A stretch of DNA of 63,989 nucleotides, the filler included, from Catajapyx aquilonaris (Eukaryota), in assembly GCA_000934665.2 (NCBI GenBank). It is 3 parts of 3 records of this genome, joined end to end, with 100 filler letters (N's around TTAATTAATTAA, not from the genome) between each part and the next. Parts side by side here need not be neighbours in the genome. Positions count along the whole stretch, not along the records: positions 43,423 to 63,989 come from JYFJ02006232.1; 2 more parts are not named here. One strand, given 5' to 3'. Positions 1 to 63,989 of this stretch are shown here, piece after piece. The position numbers and the translations under genes are program-made. Below the pieces are notes generated by a model. The model did no database searches. It was not told the DNA's origin and saw nothing but the letters and a program-made list of their open reading frames with translations. Each line of letters begins with the position of its first letter. Positions within the stretch are counted from its first letter, which is position 1.

Positions 1-1069
1 GGTGCTTTAAAATGCAAAAAAAAAAAAAAATGTCAAGTTCTCTCCTTCAATTCATTTTATATAAAAAATTATATTTCAACTCTTTCAACTTATGGCCCTA
101 CCTGCAGGGCGGCCGCTATTAGGGTTTTCTGCCTAGTGGCAAATCCGGGGCTGGGAACCCCCCGACGAAATTTCTGAAAATTTTTATTAGGCTGTTTCGC
201 CTTTATTTTCTATAATTTTAGCCTATTTGAAAAATATTTATTGCAACATGCGGCCGCCCCTATGCAATTGCCTATTCCGCCAATGGTAAATACGTTACTG
301 CTTCCAGTCGCGTAAGTATTTATTATTAATTTTTCGTTTACTTATTTTTGTATGCCTAAATTTGCCGCCCTTTGAAATCTGCCGCCCTAGGCAACTGCGT
401 AGGTTGCCTTGCCGTAAATCCGGCGCTGACTACCGGGCATTCCTTTCCAAAAGTTATGCTCTTATAATGCTGTTATAAGGCAACAGAAAAGCCATCCGTG
501 ACGTACTGCCAAGATGCCACACGCAAATCTTTGGTGGCTTCGCAATCTGACAATTTATTGAATAACCATCACGCTCCTGTACGCCACTTTATGTGCAATT
601 TTTTTGCATATAGCGATGGGTTCAGAACTCGGTGTTGGTGGTACATAAGGTTGAAAAACAAAAATATGATAGCTCAACCTTGCACCCCATTGAGTTATAA
701 TAAGAGATCAGCTTTTGTGGCTGATAATTTCCCGTCATTTCTACCAAAATTAATGTGGCCCAGGCAGGAAAAATTTATTTGACTGATTTGGCATGACATA
801 CGCTCTCCGACACTATCATGCACGTTCATAAATAAGTAGAGACAGTAGAAATTGTCATAATGACAATCCGACAATTTTGCAAAAGTGATGCGATTGTCGC
901 GAAATTGATATAGTCACGTCATATGCTGAAGTTATGCCTAAATTCGGCATTGTCGATATCGACAATATGGACATAAATGGCTTCATTCCGACATTTTCGA
1001 CTCTTTCCAACATTTTGAGGATTTTCCCCCATACTTTTTTTAAAAAAAGAGCTTATTGACTCTCAGTCG

Positions 1070-1370
1070 TTGATGAAAAGTGTCCCGAGTTTTCAAGACG
1101 CAAGTGTAGAAGACGCTGTCCTTGGATTCAGAGAACTTGTAGACGTGGTCTGGTACAGGGATGTGCCTATGTTGGATGCCCTTTTGGCAATGAAGGAAGA
1201 GCATCCTGATTTTTGTGCACAAAGCCTTAAAGCGGTTTGGTTCCCCAATCCCACATCCAATGTGGACTGTGAAAGGTTTTTTTTCTACATTTTCAATGGT
1301 CCTGACCGACAAGCGGACAAATTTAACTCTGACTAACTTAGAAAAATAATACTTTCTGCTCTTGAATATG
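1070..1370 (+). mobile_element. Degenerate hAT-type transposase C-terminal (dimerisation) fragment
   Basis: AVWFPNPTSNVDCERFF resembles the hATC P.SS..CER.FS motif; frame broken downstream. Confidence 0.5.
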
Positions 1371-2515
1371 AAAATCCAAAATAAGGAAATAATTTATTTC
1401 CTTATGTTGGATTTTCATACAAATAAATACTTCTGTACCAAGAATTCATCTGTTCATTCCAACAATTTGAGCATTTCATTCCAACAATTCCTACTGTCCC
1501 TATAAATAAGTAAGAAAGCAGTTCTTATTCCAAAACTTTCGTAAGGGTGGGGACGGGGCGGGAAACAATGGCAGTAGCCGTATTCAACGATTCCATCTAA
1601 CTGAAAAGTGAAAGCTAAATTCAGTAAATTGCTGAGCCGATCGCAATAGCAGCTTCTTAGCAGTCTTCCCTAGAATGCAAGGCGATTGTGGTTCCCAATA
1701 ACTGTCGCGAAGATAACAGCACTGAGTTGCCTGTAATCCGTGATTCCGTAATAAATATCATCTGGAAGGCTAATTATTCTCGAAACATGTTGGCATAGCG
1801 TTATGGAATAGCCGTTATTGGTCGCGGTATTGGTCGCGGTTACTAATAGCTCTACGAGACCTCCCTCAATCGCAAATAACACCCAATTGCCCACTAGCGC
1901 CAACTGGCGGAATAGTTTGCGGCTGGCCAGCCCCATTGGCAGAGCAGCCTGCCGTCTCCATCTTTATGCTCGCGGGTGTACGTACCATGCTAGGGAATAA
2001 GAAGGGAAGGAGCAAGCCCAATGCATGGAGTTGTGGCATTCAAAAATAATTGCAGTGTCTTAAATTGTCTTCTGAGACAAACTGCTACAACGAATTCCAC
2101 AAATACATTTAAAAAACATTGTTTGGAGGGTAGAGACCATGTTTGTGATCCATTCAGTGGCATTTAAATTCAGCTTACATCCGTTCTGCTTTTGTTGCAG
2201 CAATTGGGTCCTAATGTTCTCATTGGTTGTTTGTCATTATTTTTGTCAATATTTTAGAACTATAATTTTCCCCCCTTTTCTTATTGGGAAAATGTTCAGA
2301 AAATGCAATAGGAACTGACATTGCATCACTCTGTTCTTCTCGGGTCTCGGAAGGATATTACAGCGGCTCATTTTCATTTCATCTGAATGACCCGCATAAA
2401 GGTGTTTCCTGTAACTCTGTAAAGACTTGCAGAAGCAATAGAGGGGACCAAGATAAGTATTTTTCACATAGGAACCTGTATACGGTAATGCCATCTAGAG
2501 AGGGTTCATAAACTA

Positions 2516-2716
2516 GGAACGGGTGCTCTCAGACGCCTCAGGCGCTATGCAAGCAGACCGTTTAGTTGCTAGGTGGTATGCAGATAGTAAACAACAGCGC
2601 AATTTGCAATAACCTGGCAACAACAGAGTCGTTGTTTACTATCCCCAGGCTACCTATCTACTAACCGGTTCGCTCGTTAGCGCCTCCCTCTTGATGCGTC
2701 TGAGAGCACCCGTTCC
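2516..2716. mobile_element. Palindromic MITE
   Basis: ggaacgggtgctctcagacgc ... gcgtctgagagcacccgttcc with complementary interior. Confidence 0.75.
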
Positions 2717-2986
2717 CCGGGTGGTTTAGTCTATTGGAAATACCACCCGAGACGAAGTCAGAGATGGCCTTAAACACTGCATGAGATGAAGGGGGTGTCC
2801 CCATGCAGGATTTAATCCCGGGACCTTAACATCCCTGGGCATTGGATTTTTTGGTGAACAAAAGACAGGCTGCTGCACTGGCTGACCATGTAGCATTTTT
2901 TCACATGGGTAAGGGGGGGAAATTAAATTGTACTCCTGCCTGCAGTTAATTGAACAAATATTAACTGGTATTATTTTCACTTTCAG

Positions 2987-3158
2987 CAAGGGCAATTTGA
3001 GGAGCTAGGGGATGACAGCATTGTTCCAAGCACCCCAACATTGTATGTTCCTTGCCGCAGTGATGGTTTTGCTGAAGCAGTGAGCTCTCCGCAAGTTCCT
3101 CAGGGTCGATTTGTGTTCAGCTCCACTGTTGATACCCCTACAGCAGTAGCTTCCTCTG
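2987..3158 (+). CDS. Tpr: TPR exon ([26 protein letters not shown])
   Basis: tttcag acceptor and G|gtgagt donor; 172 nt, ends in phase 1; hallmark TPR tail motif. Confidence 0.9.
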
Positions 3159-6100
3159 GTGAGTCATAATGCAGCTTCAGTATTATAAAATTGTGGTTGA
3201 AATAAATGCAGAATTGGAATATCAACGTAGGTATTTTTCTTTTTAAATTACCGTATTTACTCGCATATAAGACGCACCTTTTTTCCGATTTTTGTAGCTC
3301 AAAAAGTAGGGTGCGTCTTATACGCATGTGCGTCTTATACGGCAGGGCACAACGGGTGAAACCCATGAGAAATCGTGAAAATCGTTTATTGAAAAATTTA
3401 AGCTTGTCGGTTTGATGTCCTGTCAGCACAGTTGATCACTTTCCTCTTGAAATCGGCACGGTACGACCTGCGTTTCTCCTTCACTTCCATTGTTATGCTG
3501 TCCCCGTCCACACACGTGCACAATTCCGGTGTGACCTTGCCACCTATACGTTTCAGATGCGTAGCATTGTCCCATTTTCCACTTGCTCCCCCCCCTTACT
3601 GGANCCCCCCCATTTTACTGGATTCTAATGGATTCCACACGCACATGCATTGCACACGAGGTTGCTGCCGGCAGCTCGAGGCCAGTTCCCAAACTACGGC
3701 AATAAATCTGGGTGCGTCTTATATGAGTCAACAACCGATTTTCCACGATTTTTCGCCTCAAAACCGGGGTGCGTCTTATACGCGTGTGCGTCTTATATGC
3801 GCGTAAATACGGTAAGATGACAATATATTTGTTGCATTTATCTTGTAAGACTCAAGTCAAGGAGTAGGACACATTTGTTCTGTGTTGGTGACAGGACTCA
3901 GTATTTTCCGAGTTGTCTTGTTTTCTCCCATTATCGATCCATCAGCAGTGAGGCAATTAATTGAAGATTGGTATTTAAAAGGGGAACCATTCCAGCCAAT
4001 TACTGTATATGCCAACTCAAAACAGTTGCAGCTTGTTTTAACACATTTTTTATGACCCAGCCTTCAGTTTTAGCAGGTGGGAGCACGGTCTAATGTCCGA
4101 TTGCACCAACGGAAATTACCTATCCGATAGCTCCTAATCAATCTATTTATTTAACCTCCCTATTTTAATACAGGGGATAGCTCCTAATGGATCGTTAGGA
4201 GCCCTTTTAACTTGTGCTAACAATCTGTTAGGCACTATCGAATTAGTAATTTCGTTGGTGCAATCGGTCATGAGAATACTAAGGCCTGGGAACCCTCTCT
4301 TCTCTTCCACCCCCTCCCCCTGCCTTTATATATCAAGAAACAATTCTGGGTGCGTTTCTGTCCGGACTAAAAGTGCTGTGTCGCAAAGGCAAGAATAAAG
4401 GATATGCATGTATCTGCTGAAGGTAGGTCTGTATTGGCTGAAGATAGGTCTGTATCCGCAAGGAAGGAAGGTTAGGCTTGGTTAGGTTAGGTTGGTACAG
4501 CATACCTCTTCCAAAATCCAAAAAATCAATCCTTGCATCCTTGCCTTTGCGACACAGCCAAGCTGCTCCCACCCAGCCCTTACCGAAATTTTCTCTACCT
4601 CGCGGCGAGGTCGTCAGACGAGCTTATGGCCACCCAACCGCATACTAGCGGTTGTTTCATTTCGCTATGTCGCGGGCGAAGTCGCGGCGAGGTGGTCGCA
4701 AGGTGGCGGTGGCGAGGTGGTCGCGAGGTGCCCACCTCGCGACCACCTTGCCAGCCGAGGTAGTCGCGAGGTACCCACCACGCGACCACCTCGCCACTAT
4801 ATTGATATTATATATAAATTAATTTCAGTAAGGGGACCTCGTCATGACGAGCTAGCCGCTACTTGGCGCCGAGCAAGTCACACTGGGGATGGGGAAGTGG
4901 CTTTTTCGCTTTTTATTATTCTCTTCTTCGCATGGTTGGTTGCTTGGTTTTCGTGGAAGTGCGGAGGTGCCCGGCTTGTATGGCTCTTTCATACCGCGGA
5001 TTGTCCTGCTCGCACCAAACAGCATTGCCATCGAATGACTCGAGCAAATTAATGTCACAATGAAGTACCTCGGGGGTAAATGAGCCGCATGCAGTGGAGT
5101 AGCCTGCCACCTTTGCACATGGGTAATGGCCAAAATTAATTCGCATTGTTGTGGGATGAATCGGTGCAACGATACACCGACGGCAGCGCCATCTCCAAGC
5201 GGGAAGCTGCCCCACATTCGAATAAATTGCTTGGCGCCAAGTAGCGGCTAGCTCGTCATGACGAGGTCAGAAATATAGACTTGACCTCGCGGAATGACTT
5301 GCTCGGCGCCAAGTAGCGGCTAGCTCGTCATGACGAGGTCAGGAGAATATTTTAACAGCCGCGAGGTCCCGTGACGTGGCGGCTATCCTGAGGCGAGCTC
5401 GCCAGCTTCTGGCGACCTAGCGGCAAGCTCGCGGCTAGGTTAAATTTCGGTAAGGGACCACTCACGCTGCCACCTCCCGCACGCCAGTAAGGCCTACTCT
5501 TTCCAGTGAAAGAGACTGGGAGGAGCAGAAGGATAGTCTATGACAGGGGTTCCAAACCTTTTTGCACCCGCGACCCCCCAAATCACCTAAAATTGCTCCA
5601 CGGCCCCCCTTGCAATTTAACATACATAAATCTTTAATGAAGCAGCCAAACAATACAAGAAATTTCCCCACAATATTAATACAAAACTCCAAATATGGTA
5701 CTATGCCTCTCACTCCCCCTTGGGGGGCCATGTCCCAGGTTGGGAACCCCTGGTCTATGACATCGCATTACACCCATCACTCCCAAGAGTCATGCTCCCT
5801 CTCCTAGGAAAAGAGAATGGGCTGAATGGCACAAGGCTGAGGCGAGGGTGAATTGAGCCAGATGGGGAGGCCGGGACAGTTGTTCTCAGGGAGAGTAAGA
5901 CTGGGGGACAATGGGAGGCTGGCCAGACAGGGAGAGGATTCAGACTGTCGATGAGCTGATGGGAGAACTGAGAATGTGCCAAACAAATAATGAGAGTCTT
6001 GGCATGCAGGAAATACTGATCTGGTGCCTCAATAATGATATGACAGTCCCCTCAGGTCCTCATTTCTGGAGGCGCCTGGAAAAGAGAGATTCCAGTGGGA

Positions 6101-9100
6101 CATTGCAGCCCAGGAACAAACCTGTTGGGTGGGGTTTAGCTTCTACAGGACTGCCTGTAGTTTCTTTATTCTGTGTAATGGGACAGATTCAGCAGAGCCG
6201 CCGCACTCCCACCAGGTGGGATTTGGCTGCCCTTGAATTTTCAAGAATTTCTTGCGGAAATTCGATAAGGGGAGTAAATGAATGCTGTTTTCAGGGGAGC
6301 TGTAGATGGCCGAGATGGTAACATGTCGGCTTGCTGAATGAAAGGTCCCAGGTTCGATCCTCGCCTGGCAACCTAACCTCCTGGGGAACAGCACATGACC
6401 CGCAATTGAGACAATGCACTTGCACCCATGTTCCCTCCACAAAAATCCCTATCCTTGCCCAATCTCCTTGATTCCCTGCACCGGAGTGAAGTTAACTCAG
6501 AAAATTGAGGAAAAATGGTGGTGTACCCTGCTCCTATAGAAGCCGTAAGGGTAATCACGAGGTACAATAAATATAAATAAAATAAAAATAAATTCAAAAT
6601 AAATTAATGCTGTTTTCGGCATATTCACAAGCAAGCCAGGGAGAACTCACCACAAAAATTACATGCTCTAGTGTTTATTATTACGTTACGATATAACGTC
6701 CTCCTCGGGTGGCCATATTAGGGAAAGTTCTATGCGAAATGATAGAGATTGTATGAAGCCTAGCTCAATTCTGGGAATTTAGCAGTTAATTAGATCAGTT
6801 TCTAAGATATATTTTGCATATAATTAATCATTCTTTGAACCCGTATACTTCACCGCTACTTTTTTCCGACCCCAGAGTAGATCCATAGTTATAGTTATAG
6901 CTGTTCTGCTATGCACGGCGTAGACTGTGGGAGCGGTGCAGTAGATGTGGCGGGAGCAAACTTTCAGTGCGGTTCGAATGATATAGTCGGCATGGGGCTA
7001 GCACATCAGGTTGGTGAGAGATTGAATTTTTTAAATATGATGAAGTTGTTAATGAGTAATTGATGAGTCATACGGGGGAGGTGGCGGCGGCCAGATGGTT
7101 AACTGGCCCTTCCTTTATGTAATTACTCCTCTCACGATGATTTGGTCCATTAGACTGTTCCTGCTCCTGATTCCCCAAAGAAACAAATCAAGTTTCAGAA
7201 AAATACTGCAACATTCCCCTGTCACTTCAACCTGCAAAGAATGTCATAGAAGATGTAATCCTTTGCAAAGCAATCGGGTATGCTGCTAGTTTGTTATAAT
7301 GGAAAGACATTCAACACTTAGGATACAGTATAATACTTAACCTTTATCAGATACAAAAAGATGTTGCATTTGCTTTCCGGAAGTCTCTTTAAAAATACAG
7401 GGGGATTCTTTTAAAACCGAACCCTGAATTTCTGTTATATCTCGAAAATGTGTTGACGGAAATTGATGAAATGTTCATGACACGTACCTCCAACGATGTT
7501 GCACAGATGACATCGCAACAGTTCTGGAATTCGCCGCCAGATGGCGGCAGTATCGCTACAGATCAAAAAACTGTGCAAATGTTTTTTTTGTTTTTGTTTA
7601 CCCCGTGATGTCCCTTATGGGATCTATAGGGGGTGTGGCACACCACCATCAGTTTCCTATGTATTTTTTTTTCAGCTTCTTTCTCCGGTGCAAGGAAACA
7701 GGAACATTGGGAAAGGACTAGCGCAAAAAATTAAAATGTAACAACTGTGCTGGTGTCCCCCCCCCCCCCTACAGGGGAAGCTAGGCATATCTGGGTTAAT
7801 TGATACCACCAGCTCTCAAAAGGAGGCATTATCTGCTATTTTTCCATCGAGATTAAAATGAAAATTATATAGGCCTTTGTGGCCATTTGAAATGTGTAAA
7901 TTTCCAATTTCAAACCTAGATGTTCGTAACTTTGAAGGGATAAGAAAAAATTGAAGACGTCACTTGCCAAAGGGCCCAAGTCCCCAAAGGATGAGGTACA
8001 AAATATACGGGCGAGTGGCCTTCCGTTCGATTTGCCTGAAAATTGGATATGTTGTGGCCCAGGCCATCCTGATCAATGTTAGATAGGGACATTTCGAGGT
8101 AGGACCTACAGGGAGCGTGCTATTGACCTCCGAAGGTCATATGGGATATGCTGTGGTTTTCCGTTCGATTTGGCTGAAAATTGGATACTCGCCCATATAT
8201 TTTGTGCCTCATCCTTTCAAAAAACCGTTATATTGTGGATTCCTACTCTTGGAGTCGGGCCTCACAGCCCTGGTGAAGATGAAGGGCCCAAGTCAATCAA
8301 AAGTGCCTTAAAATTGAATGTGATAATTTGCGGTCCATTGCCTACTACTGGACTTGGGCCCTTTGGCAACTGACTGGCCGCACATCACATTGTGATCAAT
8401 GTTAATAATAATTAACATAGGATGGAAATAATACTGGTCACATCTTTCTTTGTAATACCACTTTATGAATATGACGTGTTCAGATTGACAGGCATGACTA
8501 TACCAGTGAAATTTGCAAAGGGAAATGTTGGTGCAGGCATTCACTTACCAAAGGGCTCAACTCCACTGATTCTGACCTTCAATAGACTCTGACCTATTGC
8601 TTGCTAGTAGATGATGTCTATGCCACTAGGTGTGTATAATGTTGCCCTATTAGCATCATAAACCACGAAACTGTAAAAGGAGCAATTACGCATATGTGCA
8701 GTTTTTAGTCTCTCCTGAGAAATTTTACACAATTGAAGATGTCAGCTGCCAAAGGGTCCATGTTGGACCCTTTAGGCAGCTGACATCTTCAATTGTGTTT
8801 CAGTTTTTCACCTCATGTTATTGTGAGTAACCTCCAGTATAAATTATTGCAGTTTATGCCAAAATCTATCACGAAAGGTATCCTTTGCCATCTTAGAGGT
8901 TATAACAGATATTTTGGGAGATTGACTGCACCCCGTTGCAAGCATAATTATGGAGATATGGACTGGGTCAGGAGCTGCAACATGTTCAGCGTAAAACTGG
9001 GGAAGTCTGCCCCAACATGAAAATGTGCTGTTGTATGGGTCGAGTACATCAACATTTTGACATCCTCTATTGTGTATTTTCGTTGAAGCACATACAATAA

Positions 9101-12100
9101 TGATTTTACAAGGAACTTGTCAGAGCTCCTGCTGAAGTCGGTGTCCATCGTCATGCTCATGACTGTACCTTTATGAAGCACTGCATAACTTACAAGGGAA
9201 TGGTCAGGGTCGACCACCTCCAATTTGGTTGAAACTGGCTTGAGGGGTCATCCATGTGCGATAGACACAGTGGTGAAAGTTTTAGCTGACACTGTCCAGC
9301 CATTTCTGAGAGATGAGCGACAGAAACATCCGAATTTTGGCCGCGTGCATTTGCCGGGAGCCGCTCTGCCAGCTCCAAATCCTGTCTTCCCCCGCCCCCT
9401 TTACCCACTTTTTTCGATCCCACACCACCATCCCCCACTCCCCCACCAACATTTTCGTTTTCCATAGTTTCTTTGCTCCGGCATTTATTATGAGTTTTCC
9501 CATTACCCATTACCCAATTTTAGGTATAGAAGCTCTTTATTCGCAGTTGACAGAAGCGAAAGAAAGCAGCTTGATGGTCTCATAATAAATACCGGAGCAA
9601 AGAAACTATGGAAAACGAAAATGTTGGTGGGGCAGTGGGGGATGGTGGTGTGGGATCGAAAAAAGTGGGGCGAATCAAGGTAGAAGGGATTTGGAGCTGG
9701 CAGAGCGGCTCCCGGCAAATGCGCGCGGCCAAAATTCGGATGTTTCTGTCGCTCATATCTCGGAAACGGCTGGACGTTGCGAGCTAACACTTTCACCACT
9801 GTGTCTATCGCACATGAATGACCCCTCAAGCCAGTTTCAACCAAATCGGAGGTGGTCGACCCTGACCGTTCCCTTGTTAGTAATAACTATCACCCTGTAT
9901 ATTTAAGTTCTTAATTTGGTTATGGCTTAAATCATGAACAACTAATGCCAAGTAAGCCAATGGAATCAATGATCGCCACAAACTTACGGCAATCACTGCA
10001 CCTTGCAGGATTAGCACAGCTGGCCTCACAAGGGATGGATGACACAAGGATGGACCTGTCTCAGTTAGATGAGGGCGGGACAGGACGGAGTGTTCCTACT
10101 ACCCCTCTGCAAGTGTCACCTCCAAGTACGTACAACTGCATGGTGATGACTGGCTCGTATTACATGCATTTTTCTTATTGCTGTAGGTGAGTCCATTCCT
10201 GCGGAGGCATCTGATTCAACCAAACAAAGTGGCCCAAGCAGTTCATCCTCACAGCAGGAAGTGCCTTCAGAGAGTGGTGTGGAAGTAATGGGCAGCACTG
10301 GTGAGGCTACTGCTAGAACTGGCTTAAGTGGAGATGTACCGTCCATAACTGTCACCCCAGTTGATACTGGTGGATCATCGGATGTACCAGATGACCAACA
10401 AGGTGACTTGGCCCAACTTGATGATGCTGCAGGTAAGAGTATGATGGTACAGTAAAACCCTGATTATCCATCACCCACGGGTCTGGGGCATTGTCAGATA
10501 ACGGTAAAGGTAAGATAATTATTATTATCCTTTTTGTTGTGTTTTTCTTTGCTCCTCTGATTATAATCAGAGGAGCAAAGGAAAACTCACCAAAAAGCAT
10601 TAACCGTTTGTCTCCCTCAGCCATGTTGGTTGTATGATCATATGACCACATATACTTGCCCTAAGTCATAATTATTTGGCCACCCCCCAAAGAAATGGGA
10701 GTGGTGGGGTTATACACAAGATGTGATAACAAGTTTCCATTAAGATTATCTGGACTTTAGAATGGATAATTATGAATAGTAACAATTGAGCTAGGAGGAT
10801 ACCAAATTTGAAGTTAATTTGACAGTTAACAACTGAAATAAATACGATTATACCTTGGACAGTGAATTTCTGTGGGGTCTGGTAAAAATTGCTGCCACTA
10901 TGTTTATTTCTTACTTAGCGGGATGTAAATGCTGATAATGAACCTCAGGGGCCACACAAACCCAAAAACTGTATTGAAATTAATTGCAAAAAATCTACCA
11001 CGGAATTAAACAATATTTATCGTAAGTGGATTTTTTCAGAAATTGATACCCTTGGCTGTACCACATTTAACGGTGTTATTTATTAATAAATTAAAATGTG
11101 ATAGTATTGTTTATCTAGAACTCAGTCCAATGTGCTACGATAAAAAATTTCAAATCAATTAAAATAAAATGGCTTTAAATATTCCTTAATTCAAAAATTC
11201 ACAGAAAATTTCATATATGCAAGCCATGATAAATGTTTTCTAATTCTGTGGTAGATTTTTTGTAATTAATGTCAATACAGTTTTTGGGTTTGTGTGGCCC
11301 CTGAGGTTCATTATCAACATTTACATCCCACTAAGTAAGAAATAAACATAGTGGCAGCAATTTTTACCAGACCCCACAGAAATTCACTGTCCAAGGTATA
11401 ATCGTATTTATTTCAGTTGTTAACTGTCAAATTAACTTCAAATTTGGTATCCTCCTAGCTCAATTGTTACTATTCACAATTATCCATTCTAAAGTCCAGA
11501 TAATCTTAATGGAAACTTTTTATCACATCTTGTGTATAACCCCACCACTCCCATTTCTTTGGGGGGTGGCCAAATAATTATGACTTAGGGCCGGTTTCAC
11601 CGAGCTCAGTATATGATAAAACCAGGGTATTTCTCAAAATCCCTATCTATTTGTATGGATTTTCCTAAAGAAACCTGGTTTTATCATATACCAAGCTCGG
11701 TGAAACCGGCCCTTAGGGCAAGTAATATACAGGGTCCACAATGAACCTCCCTAGTTTCAAAGAGCAGTAAAAAATAGAAATGCAGTAGATCTTGTGGGAG
11801 CAGCTGTTCAATGCGGTTCGAATGATATAGGCTGCATTGGTCTAACACGTCGGGTTGGTGAGTTATTTAATTTTTGAAATATGATTGTCATGCATGAGTC
11901 ATGCAGGGGGAGTAGTGGCTCTCAAAGAGTTAAAAATTAACTAAGGCAATACTATACAAATGATTAGTAGGCCTACATTACAAAACAGTATTTGATGAGA
12001 CAATATTCATTTATTGCTTTAGTGGGACGGTCGTCTACACCGAGGGGTCGGATAAACAGGCTTCTACTATGATGATGATGATGATAATAATAGTAGTAGT

Positions 12101-15100
12101 AGTAGTGGTGCCATGCCATGCCTTGGGACTATGAAAGTGAACTTTTTTTTTCTGTTGCAGGAGAGGTGAGTGGGAGTATGCCCACACCAGAAGACACCGT
12201 GTCTGGCATGGATGACTCTGTGGACATCTTCTTGGATAAGGACAACCAAGGAGATCAAGAAAGTAGGAATCAAGTAAACTTCCCATGAAGTGATCTGCAT
12301 TTTTTTAACGAACCAGATTCCCATGGATTCCTGATAAGGAACTAGAATTTGCGAGATGTGGGCCCGCAATAATAATTCTCAAGATGCCAACCTGTACAGG
12401 ACATTCAAATATAATCCAGAAGAACTTGTCCTCTTATGTACATATTCCCTGTTGAATGATAACAGTTAAAATATGAGACTCGAGCCATGCACACCCTTAA
12501 TTCGTCAGTATTCTATCTGCATTTATTTTTTACCTGATCACGAATCACTAGAGTCCGGATTTTTAGGCACGAAAAAACCTCAAATATCCACAAAAATTTT
12601 ACTCTTTCGGGAGTATGGCAGATAATGGTACACAACATAAAAAGCTAGAATAATTTTATAGGCCTAAAGTATAAATACAAGGTCACAAACCTTAGCAAAA
12701 ACCGAAAAACAATGATAAACTGACAGGAAATCACGGAACCTGGGCAAAAAACACTAACAAGGGAAGTGTCTGTAGGGCCATCGGCCAATCGGCTCGAAAA
12801 TGACACTAGGGGTAAATCGCAGGCCAGAAATTCATTGGTGAAAGTAAAAAGTTGCATTAGCCAATCGTTTTCGAGATATGGGCGACTTTAGGTGCCCGGC
12901 GAACCTGCTCGGTGACAATGGGGCGCATTCGGCAGAAGGAATTATAAACAGTCTTCGTGGCTCAGTCGGTAGCGCGTCCGCGTCATGATCCGAAGTCTCC
13001 GCGTTCAAGTCCGCGGGAAGCGACTTTTTTTTTTTCCCCCTCCCTCTCTCGTCTCGGAGCATCGTTTTCTTTTTCTTTCTTCCCCAACACCGTTTATCAC
13101 CGCATATCTTCCCTTTTGCAATCAACAGGAATAAATAAACAGCTTGCTGGGAAGTGCATTACTTTTTTTTTACTGAGCTTGTGTCTATTCATTTTTCCGG
13201 GGTCTGGTACGTAATACCGAAAGACATAACACAGACAGAATAAATTTCCGACAGCTTTATTACCGAAAATATACAGAGAACATATACCTTTCCACTTTTT
13301 TCCCGTCGGTATTTTATCCCGTTCCTATTTTTTACATAGGTATTAGACCCGGGACCAATTTTTCCGAATATGAAGCCATGGAGAGAGTAAGTAAGCATCG
13401 GCAGAAGAAGAAAAAAAAGTAACGCACTTCCCAGCAAGCTGTTTATTTATTCCTGTTGATTGCAAAAGGGAAGATATGCGGTGATAAACGGTGTTGGGGA
13501 AGAAAGAAAAAGAAAACGATGCTCCGAGACGAGAGAGGGAGGGGGGGAAAAAAATGTCTCTTCCCGCGGACTTGAACGCGGAGACTTCGGATCATGACGC
13601 GGACGCGCTACCGACTGAGCCACGAAGACTGTTGATAATTTCTTCTGCCGAATGCGCCCCATTGTCACCGAGCAGGTTTGCCGGGCACCTATAGTCGCCC
13701 ATATCTCGAAAACGCTTGGCTAATGCAACTTTTTACTTTCACCAATGAATTTCTGGCCTGCGATTTACCCCTAGTGTCATTTTCGGGCCGATTGGCCGAT
13801 GGCCCTACAGACACTTCCCTTGTAAGTGCAAGCAAGTATCACTTGCTCTGGATTCGATTACCGCTTATGGCCAGTTTCCACTTGCACAATATGTTGCCAA
13901 AATTTTTTCTAAATTTCCCTCTGTTTGGAACAGTTAGAGGAAAATTTAGAAAAAGTTTAGGCATACACGTCACGGAAACATGATTCGTATTACTTCTGTA
14001 CGATTTTGGACCTTTCAGGAGCACAAAATATTCCTTAGAAAAACCAAACATGCCTCCGAAGAAATAGGTCCGGAATAGGCCCAAAAAGTCCCGAAATTGC
14101 TTCAAAAGGTTTTAAAACTATCCCAAAAAGAGGCCAAATAGGAATGAAAAGTCGCAAAAAACCAGAATAGGCAAAATAGTTCCCAAAACCACTAAGTAGG
14201 CAATTTTAGGCACTATAAAACCTACATTTTCCACATCCTGCCCCTATGAAATGGATAGATCTCTTTGCAAAACCATCCCAACTGTTCAGGAACTAAATGA
14301 GCATTTGCCTAAAAATCCGGACTCTACTACTCTATATTGAAATTGGCGGATTAGAGCTCCTTCCTCAACCGAGTCCCTCTCTTGAAAGGGATTTATTTCT
14401 GTGGGATCCAATGGAATTAGATCATGATCAAACTATTTGATTGTGGCCCTTCATAAGTGAAACATCAACCAAATAGCTGCGTCAATGTTGATGTTGGCTT
14501 CAAACTGCTTCCAAATTTTATGTTCTTGTAAACAGGATCAGCTACAGGGATTTCCAACTTATGAACCATGTGCATTCCTGAGAACGTATATAGGTCAGAT
14601 TTGTACGTAACTTGTACTCCTGATGAACAGTGCATATACAGTAATAATAATAATAATACCTACTAACATAAAATGCTGTGCCAACAAACCACTTATGCCA
14701 TGCTGGTTTGTTTACATATGTGAAAGAAAGTAGTTACCAAATTATCTATACTATACTAGAGATAATTACTATATTCTTCACGGCCTCGATCCCTTTAAGG
14801 GGTGGCCAGCGATAGCCAGATACATGCATCTGGCCATCTCGTTTGACCTATACAATGAACCCTCTTGTGACTGGTCAGGCCACGCAAAGGGCATAATGGA
14901 TGAGGTGATGATGAAATAGATGACATGATTACACACACACATTCCGACCTGTCTTCAATAAGGTGTGGGGACGTGGAAACTGAACTTTTCGTAGCGAGTG
15001 TAAACTAACCTACCCTACCCTACCCTAACTAACCTAGGCTGAGAGAAATGGACTTTTGTGAAACCCTGCAAAACGAAATAGTGGGGACATGTCCCCACTG

Positions 15101-18100
15101 TCCACTGTAACGGTGATATTCTCGTGGGTCAAGCTGTGGGGACCGAAAATGTCCCCACAATTGGGTCAACGTCCCCAGAGTTACAGTAACACACCTGTTT
15201 CCGTCCCCAGACCTTATTGAAGACAAGACCAGTCACCCACCCACTCAATGTAAAAAAAAACATTTACAATAAAAACTTAGACAAATCCCCAGTCAGCAGC
15301 AAAATGATGTGTTCCAAGGGCCACTGTCAACAACCAGATCACCAGGGGTACGCTGTCTCACCCAGGGGTGCTTGATACTGGTTACCAAATTATCAATTTA
15401 ATTAATTTATGTTCCTGGGTGTCCGGTTGTTTATATCATTCGAACACCATTTTCTGTGACGGGCAGTCATTATGTCTGCCAGCTATTTAAGTGACTATTT
15501 ATTAATGAATTTTTAATCTTGGTGTATGTGTGTAGTGTATGTTGTATTGTTCATGTCATCAATTTCATCATTATCAAACTCATCTTAACCTTTTGACGAC
15601 GGAGTTTTTGAGCCATTGCCTTACCCCAGGGCCTGAGTTCTTTTTCCGGAAGATGAAGAGTGATATTAATGAATAATAATCCGCGGACTGCCCGGATTAC
15701 CTGTAGTTACCTCATCAAAATGACCCTGTGACCCATTTGGGGGGGGGAGGNGGGGGGGGGGGGGAGGGAGGGGGGCAAAGGTAAAATTCCGCCCCCACCG
15801 ATTTCTTGAAATTCGGGGCATTGACATATGCCCCCCTCCAATATGGGTCACAGTCATTTTGAGCAGGTAACTATAGGTGCGTTTTTCATCCCTTGAGGTG
15901 GGCTACCAATCCACTGTATTTCAAGAGAATCGGTGATGTCGGAATTTTACGAGTTGACATCTGCCCCCCTCAAAAATGGGTCACGGGGTCATTTTGAGCA
16001 GGTCACTTAGGTGCGTCTTTCATCCCTTGGGGTGGGCTACCAATGCACCGAATTTCCAGAAAATCTGTGTGGTTGGAATTTTACGAGTTGGAAAATGTCC
16101 CAAGTTGTCAGGGCAAATCTCAAGACATCATATTATGTCCGTAGGCCCTGCAGGAAAGTATGCTCGCACATCTTATGATGTCCGTAGTTGTCAAAGGGTT
16201 AATATCCTCTGCATGTACTATGACCAGCAAAAAGATTGGCATACCTTCTTTTGTTTTTCTGTGTTTATGAGTTGGCTATCCTGGCGCTGCCCCATTACCG
16301 GGGTTGTTTATTTTGCGATATTTGGGAATCCACAACACCGTGATCACTGGTCACGGTCCCATGGCCAAAGGGTAACCAAGGGTTGTTTGCTTAGATAGAG
16401 CAAGTGACGTACGAGTTAATTAAGGATTTGTAATCAGTGGGGATCACTTCTCCCTATACCTATTACTATATTATCCATTTGGTCAGACGTGGACGATACC
16501 TTGTTGCCAAACGCCCGATGGATGTCCACATGAAGCACTTTTTTTTCGGTTTTGCAATATATGAAGCACGTGTGATGCCATGTTAGCGAGAGGCATGCAC
16601 ATATCTGGTAATGTGCTAGTCGCTAGTGTGTGTGTGTTTTTAAAAATAAGACAGTGGTTTTTGCGTATGTGCTGTCTCTATTATTTGGGACTCCTATCGT
16701 CACTGAATGCCACTATAGTTTGACGTTGGTGGTGGTGGTGGTGGTGGTGGTGGTGGTGGTGCCTGAACTGGTTAACCGTTAACGCTATGGAGGAGGTCAT
16801 GACATGTCCCATGTCCTAGAAAACAATGCATTCATATGAAGACTTGAATTGCGAAAGGTCCCAAGTGCATTTTTTCTGCCAATTTGCTTTTTTGTTGCCA
16901 AGTTGTTCTATAGCAAAGGAATCCTCTGGCCCGAATGCAAAATCATCCCAAGACCGAAAGAAAGCACATAATTTTGGCTATCCTTGGTTCTTGCTGCATG
17001 GAATATAGTCCCATGTCCATGGACATGTGATGTTTTTCAGTGCAGGAAGGCAGGTTTAGTATACTGTACACCACTATTTTCCAACAAGTGGGCACAGTTT
17101 GTTTACCTTGCAATTCACTGTTTGCCAAAATAGAGAAGATCAGAAGGAGGGAGGTTGTATGATTTTTTGTCTCTCCTGAAAAGTTAATCATTCCTGAACT
17201 TGGGACCTTTTGCAATTCAGGTCTTCAAATGGTGTAAATCAGGACATGTGGTGTTACGCATTTGGTGTCCTTCTTCACGGTTGCGTTGATTCGTAAATCA
17301 TTGTACAATTCCCATTGGCCGTCAAAGCGACGGCAGCTAGTTCACCATATGTGTTCTAAGGGTGTGGGAATTGTACGATGATTTATTACGAATCAACGCA
17401 ACGGTGAAGAAGGACTTTAAAAATCTGTCCAATTACTGGCGGACGCGATTATATAACTGCGATAGGCACGTAGAACATTACAGAATATTATGCTCCATTT
17501 AATTTACGAAGCCAAATTGAGGACTTTCTGCATGACTATGAGTTGTTCCAATAATAGGTTTTGCTTAGCGATTATTTCCGAAAGTATTGTACATATGGGG
17601 AAATCTTTATCGCCATCAGTTAGAGGACATTATTCTGCATATGTGAGCCTAATATGGTCTTCCTCATGCACTCCACACATGCACAGGAGTAAGGGGAAGA
17701 AAGTGACTTTTTCGCCGAGTGTGCCCACTCCATAAGCACTTGAGTCAAAGGATGTGGATGAAAGATGAAGTGAAGGCGGTTATCCACGAGTTTCATATCA
17801 TCGTCCAGACAACTGTATCTACAGTCACCCACAGGAAATTGTTCGATGATGGTGTGACAGTGTGACAGGGAGCAGAAGCCTGGAAAGCCCTCGACGTCCA
17901 CGACAAAGGTGAACGTCAAATGTGTGGATGCCGTGATTCCCATGGATACAGTAGTCTGGACAAGTCGCTTTCTTCCGCTTACTACTGCACATACACGGAG
18001 TGCAAGAGGAAGACCAAATTTGTCTCACCTGTGGAGAATAATGTCCTCTAAATAATGACGTGGTAAAAATTTCCCATATGGTCAATGCTTTCAGAAATAA

Positions 18101-20405
18101 TCGCTACACAAAGCTTATTTTCAGAACAACCCTCATAAAATGCAGAATCATTAGTCACAATTGTGTGATTTCAAGGTACGAGGGTTGGGAGTGTGAAGAC
18201 TGCATTATAGCTTATGGGGCAAAAAAAAAAAAATCCGAACATATTTCAAGGTGACTAATAATATTTTTCTGGCAGGAAACTGCCTTGACCACTAGACACT
18301 GCACTGGTTGGAATTCAGAAAGATGGTCCAAATGGCGTTTAAATGTGCATGTAACTAGTTGTGTTTTGAACGGTTCTAACTAAGACTCCATCACAAGCCT
18401 TGGAACAAGTCCGACTAGAAAATCAAAAAAATTCAAATCATCATGGTGCATGTGCTTATGGACTCTGAGTGAACCCCTCTTTCATACTTCCCCGTCACCC
18501 CTCATGACTTCAAGCCTTCAGCCAGACCTGGCCCTCACTGTTTAAATATGGCATCACAGCATTGAGCACTACTAGGCACATGGTTGGCTAGGAATGATTT
18601 TTTGTTTGTTTTGGTTTTTGTTTTTGTAATACCCTGTGATAGGGCCTTGGGCCCTTTTAGGNNNNNNNNNNNNGGGGGGGAAGAGCAGTTCCCAAGGGAG
18701 GATGCTCTTAATTTGTTTCTGGTAATTTCAGAGCCTCTTAAATACCAGACCTTTTCTCTTGACCGTGGGCAGAGAAGGGAGTGTAAGTCTGCCTGGACAT
18801 GTCAGGTGAAAAGCAGAAAAACACCAGACCAGGCGAAGGATTTGAACCCCCTGGCCAGTAGCATAGCCACTAGACCACCATTCTCCCCTATGAAAATAGT
18901 ATAGTTTGTCCCCTTGCCTTCAATGTGAAGCCTCTGCTGTAAAAGTGCAAAGTGGCCAGTACCTGGGGGTGCAGCCCAGGTTGACATGGATCACTTTTGT
19001 TGTGATAATACTTAAATAGTTAGTTCTTCTGCCACTGATGGTGCAATTTTTCCCACAAAACAATCTCCTTGAATTGTGGAGTGGAAAAATTTGCGTGTAA
19101 ATGGCGCCAAAAATGACTTGAGGCAGCATATTTAGATTTAAACCACTTTCTGAATTGCGCCTGATGTGTCAAGGCAGGTGCCGGCCACTTCCCCCCCTTT
19201 TTTTGTGTGTGTGCACCTTAGCTGATCTCCCCCACCAAGGGGGGTTTCGACGCCGGCGCTGCAGTCCCGGACTCCAAGATGGTGGCGCCTCACCTAGCGG
19301 ACAATTCTGAACCATTTTGCTCAACTCCGATTGGCTGGAGTAGTTAAGGAGTCATATACTACTCCAGACAATCGGAGTCGACCAAAATGGTTCAGAATAG
19401 CCCACTAGGTAAGGCGCCACCATCTTGGAGTCCGAGATTGCTGTGTCGGCGTGACAACCCCCCCTCGGTGGGGGAGATCAGCTAAGGTGCACAAGGGGAG
19501 CAATGTGTAAGGCAGAGGTTCCCAAACTGTGCTCCGCGAAGAGGTTGGGGGGGAAAAAAGGAATTCTTCAATAAGCTATACCCATTCAAATATCTCAGTA
19601 GCTTGTGTGACCTTGAACCCAAAAATTTTTCGCCTGCGCCGCCCTTTCACCCCTCACCTTCCCATTTACTAATTTGGCGTTGCCCCCCCTCCGCCCTAGA
19701 ATTTTTTTTCTGCCTATGCGGCTTGATGTTAGTGCTCCGTCACGAATATCTCTCCTGAAAAGTGCTCCCCGACTCAAAAAGTTTGGGAACCTCTGGTGTA
19801 AGGTATACAAGTGACTGGGGGGTGTGTCAAGGACTACATTACGTATTCCTAACTCAATCTCAATTTGTAATTTTTTTTAGGGTTTCCAAAACCAAGCGAC
19901 AGTGAATGATGATTTCTTGGTTGTTTACCCAACAGGCCAAGTGGAGGAGAGCCACACAGGGGGTGCCGAAGTAGCAGTGGCTTCCGGAGGGGAAGCTGAG
20001 TCGGGTTCAGCAGAAGCAGAAGCAGCTAGTGAATACAGCAGCACCACAGCCACATCAGTTGCTCTCAGTCACGACCCATCAGCTCCACAGCCATCTACTG
20101 CTACCTCTACATCTCTGCCGTCATCCTCTTCCTCTCAAACTCAGTCACCTAGGAAACCAACCCACACAACCACCACCCCAGCCTCTTCCACAGGCTCATC
20201 TAGGCCAGCTGCACCAGCACCCTTTCGCAGAGGCACTGGAGGCCGTGGAGTAATGACTCAGGGTCGTTACTTCAGCCGCACTGGACCTCGTGGGCGGATG
20301 TCTGGGCGTCCAACTCCAATAGTATGGAATGAGCCAGCAGGTTTTGGGGCTGGTGCTGCTACTTCCACCTCATCGACATCATCTTCATCTGCTGTCTCCT
20401 CATCA
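2987..20405 (+). CDS. Tpr: Nucleoprotein TPR / Megator, C-terminal exons (partial multi-exon gene)
   Basis: Phase-compatible GT-AG exons at 2987-3158 ([44 protein letters not shown]), 10009-10125 ([39 protein letters not shown]), 10187-10432, probably 12161-12262, and 19936-20405 (GTGAGT donor at 20406; alternatively read-through to the stop at 20426). The VPSTPTL..P.R.DGFAEA..SPQV and [11 protein letters not shown] motifs match the conserved acidic tail of TPR/Mtor. Confidence 0.88.
3251..3812. mobile_element. TA-flanked MITE (Tc1/mariner-like), TIR CCGTATTTAC.CGCATATAAGACGCAC
   Basis: TA|ccgtatttactcgcatataagacgcac ... gtgcgtcttatatgcgcgtaaatacgg|TA, with internal gtgcgtcttata repeats. Confidence 0.8.
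4093..4271. mobile_element. Palindromic MITE (Harbinger-like)
   Basis: ccgattgcaccaacggaaattac ... gtaatttcgttggtgcaatcgg. Confidence 0.7.
4577..5456. mobile_element. Non-autonomous DNA transposon with CCC..GGG termini and GC-rich subterminal repeats
   Basis: cccttaccgaaattt ... aaatttcggtaaggg; internal inverted and direct copies of gacctcgtcatgacgagctagccgctacttggcgcc. Confidence 0.7.
5544..5752. mobile_element. hAT (Charlie-like) MITE
   Basis: TIR caggggttcc.aacc / ggttgggaacccctg with perfect 8-bp TSD GTCTATGA. Confidence 0.9.
6294..6592 (+). mobile_element. tRNA-derived SINE, family 1
   Basis: A box (tggccgagatgg), B box (ggttcgatcc), shared body (ggcaacctaacctcc..gcacttg) and AAAT tail; paralogs at 26316 and 28211. 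Confidence 0.8.
7950..8374. mobile_element. TIR MITE; collapsed palindromic relative at 8727-8798
   Basis: gtcacttgccaaagggcccaagtcc ... ggacttgggccctttggcaactgac. Confidence 0.65.
9188..9881. mobile_element. Foldback element with ~300-bp near-identical inverted arms
   Basis: acttacaagggaatggtcagggtcgaccacctcc ... ggaggtggtcgaccctgaccgttcccttgttagt; mirror ORFs 9225(+) and 9503(-). Confidence 0.85.
10009..10432 (+). CDS. Tpr: Two TPR exons (10009-10125 and 10187-10432) separated by a 61-nt intron
   Basis: ttgcag/gtacgt and ctgtag/gtaaga splice sites, all phase 1; [11 protein letters not shown] motif; overlaps ORFs 9945..10190 and 10261..10455. Confidence 0.88.
10655..11722. mobile_element. 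TA-flanked foldback element with ~350-bp arms, right TIR interrupted by a nested MITE
   Basis: TA|cttgccctaagtcataattatttggcc ... ggccaaataattatgactta[insert]gggcaag|TA; partial relative at ~21110-21225. Confidence 0.85.
11588..11712. mobile_element. PIF/Harbinger (Tourist-like) MITE
   Basis: gggccggtttcaccgagct ... agctcggtgaaaccggccc with TTA TSD (11585-11587 and 11713-11715). Confidence 0.85.
12161..12262 (+). CDS. Tpr: Probable TPR exon ([34 protein letters not shown])
   Basis: Strong polypyrimidine acceptor (tttttttttctgttgcag); open acidic frame in phase 1 at both ends, compatible with flanking exons; donor gtagga is weaker. Confidence 0.6.
12549..14326. mobile_element. DNA transposon relic (hAT-like TAG termini) hosting the 12752-13827 foldback
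   Basis: Perfect 20-bp TIR tagagtccggatttttaggc / gcctaaaaatccggactcta; TSD not evident. Confidence 0.65.
12752..13827. mobile_element. Foldback element with ~420-bp arms, each carrying a tRNA-like Pol III cassette
   Basis: actaacaagggaagtgtctgtagggcc ... ggccctacagacacttcccttgtaagt; same terminal motif as the 9188 element. Confidence 0.85.
14950..15226. mobile_element. MITE with internal (CCCTA/CCTAA)n tract; second copy at ~20545-20770
   Basis: gtcttcaataagg ... ccttattgaagac; ctaccctaccctaactaacctaggctgaga shared with ~20620-20655. Confidence 0.65.
15589..16198. mobile_element. piggyBac-like non-autonomous element
   Basis: TTAA|ccttttgacgac ... gttgtcaaaggg|TTAA; internal ~125-bp tandem duplication. 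Confidence 0.8.
16838..17226. mobile_element. TIR MITE
   Basis: gaagacttgaattgcgaaaggtcccaagt ... acttgggaccttttgcaattcaggtcttc. Confidence 0.7.
17266..17416. mobile_element. Palindromic MITE
   Basis: gtccttcttcacggttgcgttgattcgtaa ... ttacgaatcaacgcaacggtgaagaaggac. Confidence 0.75.
17525..18147. repeat. Diverged ~620-nt inverted repeat in a TPR intron
   Basis: tagcgattatttccgaaag..tagaggacattattct..ggtcttcctc pairs with gaggaagacc..agaataatgtcctcta..ctttcagaaataatcgcta. Confidence 0.75.
18680..18890 (-). mobile_element. tRNA-derived SINE, family 2 (degraded)
   Basis: Shares ttcccaagggagg, ccagaccttttct and gggcagagaagggagtg with the copies at 43495 and 51899. Confidence 0.7.
19210..19493. 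mobile_element. Palindromic MITE
   Basis: tgtgcaccttagctgatctcccccacc ... ggtgggggagatcagctaaggtgcaca; complementary throughout. Confidence 0.8.
19513..19795. mobile_element. hAT (Charlie-like) MITE
   Basis: TIR cagaggttcccaaact / agtttgggaacctctg with perfect 8-bp TSD GTGTAAGG. Confidence 0.9.
19936..20405 (+). CDS. Tpr: TPR S/T/R/G-rich tail exon
   Basis: ORF 19902..20426; acceptor aacag at 19935 in phase 1; low-complexity tail with [13 protein letters not shown]; candidate donor gtgagt at 20406. Confidence 0.72.
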
Positions 20406-21555
20406 GTGAGTTCACTATTTAGATGACATTGCCTAACAATCAATCCTTGTTAGGGTTGCTGCATTGCAGTTCTGCATTTTAAGAAAATGTACTGCATTTG
20501 CCCATAGCAATGTGTGCAGCCTGCAAACACACATGTTTGCACGCCATTTGCTGTGGGGACATGGCTAACACAACTTTTGAAACCTAGTTAGTCCTAACCT
20601 AACCTAACCTATCCTATCCTACCCTACCCTACCCTAACTAACCTAGGCTGAGATAAATGGTTTTTAAAGAGACCCAATTGTGGGGACCGGAAATGTCCCC
20701 ACAATTTGAAAATGTCCCCACAGTTACAGTTAAAACTCCCATTTCCGTCACCAGAGCTAATTGAAGACCCGTACACATGCCTGCACATAGCTCTTCCCAC
20801 CTCTTCACCTGTTATCTTCCATTGAAAGTGGACTTGAAGTTTAACTTATCAAATATTTACATTTAAAAAATCCCTTGGTGATTTGGAGCCAGGTGATCTG
20901 AAAACCAATTCGTTTGTGAGATGTTCAAAATTCAGTAATCCCTTTTGGACTTCAGAGTGGGTCATTTTTATGATTGTCACGGCAGTTTGCGCCAGTGAAA
21001 AGGGTCAAGATTATTCGTGGAAAGGTACACAATAGTGTGAAGAAGAGCGAAAGCTAGAATTACAAATGAGTGACAATATCTCACGCACCTTACCCAAATC
21101 CCTACTACTATGCACCCCCCAAAATAGTGGAGGGGTGGGGTAGTAAACAACATGTGATAAAAAATCTCCATTAAGATTATCTGGACTTGAGAATTGATAA
21201 TTATTAATTGTACTTGCCCAAACCCAGAATAATTCGCTCACCCTGATATTTCCCAGTTGAGAATATGGAAATGACGAAATATAAATTAATTGCACATAAA
21301 TAGGGTGTCATGAAGGTCGCCTACGTATAGAGTGGCATCTTGCCCACACGATGGCACAAAAATGCCTCCTCCAGCGCACATATGACCAAGGTCACAGAGG
21401 TTTAAAAATGCGCGATGGGAGTCAGAAGTGTTCGCTCACAGCGCGCGCTGCATCAAATGAATTCGCTCAGGTACAATGACTCGATGCTCTGGCAAGTTCC
21501 TTTCGAGATAGCAGGCATCATTTCATGCTCGAACTCTGCCCTGGAAGGTTTGACC

Positions 21556-21637
21556 ATGGTACGTGGAAGACCTCTCCAAAAGGACTTGCGAGTAGCCATA
21601 CTGACAGCCCACAACGCGGGAAGGTCCGGCCGTGACA
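21556..21637 (+). mobile_element. Start of a Tc1-like transposase, cut by the contig end
   Basis: MVRGRPLQKDLRVAILTAHNAGRSGRD resembles the N-terminal HTH of Tc1/Tc3 transposases. Confidence 0.5.
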
Positions 21638-21737
21638 NNNNNNNNNNNNNNNNNNNNNNNNNNNNNNNNNNNNNNNNNNNNTTAATTAATTAANNNNNNN
21701 NNNNNNNNNNNNNNNNNNNNNNNNNNNNNNNNNNNNN
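21638..21737. other. Artificial contig linker N44-TTAATTAATTAA-N44
   Basis: Exactly 100 nt, with stop codons in all six frames; identical to the linker at 43323. Confidence 0.97.
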
Positions 21738-22100
21738 GCCTGCTCAGCAATCCTGTCAATGGACAAGCGCCTTGTCGACCACTGTGGAAATGGCGTACCC
21801 AGTCCTTCACTGTCGAGTACGCCACGCAAGTGTCTCCATACACAGCCCTCATGCGTGTATGAATCTCCTTCGGTCCCGCTCCCTCTGCACACAGGAACTG
21901 AATTACTGCCCGTTCATCCGCCTTGGACGCGCCTGATATGGTGAACGACATTTTTCAACTGTGTACCGCAGCTATTACGCAGCACACCGAGTTCACTCTT
22001 GGCCAGATTGGTGACTGCTAAGGTACCTCACAGCCTACCACAGCAGCACCTGTCTCCGTGTCACCTGCTAGGCCGGCCGGGACGGGAACTTATTGACTAT
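21738..22100 (-). mobile_element. mariner (Mos1/Hsmar-like) 5' end with transposase N-terminal HTH
   Basis: ERAVIQFLCAEGAGPKEIHTRMRAVYGDTCVAYSTVKDWVRHFHSGR is a typical mariner HTH; TIR-like agtcaataagttcccg lies upstream. Confidence 0.8.
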
Positions 22101-22532
22101 ACTAATACTATGCCATTTTATATTAGTGTAGTCACAGACCTTGTCCAATGTCTCACTATGAGGGTTTCTAAGCTTGGATTTTCTGACTTCATTTCAGCTG
22201 CTAAAATATCCATCCGATAGGCAAACATTCATTTACTTCGAAAGTGTGCACCCCCAAGCTGACACTGTGCTGTAATTTTGGCACATAGCCGAACCACTGC
22301 TATCTTGTCCCATTACGAGGAAGGATCAGCAGTTATTTTGTAATGCAACTATTAACCTAATACAGGCAACCACTGACTATGTAGCCTCAACTTACATAGA
22401 TTTGAACTGGATGAGCTTACTACACACTGCAGTTGTGTATGTGTATTTTCTTAAGTATGGCAGATTTCAAAATTAGATTCACATGATTAGCCCAAATTTA
22501 ACTGGTGTTCTGAGATTGCGTTGCCAGTTTAC

Positions 22533-22801
22533 CTTGTTTCTTTCCTTTTCCACAGTGGCTTCAAACTCTCTCTCCCCATGTTTGACAAGGTAATTTTTCA
22601 TCCCTGACATGAATTGTCGCACGTTCCTCATAACAATTTGTGGGTTGGTCTCCTTGCTCTCTCTGGTGCATTGGATGAAGTTGTCCACGTTCTGTGCAAA
22701 GGTAGTGCTCTTGTCATCAGCCAGGTGGAACACGTAAGTGCGGATGGCAACACCTGTTTTCCACATCTCCCGGCTCTTGAATGACTGAAGACGGACAGGT
22801 G
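22533..22801 (-). CDS. spri: sprint/RIN exon, RIN-homology region preceding VPS9
   Basis: ORF 22479..22832; ttttcag acceptor and AAG|gtaaac donor; RQFMSGMKNYL motif. Confidence 0.9.
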
Positions 22802-25800
22802 CTGAAAATATAATGAGATCAGTTGTGAACAAGAAATTTTACTTCACGCACTTACAGAGAAGTGGGTCCATCTTTTCCTTGAAGCTCTTTTTTCGTTGCA
22901 AACTGGGGACATCTGAAATGCCCCCCGTTTCTTCATCGGTCGTCAACAGAGCCAATTGGGAGTCAGTGTCACCGAGGGCACTTTCCATGCTTGAATCACC
23001 TGGCCCAACTTTGCTGCACCTGTTTGTTTCACTTGGGATAATTCCACTACTTCTCACACAACTTGAATCACTAGCTTCATTCATTTGCTGCAGCAGCTGT
23101 TCCCACCTAGAGCTGTCCCAAGGCTCTGAGAAAATAGTCCGTGTGTCATCATCACTGGTTGCAGGTTCCAAGGTATCAGGTGTTTCAGCTGATGCTTTAT
23201 CTTCTAGATTGTCATAAGCTGACCTTCGCAAGGCACTAGTTTCAGTGCGACGCATCTGATTGTTTCGTAATTTGAGATCAGGAAGGCGCTCAGCAATAAG
23301 ATCTTCCACAGTTACTTTCTCCACACCTCCTTCACTGTCAGTCAAGTTCTGGTGCTCCAGAAGTGGGAACTTTGGCTCCTTGGGACTTGGGCTTGTGTTG
23401 CCATTAATCTCATTCTCGTTTCCAATGAATTCCCAGCTGGAGTCAACTGTCCAGGAAGTGTCAGTAGGTTTTCCCTTCCGATCCTGGCAAATAACCTTTG
23501 GAGGCCTTACTGGTTTTACCCGAGCAATTGCTTTTGGAGACAATCGATTGGCAGCAGTGGCAGACTTTCCATCACTTTGGCGGCTCCTAAGAGCTGCCAG
23601 GTTATCAACACTGGAAGACAGATTGTGGAGCTCTTCAGTGGAATCAATCCTTTCCAAGCCAGTTATCCCTCGCAGCAAGGCAGATGGCCATCGTATGTTG
23701 GGGTCCGAGTGTCTGTGACTAGCAAACCGTTGAAAAGGGCTGTCTTGTCCATCTGCACCAAATTTCCTGTCCCTTCGCCTTGGGACGCAGTCCAGGGCCG
23801 GTTGGGAGCGAATCGCATCAGCTGGTTCCGCATAAAATGGGCTGTAGCTCTTGCAGAGTGTGTTGGCACTACTACTGTCGTCTGTGGGAGTGATGGTCAT
23901 CTTTTCTGGTGTACTGACCTTGTTTGTGTCCACAATTAGGTTTAGTTTGTTTCTGGACACTTGATTATTGTCATTGATGTTGGGACTCCCTGAGAGCGTA
24001 ATCATGCTGGAACCCACCTTCTCCAGGAGATCTGGTTTGTTGCTCATGGACATCAGATCAGTCATTCGTTCACTAGACTTCATTTCTTCTTTCTGTTCAG
24101 GGGTATCCTTCGGTTTAAATGTTGACAACTCTGGCTTTTCGTTTCGCTCAGGTGTGACCCTTGGTGATGAGCTCCAGATGTCTTCATAATCGCTCATTTT
24201 CTCAGCAACCGAGCTACGGTAGTATGTTGGGGATGAATCCAATATATCTGACTCCCTATAATGATGTGATTCCTTTTTGGCCTTCTTTTCTCTCCGTCCA
24301 GCCTTCAGTTGTGACCTTGGATGACGTGGAAGTGATGTCGCATCACTGACTGGACTCAGCAGTGATTTCTCCTGCGGGGTCTGTGGGGTGACTGGTGACA
24401 ACAGAGGATGCTCTGGTCTCTTTGGTGTGATCTGAACACAAGCCACTTCCACACATGGTGAACTGGGTGTTCCACTCTGCAGTGCTACATTGGCTTGATT
24501 AATGCTGAAGGTGAGTGTGGTGGTGACAGTAAAGTTCTGTGATGACACTGTAGTGAGTGATGGTTTGGACCATCGTGGAGGAGGTGGAGGAGGTGTGATG
24601 GACTTTGCTCTCGATCCAACTGAGGTGGTGCTGACCAAGTTAAGCGTGTTGGGTGGGGTTGGCCTGGTGCCACGGGCCTGAACAAGGTCAGCCACAGGAG
24701 CAGTAGGAGTGCCTGGAGAGGAAATGGTGCTGGGGGGGCTTGCCCATGAAGGAATTGCTACAGGTCTGGAAGGTGTTCCTGTTCGCTTGTCCTCCAATGG
24801 AGTCTCAACAGTGGGACTCTGTCGAACTGGTGCATTGACATTTTTAAATGTTGTTAGGCTGGTCTCTCTTAGGGGGGTCAAGTTCAAGACAATTGGCTTA
24901 TTCCCACTATCAGGTGTCAAAGCATTTCCAAACTCTAAGACAGGAGTTCGCGGGGGAATGGTAGGAGGCAGTTTCCCAACATTCCGCTGGGGTATGTCAG
25001 GTGGGCTAGAGCCATCTGATCGGTCCAATTTCAGAGAGCCAAAACTCTGTATCAGTGGCTTGTCAACACCACTCAAGCTGCTTGAACTGGACTGGCTGCT
25101 ATGCGATGCCTGGGAGTGGGTCTCAGTCTGAGGCGTTTCTAATGCAGTTAAGGAGGTGGGTGTGGTTTGGTGGTTGGATGTTGCTGCAGTGACACTCTCT
25201 GAGGCCTGAGGGCTTGGGACTGGCTTGGGATTAGCCATGGGATAGCCCCAAAACTCTGAAATCATGAAATTAAAAATATAAGCACATGTACAAAGTATAA
25301 TCCCTCATATCCTACCTTGGCCAAGGAGAGCGTACGACGACAGCTGATGCCTTGTGCGACCATCACGAATTGCCCTTGGCAAAGTTAGCTGAACTGGAAG
25401 CTCATCACTGCAGCAAAGAGAGAAGCATTCAAATACATTTGCTTTATATCCACTGAAAAAAGTTACTATTTAAAAGACTGGACTTGAATAAAGAATCACA
25501 GCCCAAAAATTGAAATGATTAGTAAGGACATCTATATTATAAAGAAACATTCCTTGGCAGATAAAGCAACCTGCACCTGCTGTCAAGTCTCTCCTTCACA
25601 CTTTTATAATATCTACCAATGTCAAACCATATGCAGGGTGTTTCTTACTAGCATATTCCTTGGACCAAAAAAAGTATAAAATGTACGGTGAGAAATGTCC
25701 AGCAATCAATGGTTAGTGATGCAGACAATGATAATCATTTGCGTGCCCCTGAGACAAACCCAAACGGCTCTTTTGTTGGGAAGGGGGAAAACAGAGACTC

Positions 25801-26619
25801 CTGCTCGTGCAGTGGTTTGCTGAAGTGGCAGGATACAATGCGGATATTGATGGCTAGACCTTGCCAGAACCCATTAGTTATCTCACACAGACTGCACCGA
25901 ATGCACCTGTGGTCAAAGCCGAATGGGCACCAAGTCATTGCTCCCTCTGATGTATTTTGTATTGTGCTTTGTCAAATGCCCATTATTGATAACTTAAAGT
26001 CAAATGTCACACTTGTAAATCTACACCCTCCTTGCAGTAACACCACCACATGCTGTTCAGCGCACAGCCTGCATCATTTCAGTCCTGGTACGAGCTTTTG
26101 CAGTTCTTAGTGCAGCAATGCTTTGATGGGGCTAGCACATTAACGTATCGATTAGCTTTAAATTACTCTTAACTTGAGGTGAACAAAGTGGGATCTGGTC
26201 TTGTTTCAACTTGTCAGTGGCAACAATGCTGAAGTTACTCGTAGCTATCCTGCTGTTGCCAGAATGTTTTGTGAACAATCCTTTTCCTGATGCTCTGGGG
26301 GTAATAAGCAGTCAAGGGGAGGCGCGGTGGCTGAGACGTTACAGTCTCGGCTGGCTGTGCGAAAGGTCCCAGGTTCGAACCCAGCCCGGAAGTTCCCTTA
26401 AGCCTGCGTCAGGAGGGTCTCTTGGAGGCGTCTGGCAACCTAACCTCCAAGAAGACTGCACATGACCCTTTTTCAGACATTGCACTTGCCCAGAAATCCC
26501 CATCCGTATCTCCTTTCATCCTTGCACAGAAGTGTTGAATAAAAATACAGGAAATTGATGTAAATGGTGGTATTCCACCCCCATAAGAGGGCCTCTGGCC
26601 CTATCATGGGGCAACGTAA

Positions 26620-26658
<39 letters not shown>

Positions 26659-29600
26659 AAATAATAATAATAAAAAAAAAATAATAATAATAATAATAAT
26701 AATGTCAAACTGATTTGGCTTTCACCAAACTTCAATACCCCAGCTTCCATTAGTTTAACCACAGATGCATTAAGTGCATTCTGTATGGGATAAACCAACT
26801 GAATCTGGGAAGGTCACCTCTTTTCCCAGCCATCAATATCAGAATGTTATCTTGCCACTTAGGCAACCACTGCATGAGTGGAAGTCAATCTGTTTGCCAC
26901 CTTCCATGCAGAAAAGCTGTTGGGTGGGTGGCAGCATAAGTTTCAGAGGATCCTAAAACTTCGTAGTTGTTAACGATTGCTCCCTCAACATTTCTCATCT
27001 CTATATTTTGCACTTGATCAAAGAATAAGCTGCCAACCAGACAACATATTACTAAAAAAACACCTTGTATGTTAAGACAGACATACAGAACCCATTTCTA
27101 TTAAAATGTCAGCACAGCTGTTTTTGGTATGTCAAGCCTCATCCCAGTTCAGCCTTTGTTTTATTATGTCATATCCCATAACCAATGTGAAACCATGCAT
27201 GAACAGCCTACCCTACCTACACTTGTGCACAAACCTGTTTTCATTGTTGACGCCTGGTACATACCAGCACTGACAGTAGTGAGCAATGAGGGAAGGAATG
27301 TTGTCGAAACGATTCTCTGAGCTTTCCAGGCATATCTTCCCTTCCACTTTCTGGATGAGATAGTGCTGTATGTAGGGTCCTTTGTCAGGGGGCAACCTCA
27401 CAGATATGGCCATGGTATTTGGCTGGCTGGATTGACGGACAATAAAATTCTGCAAAAAAACCAAGCATTAAAATCTAGAACTACTTTGCATGCAAGGTGT
27501 CTCTGGGTGCCATGCCAGAACCACTTACACCCTCCTCTTTGCCCTGAAGAAGGTGCACAGCTCCAGCCCGCTGTATACCAGGAAGGTACCAGATCGGATG
27601 GGTACGGATGAGACGTTCCAGTACATTAATGTCACATGGAGGGCCATACCCACTGCTGCTATCTCCTTCTGATGATGATGAGCTGGAGCCAGCTGTTCCC
27701 TGGAGGAGATAAGAGGCAGGTGCCTTACTGTAGGCACATATTTGTAAAGATTGTCTCAAATGCTTGTGGAGACAAGACATTTGGGCAACCTTCCATCCAT
27801 AATGTTTGGTTAAAAAGCAGTGCAAAGGCTTATATCAAGTGGACCAACATTTATGTTAATCCTCGGTGAATTACCACATTTGTACCCAACCCGGCCCGGC
27901 CCGACCCGACCTGTCCCGATGGTTGAATCTCCCCCATCTCCCTGCCTCCAGATCCTCCAGCTGAGCCTGATCCTTACCCTACTCCCAAAATCAGTTACCC
28001 AATCACATTCCAGCAAACATGCATTTATATACTCATCCATTGGGCAGGAGGGAGGGAGGGAGGTTTCTTATTAGGAAACACCTGGCAGGGTGTATAGTGT
28101 CACACGCTTAAGTGTTTGAACACAACTGCTTCCTCTTCCTCCATTTATGAGTCAGCTGGTAAACTCACCATCAAATCCAGTGGGCTATTGCAACATAATT
28201 ATATTTAAAAGGGGGAGTCACGGTGACCGAGATGGTAACGTCTTGGCTTGCTATACGAAAGGTCCCGGGTTCAAATCCCCACCCGGGAACAAACCTTTCG
28301 CTTGCGTCAATGGGTCGTGACCCGCGCCTACGGAGGCGTCTTGGCAACCTGACCTCCTGGGGGACTGCACCTGGCCCACCACTGGACAATGCATCTGCAC
28401 TTGTGTCCCCTCCCCAAACCCCGCAACCCTTACCCCATTTCCTGAACTAGTCCTTGCACCAGTGTCCGAAGAAAAATAAATAGAAAACTGTATGGGTCTG
28501 CCACCCCCCCGAAAGGCCCATAGAGGGCCATCAAGGGGTACGAAAAATAAAATAAAATAAAATAAAAATAAATTATATTTAAAGGGTCATTTTGCATGTT
28601 GAGCTCCAAAGATCAAGAAAGACTTCCTGATTCCAAATACGTGGTCAGTTTTTAAATCTGTGACTAATAAGCAAATTCTGTCAGATTAAAGTCGTATTCC
28701 ACAATATCACACAGGTCGGATGCCACACAGTATTGTTTTGCAGGCCATCTACTGAGCTCCTGAAGGGATTAGCTTAGCCTGCCATTTTTGAATAACACAT
28801 TGCATCACACTGCAAGTTCCTGTGACTCCTGACCCTGCTCACAGGCAGCCAAGACGTCAGCAAGGTTGTATCCTTCCAGATTATACTCTGCGGCACTAAC
28901 GTCTCGGTAGGGCTTGAATTGGTACGAAAGTGTCCCTTTGGAATCATTCACCATCCCTGCCTCATCTTGGCCTGCCTTGGTACCCGGGGCAGGCCCCACT
29001 CTGGTCCAAAACCCGACCACATTGCTTGAACGCCATTTGTCTCCAGGTGTGGCCACCTTTGGCAATTCTGACAAGCTTCGTCCAGAGGATTTGGCTATGA
29101 CTTCATAAAACTCAACTTCAGACTTAACATTGTACGCTTATGGTACGTTGGCTACCAAAGCTGACCACATCTGTGGACTCAGGGAGTCTTACATGATCTT
29201 TGGAGCTCAACATGCAAAATGACTGTTAAACCCTTCCTTTAACTACTCTTTGATGGACGTCCCTTAAAATAATCTCATCCTGTTTGAGAGTGTCAATAGT
29301 ATGCAGATCTAAAGTTTAGAAAACTGATGTAGTACCCCATTCAAATTCTAGTGGACTAATCTAACTGTAGGGAAGCCCGAGATGAGGTCTGCTATTTTAA
29401 GGTGGTTCTAGTGGATTTTGCCAGCCACAACTCCTCATGGGAACAGGTAACAATTTTCCCAACATCAGTTAATGTGGTTGGTTGGCTCCTTGGGGAGCCA
29501 AAGCAATTCAGGCTAACTAGCGTAGGAGAGGGTGAGAGGTTTGGACTGTGGGAGGACACGGGAGATCCCAGAGTCAATCCACACGAAGATGGAGAGAACC

Positions 29601-32600
29601 TCTCTAAAGTCCTTCCACGTAAGTGCCCTCTGTCCGACTCAGGGATCGAGAGCAGGACCTCCGAGGTGGAAGGCAGTGACTTTAGCCACTACACCACTGT
29701 GCTGTCCCTCAGTGAATGTGATTGGGGCACAATGATGTAGAATGGTCCTTTGCAGCTGTTCAATCGAGATCAATAAGGCAGAGAAAGTAACTTCAAAAAT
29801 GCATACGGTACAACAGTAGCGATCTGCTAAGAATTGTTCTCTTCTAGTGAATAGTGACATATTTCTTAACTTATGTCGCAAAATAAAGACACGTTATCTA
29901 TACCTTCCGATAAAGCGTATCATACCTAGATATGAACTGAGACCTGCATGCCCCTGCTAGGAATCGAACCCAGGTCCACACCCATTCAGAGTGTGTGTTT
30001 TGCCACTAAACTACAGGGGCTCGTGGTCCAGTCACTTGTAACAGTCTAGCATAATTTACAAGCATGAACTGTTTACCAACCCTATCAAATACATTCAGAG
30101 AAATTATTTAAAGAAATCAGCCTGTCTGCATTCAGATATCGGCTTCCAGGTATATCCCCATATTATATTTACTTTGTAATTTACTGCTTAAGCAACCAGT
30201 TGGACCCTTCCACTTTCACTGACCTGGAATCACTCCATTCCTGAGGACTTTCAGGCTAATGTTTCCCATCAGGAAATATCAAGTGTAACATTAAACCTAA
30301 ATAATGAGCTATTATCTACCACTGGTACAGAGAAGAGCGCAAGCTGTCCCCACACTGGGAAGTAATGGTCAAGTCTTAACAGACAACTATGCTCACCATT
30401 GCACCACCACCGCTCTTTAAAAGATAAGCTGATTATTACTGGAGTCTTATTCCTACGTGCTGACAAGAGAACACTGCCTATTAATTTGGAAAACCAAGTA
30501 AGATATCAGTAGTTTTACAAACTTCTCAAGAAGTTATCTTGTACTACAAATGACTCCCCTACATAATTCTCCGTTGCCCAAACATAATCTTCCACTTATT
30601 ATTATTTCATTCATCAAATAATAAATATAAGGAGAAGAATATTATGCAAAGTATACCTGGGCAAAACCATTAAAGATCACTAATTGTTAAATTAATTGTG
30701 CAATTTGCAAATGAACATAAATGCCCTCAGTCATTATGTGTCCATTTTCGGTAAATGATAACTTGTTACCAATAGATTTTCTTCTTGGCCTCATTCTGAC
30801 ACAGCTTACATCACTTAAACAGCTGCACTATTAGGTAACAGCTGCACTGTTAGCCACTTCCTGGCTAAACATGACCTTTCTCATTAGCAGAAATGAGGTC
30901 TTAGGCATGTGCACTGAACTTCAATGTCAGTGTCTTCATTGAGCCTATTCAGCACTCTAGCTCTTGAAGACCTGCAGCGCACATCAATAGAATAGATTTC
31001 AACTAATCGGGTACATTTACTTGTTTGATATCATTCTGCAGTCCAACCAGATGTTTCAGATATGAAAATTAGATGATGTTATGATTGGTATTCACACAAT
31101 TACCCATTCTAACGGCACCAATGCAGATGCTTGGATCTCATTCTTAATTTGAAACATTGTCTCACTGGGAGGCAGTGTGAACAATGGTCATGTTCTTATG
31201 TTTGGAGTTTGGTAATCATAAAATGATGGGAATCAGTCACTTTGACATGTGCAAGCTGGCACAGTGGCGTCCTTGGGCAGCCCAGCAGTGTGCCTGGAGC
31301 CCTTTGACTGGCCCCAACCGAGTGGTGGCCAATCTGGAAGATGGGCTCCAGTGCTTAGTACCTGGGTTAGGCTCCCTTCACCGCCCTCCATGTCAATGAG
31401 GCTAAGCTGGGCGGCGAGCAGGGCATGCTGCTGGGGCTCTGGCCTACCGTCGGTTGAATGCGACGAGGTGAGCGAGGCTTGTTGGTTCGCCTCCGCAATG
31501 CTCCTCGCTCCTCCTCCCGTCTCCTCCATATTTGCTGCCAGTCCTTGCATGTAGGGCTCCAGGAAGACGTCTCCTCTGCAAGGAAGAAAAGGGCAGCTCA
31601 TTCATGTGCCAACAAGGCAGGACCAAGAGATGCCGACATGCTTTTAAAGTGCGAGAGGACTTTATTTCCCACACCAATCTTGTCACGGCTGTTCCATCAG
31701 CTAATGGGCAGTTGCTGACAATCGAGCCAATACCACGTCACGCAGAATTACATTCCTGGGATGGCACTCGGATGCATTTCCTTCCTTCAGCTGTTTTAGC
31801 AAGATAGGCAATGAATCCGCGTCCATGGGGGGGGGGNNNNNNNNNNNNNTGGTGGCAGGCAAAAGTGGGGGGACCTGGCAATGCTCCCTCCATCCCCAGG
31901 AGAAAAAAATTTATATATACGCCACCTCTCAAACTCCTCCTGAGCCATCAGTGTGATTGCTCTACTCCCCTCTTCCCTCCCATCTACAGGGATAGCCACC
32001 ACCCATGTTCACCTTTATACACGTTTATAGATACACACACTCTTTTTTTAGGTGGACTAGGGGGGACGACCTGAATGTGATGTTTCTTGCTAATGGGGGC
32101 AGCTGACCCATCCTTGTAAACTGTATCCACCCCCCTATCCCCTTCTCAACCTCCCAAGTCTGATGGGATGCACCCTCGCCATTTCCCCCTTCCTCCACTG
32201 GGAGCATTTCCGTGTGAGAAATAGGAAGCTCGAGAATTCCTAGAAAGAGGAAGGTGAAGAGAGAGAGAGAAAAAAACGGGGGGAAAAAGAAATTCCTTCT
32301 ACTTCCGCTGCCATTTTTGCGATAGTCTGGAGACGTAGAGACATTCTTCCAATTCAACTTGGGGCCTATATGTTCACACGTACCGGCCTCAATCATTATT
32401 GCTTGAGTAGTATAGTCTGGCATCCCATTGCGCGACGTTACTACATCCTCGATACTCTTGACGGATAGGTGCCACACTACACCTTGGATAATGGCGACAA
32501 GTTCCGCCGTCAACGAGCAGAGCAAGTGACATTGTCGGAATGGATGTCACTCGAGAACTTCCTCCGCATTACGTCGTCTGCCTATCGGGCCGTGTATCAA

Positions 32601-35600
32601 CGAGCACTTATAGGGCTCGTCGAGCTCGTTATGGCTTGTATGGGAACCTCTCTCAACAGCCAATGCAAGAAATGCCAATTACTTTTTATGGACTCCTCCG
32701 CCCCCCCCCCCCCCCCCNATGCCCGCCAAGATTACAACTCATAACGACAAGAATGCAACTATTATTAGGTTACGAAGGCTCTTGACGGTCAACCGATGTG
32801 GTTCGAAGCGGTTATCGTCTTCGCCCCCCACAAGTTGGCCCGATATCCAACTGGCATCAACGCCACGTGGGAAAAACACTCGCATTAAATTGTGCGCTAA
32901 TCAAATTAATTTCCCTAATCCCATTGGCGAATAATGACGGCCGTAACCACCCACTCATTACTATCAGCACTACATGCTGACCCCCCGATGTCCAGCGCCG
33001 ATTTAAATCATTTTGCACTTCAACCGAGATGATCCCTCTGCAAATCGCAATTGCGTTGCACACACCCGACCTGCATATTACTTGCATGTGGGTTGACAAT
33101 CAGCAGGGAAAAATTTTTCCCACCTTATCCTCTCCTTCTATGGACTGCCCACTTTGGGGTCACACCCACGCTCTTCTCTCTCTCCAACTCGAGCAAAAAT
33201 AAGGACCAGATTAGCGGATTAATTCCTTTCCATGTTGTCACCCCGGGCACGTAGCCCGGTCACGTCAGGTCATTGGTACCGAATATTATTCAGCGCACCC
33301 TTGGGAAGCGCACGTTGTTTTCACGCCCGAAATACGGGGAAGGCCGTCCTGTACGTCACGCCCCTGAACAACTAAGTAACCTACGCTCACCTGCCATCGG
33401 AGGACCAGGTGGGTACCGCCACATCTGGTTCAGTTCCGCGCACGCGTTTTCTGCCCCGTTCCCATATAGGAGAAAAATTGATAAATCGAGTGTACCCCCC
33501 CCCCCCCAACAACAAANAACAAAAAAAAGTCGACGGAGTCACTGGACTCTGGCGCTGACACGATGACACGGTTCTGATCAACGCCATGTTTTCAGGCTGA
33601 CCTGGCGACAACTATTGTCTACTCGATGGCAGATGGGGTTTATCGCCCGTACAAACAAAAGCTACCGCAGTTTACATTTTGCATCTTGACTCTGACCCCT
33701 CCTCCCACCAGGAAAAGTAATAGCGGTAAGCATAACAAGACGAGTAGTGTGGACCTATTGGACTCGATAAGATTAAAGTGCGAGGTCGGAACATTTTTTC
33801 TCCCCACTGTTTGCATCAGTCATTTTCTCCCTGACACTATTGACTAAGAAATGTGGCAGTGTACAGATGCAGCCTGTCCACATTCCGTAGAGGATTGGGG
33901 GCGTCATGGGGGCCAGATTTTTGCTAAATCCAGTACTCCCCCCCAAGGCTCGCATACCACATTCTCATAAGTGCGACGGACAACAATGGTCAGTGTCCAT
34001 AGGCGTGGTAAACCTGTTTTACGCGTCTCATAAGAACTCGAGGTAAACACCACAAACCGTGTGCAAGCCACTAGAAGACACATATTTGGTCGAGACCCTA
34101 TATGCCAACAGCCCTACCATCCGAATCGTCCGGAAACAACTCCCCGAGGAGCTGTCGTCGACGGCGCCTCCTCCACAGTCGCTTCCGACGTGCACCATCC
34201 TCGTCCTTCTTCCCACCCTGCGTCGTCTCCAGTAGCAAGGGCACGTATCGAATAATCTGCATCGCCATGCTGCCAACCTGAAAACAACCACGCTCGTCTG
34301 ATACTCGCGCGACACTGCAACTTCGATGTCGCCCACGGAACTGCTTCCCTCCGGAGGGACGGCTGGTGGTGGTGGTAGGAGGAGGAGGAGGAGTGGAGAG
34401 ACCGCCTTGACCAATCAGGAGTGTCGAAGCAGATAACGAGCCCTTCCAGGTCCGTGAAACAAACGGGGGCAAGGTGGTCGGGTCAGTACGGGTGCCCGGA
34501 AGGCCAGCCGAGGTCTTTGCGGCCCACTGCTTTGGGCGAGTCTTCACTCTCCTTGAGATCCTCCCTCCTTCCCTTCCCTATCTTCACTGCATGCCCATGA
34601 ACAGATCAGTCCGAGAATCACCTTGGCAATCTTAGTCTCCCGTGGGGGCTCTGGCCAGGGTCAACAGCTTGACCCTCCTCCACTTCTCCGTGACCGAAAG
34701 ATGGCCAGGGGCTTCAAAATGCCAGCTGAATTTAATAGGACTTTTAATCTGGATATATGCGTGTACACCGGATCCGGCTGGGCCACTGATGATGACTATT
34801 ATCGTTAAGTTGCAACACGGTTGGAATGGGGTCGCATCATAACGCTGTGTGATGGCGACAATAGAGATAACAGCAGTTTGCTGATACTTAAAAATAGCAA
34901 TTAGCCGACTGACAACAGCTTCTGCAAAAATACGGCCGTAAAACAAAGACTAAACTTCTAAACAGAGGGGCGTGTATAAACACATAAGTTTTCCTAATGT
35001 CAACTGTGCGCTGTTGCTATCTTTTGTGCGCCAGTGCCTCGGCCAGTGCTGACTTGCCCAAAACAAAAGTTGTGTATACAGGTCTTCATGAGTCATTCAA
35101 AGGAAAAGCGAACATATATGACTGAGTTACATCCTCATTTTTTCTGTCCAAACACTCATGGAGGCGATAGTGCGCAAAACTTCGAGACATCGTCCTTGAA
35201 TCTCTCACATCCTAAATAAGGCTTAGACCTCTGCTCATCTCCTCAACAGGTTCGAACCCTGCATCGGTCATTCCTCAAGCAACATGACATTGTTGACCAT
35301 CATGTGTCCTCATTCCCACGCTGGACCATTCTGTTGGCTCTGTACTGTTTGCACATACATGTGGCGGAAGCGCCTTGCGTCAAGGTTGCGTAGACAGGTC
35401 AGTCTTGACACGCGGTTTCGTCAACCGGCCGTTTGCCAACCCAACTGATAAGGCCTAATCGCCAAGACTACTGTGGTAATAAGTGCATTCTTTATCTCAC
35501 AGTGCAGGTGGTGCAAATCAGCCTTTTTCCCTGGAACGGATTTCAGGTCGTGCGCAATCATTGTCACAGTATCGAGCCTGCAATACTTCGACGGAACAGC

Positions 35601-38600
35601 ATCGCACAAAATTCTCAGAATATGTCTTGGTCCCGGGATAACAATAGGCAGTTCCAAAATAGTGACTACTACAGGCTACGTAAAATATGCAACGAAAGAG
35701 AAAGTAAGCGGCAAGGACTCAGGTACCGCCCGCGCCCTGCCGTACAGAGGGCGTATAATTTTAAATTGTGCCTATGAGCGCAAGGTGCTTGAAAAGTTTA
35801 GAGAATAATTTACACATCTGCCACTACAATATTATTTCTTCTCAACAAAAAAAAAATCACCCCATTAGAGGCAAAACACTCCAAAAATCACCACAATCAG
35901 TTATTGACGCTTCAAAACTCCCCAGATAATCCCAAAACCCCATTATTTATGACCAACCTTCCAAGCAATCCCTCGATAATATTTTCCCCCCTCCATCCCA
36001 CTCATAACCTGCAAAAATCTAAATTTATCGTCCTCCATTAGAAACACCCACCCACACGACCAAAAAAGCAGCTTAAAAACGTAGGGGACGAACCTAATCA
36101 AACCAAAATAGGCTCAAATATAACTATTCTCTCCCGCATTAATTCAACCCACTTGAATGTTTATTTATCCACTTTTTTAAACACCCTTCCATGCTTCCAC
36201 TCTTAAACAGATAAACACTAACTCCAAAGAGGCCGTAAATCTTATTCCAACCATCAGCAAGAGTGGTTAGCATTTTTATAAGCACAAATTACAGTGTAAA
36301 CAAATACACATCAGTGGACGCAAATGCACTAACACACCTAAAAGTCCTCAAAAGCTCCGATCCATAATTAGAAGGTCGCCGTTTAACATCACGCAAAAGC
36401 ATGCAACATTTCGCAATAAAAAAAACTGGGTGGTTGGTTAGTTACCATTTAGGTTAATGAGTCAAAAGAATAGAACTTGGGCGCACTATAGAGTCGGATT
36501 TTAAAACTATTTTTTGGCCATGCTTGGCATTTAATTAGCCCATTTAGGGTCCGCGCACGATTTTATTCCCATGCACTCAATTGCACTTGAGAAATGTTCG
36601 TTTCGACAGAACGTGCCCTTGTTCCTCTCACTTATCTCCTTTTTTTGTAATGAAGGGAAAAGACGGCTGAAAAGGAGCTCGGTTACGGTAATTTGGCGCC
36701 ATATGTTTTTTTAAAAAAAATACCCTAATGGCGACTCATTGGGTGACACGTGTCCACTTTATTCAGATCTGACCGGGGTCAGTATTATTTGCATCCAGCT
36801 TATTCATTGGTACGTATATGTGTGCTATAGCATAGCTAATGCTACCCAGCGGCAAGTCAAGTGGGACATGACTTGACATACTAAACACGTTGTTATGTTT
36901 GAGAGGCATTCAGTAACATGAAGCTGTTACTTGCTCTGTATACAAATATGACCTGTTTACGTTTTAACTATCATGGCCACTTACTCTTCCTACACCATTA
37001 ATTATCAACTCCAATAACCGAGGCGTCAAGCATTTTCTAGACGCCTATTTGAGCCCGTCGTCAACATCTGACTTTATTCAATGGTGGCGCGTTCCAAGCA
37101 TTCCCTTACGCGTTTTTCCGCTTTATGACACCATTTTTCCCTACCTAATCGGGTCATGAACATGCTGCACTTGAGGCTGCTGGGTGGAGGCCAAACTGTC
37201 ACTTATGCTACTGCAGGTCGTTCGCACCATCCTTGACGTCACCAGTCCCGCAAAAATAATTCAGAAATAAAACCCTGTGCTCGAGCCAATATCATCCAGG
37301 AAAATGTTTACCCACACTTGTCATATATAATAACACAAAATGCACTCCACCCATCCATATGACCTCCCACCTGCCCTACTTTTTCCACCTTGTTTACCCC
37401 GGCTAAAATGCATTTTGCAAGTGAATCGACCCCCTTGGTGACATTTTTGCCGCATGACGCCACCCTGTGCATTAAAGCAACATTACCTCCTCTCCCCCAG
37501 GTTTTTTTCCCCTTGTAAATGGATTTTTCAGGTTCCCCTTTTCGGATACTAATTAAGCCTGAAAGGAAGCTTTTGCTTCCACGTCTTGTTGATTCTCATC
37601 CTCCTTAAACTCCTCCCCCCCCCCAAAAAAAAAAAAAATCTCCCAATTTAAAACTTTACTCCCTATCCACCCCTCTTTCTATTCATTAGCCACGCATCAA
37701 AATTGGAATTCGCGCATGTCGCCAGTTTCCTCTCAAACTTTAGCACTAAAACTCACCCATTAGGAAGCCAGCCAGCTGATTGCATGTGGGAATCATACCC
37801 ACACCCAAGGGCGTAGCCACCTCTCTTAACCTTGCAATGCCATCTGCCGCGTTCCGCCTGTCAACACTCGCAATGCCCTTAAGACGGTGAAATATAACTG
37901 GGCCCGAACGTTTATCATTGGACTTTAAGCTCCCAAAATAATATCCCTGCCCCTCCCTTTGATGGCTCGTCTTAACAATGCAAATGCAAAATTAATGGGC
38001 TTTTTTTTTCTTCCGAAAGGGGAGTAATTACCGGGGGAGGGTAATTGCAAAAGGAAACTACGAGGGAGTTCGGTATAAGGGGGCCTGAATTTAGTGGGTG
38101 TAGGTGCAAGGCTTAGGAAATGAGCCCAAATGCTTCATTGTTTGCAAACGGCATCATTTTCCTCCTCTTCAGAAGATTCAAGAGGAGCTTTTCTTACATT
38201 TCTTTCACTCGATTTCACCTCGATAGAGCCTCATTGCTCTTCGACCTCGACCCCAGTGGACAGGTAAATGATACGCCGATTAGCCAGCTGATTAGCTCAC
38301 ACCTGCATTGCCAACACTATACTGTACATAACAGTTTTTCATGACAAAACTTTTATTTTCTTTTAAAACACTCTTTGTATTATTTTTACTTGGCGTCACT
38401 AACCGCCCTTCACCGTCAATGGCTTCGTGCCAGACTCGAGCCAATGAACGCCATGATGCTGTCGGCGTTTAGTTACGTCGTCGGTTCAAGGCCAGCTTTG
38501 TGCCAATGGAAACAACGACGCTGTGAAGGATTTGGGATGTCACGATCTACCTCACCGCCACTGGCTCAAGGGCGGCCCGCTAACTTTAAACCTAATGCCA

Positions 38601-41600
38601 TAATATAAGGTCAGTGGTAACGAGCCGACTGATCGGATGCCATGGTAACCGAACGCATACTGCGCTTCCTTTGATTACAACCTAGGTTTCGCACCATTTT
38701 AACCTGGACTCTAACTAGGATCAGTATGATGATTCCACCCATTAATTTATGAAGCTTTACATATGTTTCAAGTTGACGCTGGTCACTTAATTGAATTTTT
38801 AAAAAATTACCTGAGAGGCAACGGGCATGATTTCCTCCTAGCAGCTTTGCCCTCTTTGCTAGAAAAGCTGAGTCTCCGTACTAATGTCTGAAACATGTGG
38901 ACACCTTAAAAAATGCACCTGCACCTCACGAACACAACTTGACAAACTGCACTACCCCCCTCCCAGAGCTACAAAACTGCGACATCCCCCGTCCTCCCCG
39001 TCCCCTTCCTCACTAGTGGAGCCAGATAAACACACCCATACGTCACCACTTTGCTTTTTCTCCGCTGATAACGCCCCATCATGACATGCATTCCACCGCA
39101 TTACTTTACCTTCCCGAGCTGGAATCCATTTATGTTCCGGACTAACGTGGCGCATTAGTTTCAACGTTTGGTTCATTGTCTTGATATATCGGTCATCCAC
39201 ACCAATCGAAGTAATCCGCACCGTTGTTTCGCATGACTTCATTGTTTCAATGCATACGCGGGTTGATTTGGCATTGGGAGCAGTAAAAGTGAGGGACCGA
39301 ATAGCCTGGGCTATTGTCAATGTTCAAATGTAATGAGATTGTGCTGGGGTCATCCAATAGCGGCGGGCATGTACTGTACAGTCATGGACATAATTAGATC
39401 GTTAATATGAACGAGATACGTGCATACCCATGAGCTCGTCCAGGGTGACCCAGCAAGGGTGGGTGTACAAATTAACAGCTGCTAGTTATTTGTACCGGTT
39501 ATGACCAGAGTTAGAAGTATATGTAATTCGAATCGCCAGAGAGCAAGTATCCTGCAACCATAAATGTGTGACTAGTGTAGTGTGCATTCACGCTCTACAT
39601 TCATTGATTCAAAATCCAATTTAATGAATATTGGACAACTCGTGTCGCTCTGTGCTAATAGCTGTTCAATTGTGGAGATATCCTCATCGCTGTTTATAGC
39701 CTATAGTACAGTACACTCTGGGTAAAATGTGTGCCTGGAACTTTTTCGACAGTACAGTAGCAAATTGGACCGCCCTTCTTCAGCACCCTATCCTACCCAT
39801 TGGAGCCCAGTACAAATAACCAGTAGGCAATTCCTGGCACTCTCATTACAGTTCACCCTTTCATGCTATACGCCCTACTAAACAAGATGTTACAGCCACC
39901 AGAATGACATCTATGGCATTGTCCAACTCGTTCCTCAGCCCATTTTGCAGGTGCGAATATTGCCAAAGCACTTACAGCAAAGCCTTTCCCCCCGCTTCAC
40001 AGCTTCCCATCCCCCCTAGAATCGATCATAGCGAGAGAGAGAAAAAAATTCCGGCTTGAAAGACTGCTGGAGGCCTGGCACATTTCCCCGTAATGAATAA
40101 TTTCCGAGAAGCCGCACCTCTGAAGCACTTTGGGGGCTGGATGTGCCCACATCATGCCGGCTAAAGGCCAGCCAAAAAGGACTTTTGTAGGCAAAGTTCC
40201 AGCAGGACAAGTGCCACGTTTCGCTTCTGGAACGTTAGTCAAATAACAAGTCATCGTATAAAAGTACATAATACTCCGCGCTTTCCGCTGCACGTTGTAC
40301 TGTACTATAAGCGGAGTACAAATTTCGCTCACACAACTGTTGGTAATATTTTCCTAACGAATTTCCAGCCATTTTCGGCAGGAGTGAAGCTCACAGTATT
40401 TGCATTGTTGGGTAAACAGCCACTAAAATAGAATCAGATTACAGGCATAAAATAGGGAATACAGCGTGGTCAGTAATTACCACGTAATGGGCGTTGAGCG
40501 ACTTATTGACCTATTCTGAGACAAAATACTCTACGTCATTTGCGGTTGATGGAAGGTGTTAATAAGGCCTTAGAGAGGCGGCAATTACGTTCGATATCAC
40601 CCATGCTGTGAATTATAAGGGTTAGTTACAAGTTGTGGAGAAGCTGTCTATATTCACAAGATATTCCCTATAATTTAAGAGTGATGTCACCAAAACTAGT
40701 TGCCGTAATAACGCATGACATCGGCCACAAGTGAAGTAGATCATTTTGGTGCTGGATTAGGTCGAGAAATTGCCCTTCCTGCCCCATTAAGCGCGGGAGT
40801 TACTGACTGCTCCAATTTCAACATCCTTATAAGGATGTTGAAATTGTAATTTGCCTTATAAATTTCCTTTCGTTAGAAACTCCTGTCGAATCTAGAAGGT
40901 ATCAGCGTATTTTAGACTGTAATTTCGTGCCACGGTATATGGAGCAGCGAGTATATGAGTGGCCATGACTTTTCAAGTGTATTTTTACTTGTAAGGTGAT
41001 TCTCTCCAGAAGTTTGCATTCCACTGCGAAACGCCAACTTATAGATCGAATTTGATTACATTATAAAGCAAGTTGGGAAGCAGGATGTTTATGACTAACG
41101 AGTCGCATGAGACGATTGGGCAAGGGAACCCACAGAGAAGTATTATCAGTGGTATGCAATAACAGTCAGCCCTATAGCTTCCTCCAACGCTGCCCTGTTC
41201 AGTTCGGGGAATAATTTTTTGGCCAGTGCATATATGACAAACAAATGTTCTCGCGAGCTAAAATTATTGCTGGTAGAAGCTTGTTATGTCTAGTATTTTA
41301 GAACACTCCAACAGTAAAAGTACAGTCCATACAGTATACTCTCTGATGTGAATTAAAACAACCGCCAGCACTATCATGACGGATATTTGATATGATTGAA
41401 AACTAGCCCCGTTCCATAACAAAACACAGCCTTGTGGGACAAGTGAGGTTACATTCAGCGCATTGACACCACCTATTCGGAATAGTATTACAGTAATTAA
41501 AGTACGTTTTCCGGTGAATTTCATCCCGGATTCCAGAACGGTATATTATTACCGCCATTGTTGTTACAATGAACCCTGTTCCCAAACAATATTTCCATAT

Positions 41601-42579
41601 CCATAGCCTCAGTGCCGCCCATTAATTATTGTGGCATACTCTAGAATAAAACTTGGGAACATTGGCACCCGCCTACACGCCTGTCCTACCCCAGGTCCTG
41701 CGTCTATACTGTGGCCTAGATACAGACTTAATAACGTCTGGAGCACTGCACGTGTGGGGACCCAATCAATGCCCCATCACAACGGATCCGGAAGCTCAAG
41801 TTCTCTCTCCCAACTTTGCCAGCCCTATACATGGCCCTCCAATCAGGCTTAATATAAAAAGAAGGAACTCCCTCCCCGTCTACTGCAATGTACACCATCT
41901 GGACCTGTCCCCTGGCGTTGAAAGCCGATGACTTTCTTTTTCATTCATCTTGATCAATTTTGCATCAAGCCTGGTCTCCCCCCACCCTCCCTCAAGGCGT
42001 CAGAAATTAGGAGCAAAGTTGGGCCCCGCCAAAAGAGTCCTTTATGCACAAAAGGTGGGGTCCTCATTTTCGTGACAGTTTTGACGGTGGCGTCGATGGC
42101 ACGCGTTTTGTCGCGGATGACAAGTGTGACCAAATCCAACAACCGTGTCAGGCCACGTTGTCTGAACTCCTCAGTAAATCTATTCTGGGGTCTAAAACCC
42201 TGAGGTACTGGAAAGAGGTCAAATGGAATATCCTCCAGTACATTCCTTCCCAATATAGCAGCCCACCCTCGTTGAAACAATGGGGCGTGGTGCACAGAAA
42301 GGGAAACTGAGGTCCAGTGTCATCCACAGTTTAATCTGCTGGCATTGTCACTCACCAGGTAGCATTCCAATTGTACAAATATTTTTGTAGTCTGAGTGTT
42401 TATGTTGTGTAACTCCTGGAGAGGGTTTGCGTTGAAGAGAAGACATGTACTCACCTACGCTCAATGACGTCTGCATTTTCTCGGAAAGCAACTTCATTGC
42501 GGGTCTCGTACGGTGGAGGCGGCGTAGCGCACAGATCGTTCAGCATAAAATCCAGGTCCGTTGCTAGGCTATTCAGCAG
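22533..42579 (-). CDS. spri: Protein sprint / RIN-family Ras-and-Rab interactor (SH2 + proline-rich + RH; VPS9 and RA exons lie beyond the contig end), partial
   Basis: Phase-consistent exons 42579-42455 (LLNSLATDLDFMLNDLC), 31575-31362, 27699-27529 (ERLIRTHPIWYLPGIQRAGAVHLLQGKEEG), 27449-27265 (NFIVRQSSQPNTMAISVRLP..HYLI..FDNIPSLIAHYC, SH2), 25407-25316 (DELPVQLTLP..LSSYALLGQ), 25255-22856 (EFWGYP..) and 22801-22533 (FAQNVDNFIQCTRES..VMRNVRQFMSGMKNYLV). These motifs are characteristic of RIN1-3/sprint. Confidence 0.92.
22856..25255 (-). CDS. spri: sprint/RIN large 2.4-kb Pro/Ser/Thr-rich exon
   Basis: 808-aa ORF 22839..25265; tttcag|AG acceptor and T|gtaagt donor; contains PPPPPPRW, SDYEDIW, SPFYAEPAD and WTVDSSWEF motifs. 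Confidence 0.92.
25316..25407 (-). CDS. spri: sprint/RIN exon (end of SH2, DELPVQLTLP..ALLGQ)
   Basis: ctgcag acceptor and G|gtagga donor; phase 2 in and phase 1 out, matching neighbours. Confidence 0.88.
26316..26703 (+). mobile_element. tRNA-derived SINE, family 1, with (AAAT)n/(AAT)n tail
   Basis: A and B boxes (tggctgagacg, ggttcgaaccc); body homologous to 6294 and 28211. Confidence 0.8.
27265..27699 (-). CDS. spri: Two sprint/RIN SH2-domain exons (27699-27529 and 27449-27265)
   Basis: ORFs 27481..27825 and 27213..27464; canonical splice sites; SH2 FIVRQS motif. Confidence 0.92.
28211..28570 (+). mobile_element. tRNA-derived SINE, family 1, with target-site duplication
   Basis: A and B boxes, AAAAT tail, 13-bp TSD aattatatttaaa at 28197 and 28571. 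Confidence 0.85.
28583..29225. mobile_element. TTAA-flanked non-autonomous DNA transposon (Kolobok-like)
   Basis: TIR gtcattttgcatgttgagctccaaagatca / tgatctttggagctcaacatgcaaaatgac; TTAA on both sides; residual minus-strand ORF 28805..29074. Confidence 0.65.
29950..30020 (-). pseudogene. tRNA-like sequence (probable pseudogene; Gln-CTG-like loop out of register)
   Basis: GCCCCTG/CAGGGGC acceptor stem, GTTT/AAAC D stem, CTGGG-TTCGATT-CCTAG T arm; anticodon stem mismatched. Confidence 0.5.
31362..31575 (-). CDS. spri: sprint N-terminal exon (RGDVFLEPYMQ..GEGSLTQ)
   Basis: ttttcttccttgcag acceptor (phase 2) and CAG|gtacta donor (phase 0); joins the 42455 and 27699 exons in frame. Confidence 0.75.
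42455..42579 (-). CDS. spri: sprint N-terminal exon (LLNSLATDLDFMLNDLCATPPPPYETRNEVAFRENADVIERR)
   Basis: ttacag acceptor and AG|gtgagt donor; its phase-2 end joins the 31575 exon. A possible tiny start exon MQNV lies at 43049-43038 (uncertain). Confidence 0.72.
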
Positions 42580-43322
42580 CTGTAATCCAACAAAAAAGGT
42601 AAGACATTAGTCACAAAGTGGGTGAAGATACGTCAAGATTTCCATGCCTTTTCCCCCCCAAAACTCGCACGTCATTCCTGCCTCAATTACCGAAATCGAC
42701 CCTCCCTGCTCATCAAATAAATTACGGGCCTTTGGAGCTAAAATTGCGTTTACTCAGCCTGCTGAGTAACAAGCTGCTGCGTTCATTACCGGAGACGTAA
42801 CTACCCCGACGGACCTGTGATCGCTAGCGCTTTCCATTTTATAACAGGATGAAGAGTCATTCACAGAGGCGAGCACCTGCTGCTGCCATGGGGGGGCCTA
42901 CCCTGGGGCCTACAAATTTCAGGCCCATGCCACTTCATTTCCTGTCCATCACTGCGATTCGGCTCAAACTGCTATGGACAGACTCTCCACACCAAGCAGA
43001 CGCCGCGCCGTGTTTACTAATATTGGTCCGGTATTACCACATTTTGCATTTTGATATACCTTTCTGGTCAGTCCGGACGAAAAGCGTGACTGGAAAGTAA
43101 TTTCAATCTTCACATGCGATAATCTGATCGTGCATACATCAAAACAACAATAAATTAGTGTAAACATTCCCTGTCGACTCGATCATGAGACGTGTGACCT
43201 TCCAAGTGCGCTTACAATTATTATTCAACTTTCGATCGCCTAGAAATAACATCAGACATTGAAATGTCCGCTTTTTTCCTCACCACACCTTCCGCCAATC
43301 ACACACATGGGGGACCGGGGGG

Positions 43323-43422
43323 NNNNNNNNNNNNNNNNNNNNNNNNNNNNNNNNNNNNNNNNNNNNTTAATTAATTAANNNNNNNNNNNNNNNNNNNNNN
43401 NNNNNNNNNNNNNNNNNNNNNN
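43323..43422. other. Artificial contig linker N44-TTAATTAATTAA-N44
   Basis: Same construct as 21638-21737. Confidence 0.97.
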
Positions 43423-43494
43423 CGTGGCCACTTTCCGCGAGTTTTTGAGCACCCTGTATAATAATAAGTTTTGATGATGACGATGAAATATGGA

Positions 43495-43749
43495 AGGGTA
43501 ATGTTCCCAAGGGAGGCCGGTTCTGACGAGTTACAGCAAGTTATAGAGTCAGGATGAGCTAAAGATCCAGACCTTTTCTCACATTTTCTTCTGGCCCTGG
43601 GCAGAGAAGGGAGTGCGAATCTGCCCGGACACGTCGGGTGAAAAGAAGAAAAAGACCCGACCAACAGGAAGGTGACGGGGACGGGATCTGAACCCCGGAC
43701 CTCCCTCTTGGCTGGCCAACGGCATAGCCACTGCACCACCGTGTCCCCC
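43495..43749 (-). mobile_element. tRNA-derived SINE, family 2
   Basis: Minus strand reads gggggacacggtggtgcagtggc..gggttcagatccc; paralogs at 51899 and 18680. Confidence 0.8.
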
Positions 43750-43904
43750 ATAATGTTTCAACTTACAATGCACCAATCAAAACATGATATACTTGAAACA
43801 GTAAAAACTGTTACTCTTTTGCCATTTCATAAACTTATTTTAATGGGCTTGTCCATAACGAGGGACTGACAATCCAGTCCTACCCATTGACATCTTCTGA
43901 TCGC

Positions 43905-46287
43905 CAGGGTCTTATCCTCTCAGGGTGGAAAGAAGCCTCAGGAGCAACTTATCCTGGCAACTTTTGCTTTTTTATAGTATATGAAATTATTATGTAATTT
44001 TTTTGCATAATACCAGAAATATGCGCTTTTAAACCACTCCACCGGACAAAGGTGCTGCCCTGCGTGTCCTCGACTACATCGCACATGGCGTTGCCAAATA
44101 TGGAAGGATAGTCGATGATATGTGTCTGGTTTAAGTGACTGAGTGACCCAGACTATAATTTTCCAACGTTTAGTTAAAGATTATAGCACTTACAGGATAC
44201 CTTCAGATGCGACAAGAAATTCTTTGCCATGAGCGTGAACTTTGCTGTATTTGATTGCCCTACTGGAGGAAGCAGGTGCCATTACAAAAATTTAAAGTAG
44301 TATTGAGAAGGAGTTCACTCTATGGGATAGTCACAGTTGCCGCAATTGTAATTACCGTGAACCTCTTTGGCTATCGGAGTGCTGCAGAAAGATCTCAATC
44401 ACAGTCATATATCCAAAGAAAGCTCTTGGATATCTTCATCCAGAGGTTCGGACCAGATGGAGAATCTTTAGTGACAGGTCAAGTTATTTAATGCACCTTT
44501 CTATGGTCCTAGTAGTGGCCATCATCGCCCTCAATATTCTCGAGTCATTCAGAGGGATCAGGAAAGGTGTTGGGAGAATTGCATGCATGGTCTTTTATAG
44601 AAGTGTTAATCCTGGATCACTCTCTCCGTTCTCAAGAAATGAACACGAGTTGGTCATCCTCTGTTACGGACACTTTGAATTTGATTTAACATGTGAAGTG
44701 ACAGTTTGCAGTGTCCAGCATAAGTTCTCATGAAGACTTACCAGCCAATCAACGTCATGACTAAAACGAAAGGACCCCTTCGGATGTAATGCAATGTGGT
44801 ATTACGATGATCAAGATAGTGGAAGGTGCTAAGCTTCGGCAGGTGGAAATGATATCTAAATAGATACCGAAACAAAATGAGACAAGGTGCTATATTTTGG
44901 GTTTAACCAAGGCTGCCGGGAAGAAGGCGAAGGAAGAATTAAGAGAATAAGTATCAATCAATGATCATTACAAAATATGGATGGGAGTGTAGGTTATGGT
45001 TCTCCATGTCACATTGGGAAATCTCATTACTTATTGTAATAAGAAAGCTCGATAAATTGGATAACAGATAAGGTGAAGGATCTCTATTTGTGAAAACCCG
45101 AATTCAGACGCTTCACCTCACTTGTTATCGCATTTATCTTGCTTTCTTTTTACAATAAGCAAGACGGTCTCTCAATGCAGACAGATAGTACCATGACCTT
45201 CAATCTCACCATTTTATAATGACCATTCATCGACCCTTTTCTCTCATAGTTGTTCCTTCGCCTTTTGCCTGGTAACGCTGGTGAAACCCAAAAGCTAGCA
45301 CATTGTCTCATAGTTTCGGTATTGATTTTGAATTCATCTCTACATGTCGATGCTTAGCCCCTTTCACTTTCTTGATCATGTTAATACCGTACGACATTGC
45401 TTTGCATCAGAATGAATCATGTCGCTGGAGGCATGGCTGATTGCCTGGTAAGAGTTAATGAAAATTGAGGCTCGATGTTTCCAACTGTCACTTACCTCAT
45501 GTTAAATCAAATTCAAAGGATCCGGGTCAGAGGATGACACCCATGTGCATTTATTGAGATTGGGGAGCGTGATTCAGGAATCCCACTTCCGGAAAAGACC
45601 ATGTATGCCAATCTACCTTCATCTTCCCTGATCCTTATGATTCGCTCGAGGATATTGAGAGAAATGAAGGCCATCACTGGGTCTGTACAATGGTGCATTA
45701 CATAACTTGCAATATCACTGGAGATTCTCCAGCTGGATCGAAGAACTGAAGGAGGAGATCCTAGATCTTCCTTTGCGTATATGTGACAAGGATCCCTTTG
45801 CAGCATCAGATTTCTAAGGTGGTTCATGATAATTATTTACAATGATGGCAACTCTTACTATCCAATAGAGTGAACTCATTCTCAGTACTGACTTTAATTG
45901 TTTGTAATGTCAGCCGCTTCTTCCTACAGGGAAATCACTGACAGCAGGGCTCACAGTCATGGTAGAGAAGTTCCTGTTGCATATTATTATGAACGTGTCC
46001 GATATGTGCTACTCTAATCCTCTAAATGTTCGCCGATCCTAGTCACTCAAAAACTTGAAATAATATCTTTCGATGTCATTTGGATTCTCCACATATGATG
46101 CATATGCATTGTCAAGAAAACGAAGGGCTGCCTCTTAGTCGAACGAGGAAGCATACTCTCGAGGTGCACATTATGGTTTCCAATGAGATAAAAATGTTGG
46201 CGAGACACCCTCATCTATCGTTCCGTAGAATTTGCTAAGATGAGTTGTGTCTGAGACCTCATTCGGCTTGAGAGGGTGGCACCCAAT
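43905..46287 (+). ncRNA. Candidate long hairpin RNA (hpRNA) gene, copy A: ~1.2-kb imperfect arms, loop ~45084-45105
   Basis: 43905-45083 is the diverged reverse complement of 45106-46287 (e.g. ttattgtaataagaaagc / gctttctttttacaataa). No TIR/TSD or ORF; compensatory changes relative to copy B. Confidence 0.6.
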
Positions 46288-49200
46288 ACCTGCTGATTTA
46301 CCTATTTTCCTGACCTTTCATAACGAAATCCAGATTTACTAAGTTCATGGTACCGGTACGTAATATATTATTCCTACCGTTAGACTCTAAATGGTCAGTT
46401 AAAAGGTTGAATCAACCGGAAATAAATGCACTCTGTAAACAACATTTGTGCCTTACAGCCTAACCATTTCGAATTTCAAAAATGTACTTTTGATTCATTT
46501 TCACTACCCGGCAAAAGTTTGACAATTTTTCTGAGTCATTGGCGAGTGGACTAACCTAATTCGAGTGTGCCAAAAATTGCCTTACTTAACTTTGATTATT
46601 TATTTGCAAAATATTTATCCCACATTATGCAATATATGTGATTTTCTGTATCTTCTCAACACCTTGGAGTAATTTGAATGAGATTAAGCATGGTGCGTCA
46701 AAACCATTGCAGGGTAGTTACTGAACATACAATAAAATAATGTGTTACAAGAAGCACAACAAACGTAGGAAACTCTCTGGTCAATGGGTGTCGTAGAGAG
46801 TCATTTATCTGGTCACATTTTGACAAACCGGCTGTAGAAGTTCTGGTCTTCAATTACTCTGCCACTGAAGCAATTTCTTGATCCATTATTTCTGACGAAG
46901 CTGTTGCTGGAAGAGGTGATCCACCAGGATGCTAAGATGTGTCCATCAGGAGCTGACGGTCACAACGCAGGGATATAAGTCATACTCATGACCTGAAAGT
47001 TAGGATCACCAATTAGAATATTGTAATGTGCTAATACTCGTCTTGACTGCGATGGATTTGGTCATCTCTTGTATTTAACGCTACAGCATGAGTCGGAATT
47101 GAAGGTCTATCTGAATGTAGCCAAAACAATATGACATTTTCATATTTATCCTGAGCCTTAGAAGTAATCAACATTTACACAATTCACTCAAGTTTTGAGA
47201 ATCGGACTTTTTCAATTCCACATTAGAACAGAAAACTGACATACGATACCTTTTTATTTTGCATCATCACGTGACACCAAAGTAAAATTGTTGCCATGTC
47301 AGGATGAAGGCTTTTAGTGGATATCCATCATCAGAAGAACCAAAAAGAGTCTTCTTATGCATCGGTGGCATACACCAAACCGCACCAAACTATGGCCATT
47401 CAGTGTAGACTATATGGTCCTTCTCAGTGTTTCCAAAGCAGATGGAACTCTTCAGCTACCCGGTAGTAACTACGTCAATCTTCAACTACGTCCGGGTCAA
47501 GGTGGCTGTTACTGCGGGCGTACTCGGCATATCTGGCTGTGAATACACAATTACAATAGGTTTCATACCATTCATCATACAGAATTTATTAACCAAATGC
47601 AGACCTGATTATTTTATGCCTGACATTATCTAAGTGCATTATTCTTATTATCCGAATAATAAATTTAAATGACTTCACATTGTTGCCAATACTCATCAAG
47701 ACACAATAACAATGGCAATGAAGGTGACGTCACGTGTAACTTCAAAAGCCGAAATGTCAGGTAATTAAATGAATAAAGAGAAGAGCGTTCATGAATTTAA
47801 TTATAACCACGAGCAGTGAATATAATAATTATATATCTGGCTGTTGCCTCCTTGAACTGGTTAGGGCCTACTGGGTTCAGACAGTCCACGACTTCATCAC
47901 CTTCTCCTCTTGATTTGTGGGCATGGCATCGTAGCCCTCTCTGATTAATGTCACTTAATAATATATGTATCAGGTTCGAGGTTGTGGACTTGACCCAACA
48001 TCCTTTATGACAGGGTGGGTTGCCTCAGACTGTCACGATTCCCTTATCGCGGCCATAAAAGTGTTTTCTCCAGGTACACCAGTGTCCCCAGTGTCGCGTT
48101 ACCACAATGAAAGTGAAGGAGAGACCGTGGGAGAGACAGATTTTCCTCCTTCTCATGACATGTGACGCAATGATTTGGCTATTAATCTTTATCAAATTCT
48201 ATCCCCTTCAAAACTTAGGCGTACGAGGCGTCGCACAGTGGTTCAAAACGAGAAAAAGGAGCGAAAAAAAAAATCGATTTTTGACTATTTAGTATGAACT
48301 TGCAAACTGCGCACAAGAAAGTGCATCATGTGAGGTACATGTGGTACTACTTGTTTGTTCAATCTGGTTCAATCCTTATTGCATGATAAATACCACATGC
48401 CCCGAAAATAATGAAAAAATCGGAAAATTGCTTTTTTTTCGTCCTGGTCATTTTTCCTTCCCCATATTGTCGTTCATTACAGCTAGTTATAAAGACGAAT
48501 TAAGAAATGTCCAGCATACAGTTTTGTTCAGTGCTTCGTGAAGAATAATAATATGGATGTGATGTCGATTTAATCTTTACCTATAATTCCTTAAAAATAT
48601 TTTAAAAGTGCACCCGAAGGAGCGCATTAATTTTAGCAATTTTTCATAAACATGCTGCGTAATACGGAGTAATTACGAAGAATTGATGGAATTGCTCTTA
48701 TGTGCTCTCGTGTGTGGGTGAAGTAAAAAGTTTTCCCCCGACTTATGCTAATTTCGGATCCTTAACTAAGTAAAATTAGGCACAGGTGAGAATTAAAACA
48801 TAGAACACCTGAGGAAGACATTTTATTTTTACTCATGGTGCGCAGGAAGAAGCCTATGATATAGACTTACTGTAGCAGTATGATTACGTGTGTGCGTGTG
48901 GTGATTTTAGGAGAAACTTCTGGCACACCCTGTGTACAGAACCTTACCAATTACCTCCCTATGTGCAATTCATCGACCTCCGCAGAAATTGAGGATTTTC
49001 GAACCAGTGTAGTGTAACAAATAACAATCGAAGCCCTTTTGGCAAAAAGGGCACATGTCACTCTTTTGGAATATTCGAGTTATCATCACTAAATGGCAGG
49101 GGGGATTGTTTCTGAGGTCCTGAGAAAAGTGTACATCAAAAGGGGCATTTGTCACAGCTGAAAATGGGGTTTGAAGATTGAGGAAATCATCCGACCCTGG

Positions 49201-49362
49201 AATACTGTATATCACGTTATGGGCCATATGAGCTGATCTCTGACTTCCATGTTGCCGTCCACAGGTCCACTATACCAAGACTATATACACAACTGCATGG
49301 TGCCAGCAGGTGTCTACTATATACTGGTATCATCGATCACAATACACATCATCTACTAAGTA

Positions 49363-49513
49363 AGTACTATGGGGCTCAAATTCTTTTGCCCACTTTATCC
49401 TGGTCTTGAAAAAACCCTTCGCACAGGCCCCATGGTGAGCAGGTATATGTGTGTGTGAAGGGTTGCTTCAAGATCAGGATAAAGTGGCCAAAACAATTTG
49501 AGCCCCATAGTAC
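49363..49513. mobile_element. Palindromic MITE inserted in unit A only
   Basis: gtactatggggctcaaatt ... aatttgagccccatagtac; absent from unit B. Confidence 0.75.
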
Positions 49514-51898
49514 CTACAGTACAGTCTCGGCATATGAATTTGAGTGCTGAGATCCCTCCCATTTTACTCGAAACACCAAGTCGCCATTATTATCTATTGA
49601 AAGCCATTGCTTCGTCAGTGACTTTGCTGTCCTGGTTGAAAAGCCATGATGATATCAAATGCCTAATTCTCCAAATGTAACTGGCCATTCACAACTAACG
49701 ACGTTATATTTAGGTGCCTATCACTAAATTACAGTTGGCTGTTAAGAGTTACATACCAATAATTAAAAGACTGGATAAGCCGTACATAGATGTGCAGACC
49801 TAAAGTGGACTTCTATATGATGGGATGGCTTGGCCCTAGCGCGCGGCGGTGGGGGGGGGGGGGNAGTACGATTGCCATGAAATTAATGTTTATTTTCGCC
49901 GTTAATTACCAATAAGAACCTATATACAAAAATTACGAGTTTCCAACTATGCTAAAGCGATGCGGTGCACCTATGACTTATCAGTAGGCCTAGGCCTAAA
50001 TGACAGCAGAGGAATTGGCGAAAAAAAAAACCTTAGCGGGGCCCCTAAATTTTGTGGGCCCTAAGCACCTGCCCCGTGTGCACCCCGCCCCCACGCCCCG
50101 ATAGGAGGGGCCCCTCGCTTGACGTGGCTCCGGGCCCCGCGACCCGTACGCGCCGTCACTGGATCCTAGTCCTATCCTAGACATTCGCACCTGCCAATGC
50201 TGCCATCCGTAGGACTAGAACTATGCCACCACCGTCCCAGTGTTGCCCATTTGTAGACACTTCAACAGGACAACACCCCTCCCTGACTTGGAGACATTTA
50301 GGCGTAGGCCTACTCACCTCCATCAACGGTGGATATCTCTCTCCTGGTTGTGAGGCCTGTTTGACTGTCCCTCGTCTCTTCCCAACAGATGAATCTTCTG
50401 AACGGTTGGTGGTCGACACTAAGGCCTGGTCACTCCGCCACACCCTCGTTCTTCTGCCTCAGGAACATGGCCACCGGTTGTATCACCAATGATGCCCAGA
50501 ATGAGTATGACGTGTTTCATCATGGCGGATCTCCACTAGTCCTCGTCATGTCGAGGAGCAGTCTACAGCTCCTCCCACACTTCACTGGTCCAATCTCCAT
50601 CGACTTGCGCAGTAGAGAAAGAATCTTCTGGAGAACATGACTCATTCCAAGAACTCCTAGCTACGTGTCCTCTCCTTCCTGTGTACACTATGCTGTCCCT
50701 CACATTCTTTGGCCATTCTTCCTCAGCTAGTTATGTCCCATTGTTTAGCATCATTGGTGTATCTTGCTAATATTGTCAGATGATGGCTTGTTTTTCTCGC
50801 AATCCTGATGATCAAATGTTATGCTTTGTTCTTTGTCTCCAAGAATATTGTTGGGATTCCTTACACTATTGTGCACTCTGAATTAATCAGTCTAATGTGC
50901 TGTATAATGAACCTGCCTATGACTAACAAGTGAGTGACCCTGATTTTAGAATGTAGCGATTTGCAAGGGGGTAACTACTCCCCAAAAATGTGTAGGGGAG
51001 ACCGGTGCACAGTGGTCCTTTCCACGTCATACTGTATGCAATGGAAGCTACGATTCATAACATCATAATTATCAGTTGCTGCCCTCTGGGGCACAGTAGT
51101 CCATGAACCAGTGTGCACCTTCTTGTGGACGACCCTTTTGCCTCTGCACAGCACGTAATGTCATTGATGTTCCCATATTTTCACCCTATACAGTTAAGAC
51201 TTTGTTTTGGGCCAATCCAGCCACCGTGTTCCGTGCGACATGAAGATCTGACTCACCTTGTATCCACCTCTTCCGTATCAGTAATTTCCGACGGGTGACA
51301 ATATTTCTCTAGGATAATGACCTCCTCCGTCCTGGACCACTCTTTTCCTGGAAGTTACTGCCAACTTATCTACACTTCGGACGAACTTGAGCAGTTCGGA
51401 CTACCATTTACATAGTGCAGATTGAATAACGTTGAAAAAGGTGTTACATCTTTTGGGAAATGTTGACTCTTTCTCCCCATTTTTATCGGGTTACTTTTTG
51501 GTGAATTCCACGAGAGTGTGAAATATTGAGTACACGATGGTCTGAAACTTTCCATGGGTTTGTAGAGCTTCTAAAACAAAATCACATAATTGATTGACAA
51601 TGAGTTTTATTTATTTAAATTCATGGATCAGGATAGATAAATACATGGTATATTTCGGAATGCAGGCAACAAATGCCAAGTAGCATGATAGAGTAGGTTA
51701 CAGATGGTAAATAGCAAATGACACATAAACTTACATATTATTATAAAATGAGTTGTTTACATATTATTACTTAAATGTATGTCGTAGTCTAGTTTACATC
51801 TTATTTACTTGTAAAACGGAATGTCTGGGAACATCCCTGCTAATCTTTTAATATAATAATAAGATTAATAACCTTTAATGATGGTGGTGGTGACATAA

Positions 51899-52137
51899 GG
51901 AAGGGGGAATGTTCCCAAGGGAGGGCGCTTCTGAAGTGTTCTAGAGTAAGGATGAGCTAAAGACCCAGACCTTTTCTTCTGGCCCTGGGCAGAGAAGGGA
52001 GTGCGAATCTGCCCGGACACGTCGGGTGAAAATCGAAAAAATACCCGACCAAGAGGAAGGTGACGGGGACGGGATCAGAACCCAGTACCTCCCTCTTGGC
52101 TGGCCAGCGGCATAGCCACTATACCACCGTGTCCCCC
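51899..52137 (-). mobile_element. tRNA-derived SINE, family 2 (duplicated with the segment)
   Basis: Close copy of 43495-43749 with the same downstream flank. Confidence 0.8.
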
Positions 52138-52399
52138 ATAATGTTACCAATACAATGCATCACAATGCACCAATCAAAACATGACATTCATGAAACAGTT
52201 AAAAACTGTTATTCGATTGTTATTTCATAAACTCATTTTAAATTTAATACACTTGTCCATAACCTGGGACTGACAATCTGGTCCTGCCCGTTGACATATT
52301 CTGATCGTCAGTGTCTCATCCTCTCATGGCGGAATAAAGCCTCCGGCGCAACTTCTCCTGGCAACTTGTGATACTTATGGAAACTTATTGGATATGGAA

Positions 52400-54140
52400 T
52401 GATATGTGTCTGGTAAGTGACTGAGTGACTCGGACTATACTTTTCCAACGTTTAGATGAAAAGTGTAGCACGTAAAGGACACCTCCAGATGGAGCAAGAA
52501 CTTCTCAGGCATCATTGTGAACTCTGATGTGAATGATTTACCTACTAGAGGAAGGTGTTGACAATACAAAAAGTTAATGTAAATATTGAGACGGAGTTCA
52601 CTCTATTGGATAGTCACAGTTGCCACCACAGTAAATACCGTGAACCTCTTTGGCTATCTGAGTGCTACAGAAAGGTCCTTATTGCAGTCATATACCCAAC
52701 GGAAGCTCTTGGATCGCTTCATCCAGAGGTTCGACTTGGCAGGAGAATCTCTAGCAACAGAGCAAGTTATGTAATGCACTTTCTACAGTCCTAATGGTAG
52801 CCCATCATTGCCCTCAATGTTCTCGAGTCATTCAGAGAGAGCAAGAAAGATAATAGAATAATGGAATGCGTGGTCTTTTCTGGAAGAGAAGAGTCTTGGC
52901 TCACTCTCTCCAGTCTCAATAAATGCGTATGGGTTGGTCAGCCTCTGCTACGGACACTGAATTGATTTTAACATGCGAAAGTGACAGTTTGCAGTGTCCA
53001 GCCGCAGTTTTCACGAAACCTTTCCGACCAATCAAACGTCATGACTAAAGCGAAAAGAGACACCTGCTGATGTAATGCAATGTCGTATTACTATGATCAA
53101 GATAGTGGAAGTTGCTAAGCTTCGACAGGTCGATATGATATCTAAATCGATACCAAACAATGGGATAATGTGCGATCTTTTGGGTTTCACTCATGTTTCC
53201 AGGAAGAGGTGAAGGAAGATTACATGAAAGAAGAATCGATAAATGATCATTACAAAATGTATGGGAGTGTAGGTTGTGGCTCTCCATTTATAATGACCGT
53301 TTATCAACCATTCTAATGTTCCTTCGCCACACACCTGGAGACGTGGGTGAATCCCAAAAGCTAGCACATTGTCTCATTGTTTTGGTATTGATTTTGAATC
53401 CACATCTACCTGTCGATGCTTAGCCCCTTTCACTTTCTTGATCATGTGAATAGCGTACGACATTGCTTTGCATCAGATGGGTCTTTTCGCTGGAGCCATG
53501 GCTGATTGCCCGGTAAGGGTTCGTGACAACTGAGGCTGGACACTGCAAACTGTCACTTTCCTCATGGTACATCAATTTCCAGTGATCCGAGACAGAGGAT
53601 GACACATCCATGTGCATTTATTGAGATTGGGGAGCGTGATTCAGAACTCACCTTTCCAGAACAGACGACGCGTTCCATGCTTCCTTCACTTTACCTGATC
53701 TCTATGATTCACTCGAGAATTTTGAGAGCAATGAAGGCCATCACTGGGTCTGTACAATGGTGCTTTACATAACCCGCAATGTCACTGGAGATTCTCCAGC
53801 TGGATCGAAGCACCGGAGGAAGATCTCCAAGATCCTCCGTTGGGTACAATTATGTGACAAGAATTACTCTGCAGCATCAAATTTCCAAAGCGGTTCCTGA
53901 TATTTGAAATGCTGGCAACTCTGACGATCCTACAGAGTGATCTCATTGCTTCTCAATACTGACATGAACAATTTTGCAAAGGCAACAGCTTCTTCCTGCT
54001 GGGAAATCACTAACAGCAGGGTTCACAGTCATGCTAGAGACGTTCTTGCAGATGGACGTGTCCGGTACATGCTACTCTAACCCTCTAAATGTTCGTCGAT
54101 CCTAATCACACAATACCTTGAATCATAGAAAATAATATCT
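52400..54140 (+). ncRNA. Candidate long hairpin RNA gene, copy B (apical ~200 nt deleted, centre ~53270)
   Basis: Paralog of copy A; arms complementary (e.g. aaagtgacagtttgcagtgtccagcc at ~52978 / ggctggacactgcaaactgtcacttt at ~53534). Confidence 0.58.
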
Positions 54141-57100
54141 TGCAAAGTTATTTGGATTCTCTCGAGGAAATGAAGAGCGAGACACCCTCAGGTGAAGCTG
54201 AGGGTGTCTCGCCCAACATTCCTTAGAAACAGGTAATTGAATGGGCACTTACATTGTACATGATGATATCTACATATGCTACTACTAGCTGCAACATTAA
54301 ATTTAGTGTCGCCTCTGCCGTTTTTATAAACAAACCTAAAGAATCGATAGCTAATTCGCTGTAATTAAATTAACAATTATCTCAAACTTTTGGCACTGAT
54401 GGGAACCTTCATTACATCACATTTTCATAAATGTATGAATGAATTAGTTGGAAGTTTGTTATACAGTACAGTGTAGGCCCTACAGTGAGATTGCACTTGA
54501 CACCATTTGCACTAGCATAATTTTATTTATAAGAAATTTTATTAAGAAATACAGGCTGGTTTCTCCAACTATTTACCTGACCTTTCATAACTAAATCCAG
54601 ATTTACTAAGTTTGTGGTATATATGTAATTACTCATACAATTAGTCCTTAATGGTCAGTTAAACGGTTGAACAAACCGCAAATTATTGTGCCTTACAGCC
54701 TAACCATTTCGAAAATGTACTGTACTTTGTTTCATTTTCACTCCTTGAGATCGATTACACTACCCTACAAAAGTTTAAATATTTTCAACAGTATTGATGA
54801 GATCAACCAAACCAAACCTAAATCGAGTGTGCCTGAAATTCTATTATTTCACATTGATTATAATTATCTGAAAATATTTATGCCAACACTAACACCAGAT
54901 ATGATTTTCTGCTTTTTCTCAAATTTTTGAAGTAATATAGGCCTATTATTTGGATTATTAGGAAAATTGTAATCTATTCAGCAATTTTCATGAAATGTAA
55001 GCTAATTGTATAGCAAGTTATAGTGATCAAATTATCACATTAACATTTCCGGAAAACAGTAAGTGATAGGGAAAATGGAGAGCAGATTATTATGAAACTA
55101 GCACACTCCACCCGTTAAATCGCCGCTTTCAGGATAGTGTTACTGAACGGCGTACTAATGTATTACAAAGAAGCACAACTAACTTATCAAAATCTCCAGG
55201 AATTACGACAGTGGATGTCGAAGAGAGTCATTTATGTGGGTCCTGGCCTTCAATGTCTCTTCCACGGAAGCACCCTCTTGATCCATTATTTCTGCCAAAT
55301 CTGTTGCTGAGAATGATGGTCCACCAAGTTGCTGTCCATCCGCAGCTAACAGTCACACCCCAAGGATGTAAGACGTACTCATGACCTGAAAGTCAGGGTC
55401 GCCAATTAGCATGCTTGCATAGTAGGATTACAATTCCCTAACCCTTTGTAGCGTGACAAGCCAACCTCAATAATAAGTTATCAAAATGACAACTTTTAAA
55501 AACCTATTATTTCAATATTCCACATTAGCACAAAATAACTGCGACATACCTTATTATCTCGCATCACGGCATGACACCAAATTATGTTGCCCATCAGGAC
55601 GCGGCCAAAGTGGAAATCCATCATCAGGAGACCCAAAAAGCGTCCTCTTCAGCATGCAGCAGTAGCCTATACACCAAACTATGGCCACTCAAAGTGTCTG
55701 TGGTCCTTCTGGGTGTTGCCAAAGCAGATAGGGCTCCTCAGCAACCAGGATGTCAAGTCAATCTTCAACTACCCACATCAGGATAAAGATGAATCTTAGT
55801 GCAGGCGTGTCACTCTGCATATTTGGCTCTGGAAAAAACCCACAATTCCTATAACTTTCATTCCAATCATCATTCAGACAATCCACAACTTCATCACCTT
55901 CTCTTCTTTATTTGGGGGCATTGCGTCATAGTCCTCTCTGATTTTGGAATACAGTTATGTAATGTCACGAAATTAATGTGTATGACCAGGTTCGAGGATG
56001 TGGACTTGACCCAAGACTTGATCCAACATCCTTTATGACAGGGTGGGTTGCCTCAGACTGTCACGATTCCCTTATCGCGGCCATAAAAGTGTTTTCTCCA
56101 GACACCAGTGTCGCGTTACCATGAAAGTGAAGGAGAGACCGTGGGAGAGACAGATTTTCCTCCTTCCCATGACATCATCAGACGCAATGCTTGGTAGCTA
56201 TTAATATTCACCGAATTTTATCCGGGGGCCTTCAAAAATTACACGTAGCGCTTAACTGTTTTTTTCCCTGGTCTAGTTTGATTTATTGGTAAACGAAAAT
56301 AAAGCCATTAGATTGTGGACACAGCTCGAGGAGAAGCTCGAGGACCCCGCGAAAAATGCTCGAGAAAAGTAGTTAACTCTACCCAACTCTACCCATGGAG
56401 AAAATCCTCGAACCTTGGGATATAACTCATGATCTGGGTTGATCTCGACCTCCATGTTGCCTCCCTCACAACTGCGTGATACCAATGTAGGTGTCCACTA
56501 TACTGGTACTAGCTATCTGCACTCCTCTAGTCTCGGCGTAAGAATTTGGCTCGGAATTTAGGTACCGGTACTAACGTCCTTGCCTATATAATTGCTTAGT
56601 TGCCATTATACTTGCGGCTGTTGTGACGTCACTTCTTTGGTTCAGGATAACGATATTATCATATGAATATTTCTCCAAACTTTTAACCGACAGTTCACAG
56701 TTCACTGAATTTTAGGTGCCTCACGCATAAACTATAGCTTAATGCACATTTGGCTGGAACCTGTGCATACCTAAAGTGAACACGAGTGAACCACGAACTT
56801 CTATGGGATGGCCCTAGTCCTAGACCTTCGCACCTGCCATCCGTGGGACTAGGAGTAGGGCATTTGCTACGACCGTCCGAGGGAACCCCATTTGCACAAC
56901 CCTAACTACCAACTGGACAACACCCCCTCCCTGGCCTCACTGTAGACGTTTACTCACCACCATCAATGGCGGATGTCCCTCTCCTGGTTGTGAGGCCCGG
57001 TCTGATGAAGTCTAGTCTCTTCCCAACAGGTGTTGAATCTTCTGCACTGTTGGTGGTAGGTCTATAGCCACTAGGCCTGGTCAGTCTGCTGCCACACCCT

Positions 57101-57657
57101 CTTTCTTCCGCCTCAGGACCACTTGCCACCGGCTGTATCACCACTGACGACCAGAATGAGTTTGGCGTGTTTCATCATGGCGGATCTTCGCTAGTCCTCG
57201 TCATGTCGAAGAGCAGTCTATAGCTCCTCCCACACTTTCATGGTCCAATCTCCATCGACTTGCGCAGTAGAGGAAGAATCTTCTGGAGAACATGACTCAT
57301 TCCAATTCCCACTTGTCATTTCCTTCCTGTTGATAGTACTTATTTTTATAGTTGGTACAAGAACTCGTCTAAACTATTTTACTATTTTACCCTCATTTGT
57401 CATAGTAACATATTCTTCCCTTCAGTCAAAATAATGCACTTGAGAGTTTATGCTCCCTAGCCAACTCGCCTTAGTTTTAGTTAGAAGTAGTGGTCATCCA
57501 GCCATAATCATCAAGAATTTGCATGATGCAACTACACATATTGAACACTCCGTGCATATTATGAAATGAAAGGGATATTGCGAAGTCCGACCTTGCATGA
57601 TTTTCATTCTGAGTCGTATTCAGGACGTGTAAATTTGAAGTGTTAACAATTTATAGT

Positions 57658-57682
57658 AGGGTGGGCACATCCTTAACTGGAC
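57658..57682 (+). promoter_or_regulatory. Conserved upstream motif of the OBP-like genes (GGG.CACATCCTTA.CTGG)
   Basis: Present ~180 nt upstream of each ATG: ~57659, ~59791 and ~61511 (gggcggtgcatcctcaactgg). Confidence 0.5.
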
Positions 57683-57844
57683 ATAATATATGACTGGGGC
57701 AATAAGCTTTGGCTCATGACGTAAGCACCTGATATTACTAATATTATACATGCGCATGGCAAGGCACACTTCATTGGGGAATATATTTTGTCGACTATTT
57801 CATTTCATAGTTTCTTGTGCCCTGGAGAAAATCAGTCTGATAAT

Positions 57845-58669
57845 ATGGCTCTGCTCAATGCAACCATCACTCTTTCCATTCTTCTAGTGAGAAATTACGT
57901 AGTATTACTAACAATAGTTTTTTAGTAGAAATAGCCGAATACTGTTCGTAACAATATCTCTAATACTTTGATTATTATTTTTCACTCATTTCTTAGATGT
58001 GCTCCTTGTGTAATGGCTGTGATCTGCCCACGAAGGATAATCGCCTCATGTCTGACATCATGGAATGCGCCAAATCGAACACCAAATTTGTGAGTATTGA
58101 ACATTGTGAAAACCCTTCGGAAAATGTAACTAACTGTGTGATACTGACTATTGTCTTCTTGCCTCACTAGTGTATTTTGAAGTGCGCATGTGAGAAGACG
58201 GGAGTGGTAAGAGCAGATGAAACTCATTTCTTATAGAAACACATTCTAGAGGTTTGTCGTGTATAGTATTTCTCCCATGATTTGTAGGTGACATCTCAGG
58301 GTGCAATAGACAAAGATGGAGTAGACAAACTCTTTGGAGAAATTCCGGAAGGGGAATTCAAAGAAGCATTCGCGGTTACAAAAGATAAGTGCTTCAAACA
58401 GGGTGAGTGATGCAAGTTAATTATGTGTATATTAGTGTTGATGATGTTAGTTAGTACATAATCTTAAAATTGAATTCCAGGCAAGACATACAATATGAAT
58501 GACGCTCAGTGTGTGTCATTTGCAACACTTGGATCTTGCATTATTAAGCAACTGGATAAGGTATGCTTCTGGTATGCTTGACGCTGACTGATTCACAACC
58601 AGTTATATTCTCTTCCTTTTATTGCAGAAATGTCCCGATGTGGCAACAATCGTAAGAAGTAACTTGTAG
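57845..58669 (+). CDS. Odorant-binding-protein-like secreted protein (PBP/GOBP fold, Plus-C-like), paralog 1, 135 aa
   Basis: Exons 57845-57886, 57997-58089, 58171-58206, 58288-58402, 58481-58560 and 58628-58669, all GT-AG. They give MALLNATITLSILLMCSLCNGCDLPTKDNRLMSDIMECAKSNTKFCILKCACEKTGVVTSQGAIDKDGVDKLFGEIPEGEFKEAFAVTKDKCFKQGKTYNMNDAQCVSFATLGSCIIKQLDKKCPDVATIVRSNL*: signal peptide and C-X3-C-X41-C-X13-C-X8-C-X8-CP. Confidence 0.85.
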
Positions 58670-59974
58670 AATATTTGTAATGTAGTAATCAACCTGCTCA
58701 GTCGATAGGACTAAGAACACCCATTATGGCTTTACATATACTATGACGCACATTGTAGCACTGCAGCAAGAAACTCTTGATTTTACTAACGTGAAAGTAT
58801 TAAAATGGATCTAAAACATTTTTCATTCCATTGTGATATGTAAATTAAATGACTTATATAATTAGCGCAGAACGATATATTATATTGGTGAATATATTAA
58901 TCCTCTTCTTGCCAATTAATCACCTGCTAGATCTGTATGGATAAACCACTAAAGAGACCCGAATGAAAATTTATCATCACAATGCAATGTAATAAGACAA
59001 CTAGTCTTAATATGCACACAGACTAAATCCTTCCAGTTCCCACACACAATCGTGACATGTAATATTGTGTATTCCAAATAAAACAACTTTCAAAGCAAGA
59101 CATTTTGCAATTAATGTGTCGCGACTGATGCTATCAGAAATAATTATGCAATAACCCCCTTATGTAAGTTTGCAATTAAAATTTTATAGTCATACAGTTT
59201 AATAATAAAACTTAAAAAATGACAAATGCAGCACCGTGCTTCTTTGGTCCTTTTTTCTATTGTCAAAAATGTGAATGTCATTTTGACACTTTCTGTTTTT
59301 TGATTTTTTTGGTTTAATGAATCAAAAGGACTGAAACACTTATATATCGTCGCCAATATGCAAATAGGCGAATTCAACATTTTCATAATTGTTCAGGAGA
59401 GCAAAAAAAAACAAAAAAAAACCTGCAAACTGCTCTAGAAAAAAGAATGCTACGTAAAATCTTGAAAATTGGAAATTGTGCACAAAATATACTTCCCATG
59501 CTCATGTGGAATATTGTATTAAGCATGTACTGTGCATGTAACAATGACACTTTGCGAATTCGCCCTTTTCGCAGCTTTTGCTTGGACTAAGTGATTGTTG
59601 CAAAAAGGACGTATACCGGTATACGGTATTGAACTCCCAGGTTTTTCCAACACTTCTACTCAGCATAATGACTACTGCGTGCACTGGCTCTATCAGATGA
59701 AAAAGAAGAGAAGTTACAACGTCCGCCCTGCTTCCTCTGGTGTTCGTGCTTCAGGATGCTCATTTGATAAGTGAAGACCCTTTTATGCAAAGGTGGGGCA
59801 CATCCTTAGCTGGCTGCTTATGACCAAAGTTATAAAAGAAATCCACATATTTATGATGCATGCACAAACATTGCATGACAGGGCAGCAGGGTTCAGTGCG
59901 GGATATGTTGGGTCGATTTTATTTCTAAGGTATTCTACCGTATACATAACCTGGAGGAAAGAACTGTTGCAACT

Positions 59975-60815
59975 ATGGTCTTACTCAGTAGAACTATCAA
60001 AAACTGCTTGCTTTCTCTTCTTGTGGTGAGACATTTTGTCGTATTACTAATAATGACTTTTTTGCAGCTGTGACTAATATTCCGAACACTGACGTATCTC
60101 ACGCATTTTTCAGATATGTTCTTTAAGTAAAGGGTGTGAAGTTCCTCCGAAGGATACTCTCCTCATATCTGCCATAGTTGAATGCGCCAAATCCAACTCC
60201 AAGTTTGTAAGTATTGAACAAGAAAGTTTAGAACACATTTCTCAGAGACGTAACTCAATCATGTTTGTTGTTACCATATTGTGTTTCTCAGTTATTGTGA
60301 CATCGATGTGACATTAAACATTGTTTTCTTACTTACTAGTGCATTGTGAAGTGCGTTGCTGGAAAGACGGGCATAGTAAGCGCTTAATTGATACATAGAT
60401 CCATTTGAGGAGCTTGAAATGTCTCGTGATTCGTAGGTGACATCTCAGGGCACAATAGACGAAGAGAAAGCAGCAGAGGTCTTCGAAGACTTGCCGGAAG
60501 GGGAATTTAAAGATGCACTCAAGATTGTTAATAAGAAATGCATCAGACCAGGTGAGTGCTGATAGTTGAGGAGTTTTATGTGTCAAATATTCAGTGTAAA
60601 GAAAAACGTCGAAATGTAATAATAATTTCAGGGATAAAGCACAATATGAAGGACAAGGATTGCGTGTCATTTGCACAATTTGGAGCATGTTTGATTAAGC
60701 AAATGGATAAGGTAAAATGCATGACTTGATACTCACTGATTTACAGCTTATTTTATGCGCTATTTTATTGCAGAGATGCCCCAATGTGGCACAAATCATA
60801 AGAAACAACATGTAG
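59975..60815 (+). CDS. Odorant-binding-protein-like secreted protein, paralog 2
   Basis: Exons 59975-60025, 60114-60206, 60340-60375, 60437-60551, 60632-60711 and 60774-60815; same internal exon sizes (93/36/115/80/42) and cysteine spacing as paralog 1; frame intact. Confidence 0.85.
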
Positions 60816-61692
60816 AATATTTGTAACCTGGTCACTTGGTAGGACTAATAACACCCATTATTGTTTTACTTATTATGAAGCACGTTCTATCAATGCAGAA
60901 AGAAAATGTCAATTTTCCTACCTAGCACTTGTTTCAATCATTGTTTACTCTATTTTGATTTTAAAGCACAGGTTATTATTAGAGCACAAAGCTTACTTAG
61001 GTTAAATGGATGCAATTATTTATAATTACAAAAAGTCTTCCTGAGGGTCAACCATCTGTCTGTTACTTGTATGAATATAACCATAAACATTGTTGTGTGA
61101 CTAAAAATCTTTGTTGATTTATATAAGTCGTCACATGTAATATCGTGTATCCCAAATAAAATAATTCAGCCAAAGTTTGCGATTACCTGTACTCTGATCT
61201 TTATTATCATTAGTTTGCGAGTGACATGCATATGTAACACCAACATTGAAGTAAGCAAGAGACTTACTGTACAAGTTAGTGTCATTCCCTTCGTCAAAAC
61301 GAGGTGTTAAATACTGCCCGGTTCCGGCCATAAACACGAAAGTAAACGTGTTTGTGTGAGCCAACCACGCATTGTGACCACTCCGAGCACTGATGCAGAC
61401 CGATGAAAAGGAAAAGGGATGTTGCGAAGTCAGGCCTGGCATGATTGTCGTTCTAACAAGTAAGCCACGTTCAGGAAGTGTGAATTTGAAAAGTGTCAAC
61501 ATTTTATGGCAGGGCGGTGCATCCTCAACTGGCCATATATTACCCCCAAAAAATAAAAGAAGTTCTGCATGCATCTGACATATATGGCATGACAGGAAAG
61601 AGTGGGGAATATTATTTTTGTCCCACTTCATTTTTATATAACACTAGATAGAGAAAAGAAGACCTGACACCACGGTCCTGTAAAGTGTAACT

Positions 61693-62600
61693 ATGAAGTA
61701 CTGCATGATTTTACTTCTTGCGGTGAGAAATTATGTAGAGTTAATCATAATGGCAATTAGCTGTTGCCGGATTATGCTACTACTGTTTGTAACAAAATGA
61801 CAAACACTTTGATTTTTTTACACTCAATTCTCAGGTGTGTACCGTGAGTAATGGCTGTGATCTGCCCCCGAAGGATAATACCCTAATATCTTCAATCATG
61901 GAATGCTCCAAATCGAAGACCAAATTTGTGAGTATTAAAATTGTTTAACACACATTCTTCAGATGCTTAATGATTGTTGTTATTCATTAGTGGATAGTTA
62001 TGACCAGTGACTCGAACCGCACAACTGCTTGGGAACTATTGTGATATACTGAATGTTTTCTTAACTTCTAGTGCATCGTGAAGTGCGTTGCTGAAGAGAC
62101 AGGCATAGTAAGATCACATCACATGTTTATTACGCCTAATTAATATACGGGCACATTTTAGAAGTTCGATATTTATTTCTTCCATGATTTGTAGGTGACA
62201 TCACAGGGTGCAATAGACAAAGATGCATTAGGAAAGCTCGTTGGAGAACTTCCGGAAGGAGAGTTTAAATCTGCAATCGAGATTATTGATAATAAATGCT
62301 TCAAAAAGGGTGAGTGCTGTTAGTTTATGCTGTGCAAAGTTAATAGCCTTTGTTTGTAAAGTGTTTTCGTTAAAAAAAATCCATAATGAAAACTTAAAAA
62401 TTAAATTTCAGGGAAGACATACAATATGAATGACAAAGAGTGTGTGCAATTTGCATCAATTGGAGCTTGTGTTATCAAGAAACTGGATACGGTAACATGC
62501 ATGCTTTGACACTAACTAATTCATATAGCCTAACTCTATTCTCTTCTTTTTATTGCAGACATGCCCCAATTTGGCGCAAATCATGAAAAATAACATGTAG
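61693..62600 (+). CDS. Odorant-binding-protein-like secreted protein, paralog 3
   Basis: Exons 61693-61722 (MKYCMILLLA|gtgaga), 61835-61927, 62072-62107, 62195-62309, 62412-62491 and 62559-62600; identical architecture; frame intact. Confidence 0.85.
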
Positions 62601-63504
62601 GATATGGAAATGTCTATAGAAACCAACGCTTCGTATTAATCAGACTTAGTTACTTTATAAGACTATGATACCCTCCGTGCCCAGTAGATGGAGCTGGTTG
62701 TGTGAGTTGGTCAAGAGATGGCGTGGATCTGGATGGAGGACAGGGAGGGATGAGGCTTTGTGTTGTAGCAGCTCGTGAGAAGGCCTTGTGCGAGGCTATA
62801 TCGTCTAATAAACCGTTTCTGGGTGACCCTTGCTTTTGCCCCATTACTATAGAGTCTATTTATTAGTGATTAGTGCACCAGTTCGCTCAGAGTTAACTTC
62901 TCTTGCAGGATACATTTCTTGCCAAACAACTCAAGTTATCAGAGTAACACATATCACCAGGTGATAAGATAAATGACGAGAAGAATTTATTTTCGCGCAT
63001 TTCATCCATCTGAAGGATACATCATTACTGCTGGTGAGAACCCTCGTGAAGAAATTCCCTATAAAATTCATTTACTTTATTTTTTTTATTTTAGTTATTT
63101 TTAAACCGATAAAAATAATCGCCGCTACGCGCGAACACCCTCCCCCCCTCCGGAAAAGGCTTTGCGACCCCCAGGTTGGGGAACTACTCCTGTAATAGAC
63201 CCAGTAAAATCTTTGAAGAAAATGTTGTGTGCCAACTGCCAATAAGGGACAATAATTGTCAGAAACAGACACAGTGATGGCATCTGTTTCAGTGACAGCA
63301 CCGTGACAGTATGGCCCTTTAAAATATTGTCATCGTTATTCTGATATTTTTAACAGTGAGAAAAATGATCTGAAAAATGAGGTATGCATTGTGGACTTAA
63401 ATATGTCTGTGTCTGTGTATCTTCAATTATTTTTTGTAGGGATTTTTTCTAAGTCAACAATGATTGTCTGTAACTCTGTATTGTTACCTTTGTTGGTAGG
63501 AACT

Positions 63505-63989
63505 TGTTACGTATCAAGGTACGGGGTTTGGGGGACAGGAACAACAAGCAACGTCTGGTCGCACTAGCTCTCTATTCCAGACTGAGTGTTATTACATCCT
63601 CCCGCTAGGAGGCAGTCTTGCTACAATTACTCGCTAGGCGGCAGTATATGACAATCCTCCCTCCCAAGATCGAAATCGGTCAGATAGGCAGGCCTCCGGC
63701 GCTCCCTGGCCGAACGGCGAGGACCCACGTCCACCGGGGCCGGCCTCACCGGGCTGTTGACGGTATCTTCCCTGGTAGGATCCATCGGGCTTGGCTGGGG
63801 GGTAAGGTGGGGTATAACCGGGGCGGCAACTTGTGAGGGGGAAGACGGAAGGGTTGTTTCATGGGAGGAACATGGAGGCAAGGTTACCGGACCTGGGGTT
63901 TGGGGTGCCATCTCCCCTACCGAGCGGAAGCGCAGCTGATTGATATGGCGGCGCGTGTGTCGACCGTCCAGGAGTTGAACGTCGTAAGT
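63505..63989 (-). mobile_element. Ty3/Gypsy LTR retrotransposon 3' end (integrase C-terminus, PPT, ~149-bp 3' LTR at 63653-63505)
   Basis: Minus frame reads TYDVQLLDGRHTRRHINQLR...PRRSARERRRPAYLTDF, followed by the purine tract gggagggagga and a TG..CA-bounded LTR. Confidence 0.85.

Follow-up and report, generated by a model that had tools for sequence, protein, structure and literature searches.

Matched double substitutions without protected pairing in a duplicated long palindrome of Catajapyx aquilonaris

Many long inverted repeats have been proposed to be hairpin-RNA genes, and double substitutions that match between the arms are treated as the best evidence for a functional RNA that can be read from sequence. 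Kilobase inverted duplications are also known from primate sex chromosomes, where the arms of the palindromes are kept nearly identical by tract gene conversion. In Drosophila, hairpin RNA (hpRNA) loci occur in tandem clusters, for which hp-CG4068 and the hp-tHMG cluster of D. simulans were described (PMC10317233). The loci treated in that account are defined by Dicer-2-dependent siRNAs, by a primary transcript with raised levels in dcr-2 mutants and by arms that are homologous to a target gene. At the level of DNA, template switching in imperfect inverted repeats was proposed in two reports to yield compensatory substitutions and to maintain an apparent structure without selection (PMC5453318; PMC8794818). 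According to a further report, short spacers favour the formation of hairpins or cruciforms, and breaks at the centre lead to the revision of palindromes, a process called 'center-break palindrome revision' (PMC3300023).

Here we analysed a duplicated palindrome of Catajapyx aquilonaris (assembly GCA_000934665.2). The window, i.e. the whole stretch of DNA under analysis, comprises 63,989 nt and joins three parts of three records, which need not be neighbours in the genome; positions 43,423 to 63,989, which include both copies of the palindrome, come from JYFJ02006232.1. Relative to hairpin A (44132-46059), hairpin B (52414-54122) is a copy that has diverged to ~81-83% identity per arm (Table 1). 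The arms measure ~0.85-0.96 kb and a whole palindrome ~2 kb. Both hairpins are embedded in a tandem segmental duplication that also covers their flanks, with one long inverted repeat per duplication unit. In self-BLAST, the blocks 43472-43966, 44115-46089, 46285-48223 and 50171-50682 of unit A match unit B in colinear order at 68-81% identity. The alignment of A with B revealed that ~206 nt at the apex, still present in A (45014-45219), are missing in B, and following this loss the two copies differ in the length of the loop or spacer (12 nt in A versus ~31 nt in B). Self-BLAST also returned two younger inverted repeats elsewhere in the window, with an arm identity of 97%. Inverted duplication seems to be common in this genome.

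Table 1 Coordinates of the palindromes, the duplication units and a sprint-like coding exon, counted along the whole window
Feature	Position	Strand	Basis
Unit A of the tandem segmental duplication (hairpin and flanks)	43472-50682		self-BLAST
Hairpin A, left arm	44132-45088		inverted repeats I2, I9, I12, I13, I20; four-way alignment
Hairpin A, 12-nt spacer at the symmetry axis	45089-45100		inverted repeat I9 (arms 45012-45088 and 45101-45177, 12 nt in between)
Hairpin A, right arm	45101-46059		inverted repeats, self-BLAST, four-way alignment
Unit B of the tandem segmental duplication	51879-57330		self-BLAST; global A/B alignment
Hairpin B, left arm	~52414-53256		aligns ~81% to the left arm of A, 73% to the reverse complement of the right arm of B
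Hairpin B, apical loop of ~31 nt	~53257-53287		A/B alignment gap and sequence
Hairpin B, right arm	~53288-54122		aligns ~83% to the right arm of A
Internal coding exon of the sprint-like gene, LLNSLATDLDFMLNDLC motif	42453-42585	-	tblastn of sprint proteins, lowest E 4e-7

Protein matches indicate animal DNA of arthropod type, with a sprint-like gene on the minus strand. The large exon of the sprint-like protein, whose relatives carry SH2, RA and VPS9 domains, corresponds to an ORF of 821 aa at 22839-25304 (182 matches, the best at 7e-79), and tblastn located further sprint exons on the same strand at 27639-27529, 27449-27267, 31592-31311 and 42585-42453. The last of these encodes the conserved N-terminal motif LLNSLATDLD, is preceded by a pyrimidine tract plus AG and followed by GTGAGT, and has no start codon; hence, the gene must have one or more additional exons to the right of it. 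A motif scan of 42.6-64 kb for exon 1 of sprint gave no match. The conserved block at 47961-48192 and 55976-56211 was rejected as a candidate first exon, because neither its frames nor its donor sites are conserved between the two copies. Since the hairpins are located upstream of the internal exon with respect to the minus strand of the gene, they probably sit in a 5' intron of this sprint-like Rab5-GEF signalling gene.

In its anatomy, the locus resembles a Drosophila hpRNA locus. Shared with the loci described in PMC10317233 are the long inverted repeat, the short loop, the neighbouring duplicates, the capacity to fold into a long hairpin and a position possibly inside another transcription unit. 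Of the features that define such loci, the inverted repeat is the one that could be shown here. If transcribed from either strand, each copy is predicted to fold into a single long hairpin, the extended hairpin that characterizes an hpRNA locus, with 659-762 arm-to-arm pairs over both copies and strands (659-672 on either strand of B). The minimum free energies of these folds range from −849 to −940 kcal/mol, compared with −474 kcal/mol (sd 6.6) for shuffles of B; this control consisted of six mononucleotide shuffles of the plus strand of B only. The longest uninterrupted helix in the predicted folds measures 21-29 bp, and the duplex is 73% Watson-Crick. In this respect the locus differs from the tHMG cluster, whose copies are described as near-perfectly complementary (PMC10317233), whereas the arms of A and B are 73% complementary and eroding.

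A coding origin of the arms was considered and dropped. Substitutions in the arms showed no codon periodicity (P 0.65-0.87), every frame contained 9-25 stops, and none of the six arm ORFs matched a Pfam entry. No homolog was found for the 145-aa ORF in the left arm of A by a word-seeded search among proteins of 79-254 residues, nor for the 107-aa ORF in the right arm of A when all 1.84 billion representatives were scanned with phmmer. Among known RNAs, no Rfam family reached its gathering score on either hairpin. Over the region 43.4-57.4 kb, Rfam returned sub-threshold miRNA-like matches only and none of them on the arms; the nearest, at 54167-54222 just outside of B, scored 25 bits versus a gathering score of 150. 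Searches of the 64-kb window with blastn and tblastx revealed no further sequence resembling the arms, of the kind expected for a target.

Internal tandem repeats in the style of foldback elements are likewise absent from the arms. The word depth of the DNA contigs was 33-40 over both hairpins, the same as over the unique flanks, and these contigs cover the hairpins without a differing letter. Real repeats nearby reached depths of ~4,000-35,000, with ~35,000 for a MITE-like element at 49360-49517. These depths come from three runs of one sample and detect copies at a likeness of at least 90% only; at that likeness, a high-copy transposon of the foldback or MITE type is ruled out by the single-copy depth. 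No sequencing run recorded as RNA matched this stretch, and a run of unknown type (X5) yielded small low-depth contigs at 51886-52677 only, plus repeat pieces.

For the analysis of substitutions, the left arms of A and B (AL, BL) and the reverse complements of their right arms (AR, BR) were aligned, and 846 gap-free columns were scored. The alignment comprises two sequences per arm, and all counts are unpolarised with respect to the copy that changed. The columns include 497 that are invariant, 82 that are arm-specific (AL=BL differing from AR=BR) and 204 with a change in a single arm (AL 58, BL 51, AR 37, BR 58). Left arms resemble left arms and right arms resemble right arms, with identities of 0.81 for AL-BL and 0.83 for AR-BR versus 0.733 for AL-AR, 0.729 for BL-BR, 0.701 for AL-BR and 0.733 for BL-AR. 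A preliminary description of this DNA had stated this relationship and had concluded that the inversion predates the duplication, and the 82 arm-specific columns bear out that order of events.

The four-way alignment carries a built-in control, because on this tree independent evolution leads to equal expectations for two mirror patterns. The first is the copy-specific double change that keeps the pair (AL=AR differing from BL=BR), and the other is the cross pattern (AL=BR differing from BL=AR). We counted 13 columns of the former and 3 of the latter (binomial P=0.021 on 16 columns), corresponding to a D-type statistic of 0.625 with a block-jackknife Z of 3.1-4.9. The column counts were unchanged across five MAFFT settings. 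A neutral simulation built on the observed branch lengths and mutation spectrum gave a mean of 4.1 copy-specific columns, with P(>=13)=2.5e-4, while the 3 cross columns compare with 4.2 in the simulation. Pair-preserving double changes are therefore more numerous than the phylogeny predicts, as judged from unpolarised counts on only two sequences per arm. The excess is real and beyond chance, yet it is small, with 13 columns next to 204 single-arm changes.

Copy-specific paired changes of B relative to A had been the central observation of the preliminary description, and all four examples given there fall among the 13 columns: CAAAG/CAACG at 44417, 52700, 45772 and 53839, TACCG/TACCA at 44869, TCAT/TCAC at 44731 and, within the 10-mer GCATGCATGG/GAATGCGTGG, two double changes at 44582 and 44587. 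In this 10-mer, B also has a G:G mismatch that the earlier text omitted. The 13 columns are single, isolated and evenly spread along the arms, at 54-817 columns from the apex. A retained arm-specific mismatch lies 1-37 columns from each of them, and the mismatch-free intervals around them span 4-43 columns, with a mean of 21.8 versus a background of 17.1 (P=0.10). In neither copy does arm identity rise within 3, 5 or 10 columns of these sites. A GENECONV-like permutation scan returned a single marginal run (P=0.046), in which the A arms are identical at 8 polymorphic sites within alignment columns 611-627 and which contains none of the 13. Hence, no multi-base conversion tract was detected along the arms by interval, local-identity or GENECONV-like tests. 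Of the checks proposed in the preliminary description, the four-way alignment with a neutral simulation and the scan of the GENECONV type left its account of isolated double changes amid kept arm-specific mismatches intact. Neither tracts that erase such mismatches nor a count at the level of chance, the two outcomes that it had itself named as speaking against it, was found, and by its own measures the hypothesis survives.

The further step from these changes to selection on an RNA duplex fared differently. Watson-Crick pairing is found at 510 columns in both copies, at 110 in A only and at 107 in B only, so that 217 columns are paired in one copy and not in the other. By parsimony, arm identity was ~87% at the time of the duplication, compared with 73% today. 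Since the duplication, changes have occurred at 0.317 of the columns then paired versus 0.305 of the columns already mismatched, the latter figure being corrected for changes that chance upon the base of the opposite arm. Mismatches of the G:U type show no strand bias, with ratios between plus-strand and minus-strand RNA of 56:44 in A and 48:51 in B. Thus neither of the marks of purifying selection on pairing, slower change at paired sites and strand-biased wobble, was seen. Transitions and transversions stand at 7:6 in the 13 double changes and at 105:99 in single changes; as compensation through G:U intermediates would favour transitions, their equal share speaks against selection on the duplex. 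From standard fixation probabilities, restoring changes become three times as fast at a scaled selection of ~2.8, which would cut disruptive substitutions about fivefold, and a slowing of this size was not observed in the arm columns.

An excess is also seen in double hits by which no pair is restored. In 12 columns, the A arms differ both from an agreeing B pair and from each other, compared with 3.6 simulated (P=2.5e-4), while the mirror class, with the B arms set against an agreeing A pair, holds 1 column and the two cross classes hold 5 and 4. Taken by column, 26 double hits fall within a copy versus 12 across copies (simulated 11.5 and 11.7, respectively). The share of within-copy double hits that restore a pair is 13 of 26, versus 36% expected from the mutation spectrum (P=0.10). 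The anomaly is where mutations fall, and not clearly whether pairing is restored. The inference in the preliminary description of 'selection on RNA duplex structure' is therefore not supported: paired columns were left unprotected, 217 columns have no pair in one of the copies, wobble lacks a strand bias, and hits that restore nothing are equally in excess. Nor is its claim of a functional, duplicated hairpin-RNA family supported, as the test for protected pairing came out negative.

Several explanations of the excess have to be weighed. A duplicated family akin to hpRNA loci would have transcripts, perhaps as part of the sprint pre-mRNA or driven by a promoter of its own, the long dsRNA would be diced to siRNAs, and selection would keep the duplex. 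Such a family is suggested by the 13 pair-keeping double changes against 3 in the control and 4.1 expected, by their isolation among retained arm-specific mismatches, by the single long hairpin of low predicted energy on either strand and by the tandem hpRNA clusters described for Drosophila (PMC10317233). It also agrees with the indels between A and B: none of the 20 events in the arms reaches 10 nt, whereas 19 of the 53 flanking events do (P=9e-4); if the deletion at the apex is included, the arms have 1 of 21 (P=0.008). Together with an A-B identity that is higher in the arms (0.81-0.84) than in the 3' flank (0.68-0.78), the small size of these indels could indicate some constraint, and we counted it against the reading of a decaying palindrome. 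The 5' flank, at 0.86, is as conserved as the arms, and pairing is not singled out as the constrained property. What makes an hpRNA origin unlikely in our assessment is that change at paired columns is not slowed, nor are disruptive changes cut to the extent that selection behind a threefold excess would require. In addition, the duplex is imperfect, its uninterrupted helices are short, the wobble pairs show no strand preference, non-restoring hits share in the excess, and the window offers neither a target-like sequence nor protein homologs of the arm ORFs. We would not attribute the excess of double changes to selection for an RNA duplex, and the locus may well have no RNA function.

If selection on pairing is set aside, the matched changes could still have arisen by transfer of sequence between the arms or by parallel mutation without any contact between them. 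Classical arm-to-arm gene conversion in tracts after the duplication, as in sex-chromosome palindromes, would fit with within-copy distances that are smaller than the cross-copy ones by 24 site differences and with the marginal run in the A arms. It is largely refuted by the arm-specific mismatches kept close to every shared change, by the lack of raised arm identity nearby, by arms that are only 73% identical and by the absence of all 13 columns from that run, and we regard it as highly improbable. The locus shares with the primate palindromes the kilobase inverted duplication, the short spacer and some non-independent evolution of the arms, and differs from them in that its arms disagree at 27% of sites and show no tracts. 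Chance combined with shared hypermutable sites would instead invoke a common sequence context, possibly with copy-specific chromatin or methylation, that leads to parallel mutation. The window has a CpG observed/expected ratio of 0.63 and a TpG+CpA ratio of 1.20, 5 of the 13 columns have a CpG in one copy, the direct test gives only P=0.02 on 16 columns, and the enrichment extends to non-restoring hits, all of which this explanation would accommodate. Parallel decay should, however, fill the cross-copy classes equally, and these stayed at the simulated level (12 observed versus 11.7). CpG counts are moreover alike across the four arms (21, 24, 20 and 24), on which ground copy-specific CpG decay was rejected as the cause of the excess, and 8 of the 13 columns have no CpG. 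We therefore consider parallel mutation at such sites doubtful, without going so far as to call it improbable.

We favour, at a probability of about one half, a decaying palindrome with arms that are coupled at the level of DNA and that probably lie in the 5' intron of the sprint-like gene. The DNA palindrome, with arms of ~0.85-0.96 kb, goes back to an ancient inverted duplication that left hardly any spacer, and a tandem segmental duplication of ~8 kb later copied it along with its flanks. Both copies have since decayed at about the neutral rate of their neighbourhood, taking arm identity from ~87% down to the present value. Meanwhile, the arms may have paired as a DNA hairpin or cruciform, in which their mutations would have been coupled by repair or copying over very short stretches, a process akin to the correction of quasi-palindromes or to template switching. 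Of this account, the anatomy, the order of events, the substitution counts, the single-copy depth and the absence of tracts are observed, and the coupling mechanism is proposed. Tentatively, a germline hit in one arm may raise the chance of a hit at exactly the opposite base, up to 1.8 kb away, whether or not the pair is thereby restored. Such non-independent mutation of the arms would be the footprint of DNA hairpin or cruciform pairing in vivo and of mismatch-provoked repair in that structure.

The closest parallels for a DNA-level coupling of the arms fit in part. By analogy, the loss of ~206 nt from B may represent the kind of change described for palindromes that are processed as DNA structures. 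It resembles center-break palindrome revision in that sequence around the axis was lost and the loop was widened, while the work in PMC3300023 dealt with repeats in cultured cells that were perfect or nearly so, and the deletion in B is ancient and deduced from the comparison of two copies only. With quasi-palindrome and template-switch mutation, as far as presented in PMC5453318, PMC8794818 and PMC3820800, the locus has in common arm-matching changes in imperfect inverted repeats and apparent compensation without selection. The events described in these sources are local, the stems ranging from a few bases to some tens, and several adjacent bases are often altered. Here, the coupled columns are single and isolated, they are spread from 54 to 817 columns away from the apex, and partners lie at distances of 0.1-1.8 kb, all of which counts against our own reading. 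A further difference is that no pair is restored by half of the coupled hits. Likewise, a change that raises complementarity, as expected from template switching, is found in the 13 columns and not in the other 12-13 coupled hits, and multi-base events were not seen. The lopsided non-restoring class, with 12 columns against 1, is predicted by no simple model.

The value of this locus is mainly methodological; otherwise it is a long genomic palindrome, a known kind of element. An inversion followed by a duplication sets up a comparison of four taxa in which a control pattern comes built in, and thereby a clean natural test. In this test, a real 'compensatory' excess was found to coexist with the free erosion of pairing and with an equal excess of double hits that compensate nothing. 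Wherever covariation is counted in palindromes, coupling of the arms at the DNA level should therefore be controlled for. If the locus makes siRNAs, it would represent an old duplicated hpRNA pair outside of Drosophila. If the arms are coupled at the level of DNA, RNA covariation could be mimicked in any long inverted repeat.

In the four-way alignment of the left and reverse-complemented right arms of hairpin A, the inverted repeat in unit A of the tandem segmental duplication, and of hairpin B, its diverged copy in unit B, non-compensating double hits, in which both arms of one copy are changed at the same column and the pair is not restored, are in excess and lopsided toward the A arms. There are 12 columns in which the B arms agree and the two A arms match neither B nor one another, versus 1 column of the reverse class, in which the A arms agree and the two B arms match neither A nor one another. 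Simulation gave an expectation of ~3.6-3.8 columns for each class.

Coordinates of alignment columns, repeats and exons in the window
Feature	Position	Strand	Details
Example columns, A arms differing	44190, 44274, 44276, 44291, 44574, 44609, 44736, 44772, 44848, 44915, 44948, 44959		
High-copy repeat	43581-43757, 51969-52145, 18745-18831		word depth 4,000-5,400
Long inverted repeat	10658-11021 / 11228-11591		364-nt arms, 97% arm identity
Long inverted repeat	12752-13170 / 13411-13828		419-nt arms, 97% arm identity
sprint-like gene, large exon	25424-22530	-	821-aa ORF; 182 homologs, best 7e-79
sprint-like gene, SH2 exon	27639-27529	-	
sprint-like gene, SH2 exon	27449-27267	-	
sprint-like gene, additional exon	31592-31311	-	
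sprint-like gene, internal exon	42585-42453	-	canonical splice sites

The first two listed copies of the high-copy repeat lie just upstream of hairpins A and B and are 93% alike, which exceeds the likeness of the surrounding duplication. Confined to unit A is a short hairpin at 49360-49517 (66-nt arms, 89% complementary), which looks like a very high-copy MITE, with a DNA word depth of ~35,000 versus ~35 in unique sequence; its Rfam match to MIR7127 is sub-threshold (53 bits; gathering score 100). The two long inverted repeats, with spacers of ~200-240 nt, are probably young transposon-related fold-backs, and 21113-21212 matches part of the first. Tandem repeats unrelated to the hairpins occupy 57940-62605 (about 1.7-1.9 kb, 67-82% identity).

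One block shared by the units (47961-48192 and 55976-56211) is 93% identical between them, compared with ~80% or less in the remainder, and it retains CpGs and includes a 79-nt perfect run. It had no Rfam match, and neither reading frames nor donor sites are conserved between units A and B; the alternatives for this block are that it is a conserved element or that it was converted recently.

The minus strand of 22530-42585 carries the 5' half of a sprint-like gene (SH2/RA/VPS9, a RIN-type Rab5 GEF). No exons of the RA/VPS9 part were found in the window left of 22530. A tRNA gene is located within the region (29949-30020, minus strand; Rfam RF00005, 54.8 bits).

Small low-depth contigs from sequencing run X5, the library type of which is not on record, map to 51886-52677 and take in the outer ~280 nt of the hairpin B left arm. 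The last 97 nt of an 890-nt contig from the same run match 57886-57790, the rest being unlike the window. An acceptor-like ttctcactag|AAG stands at the edge of this match on the minus strand, which makes 57790-57886 a possible spliced exon, situated upstream of the hairpins.
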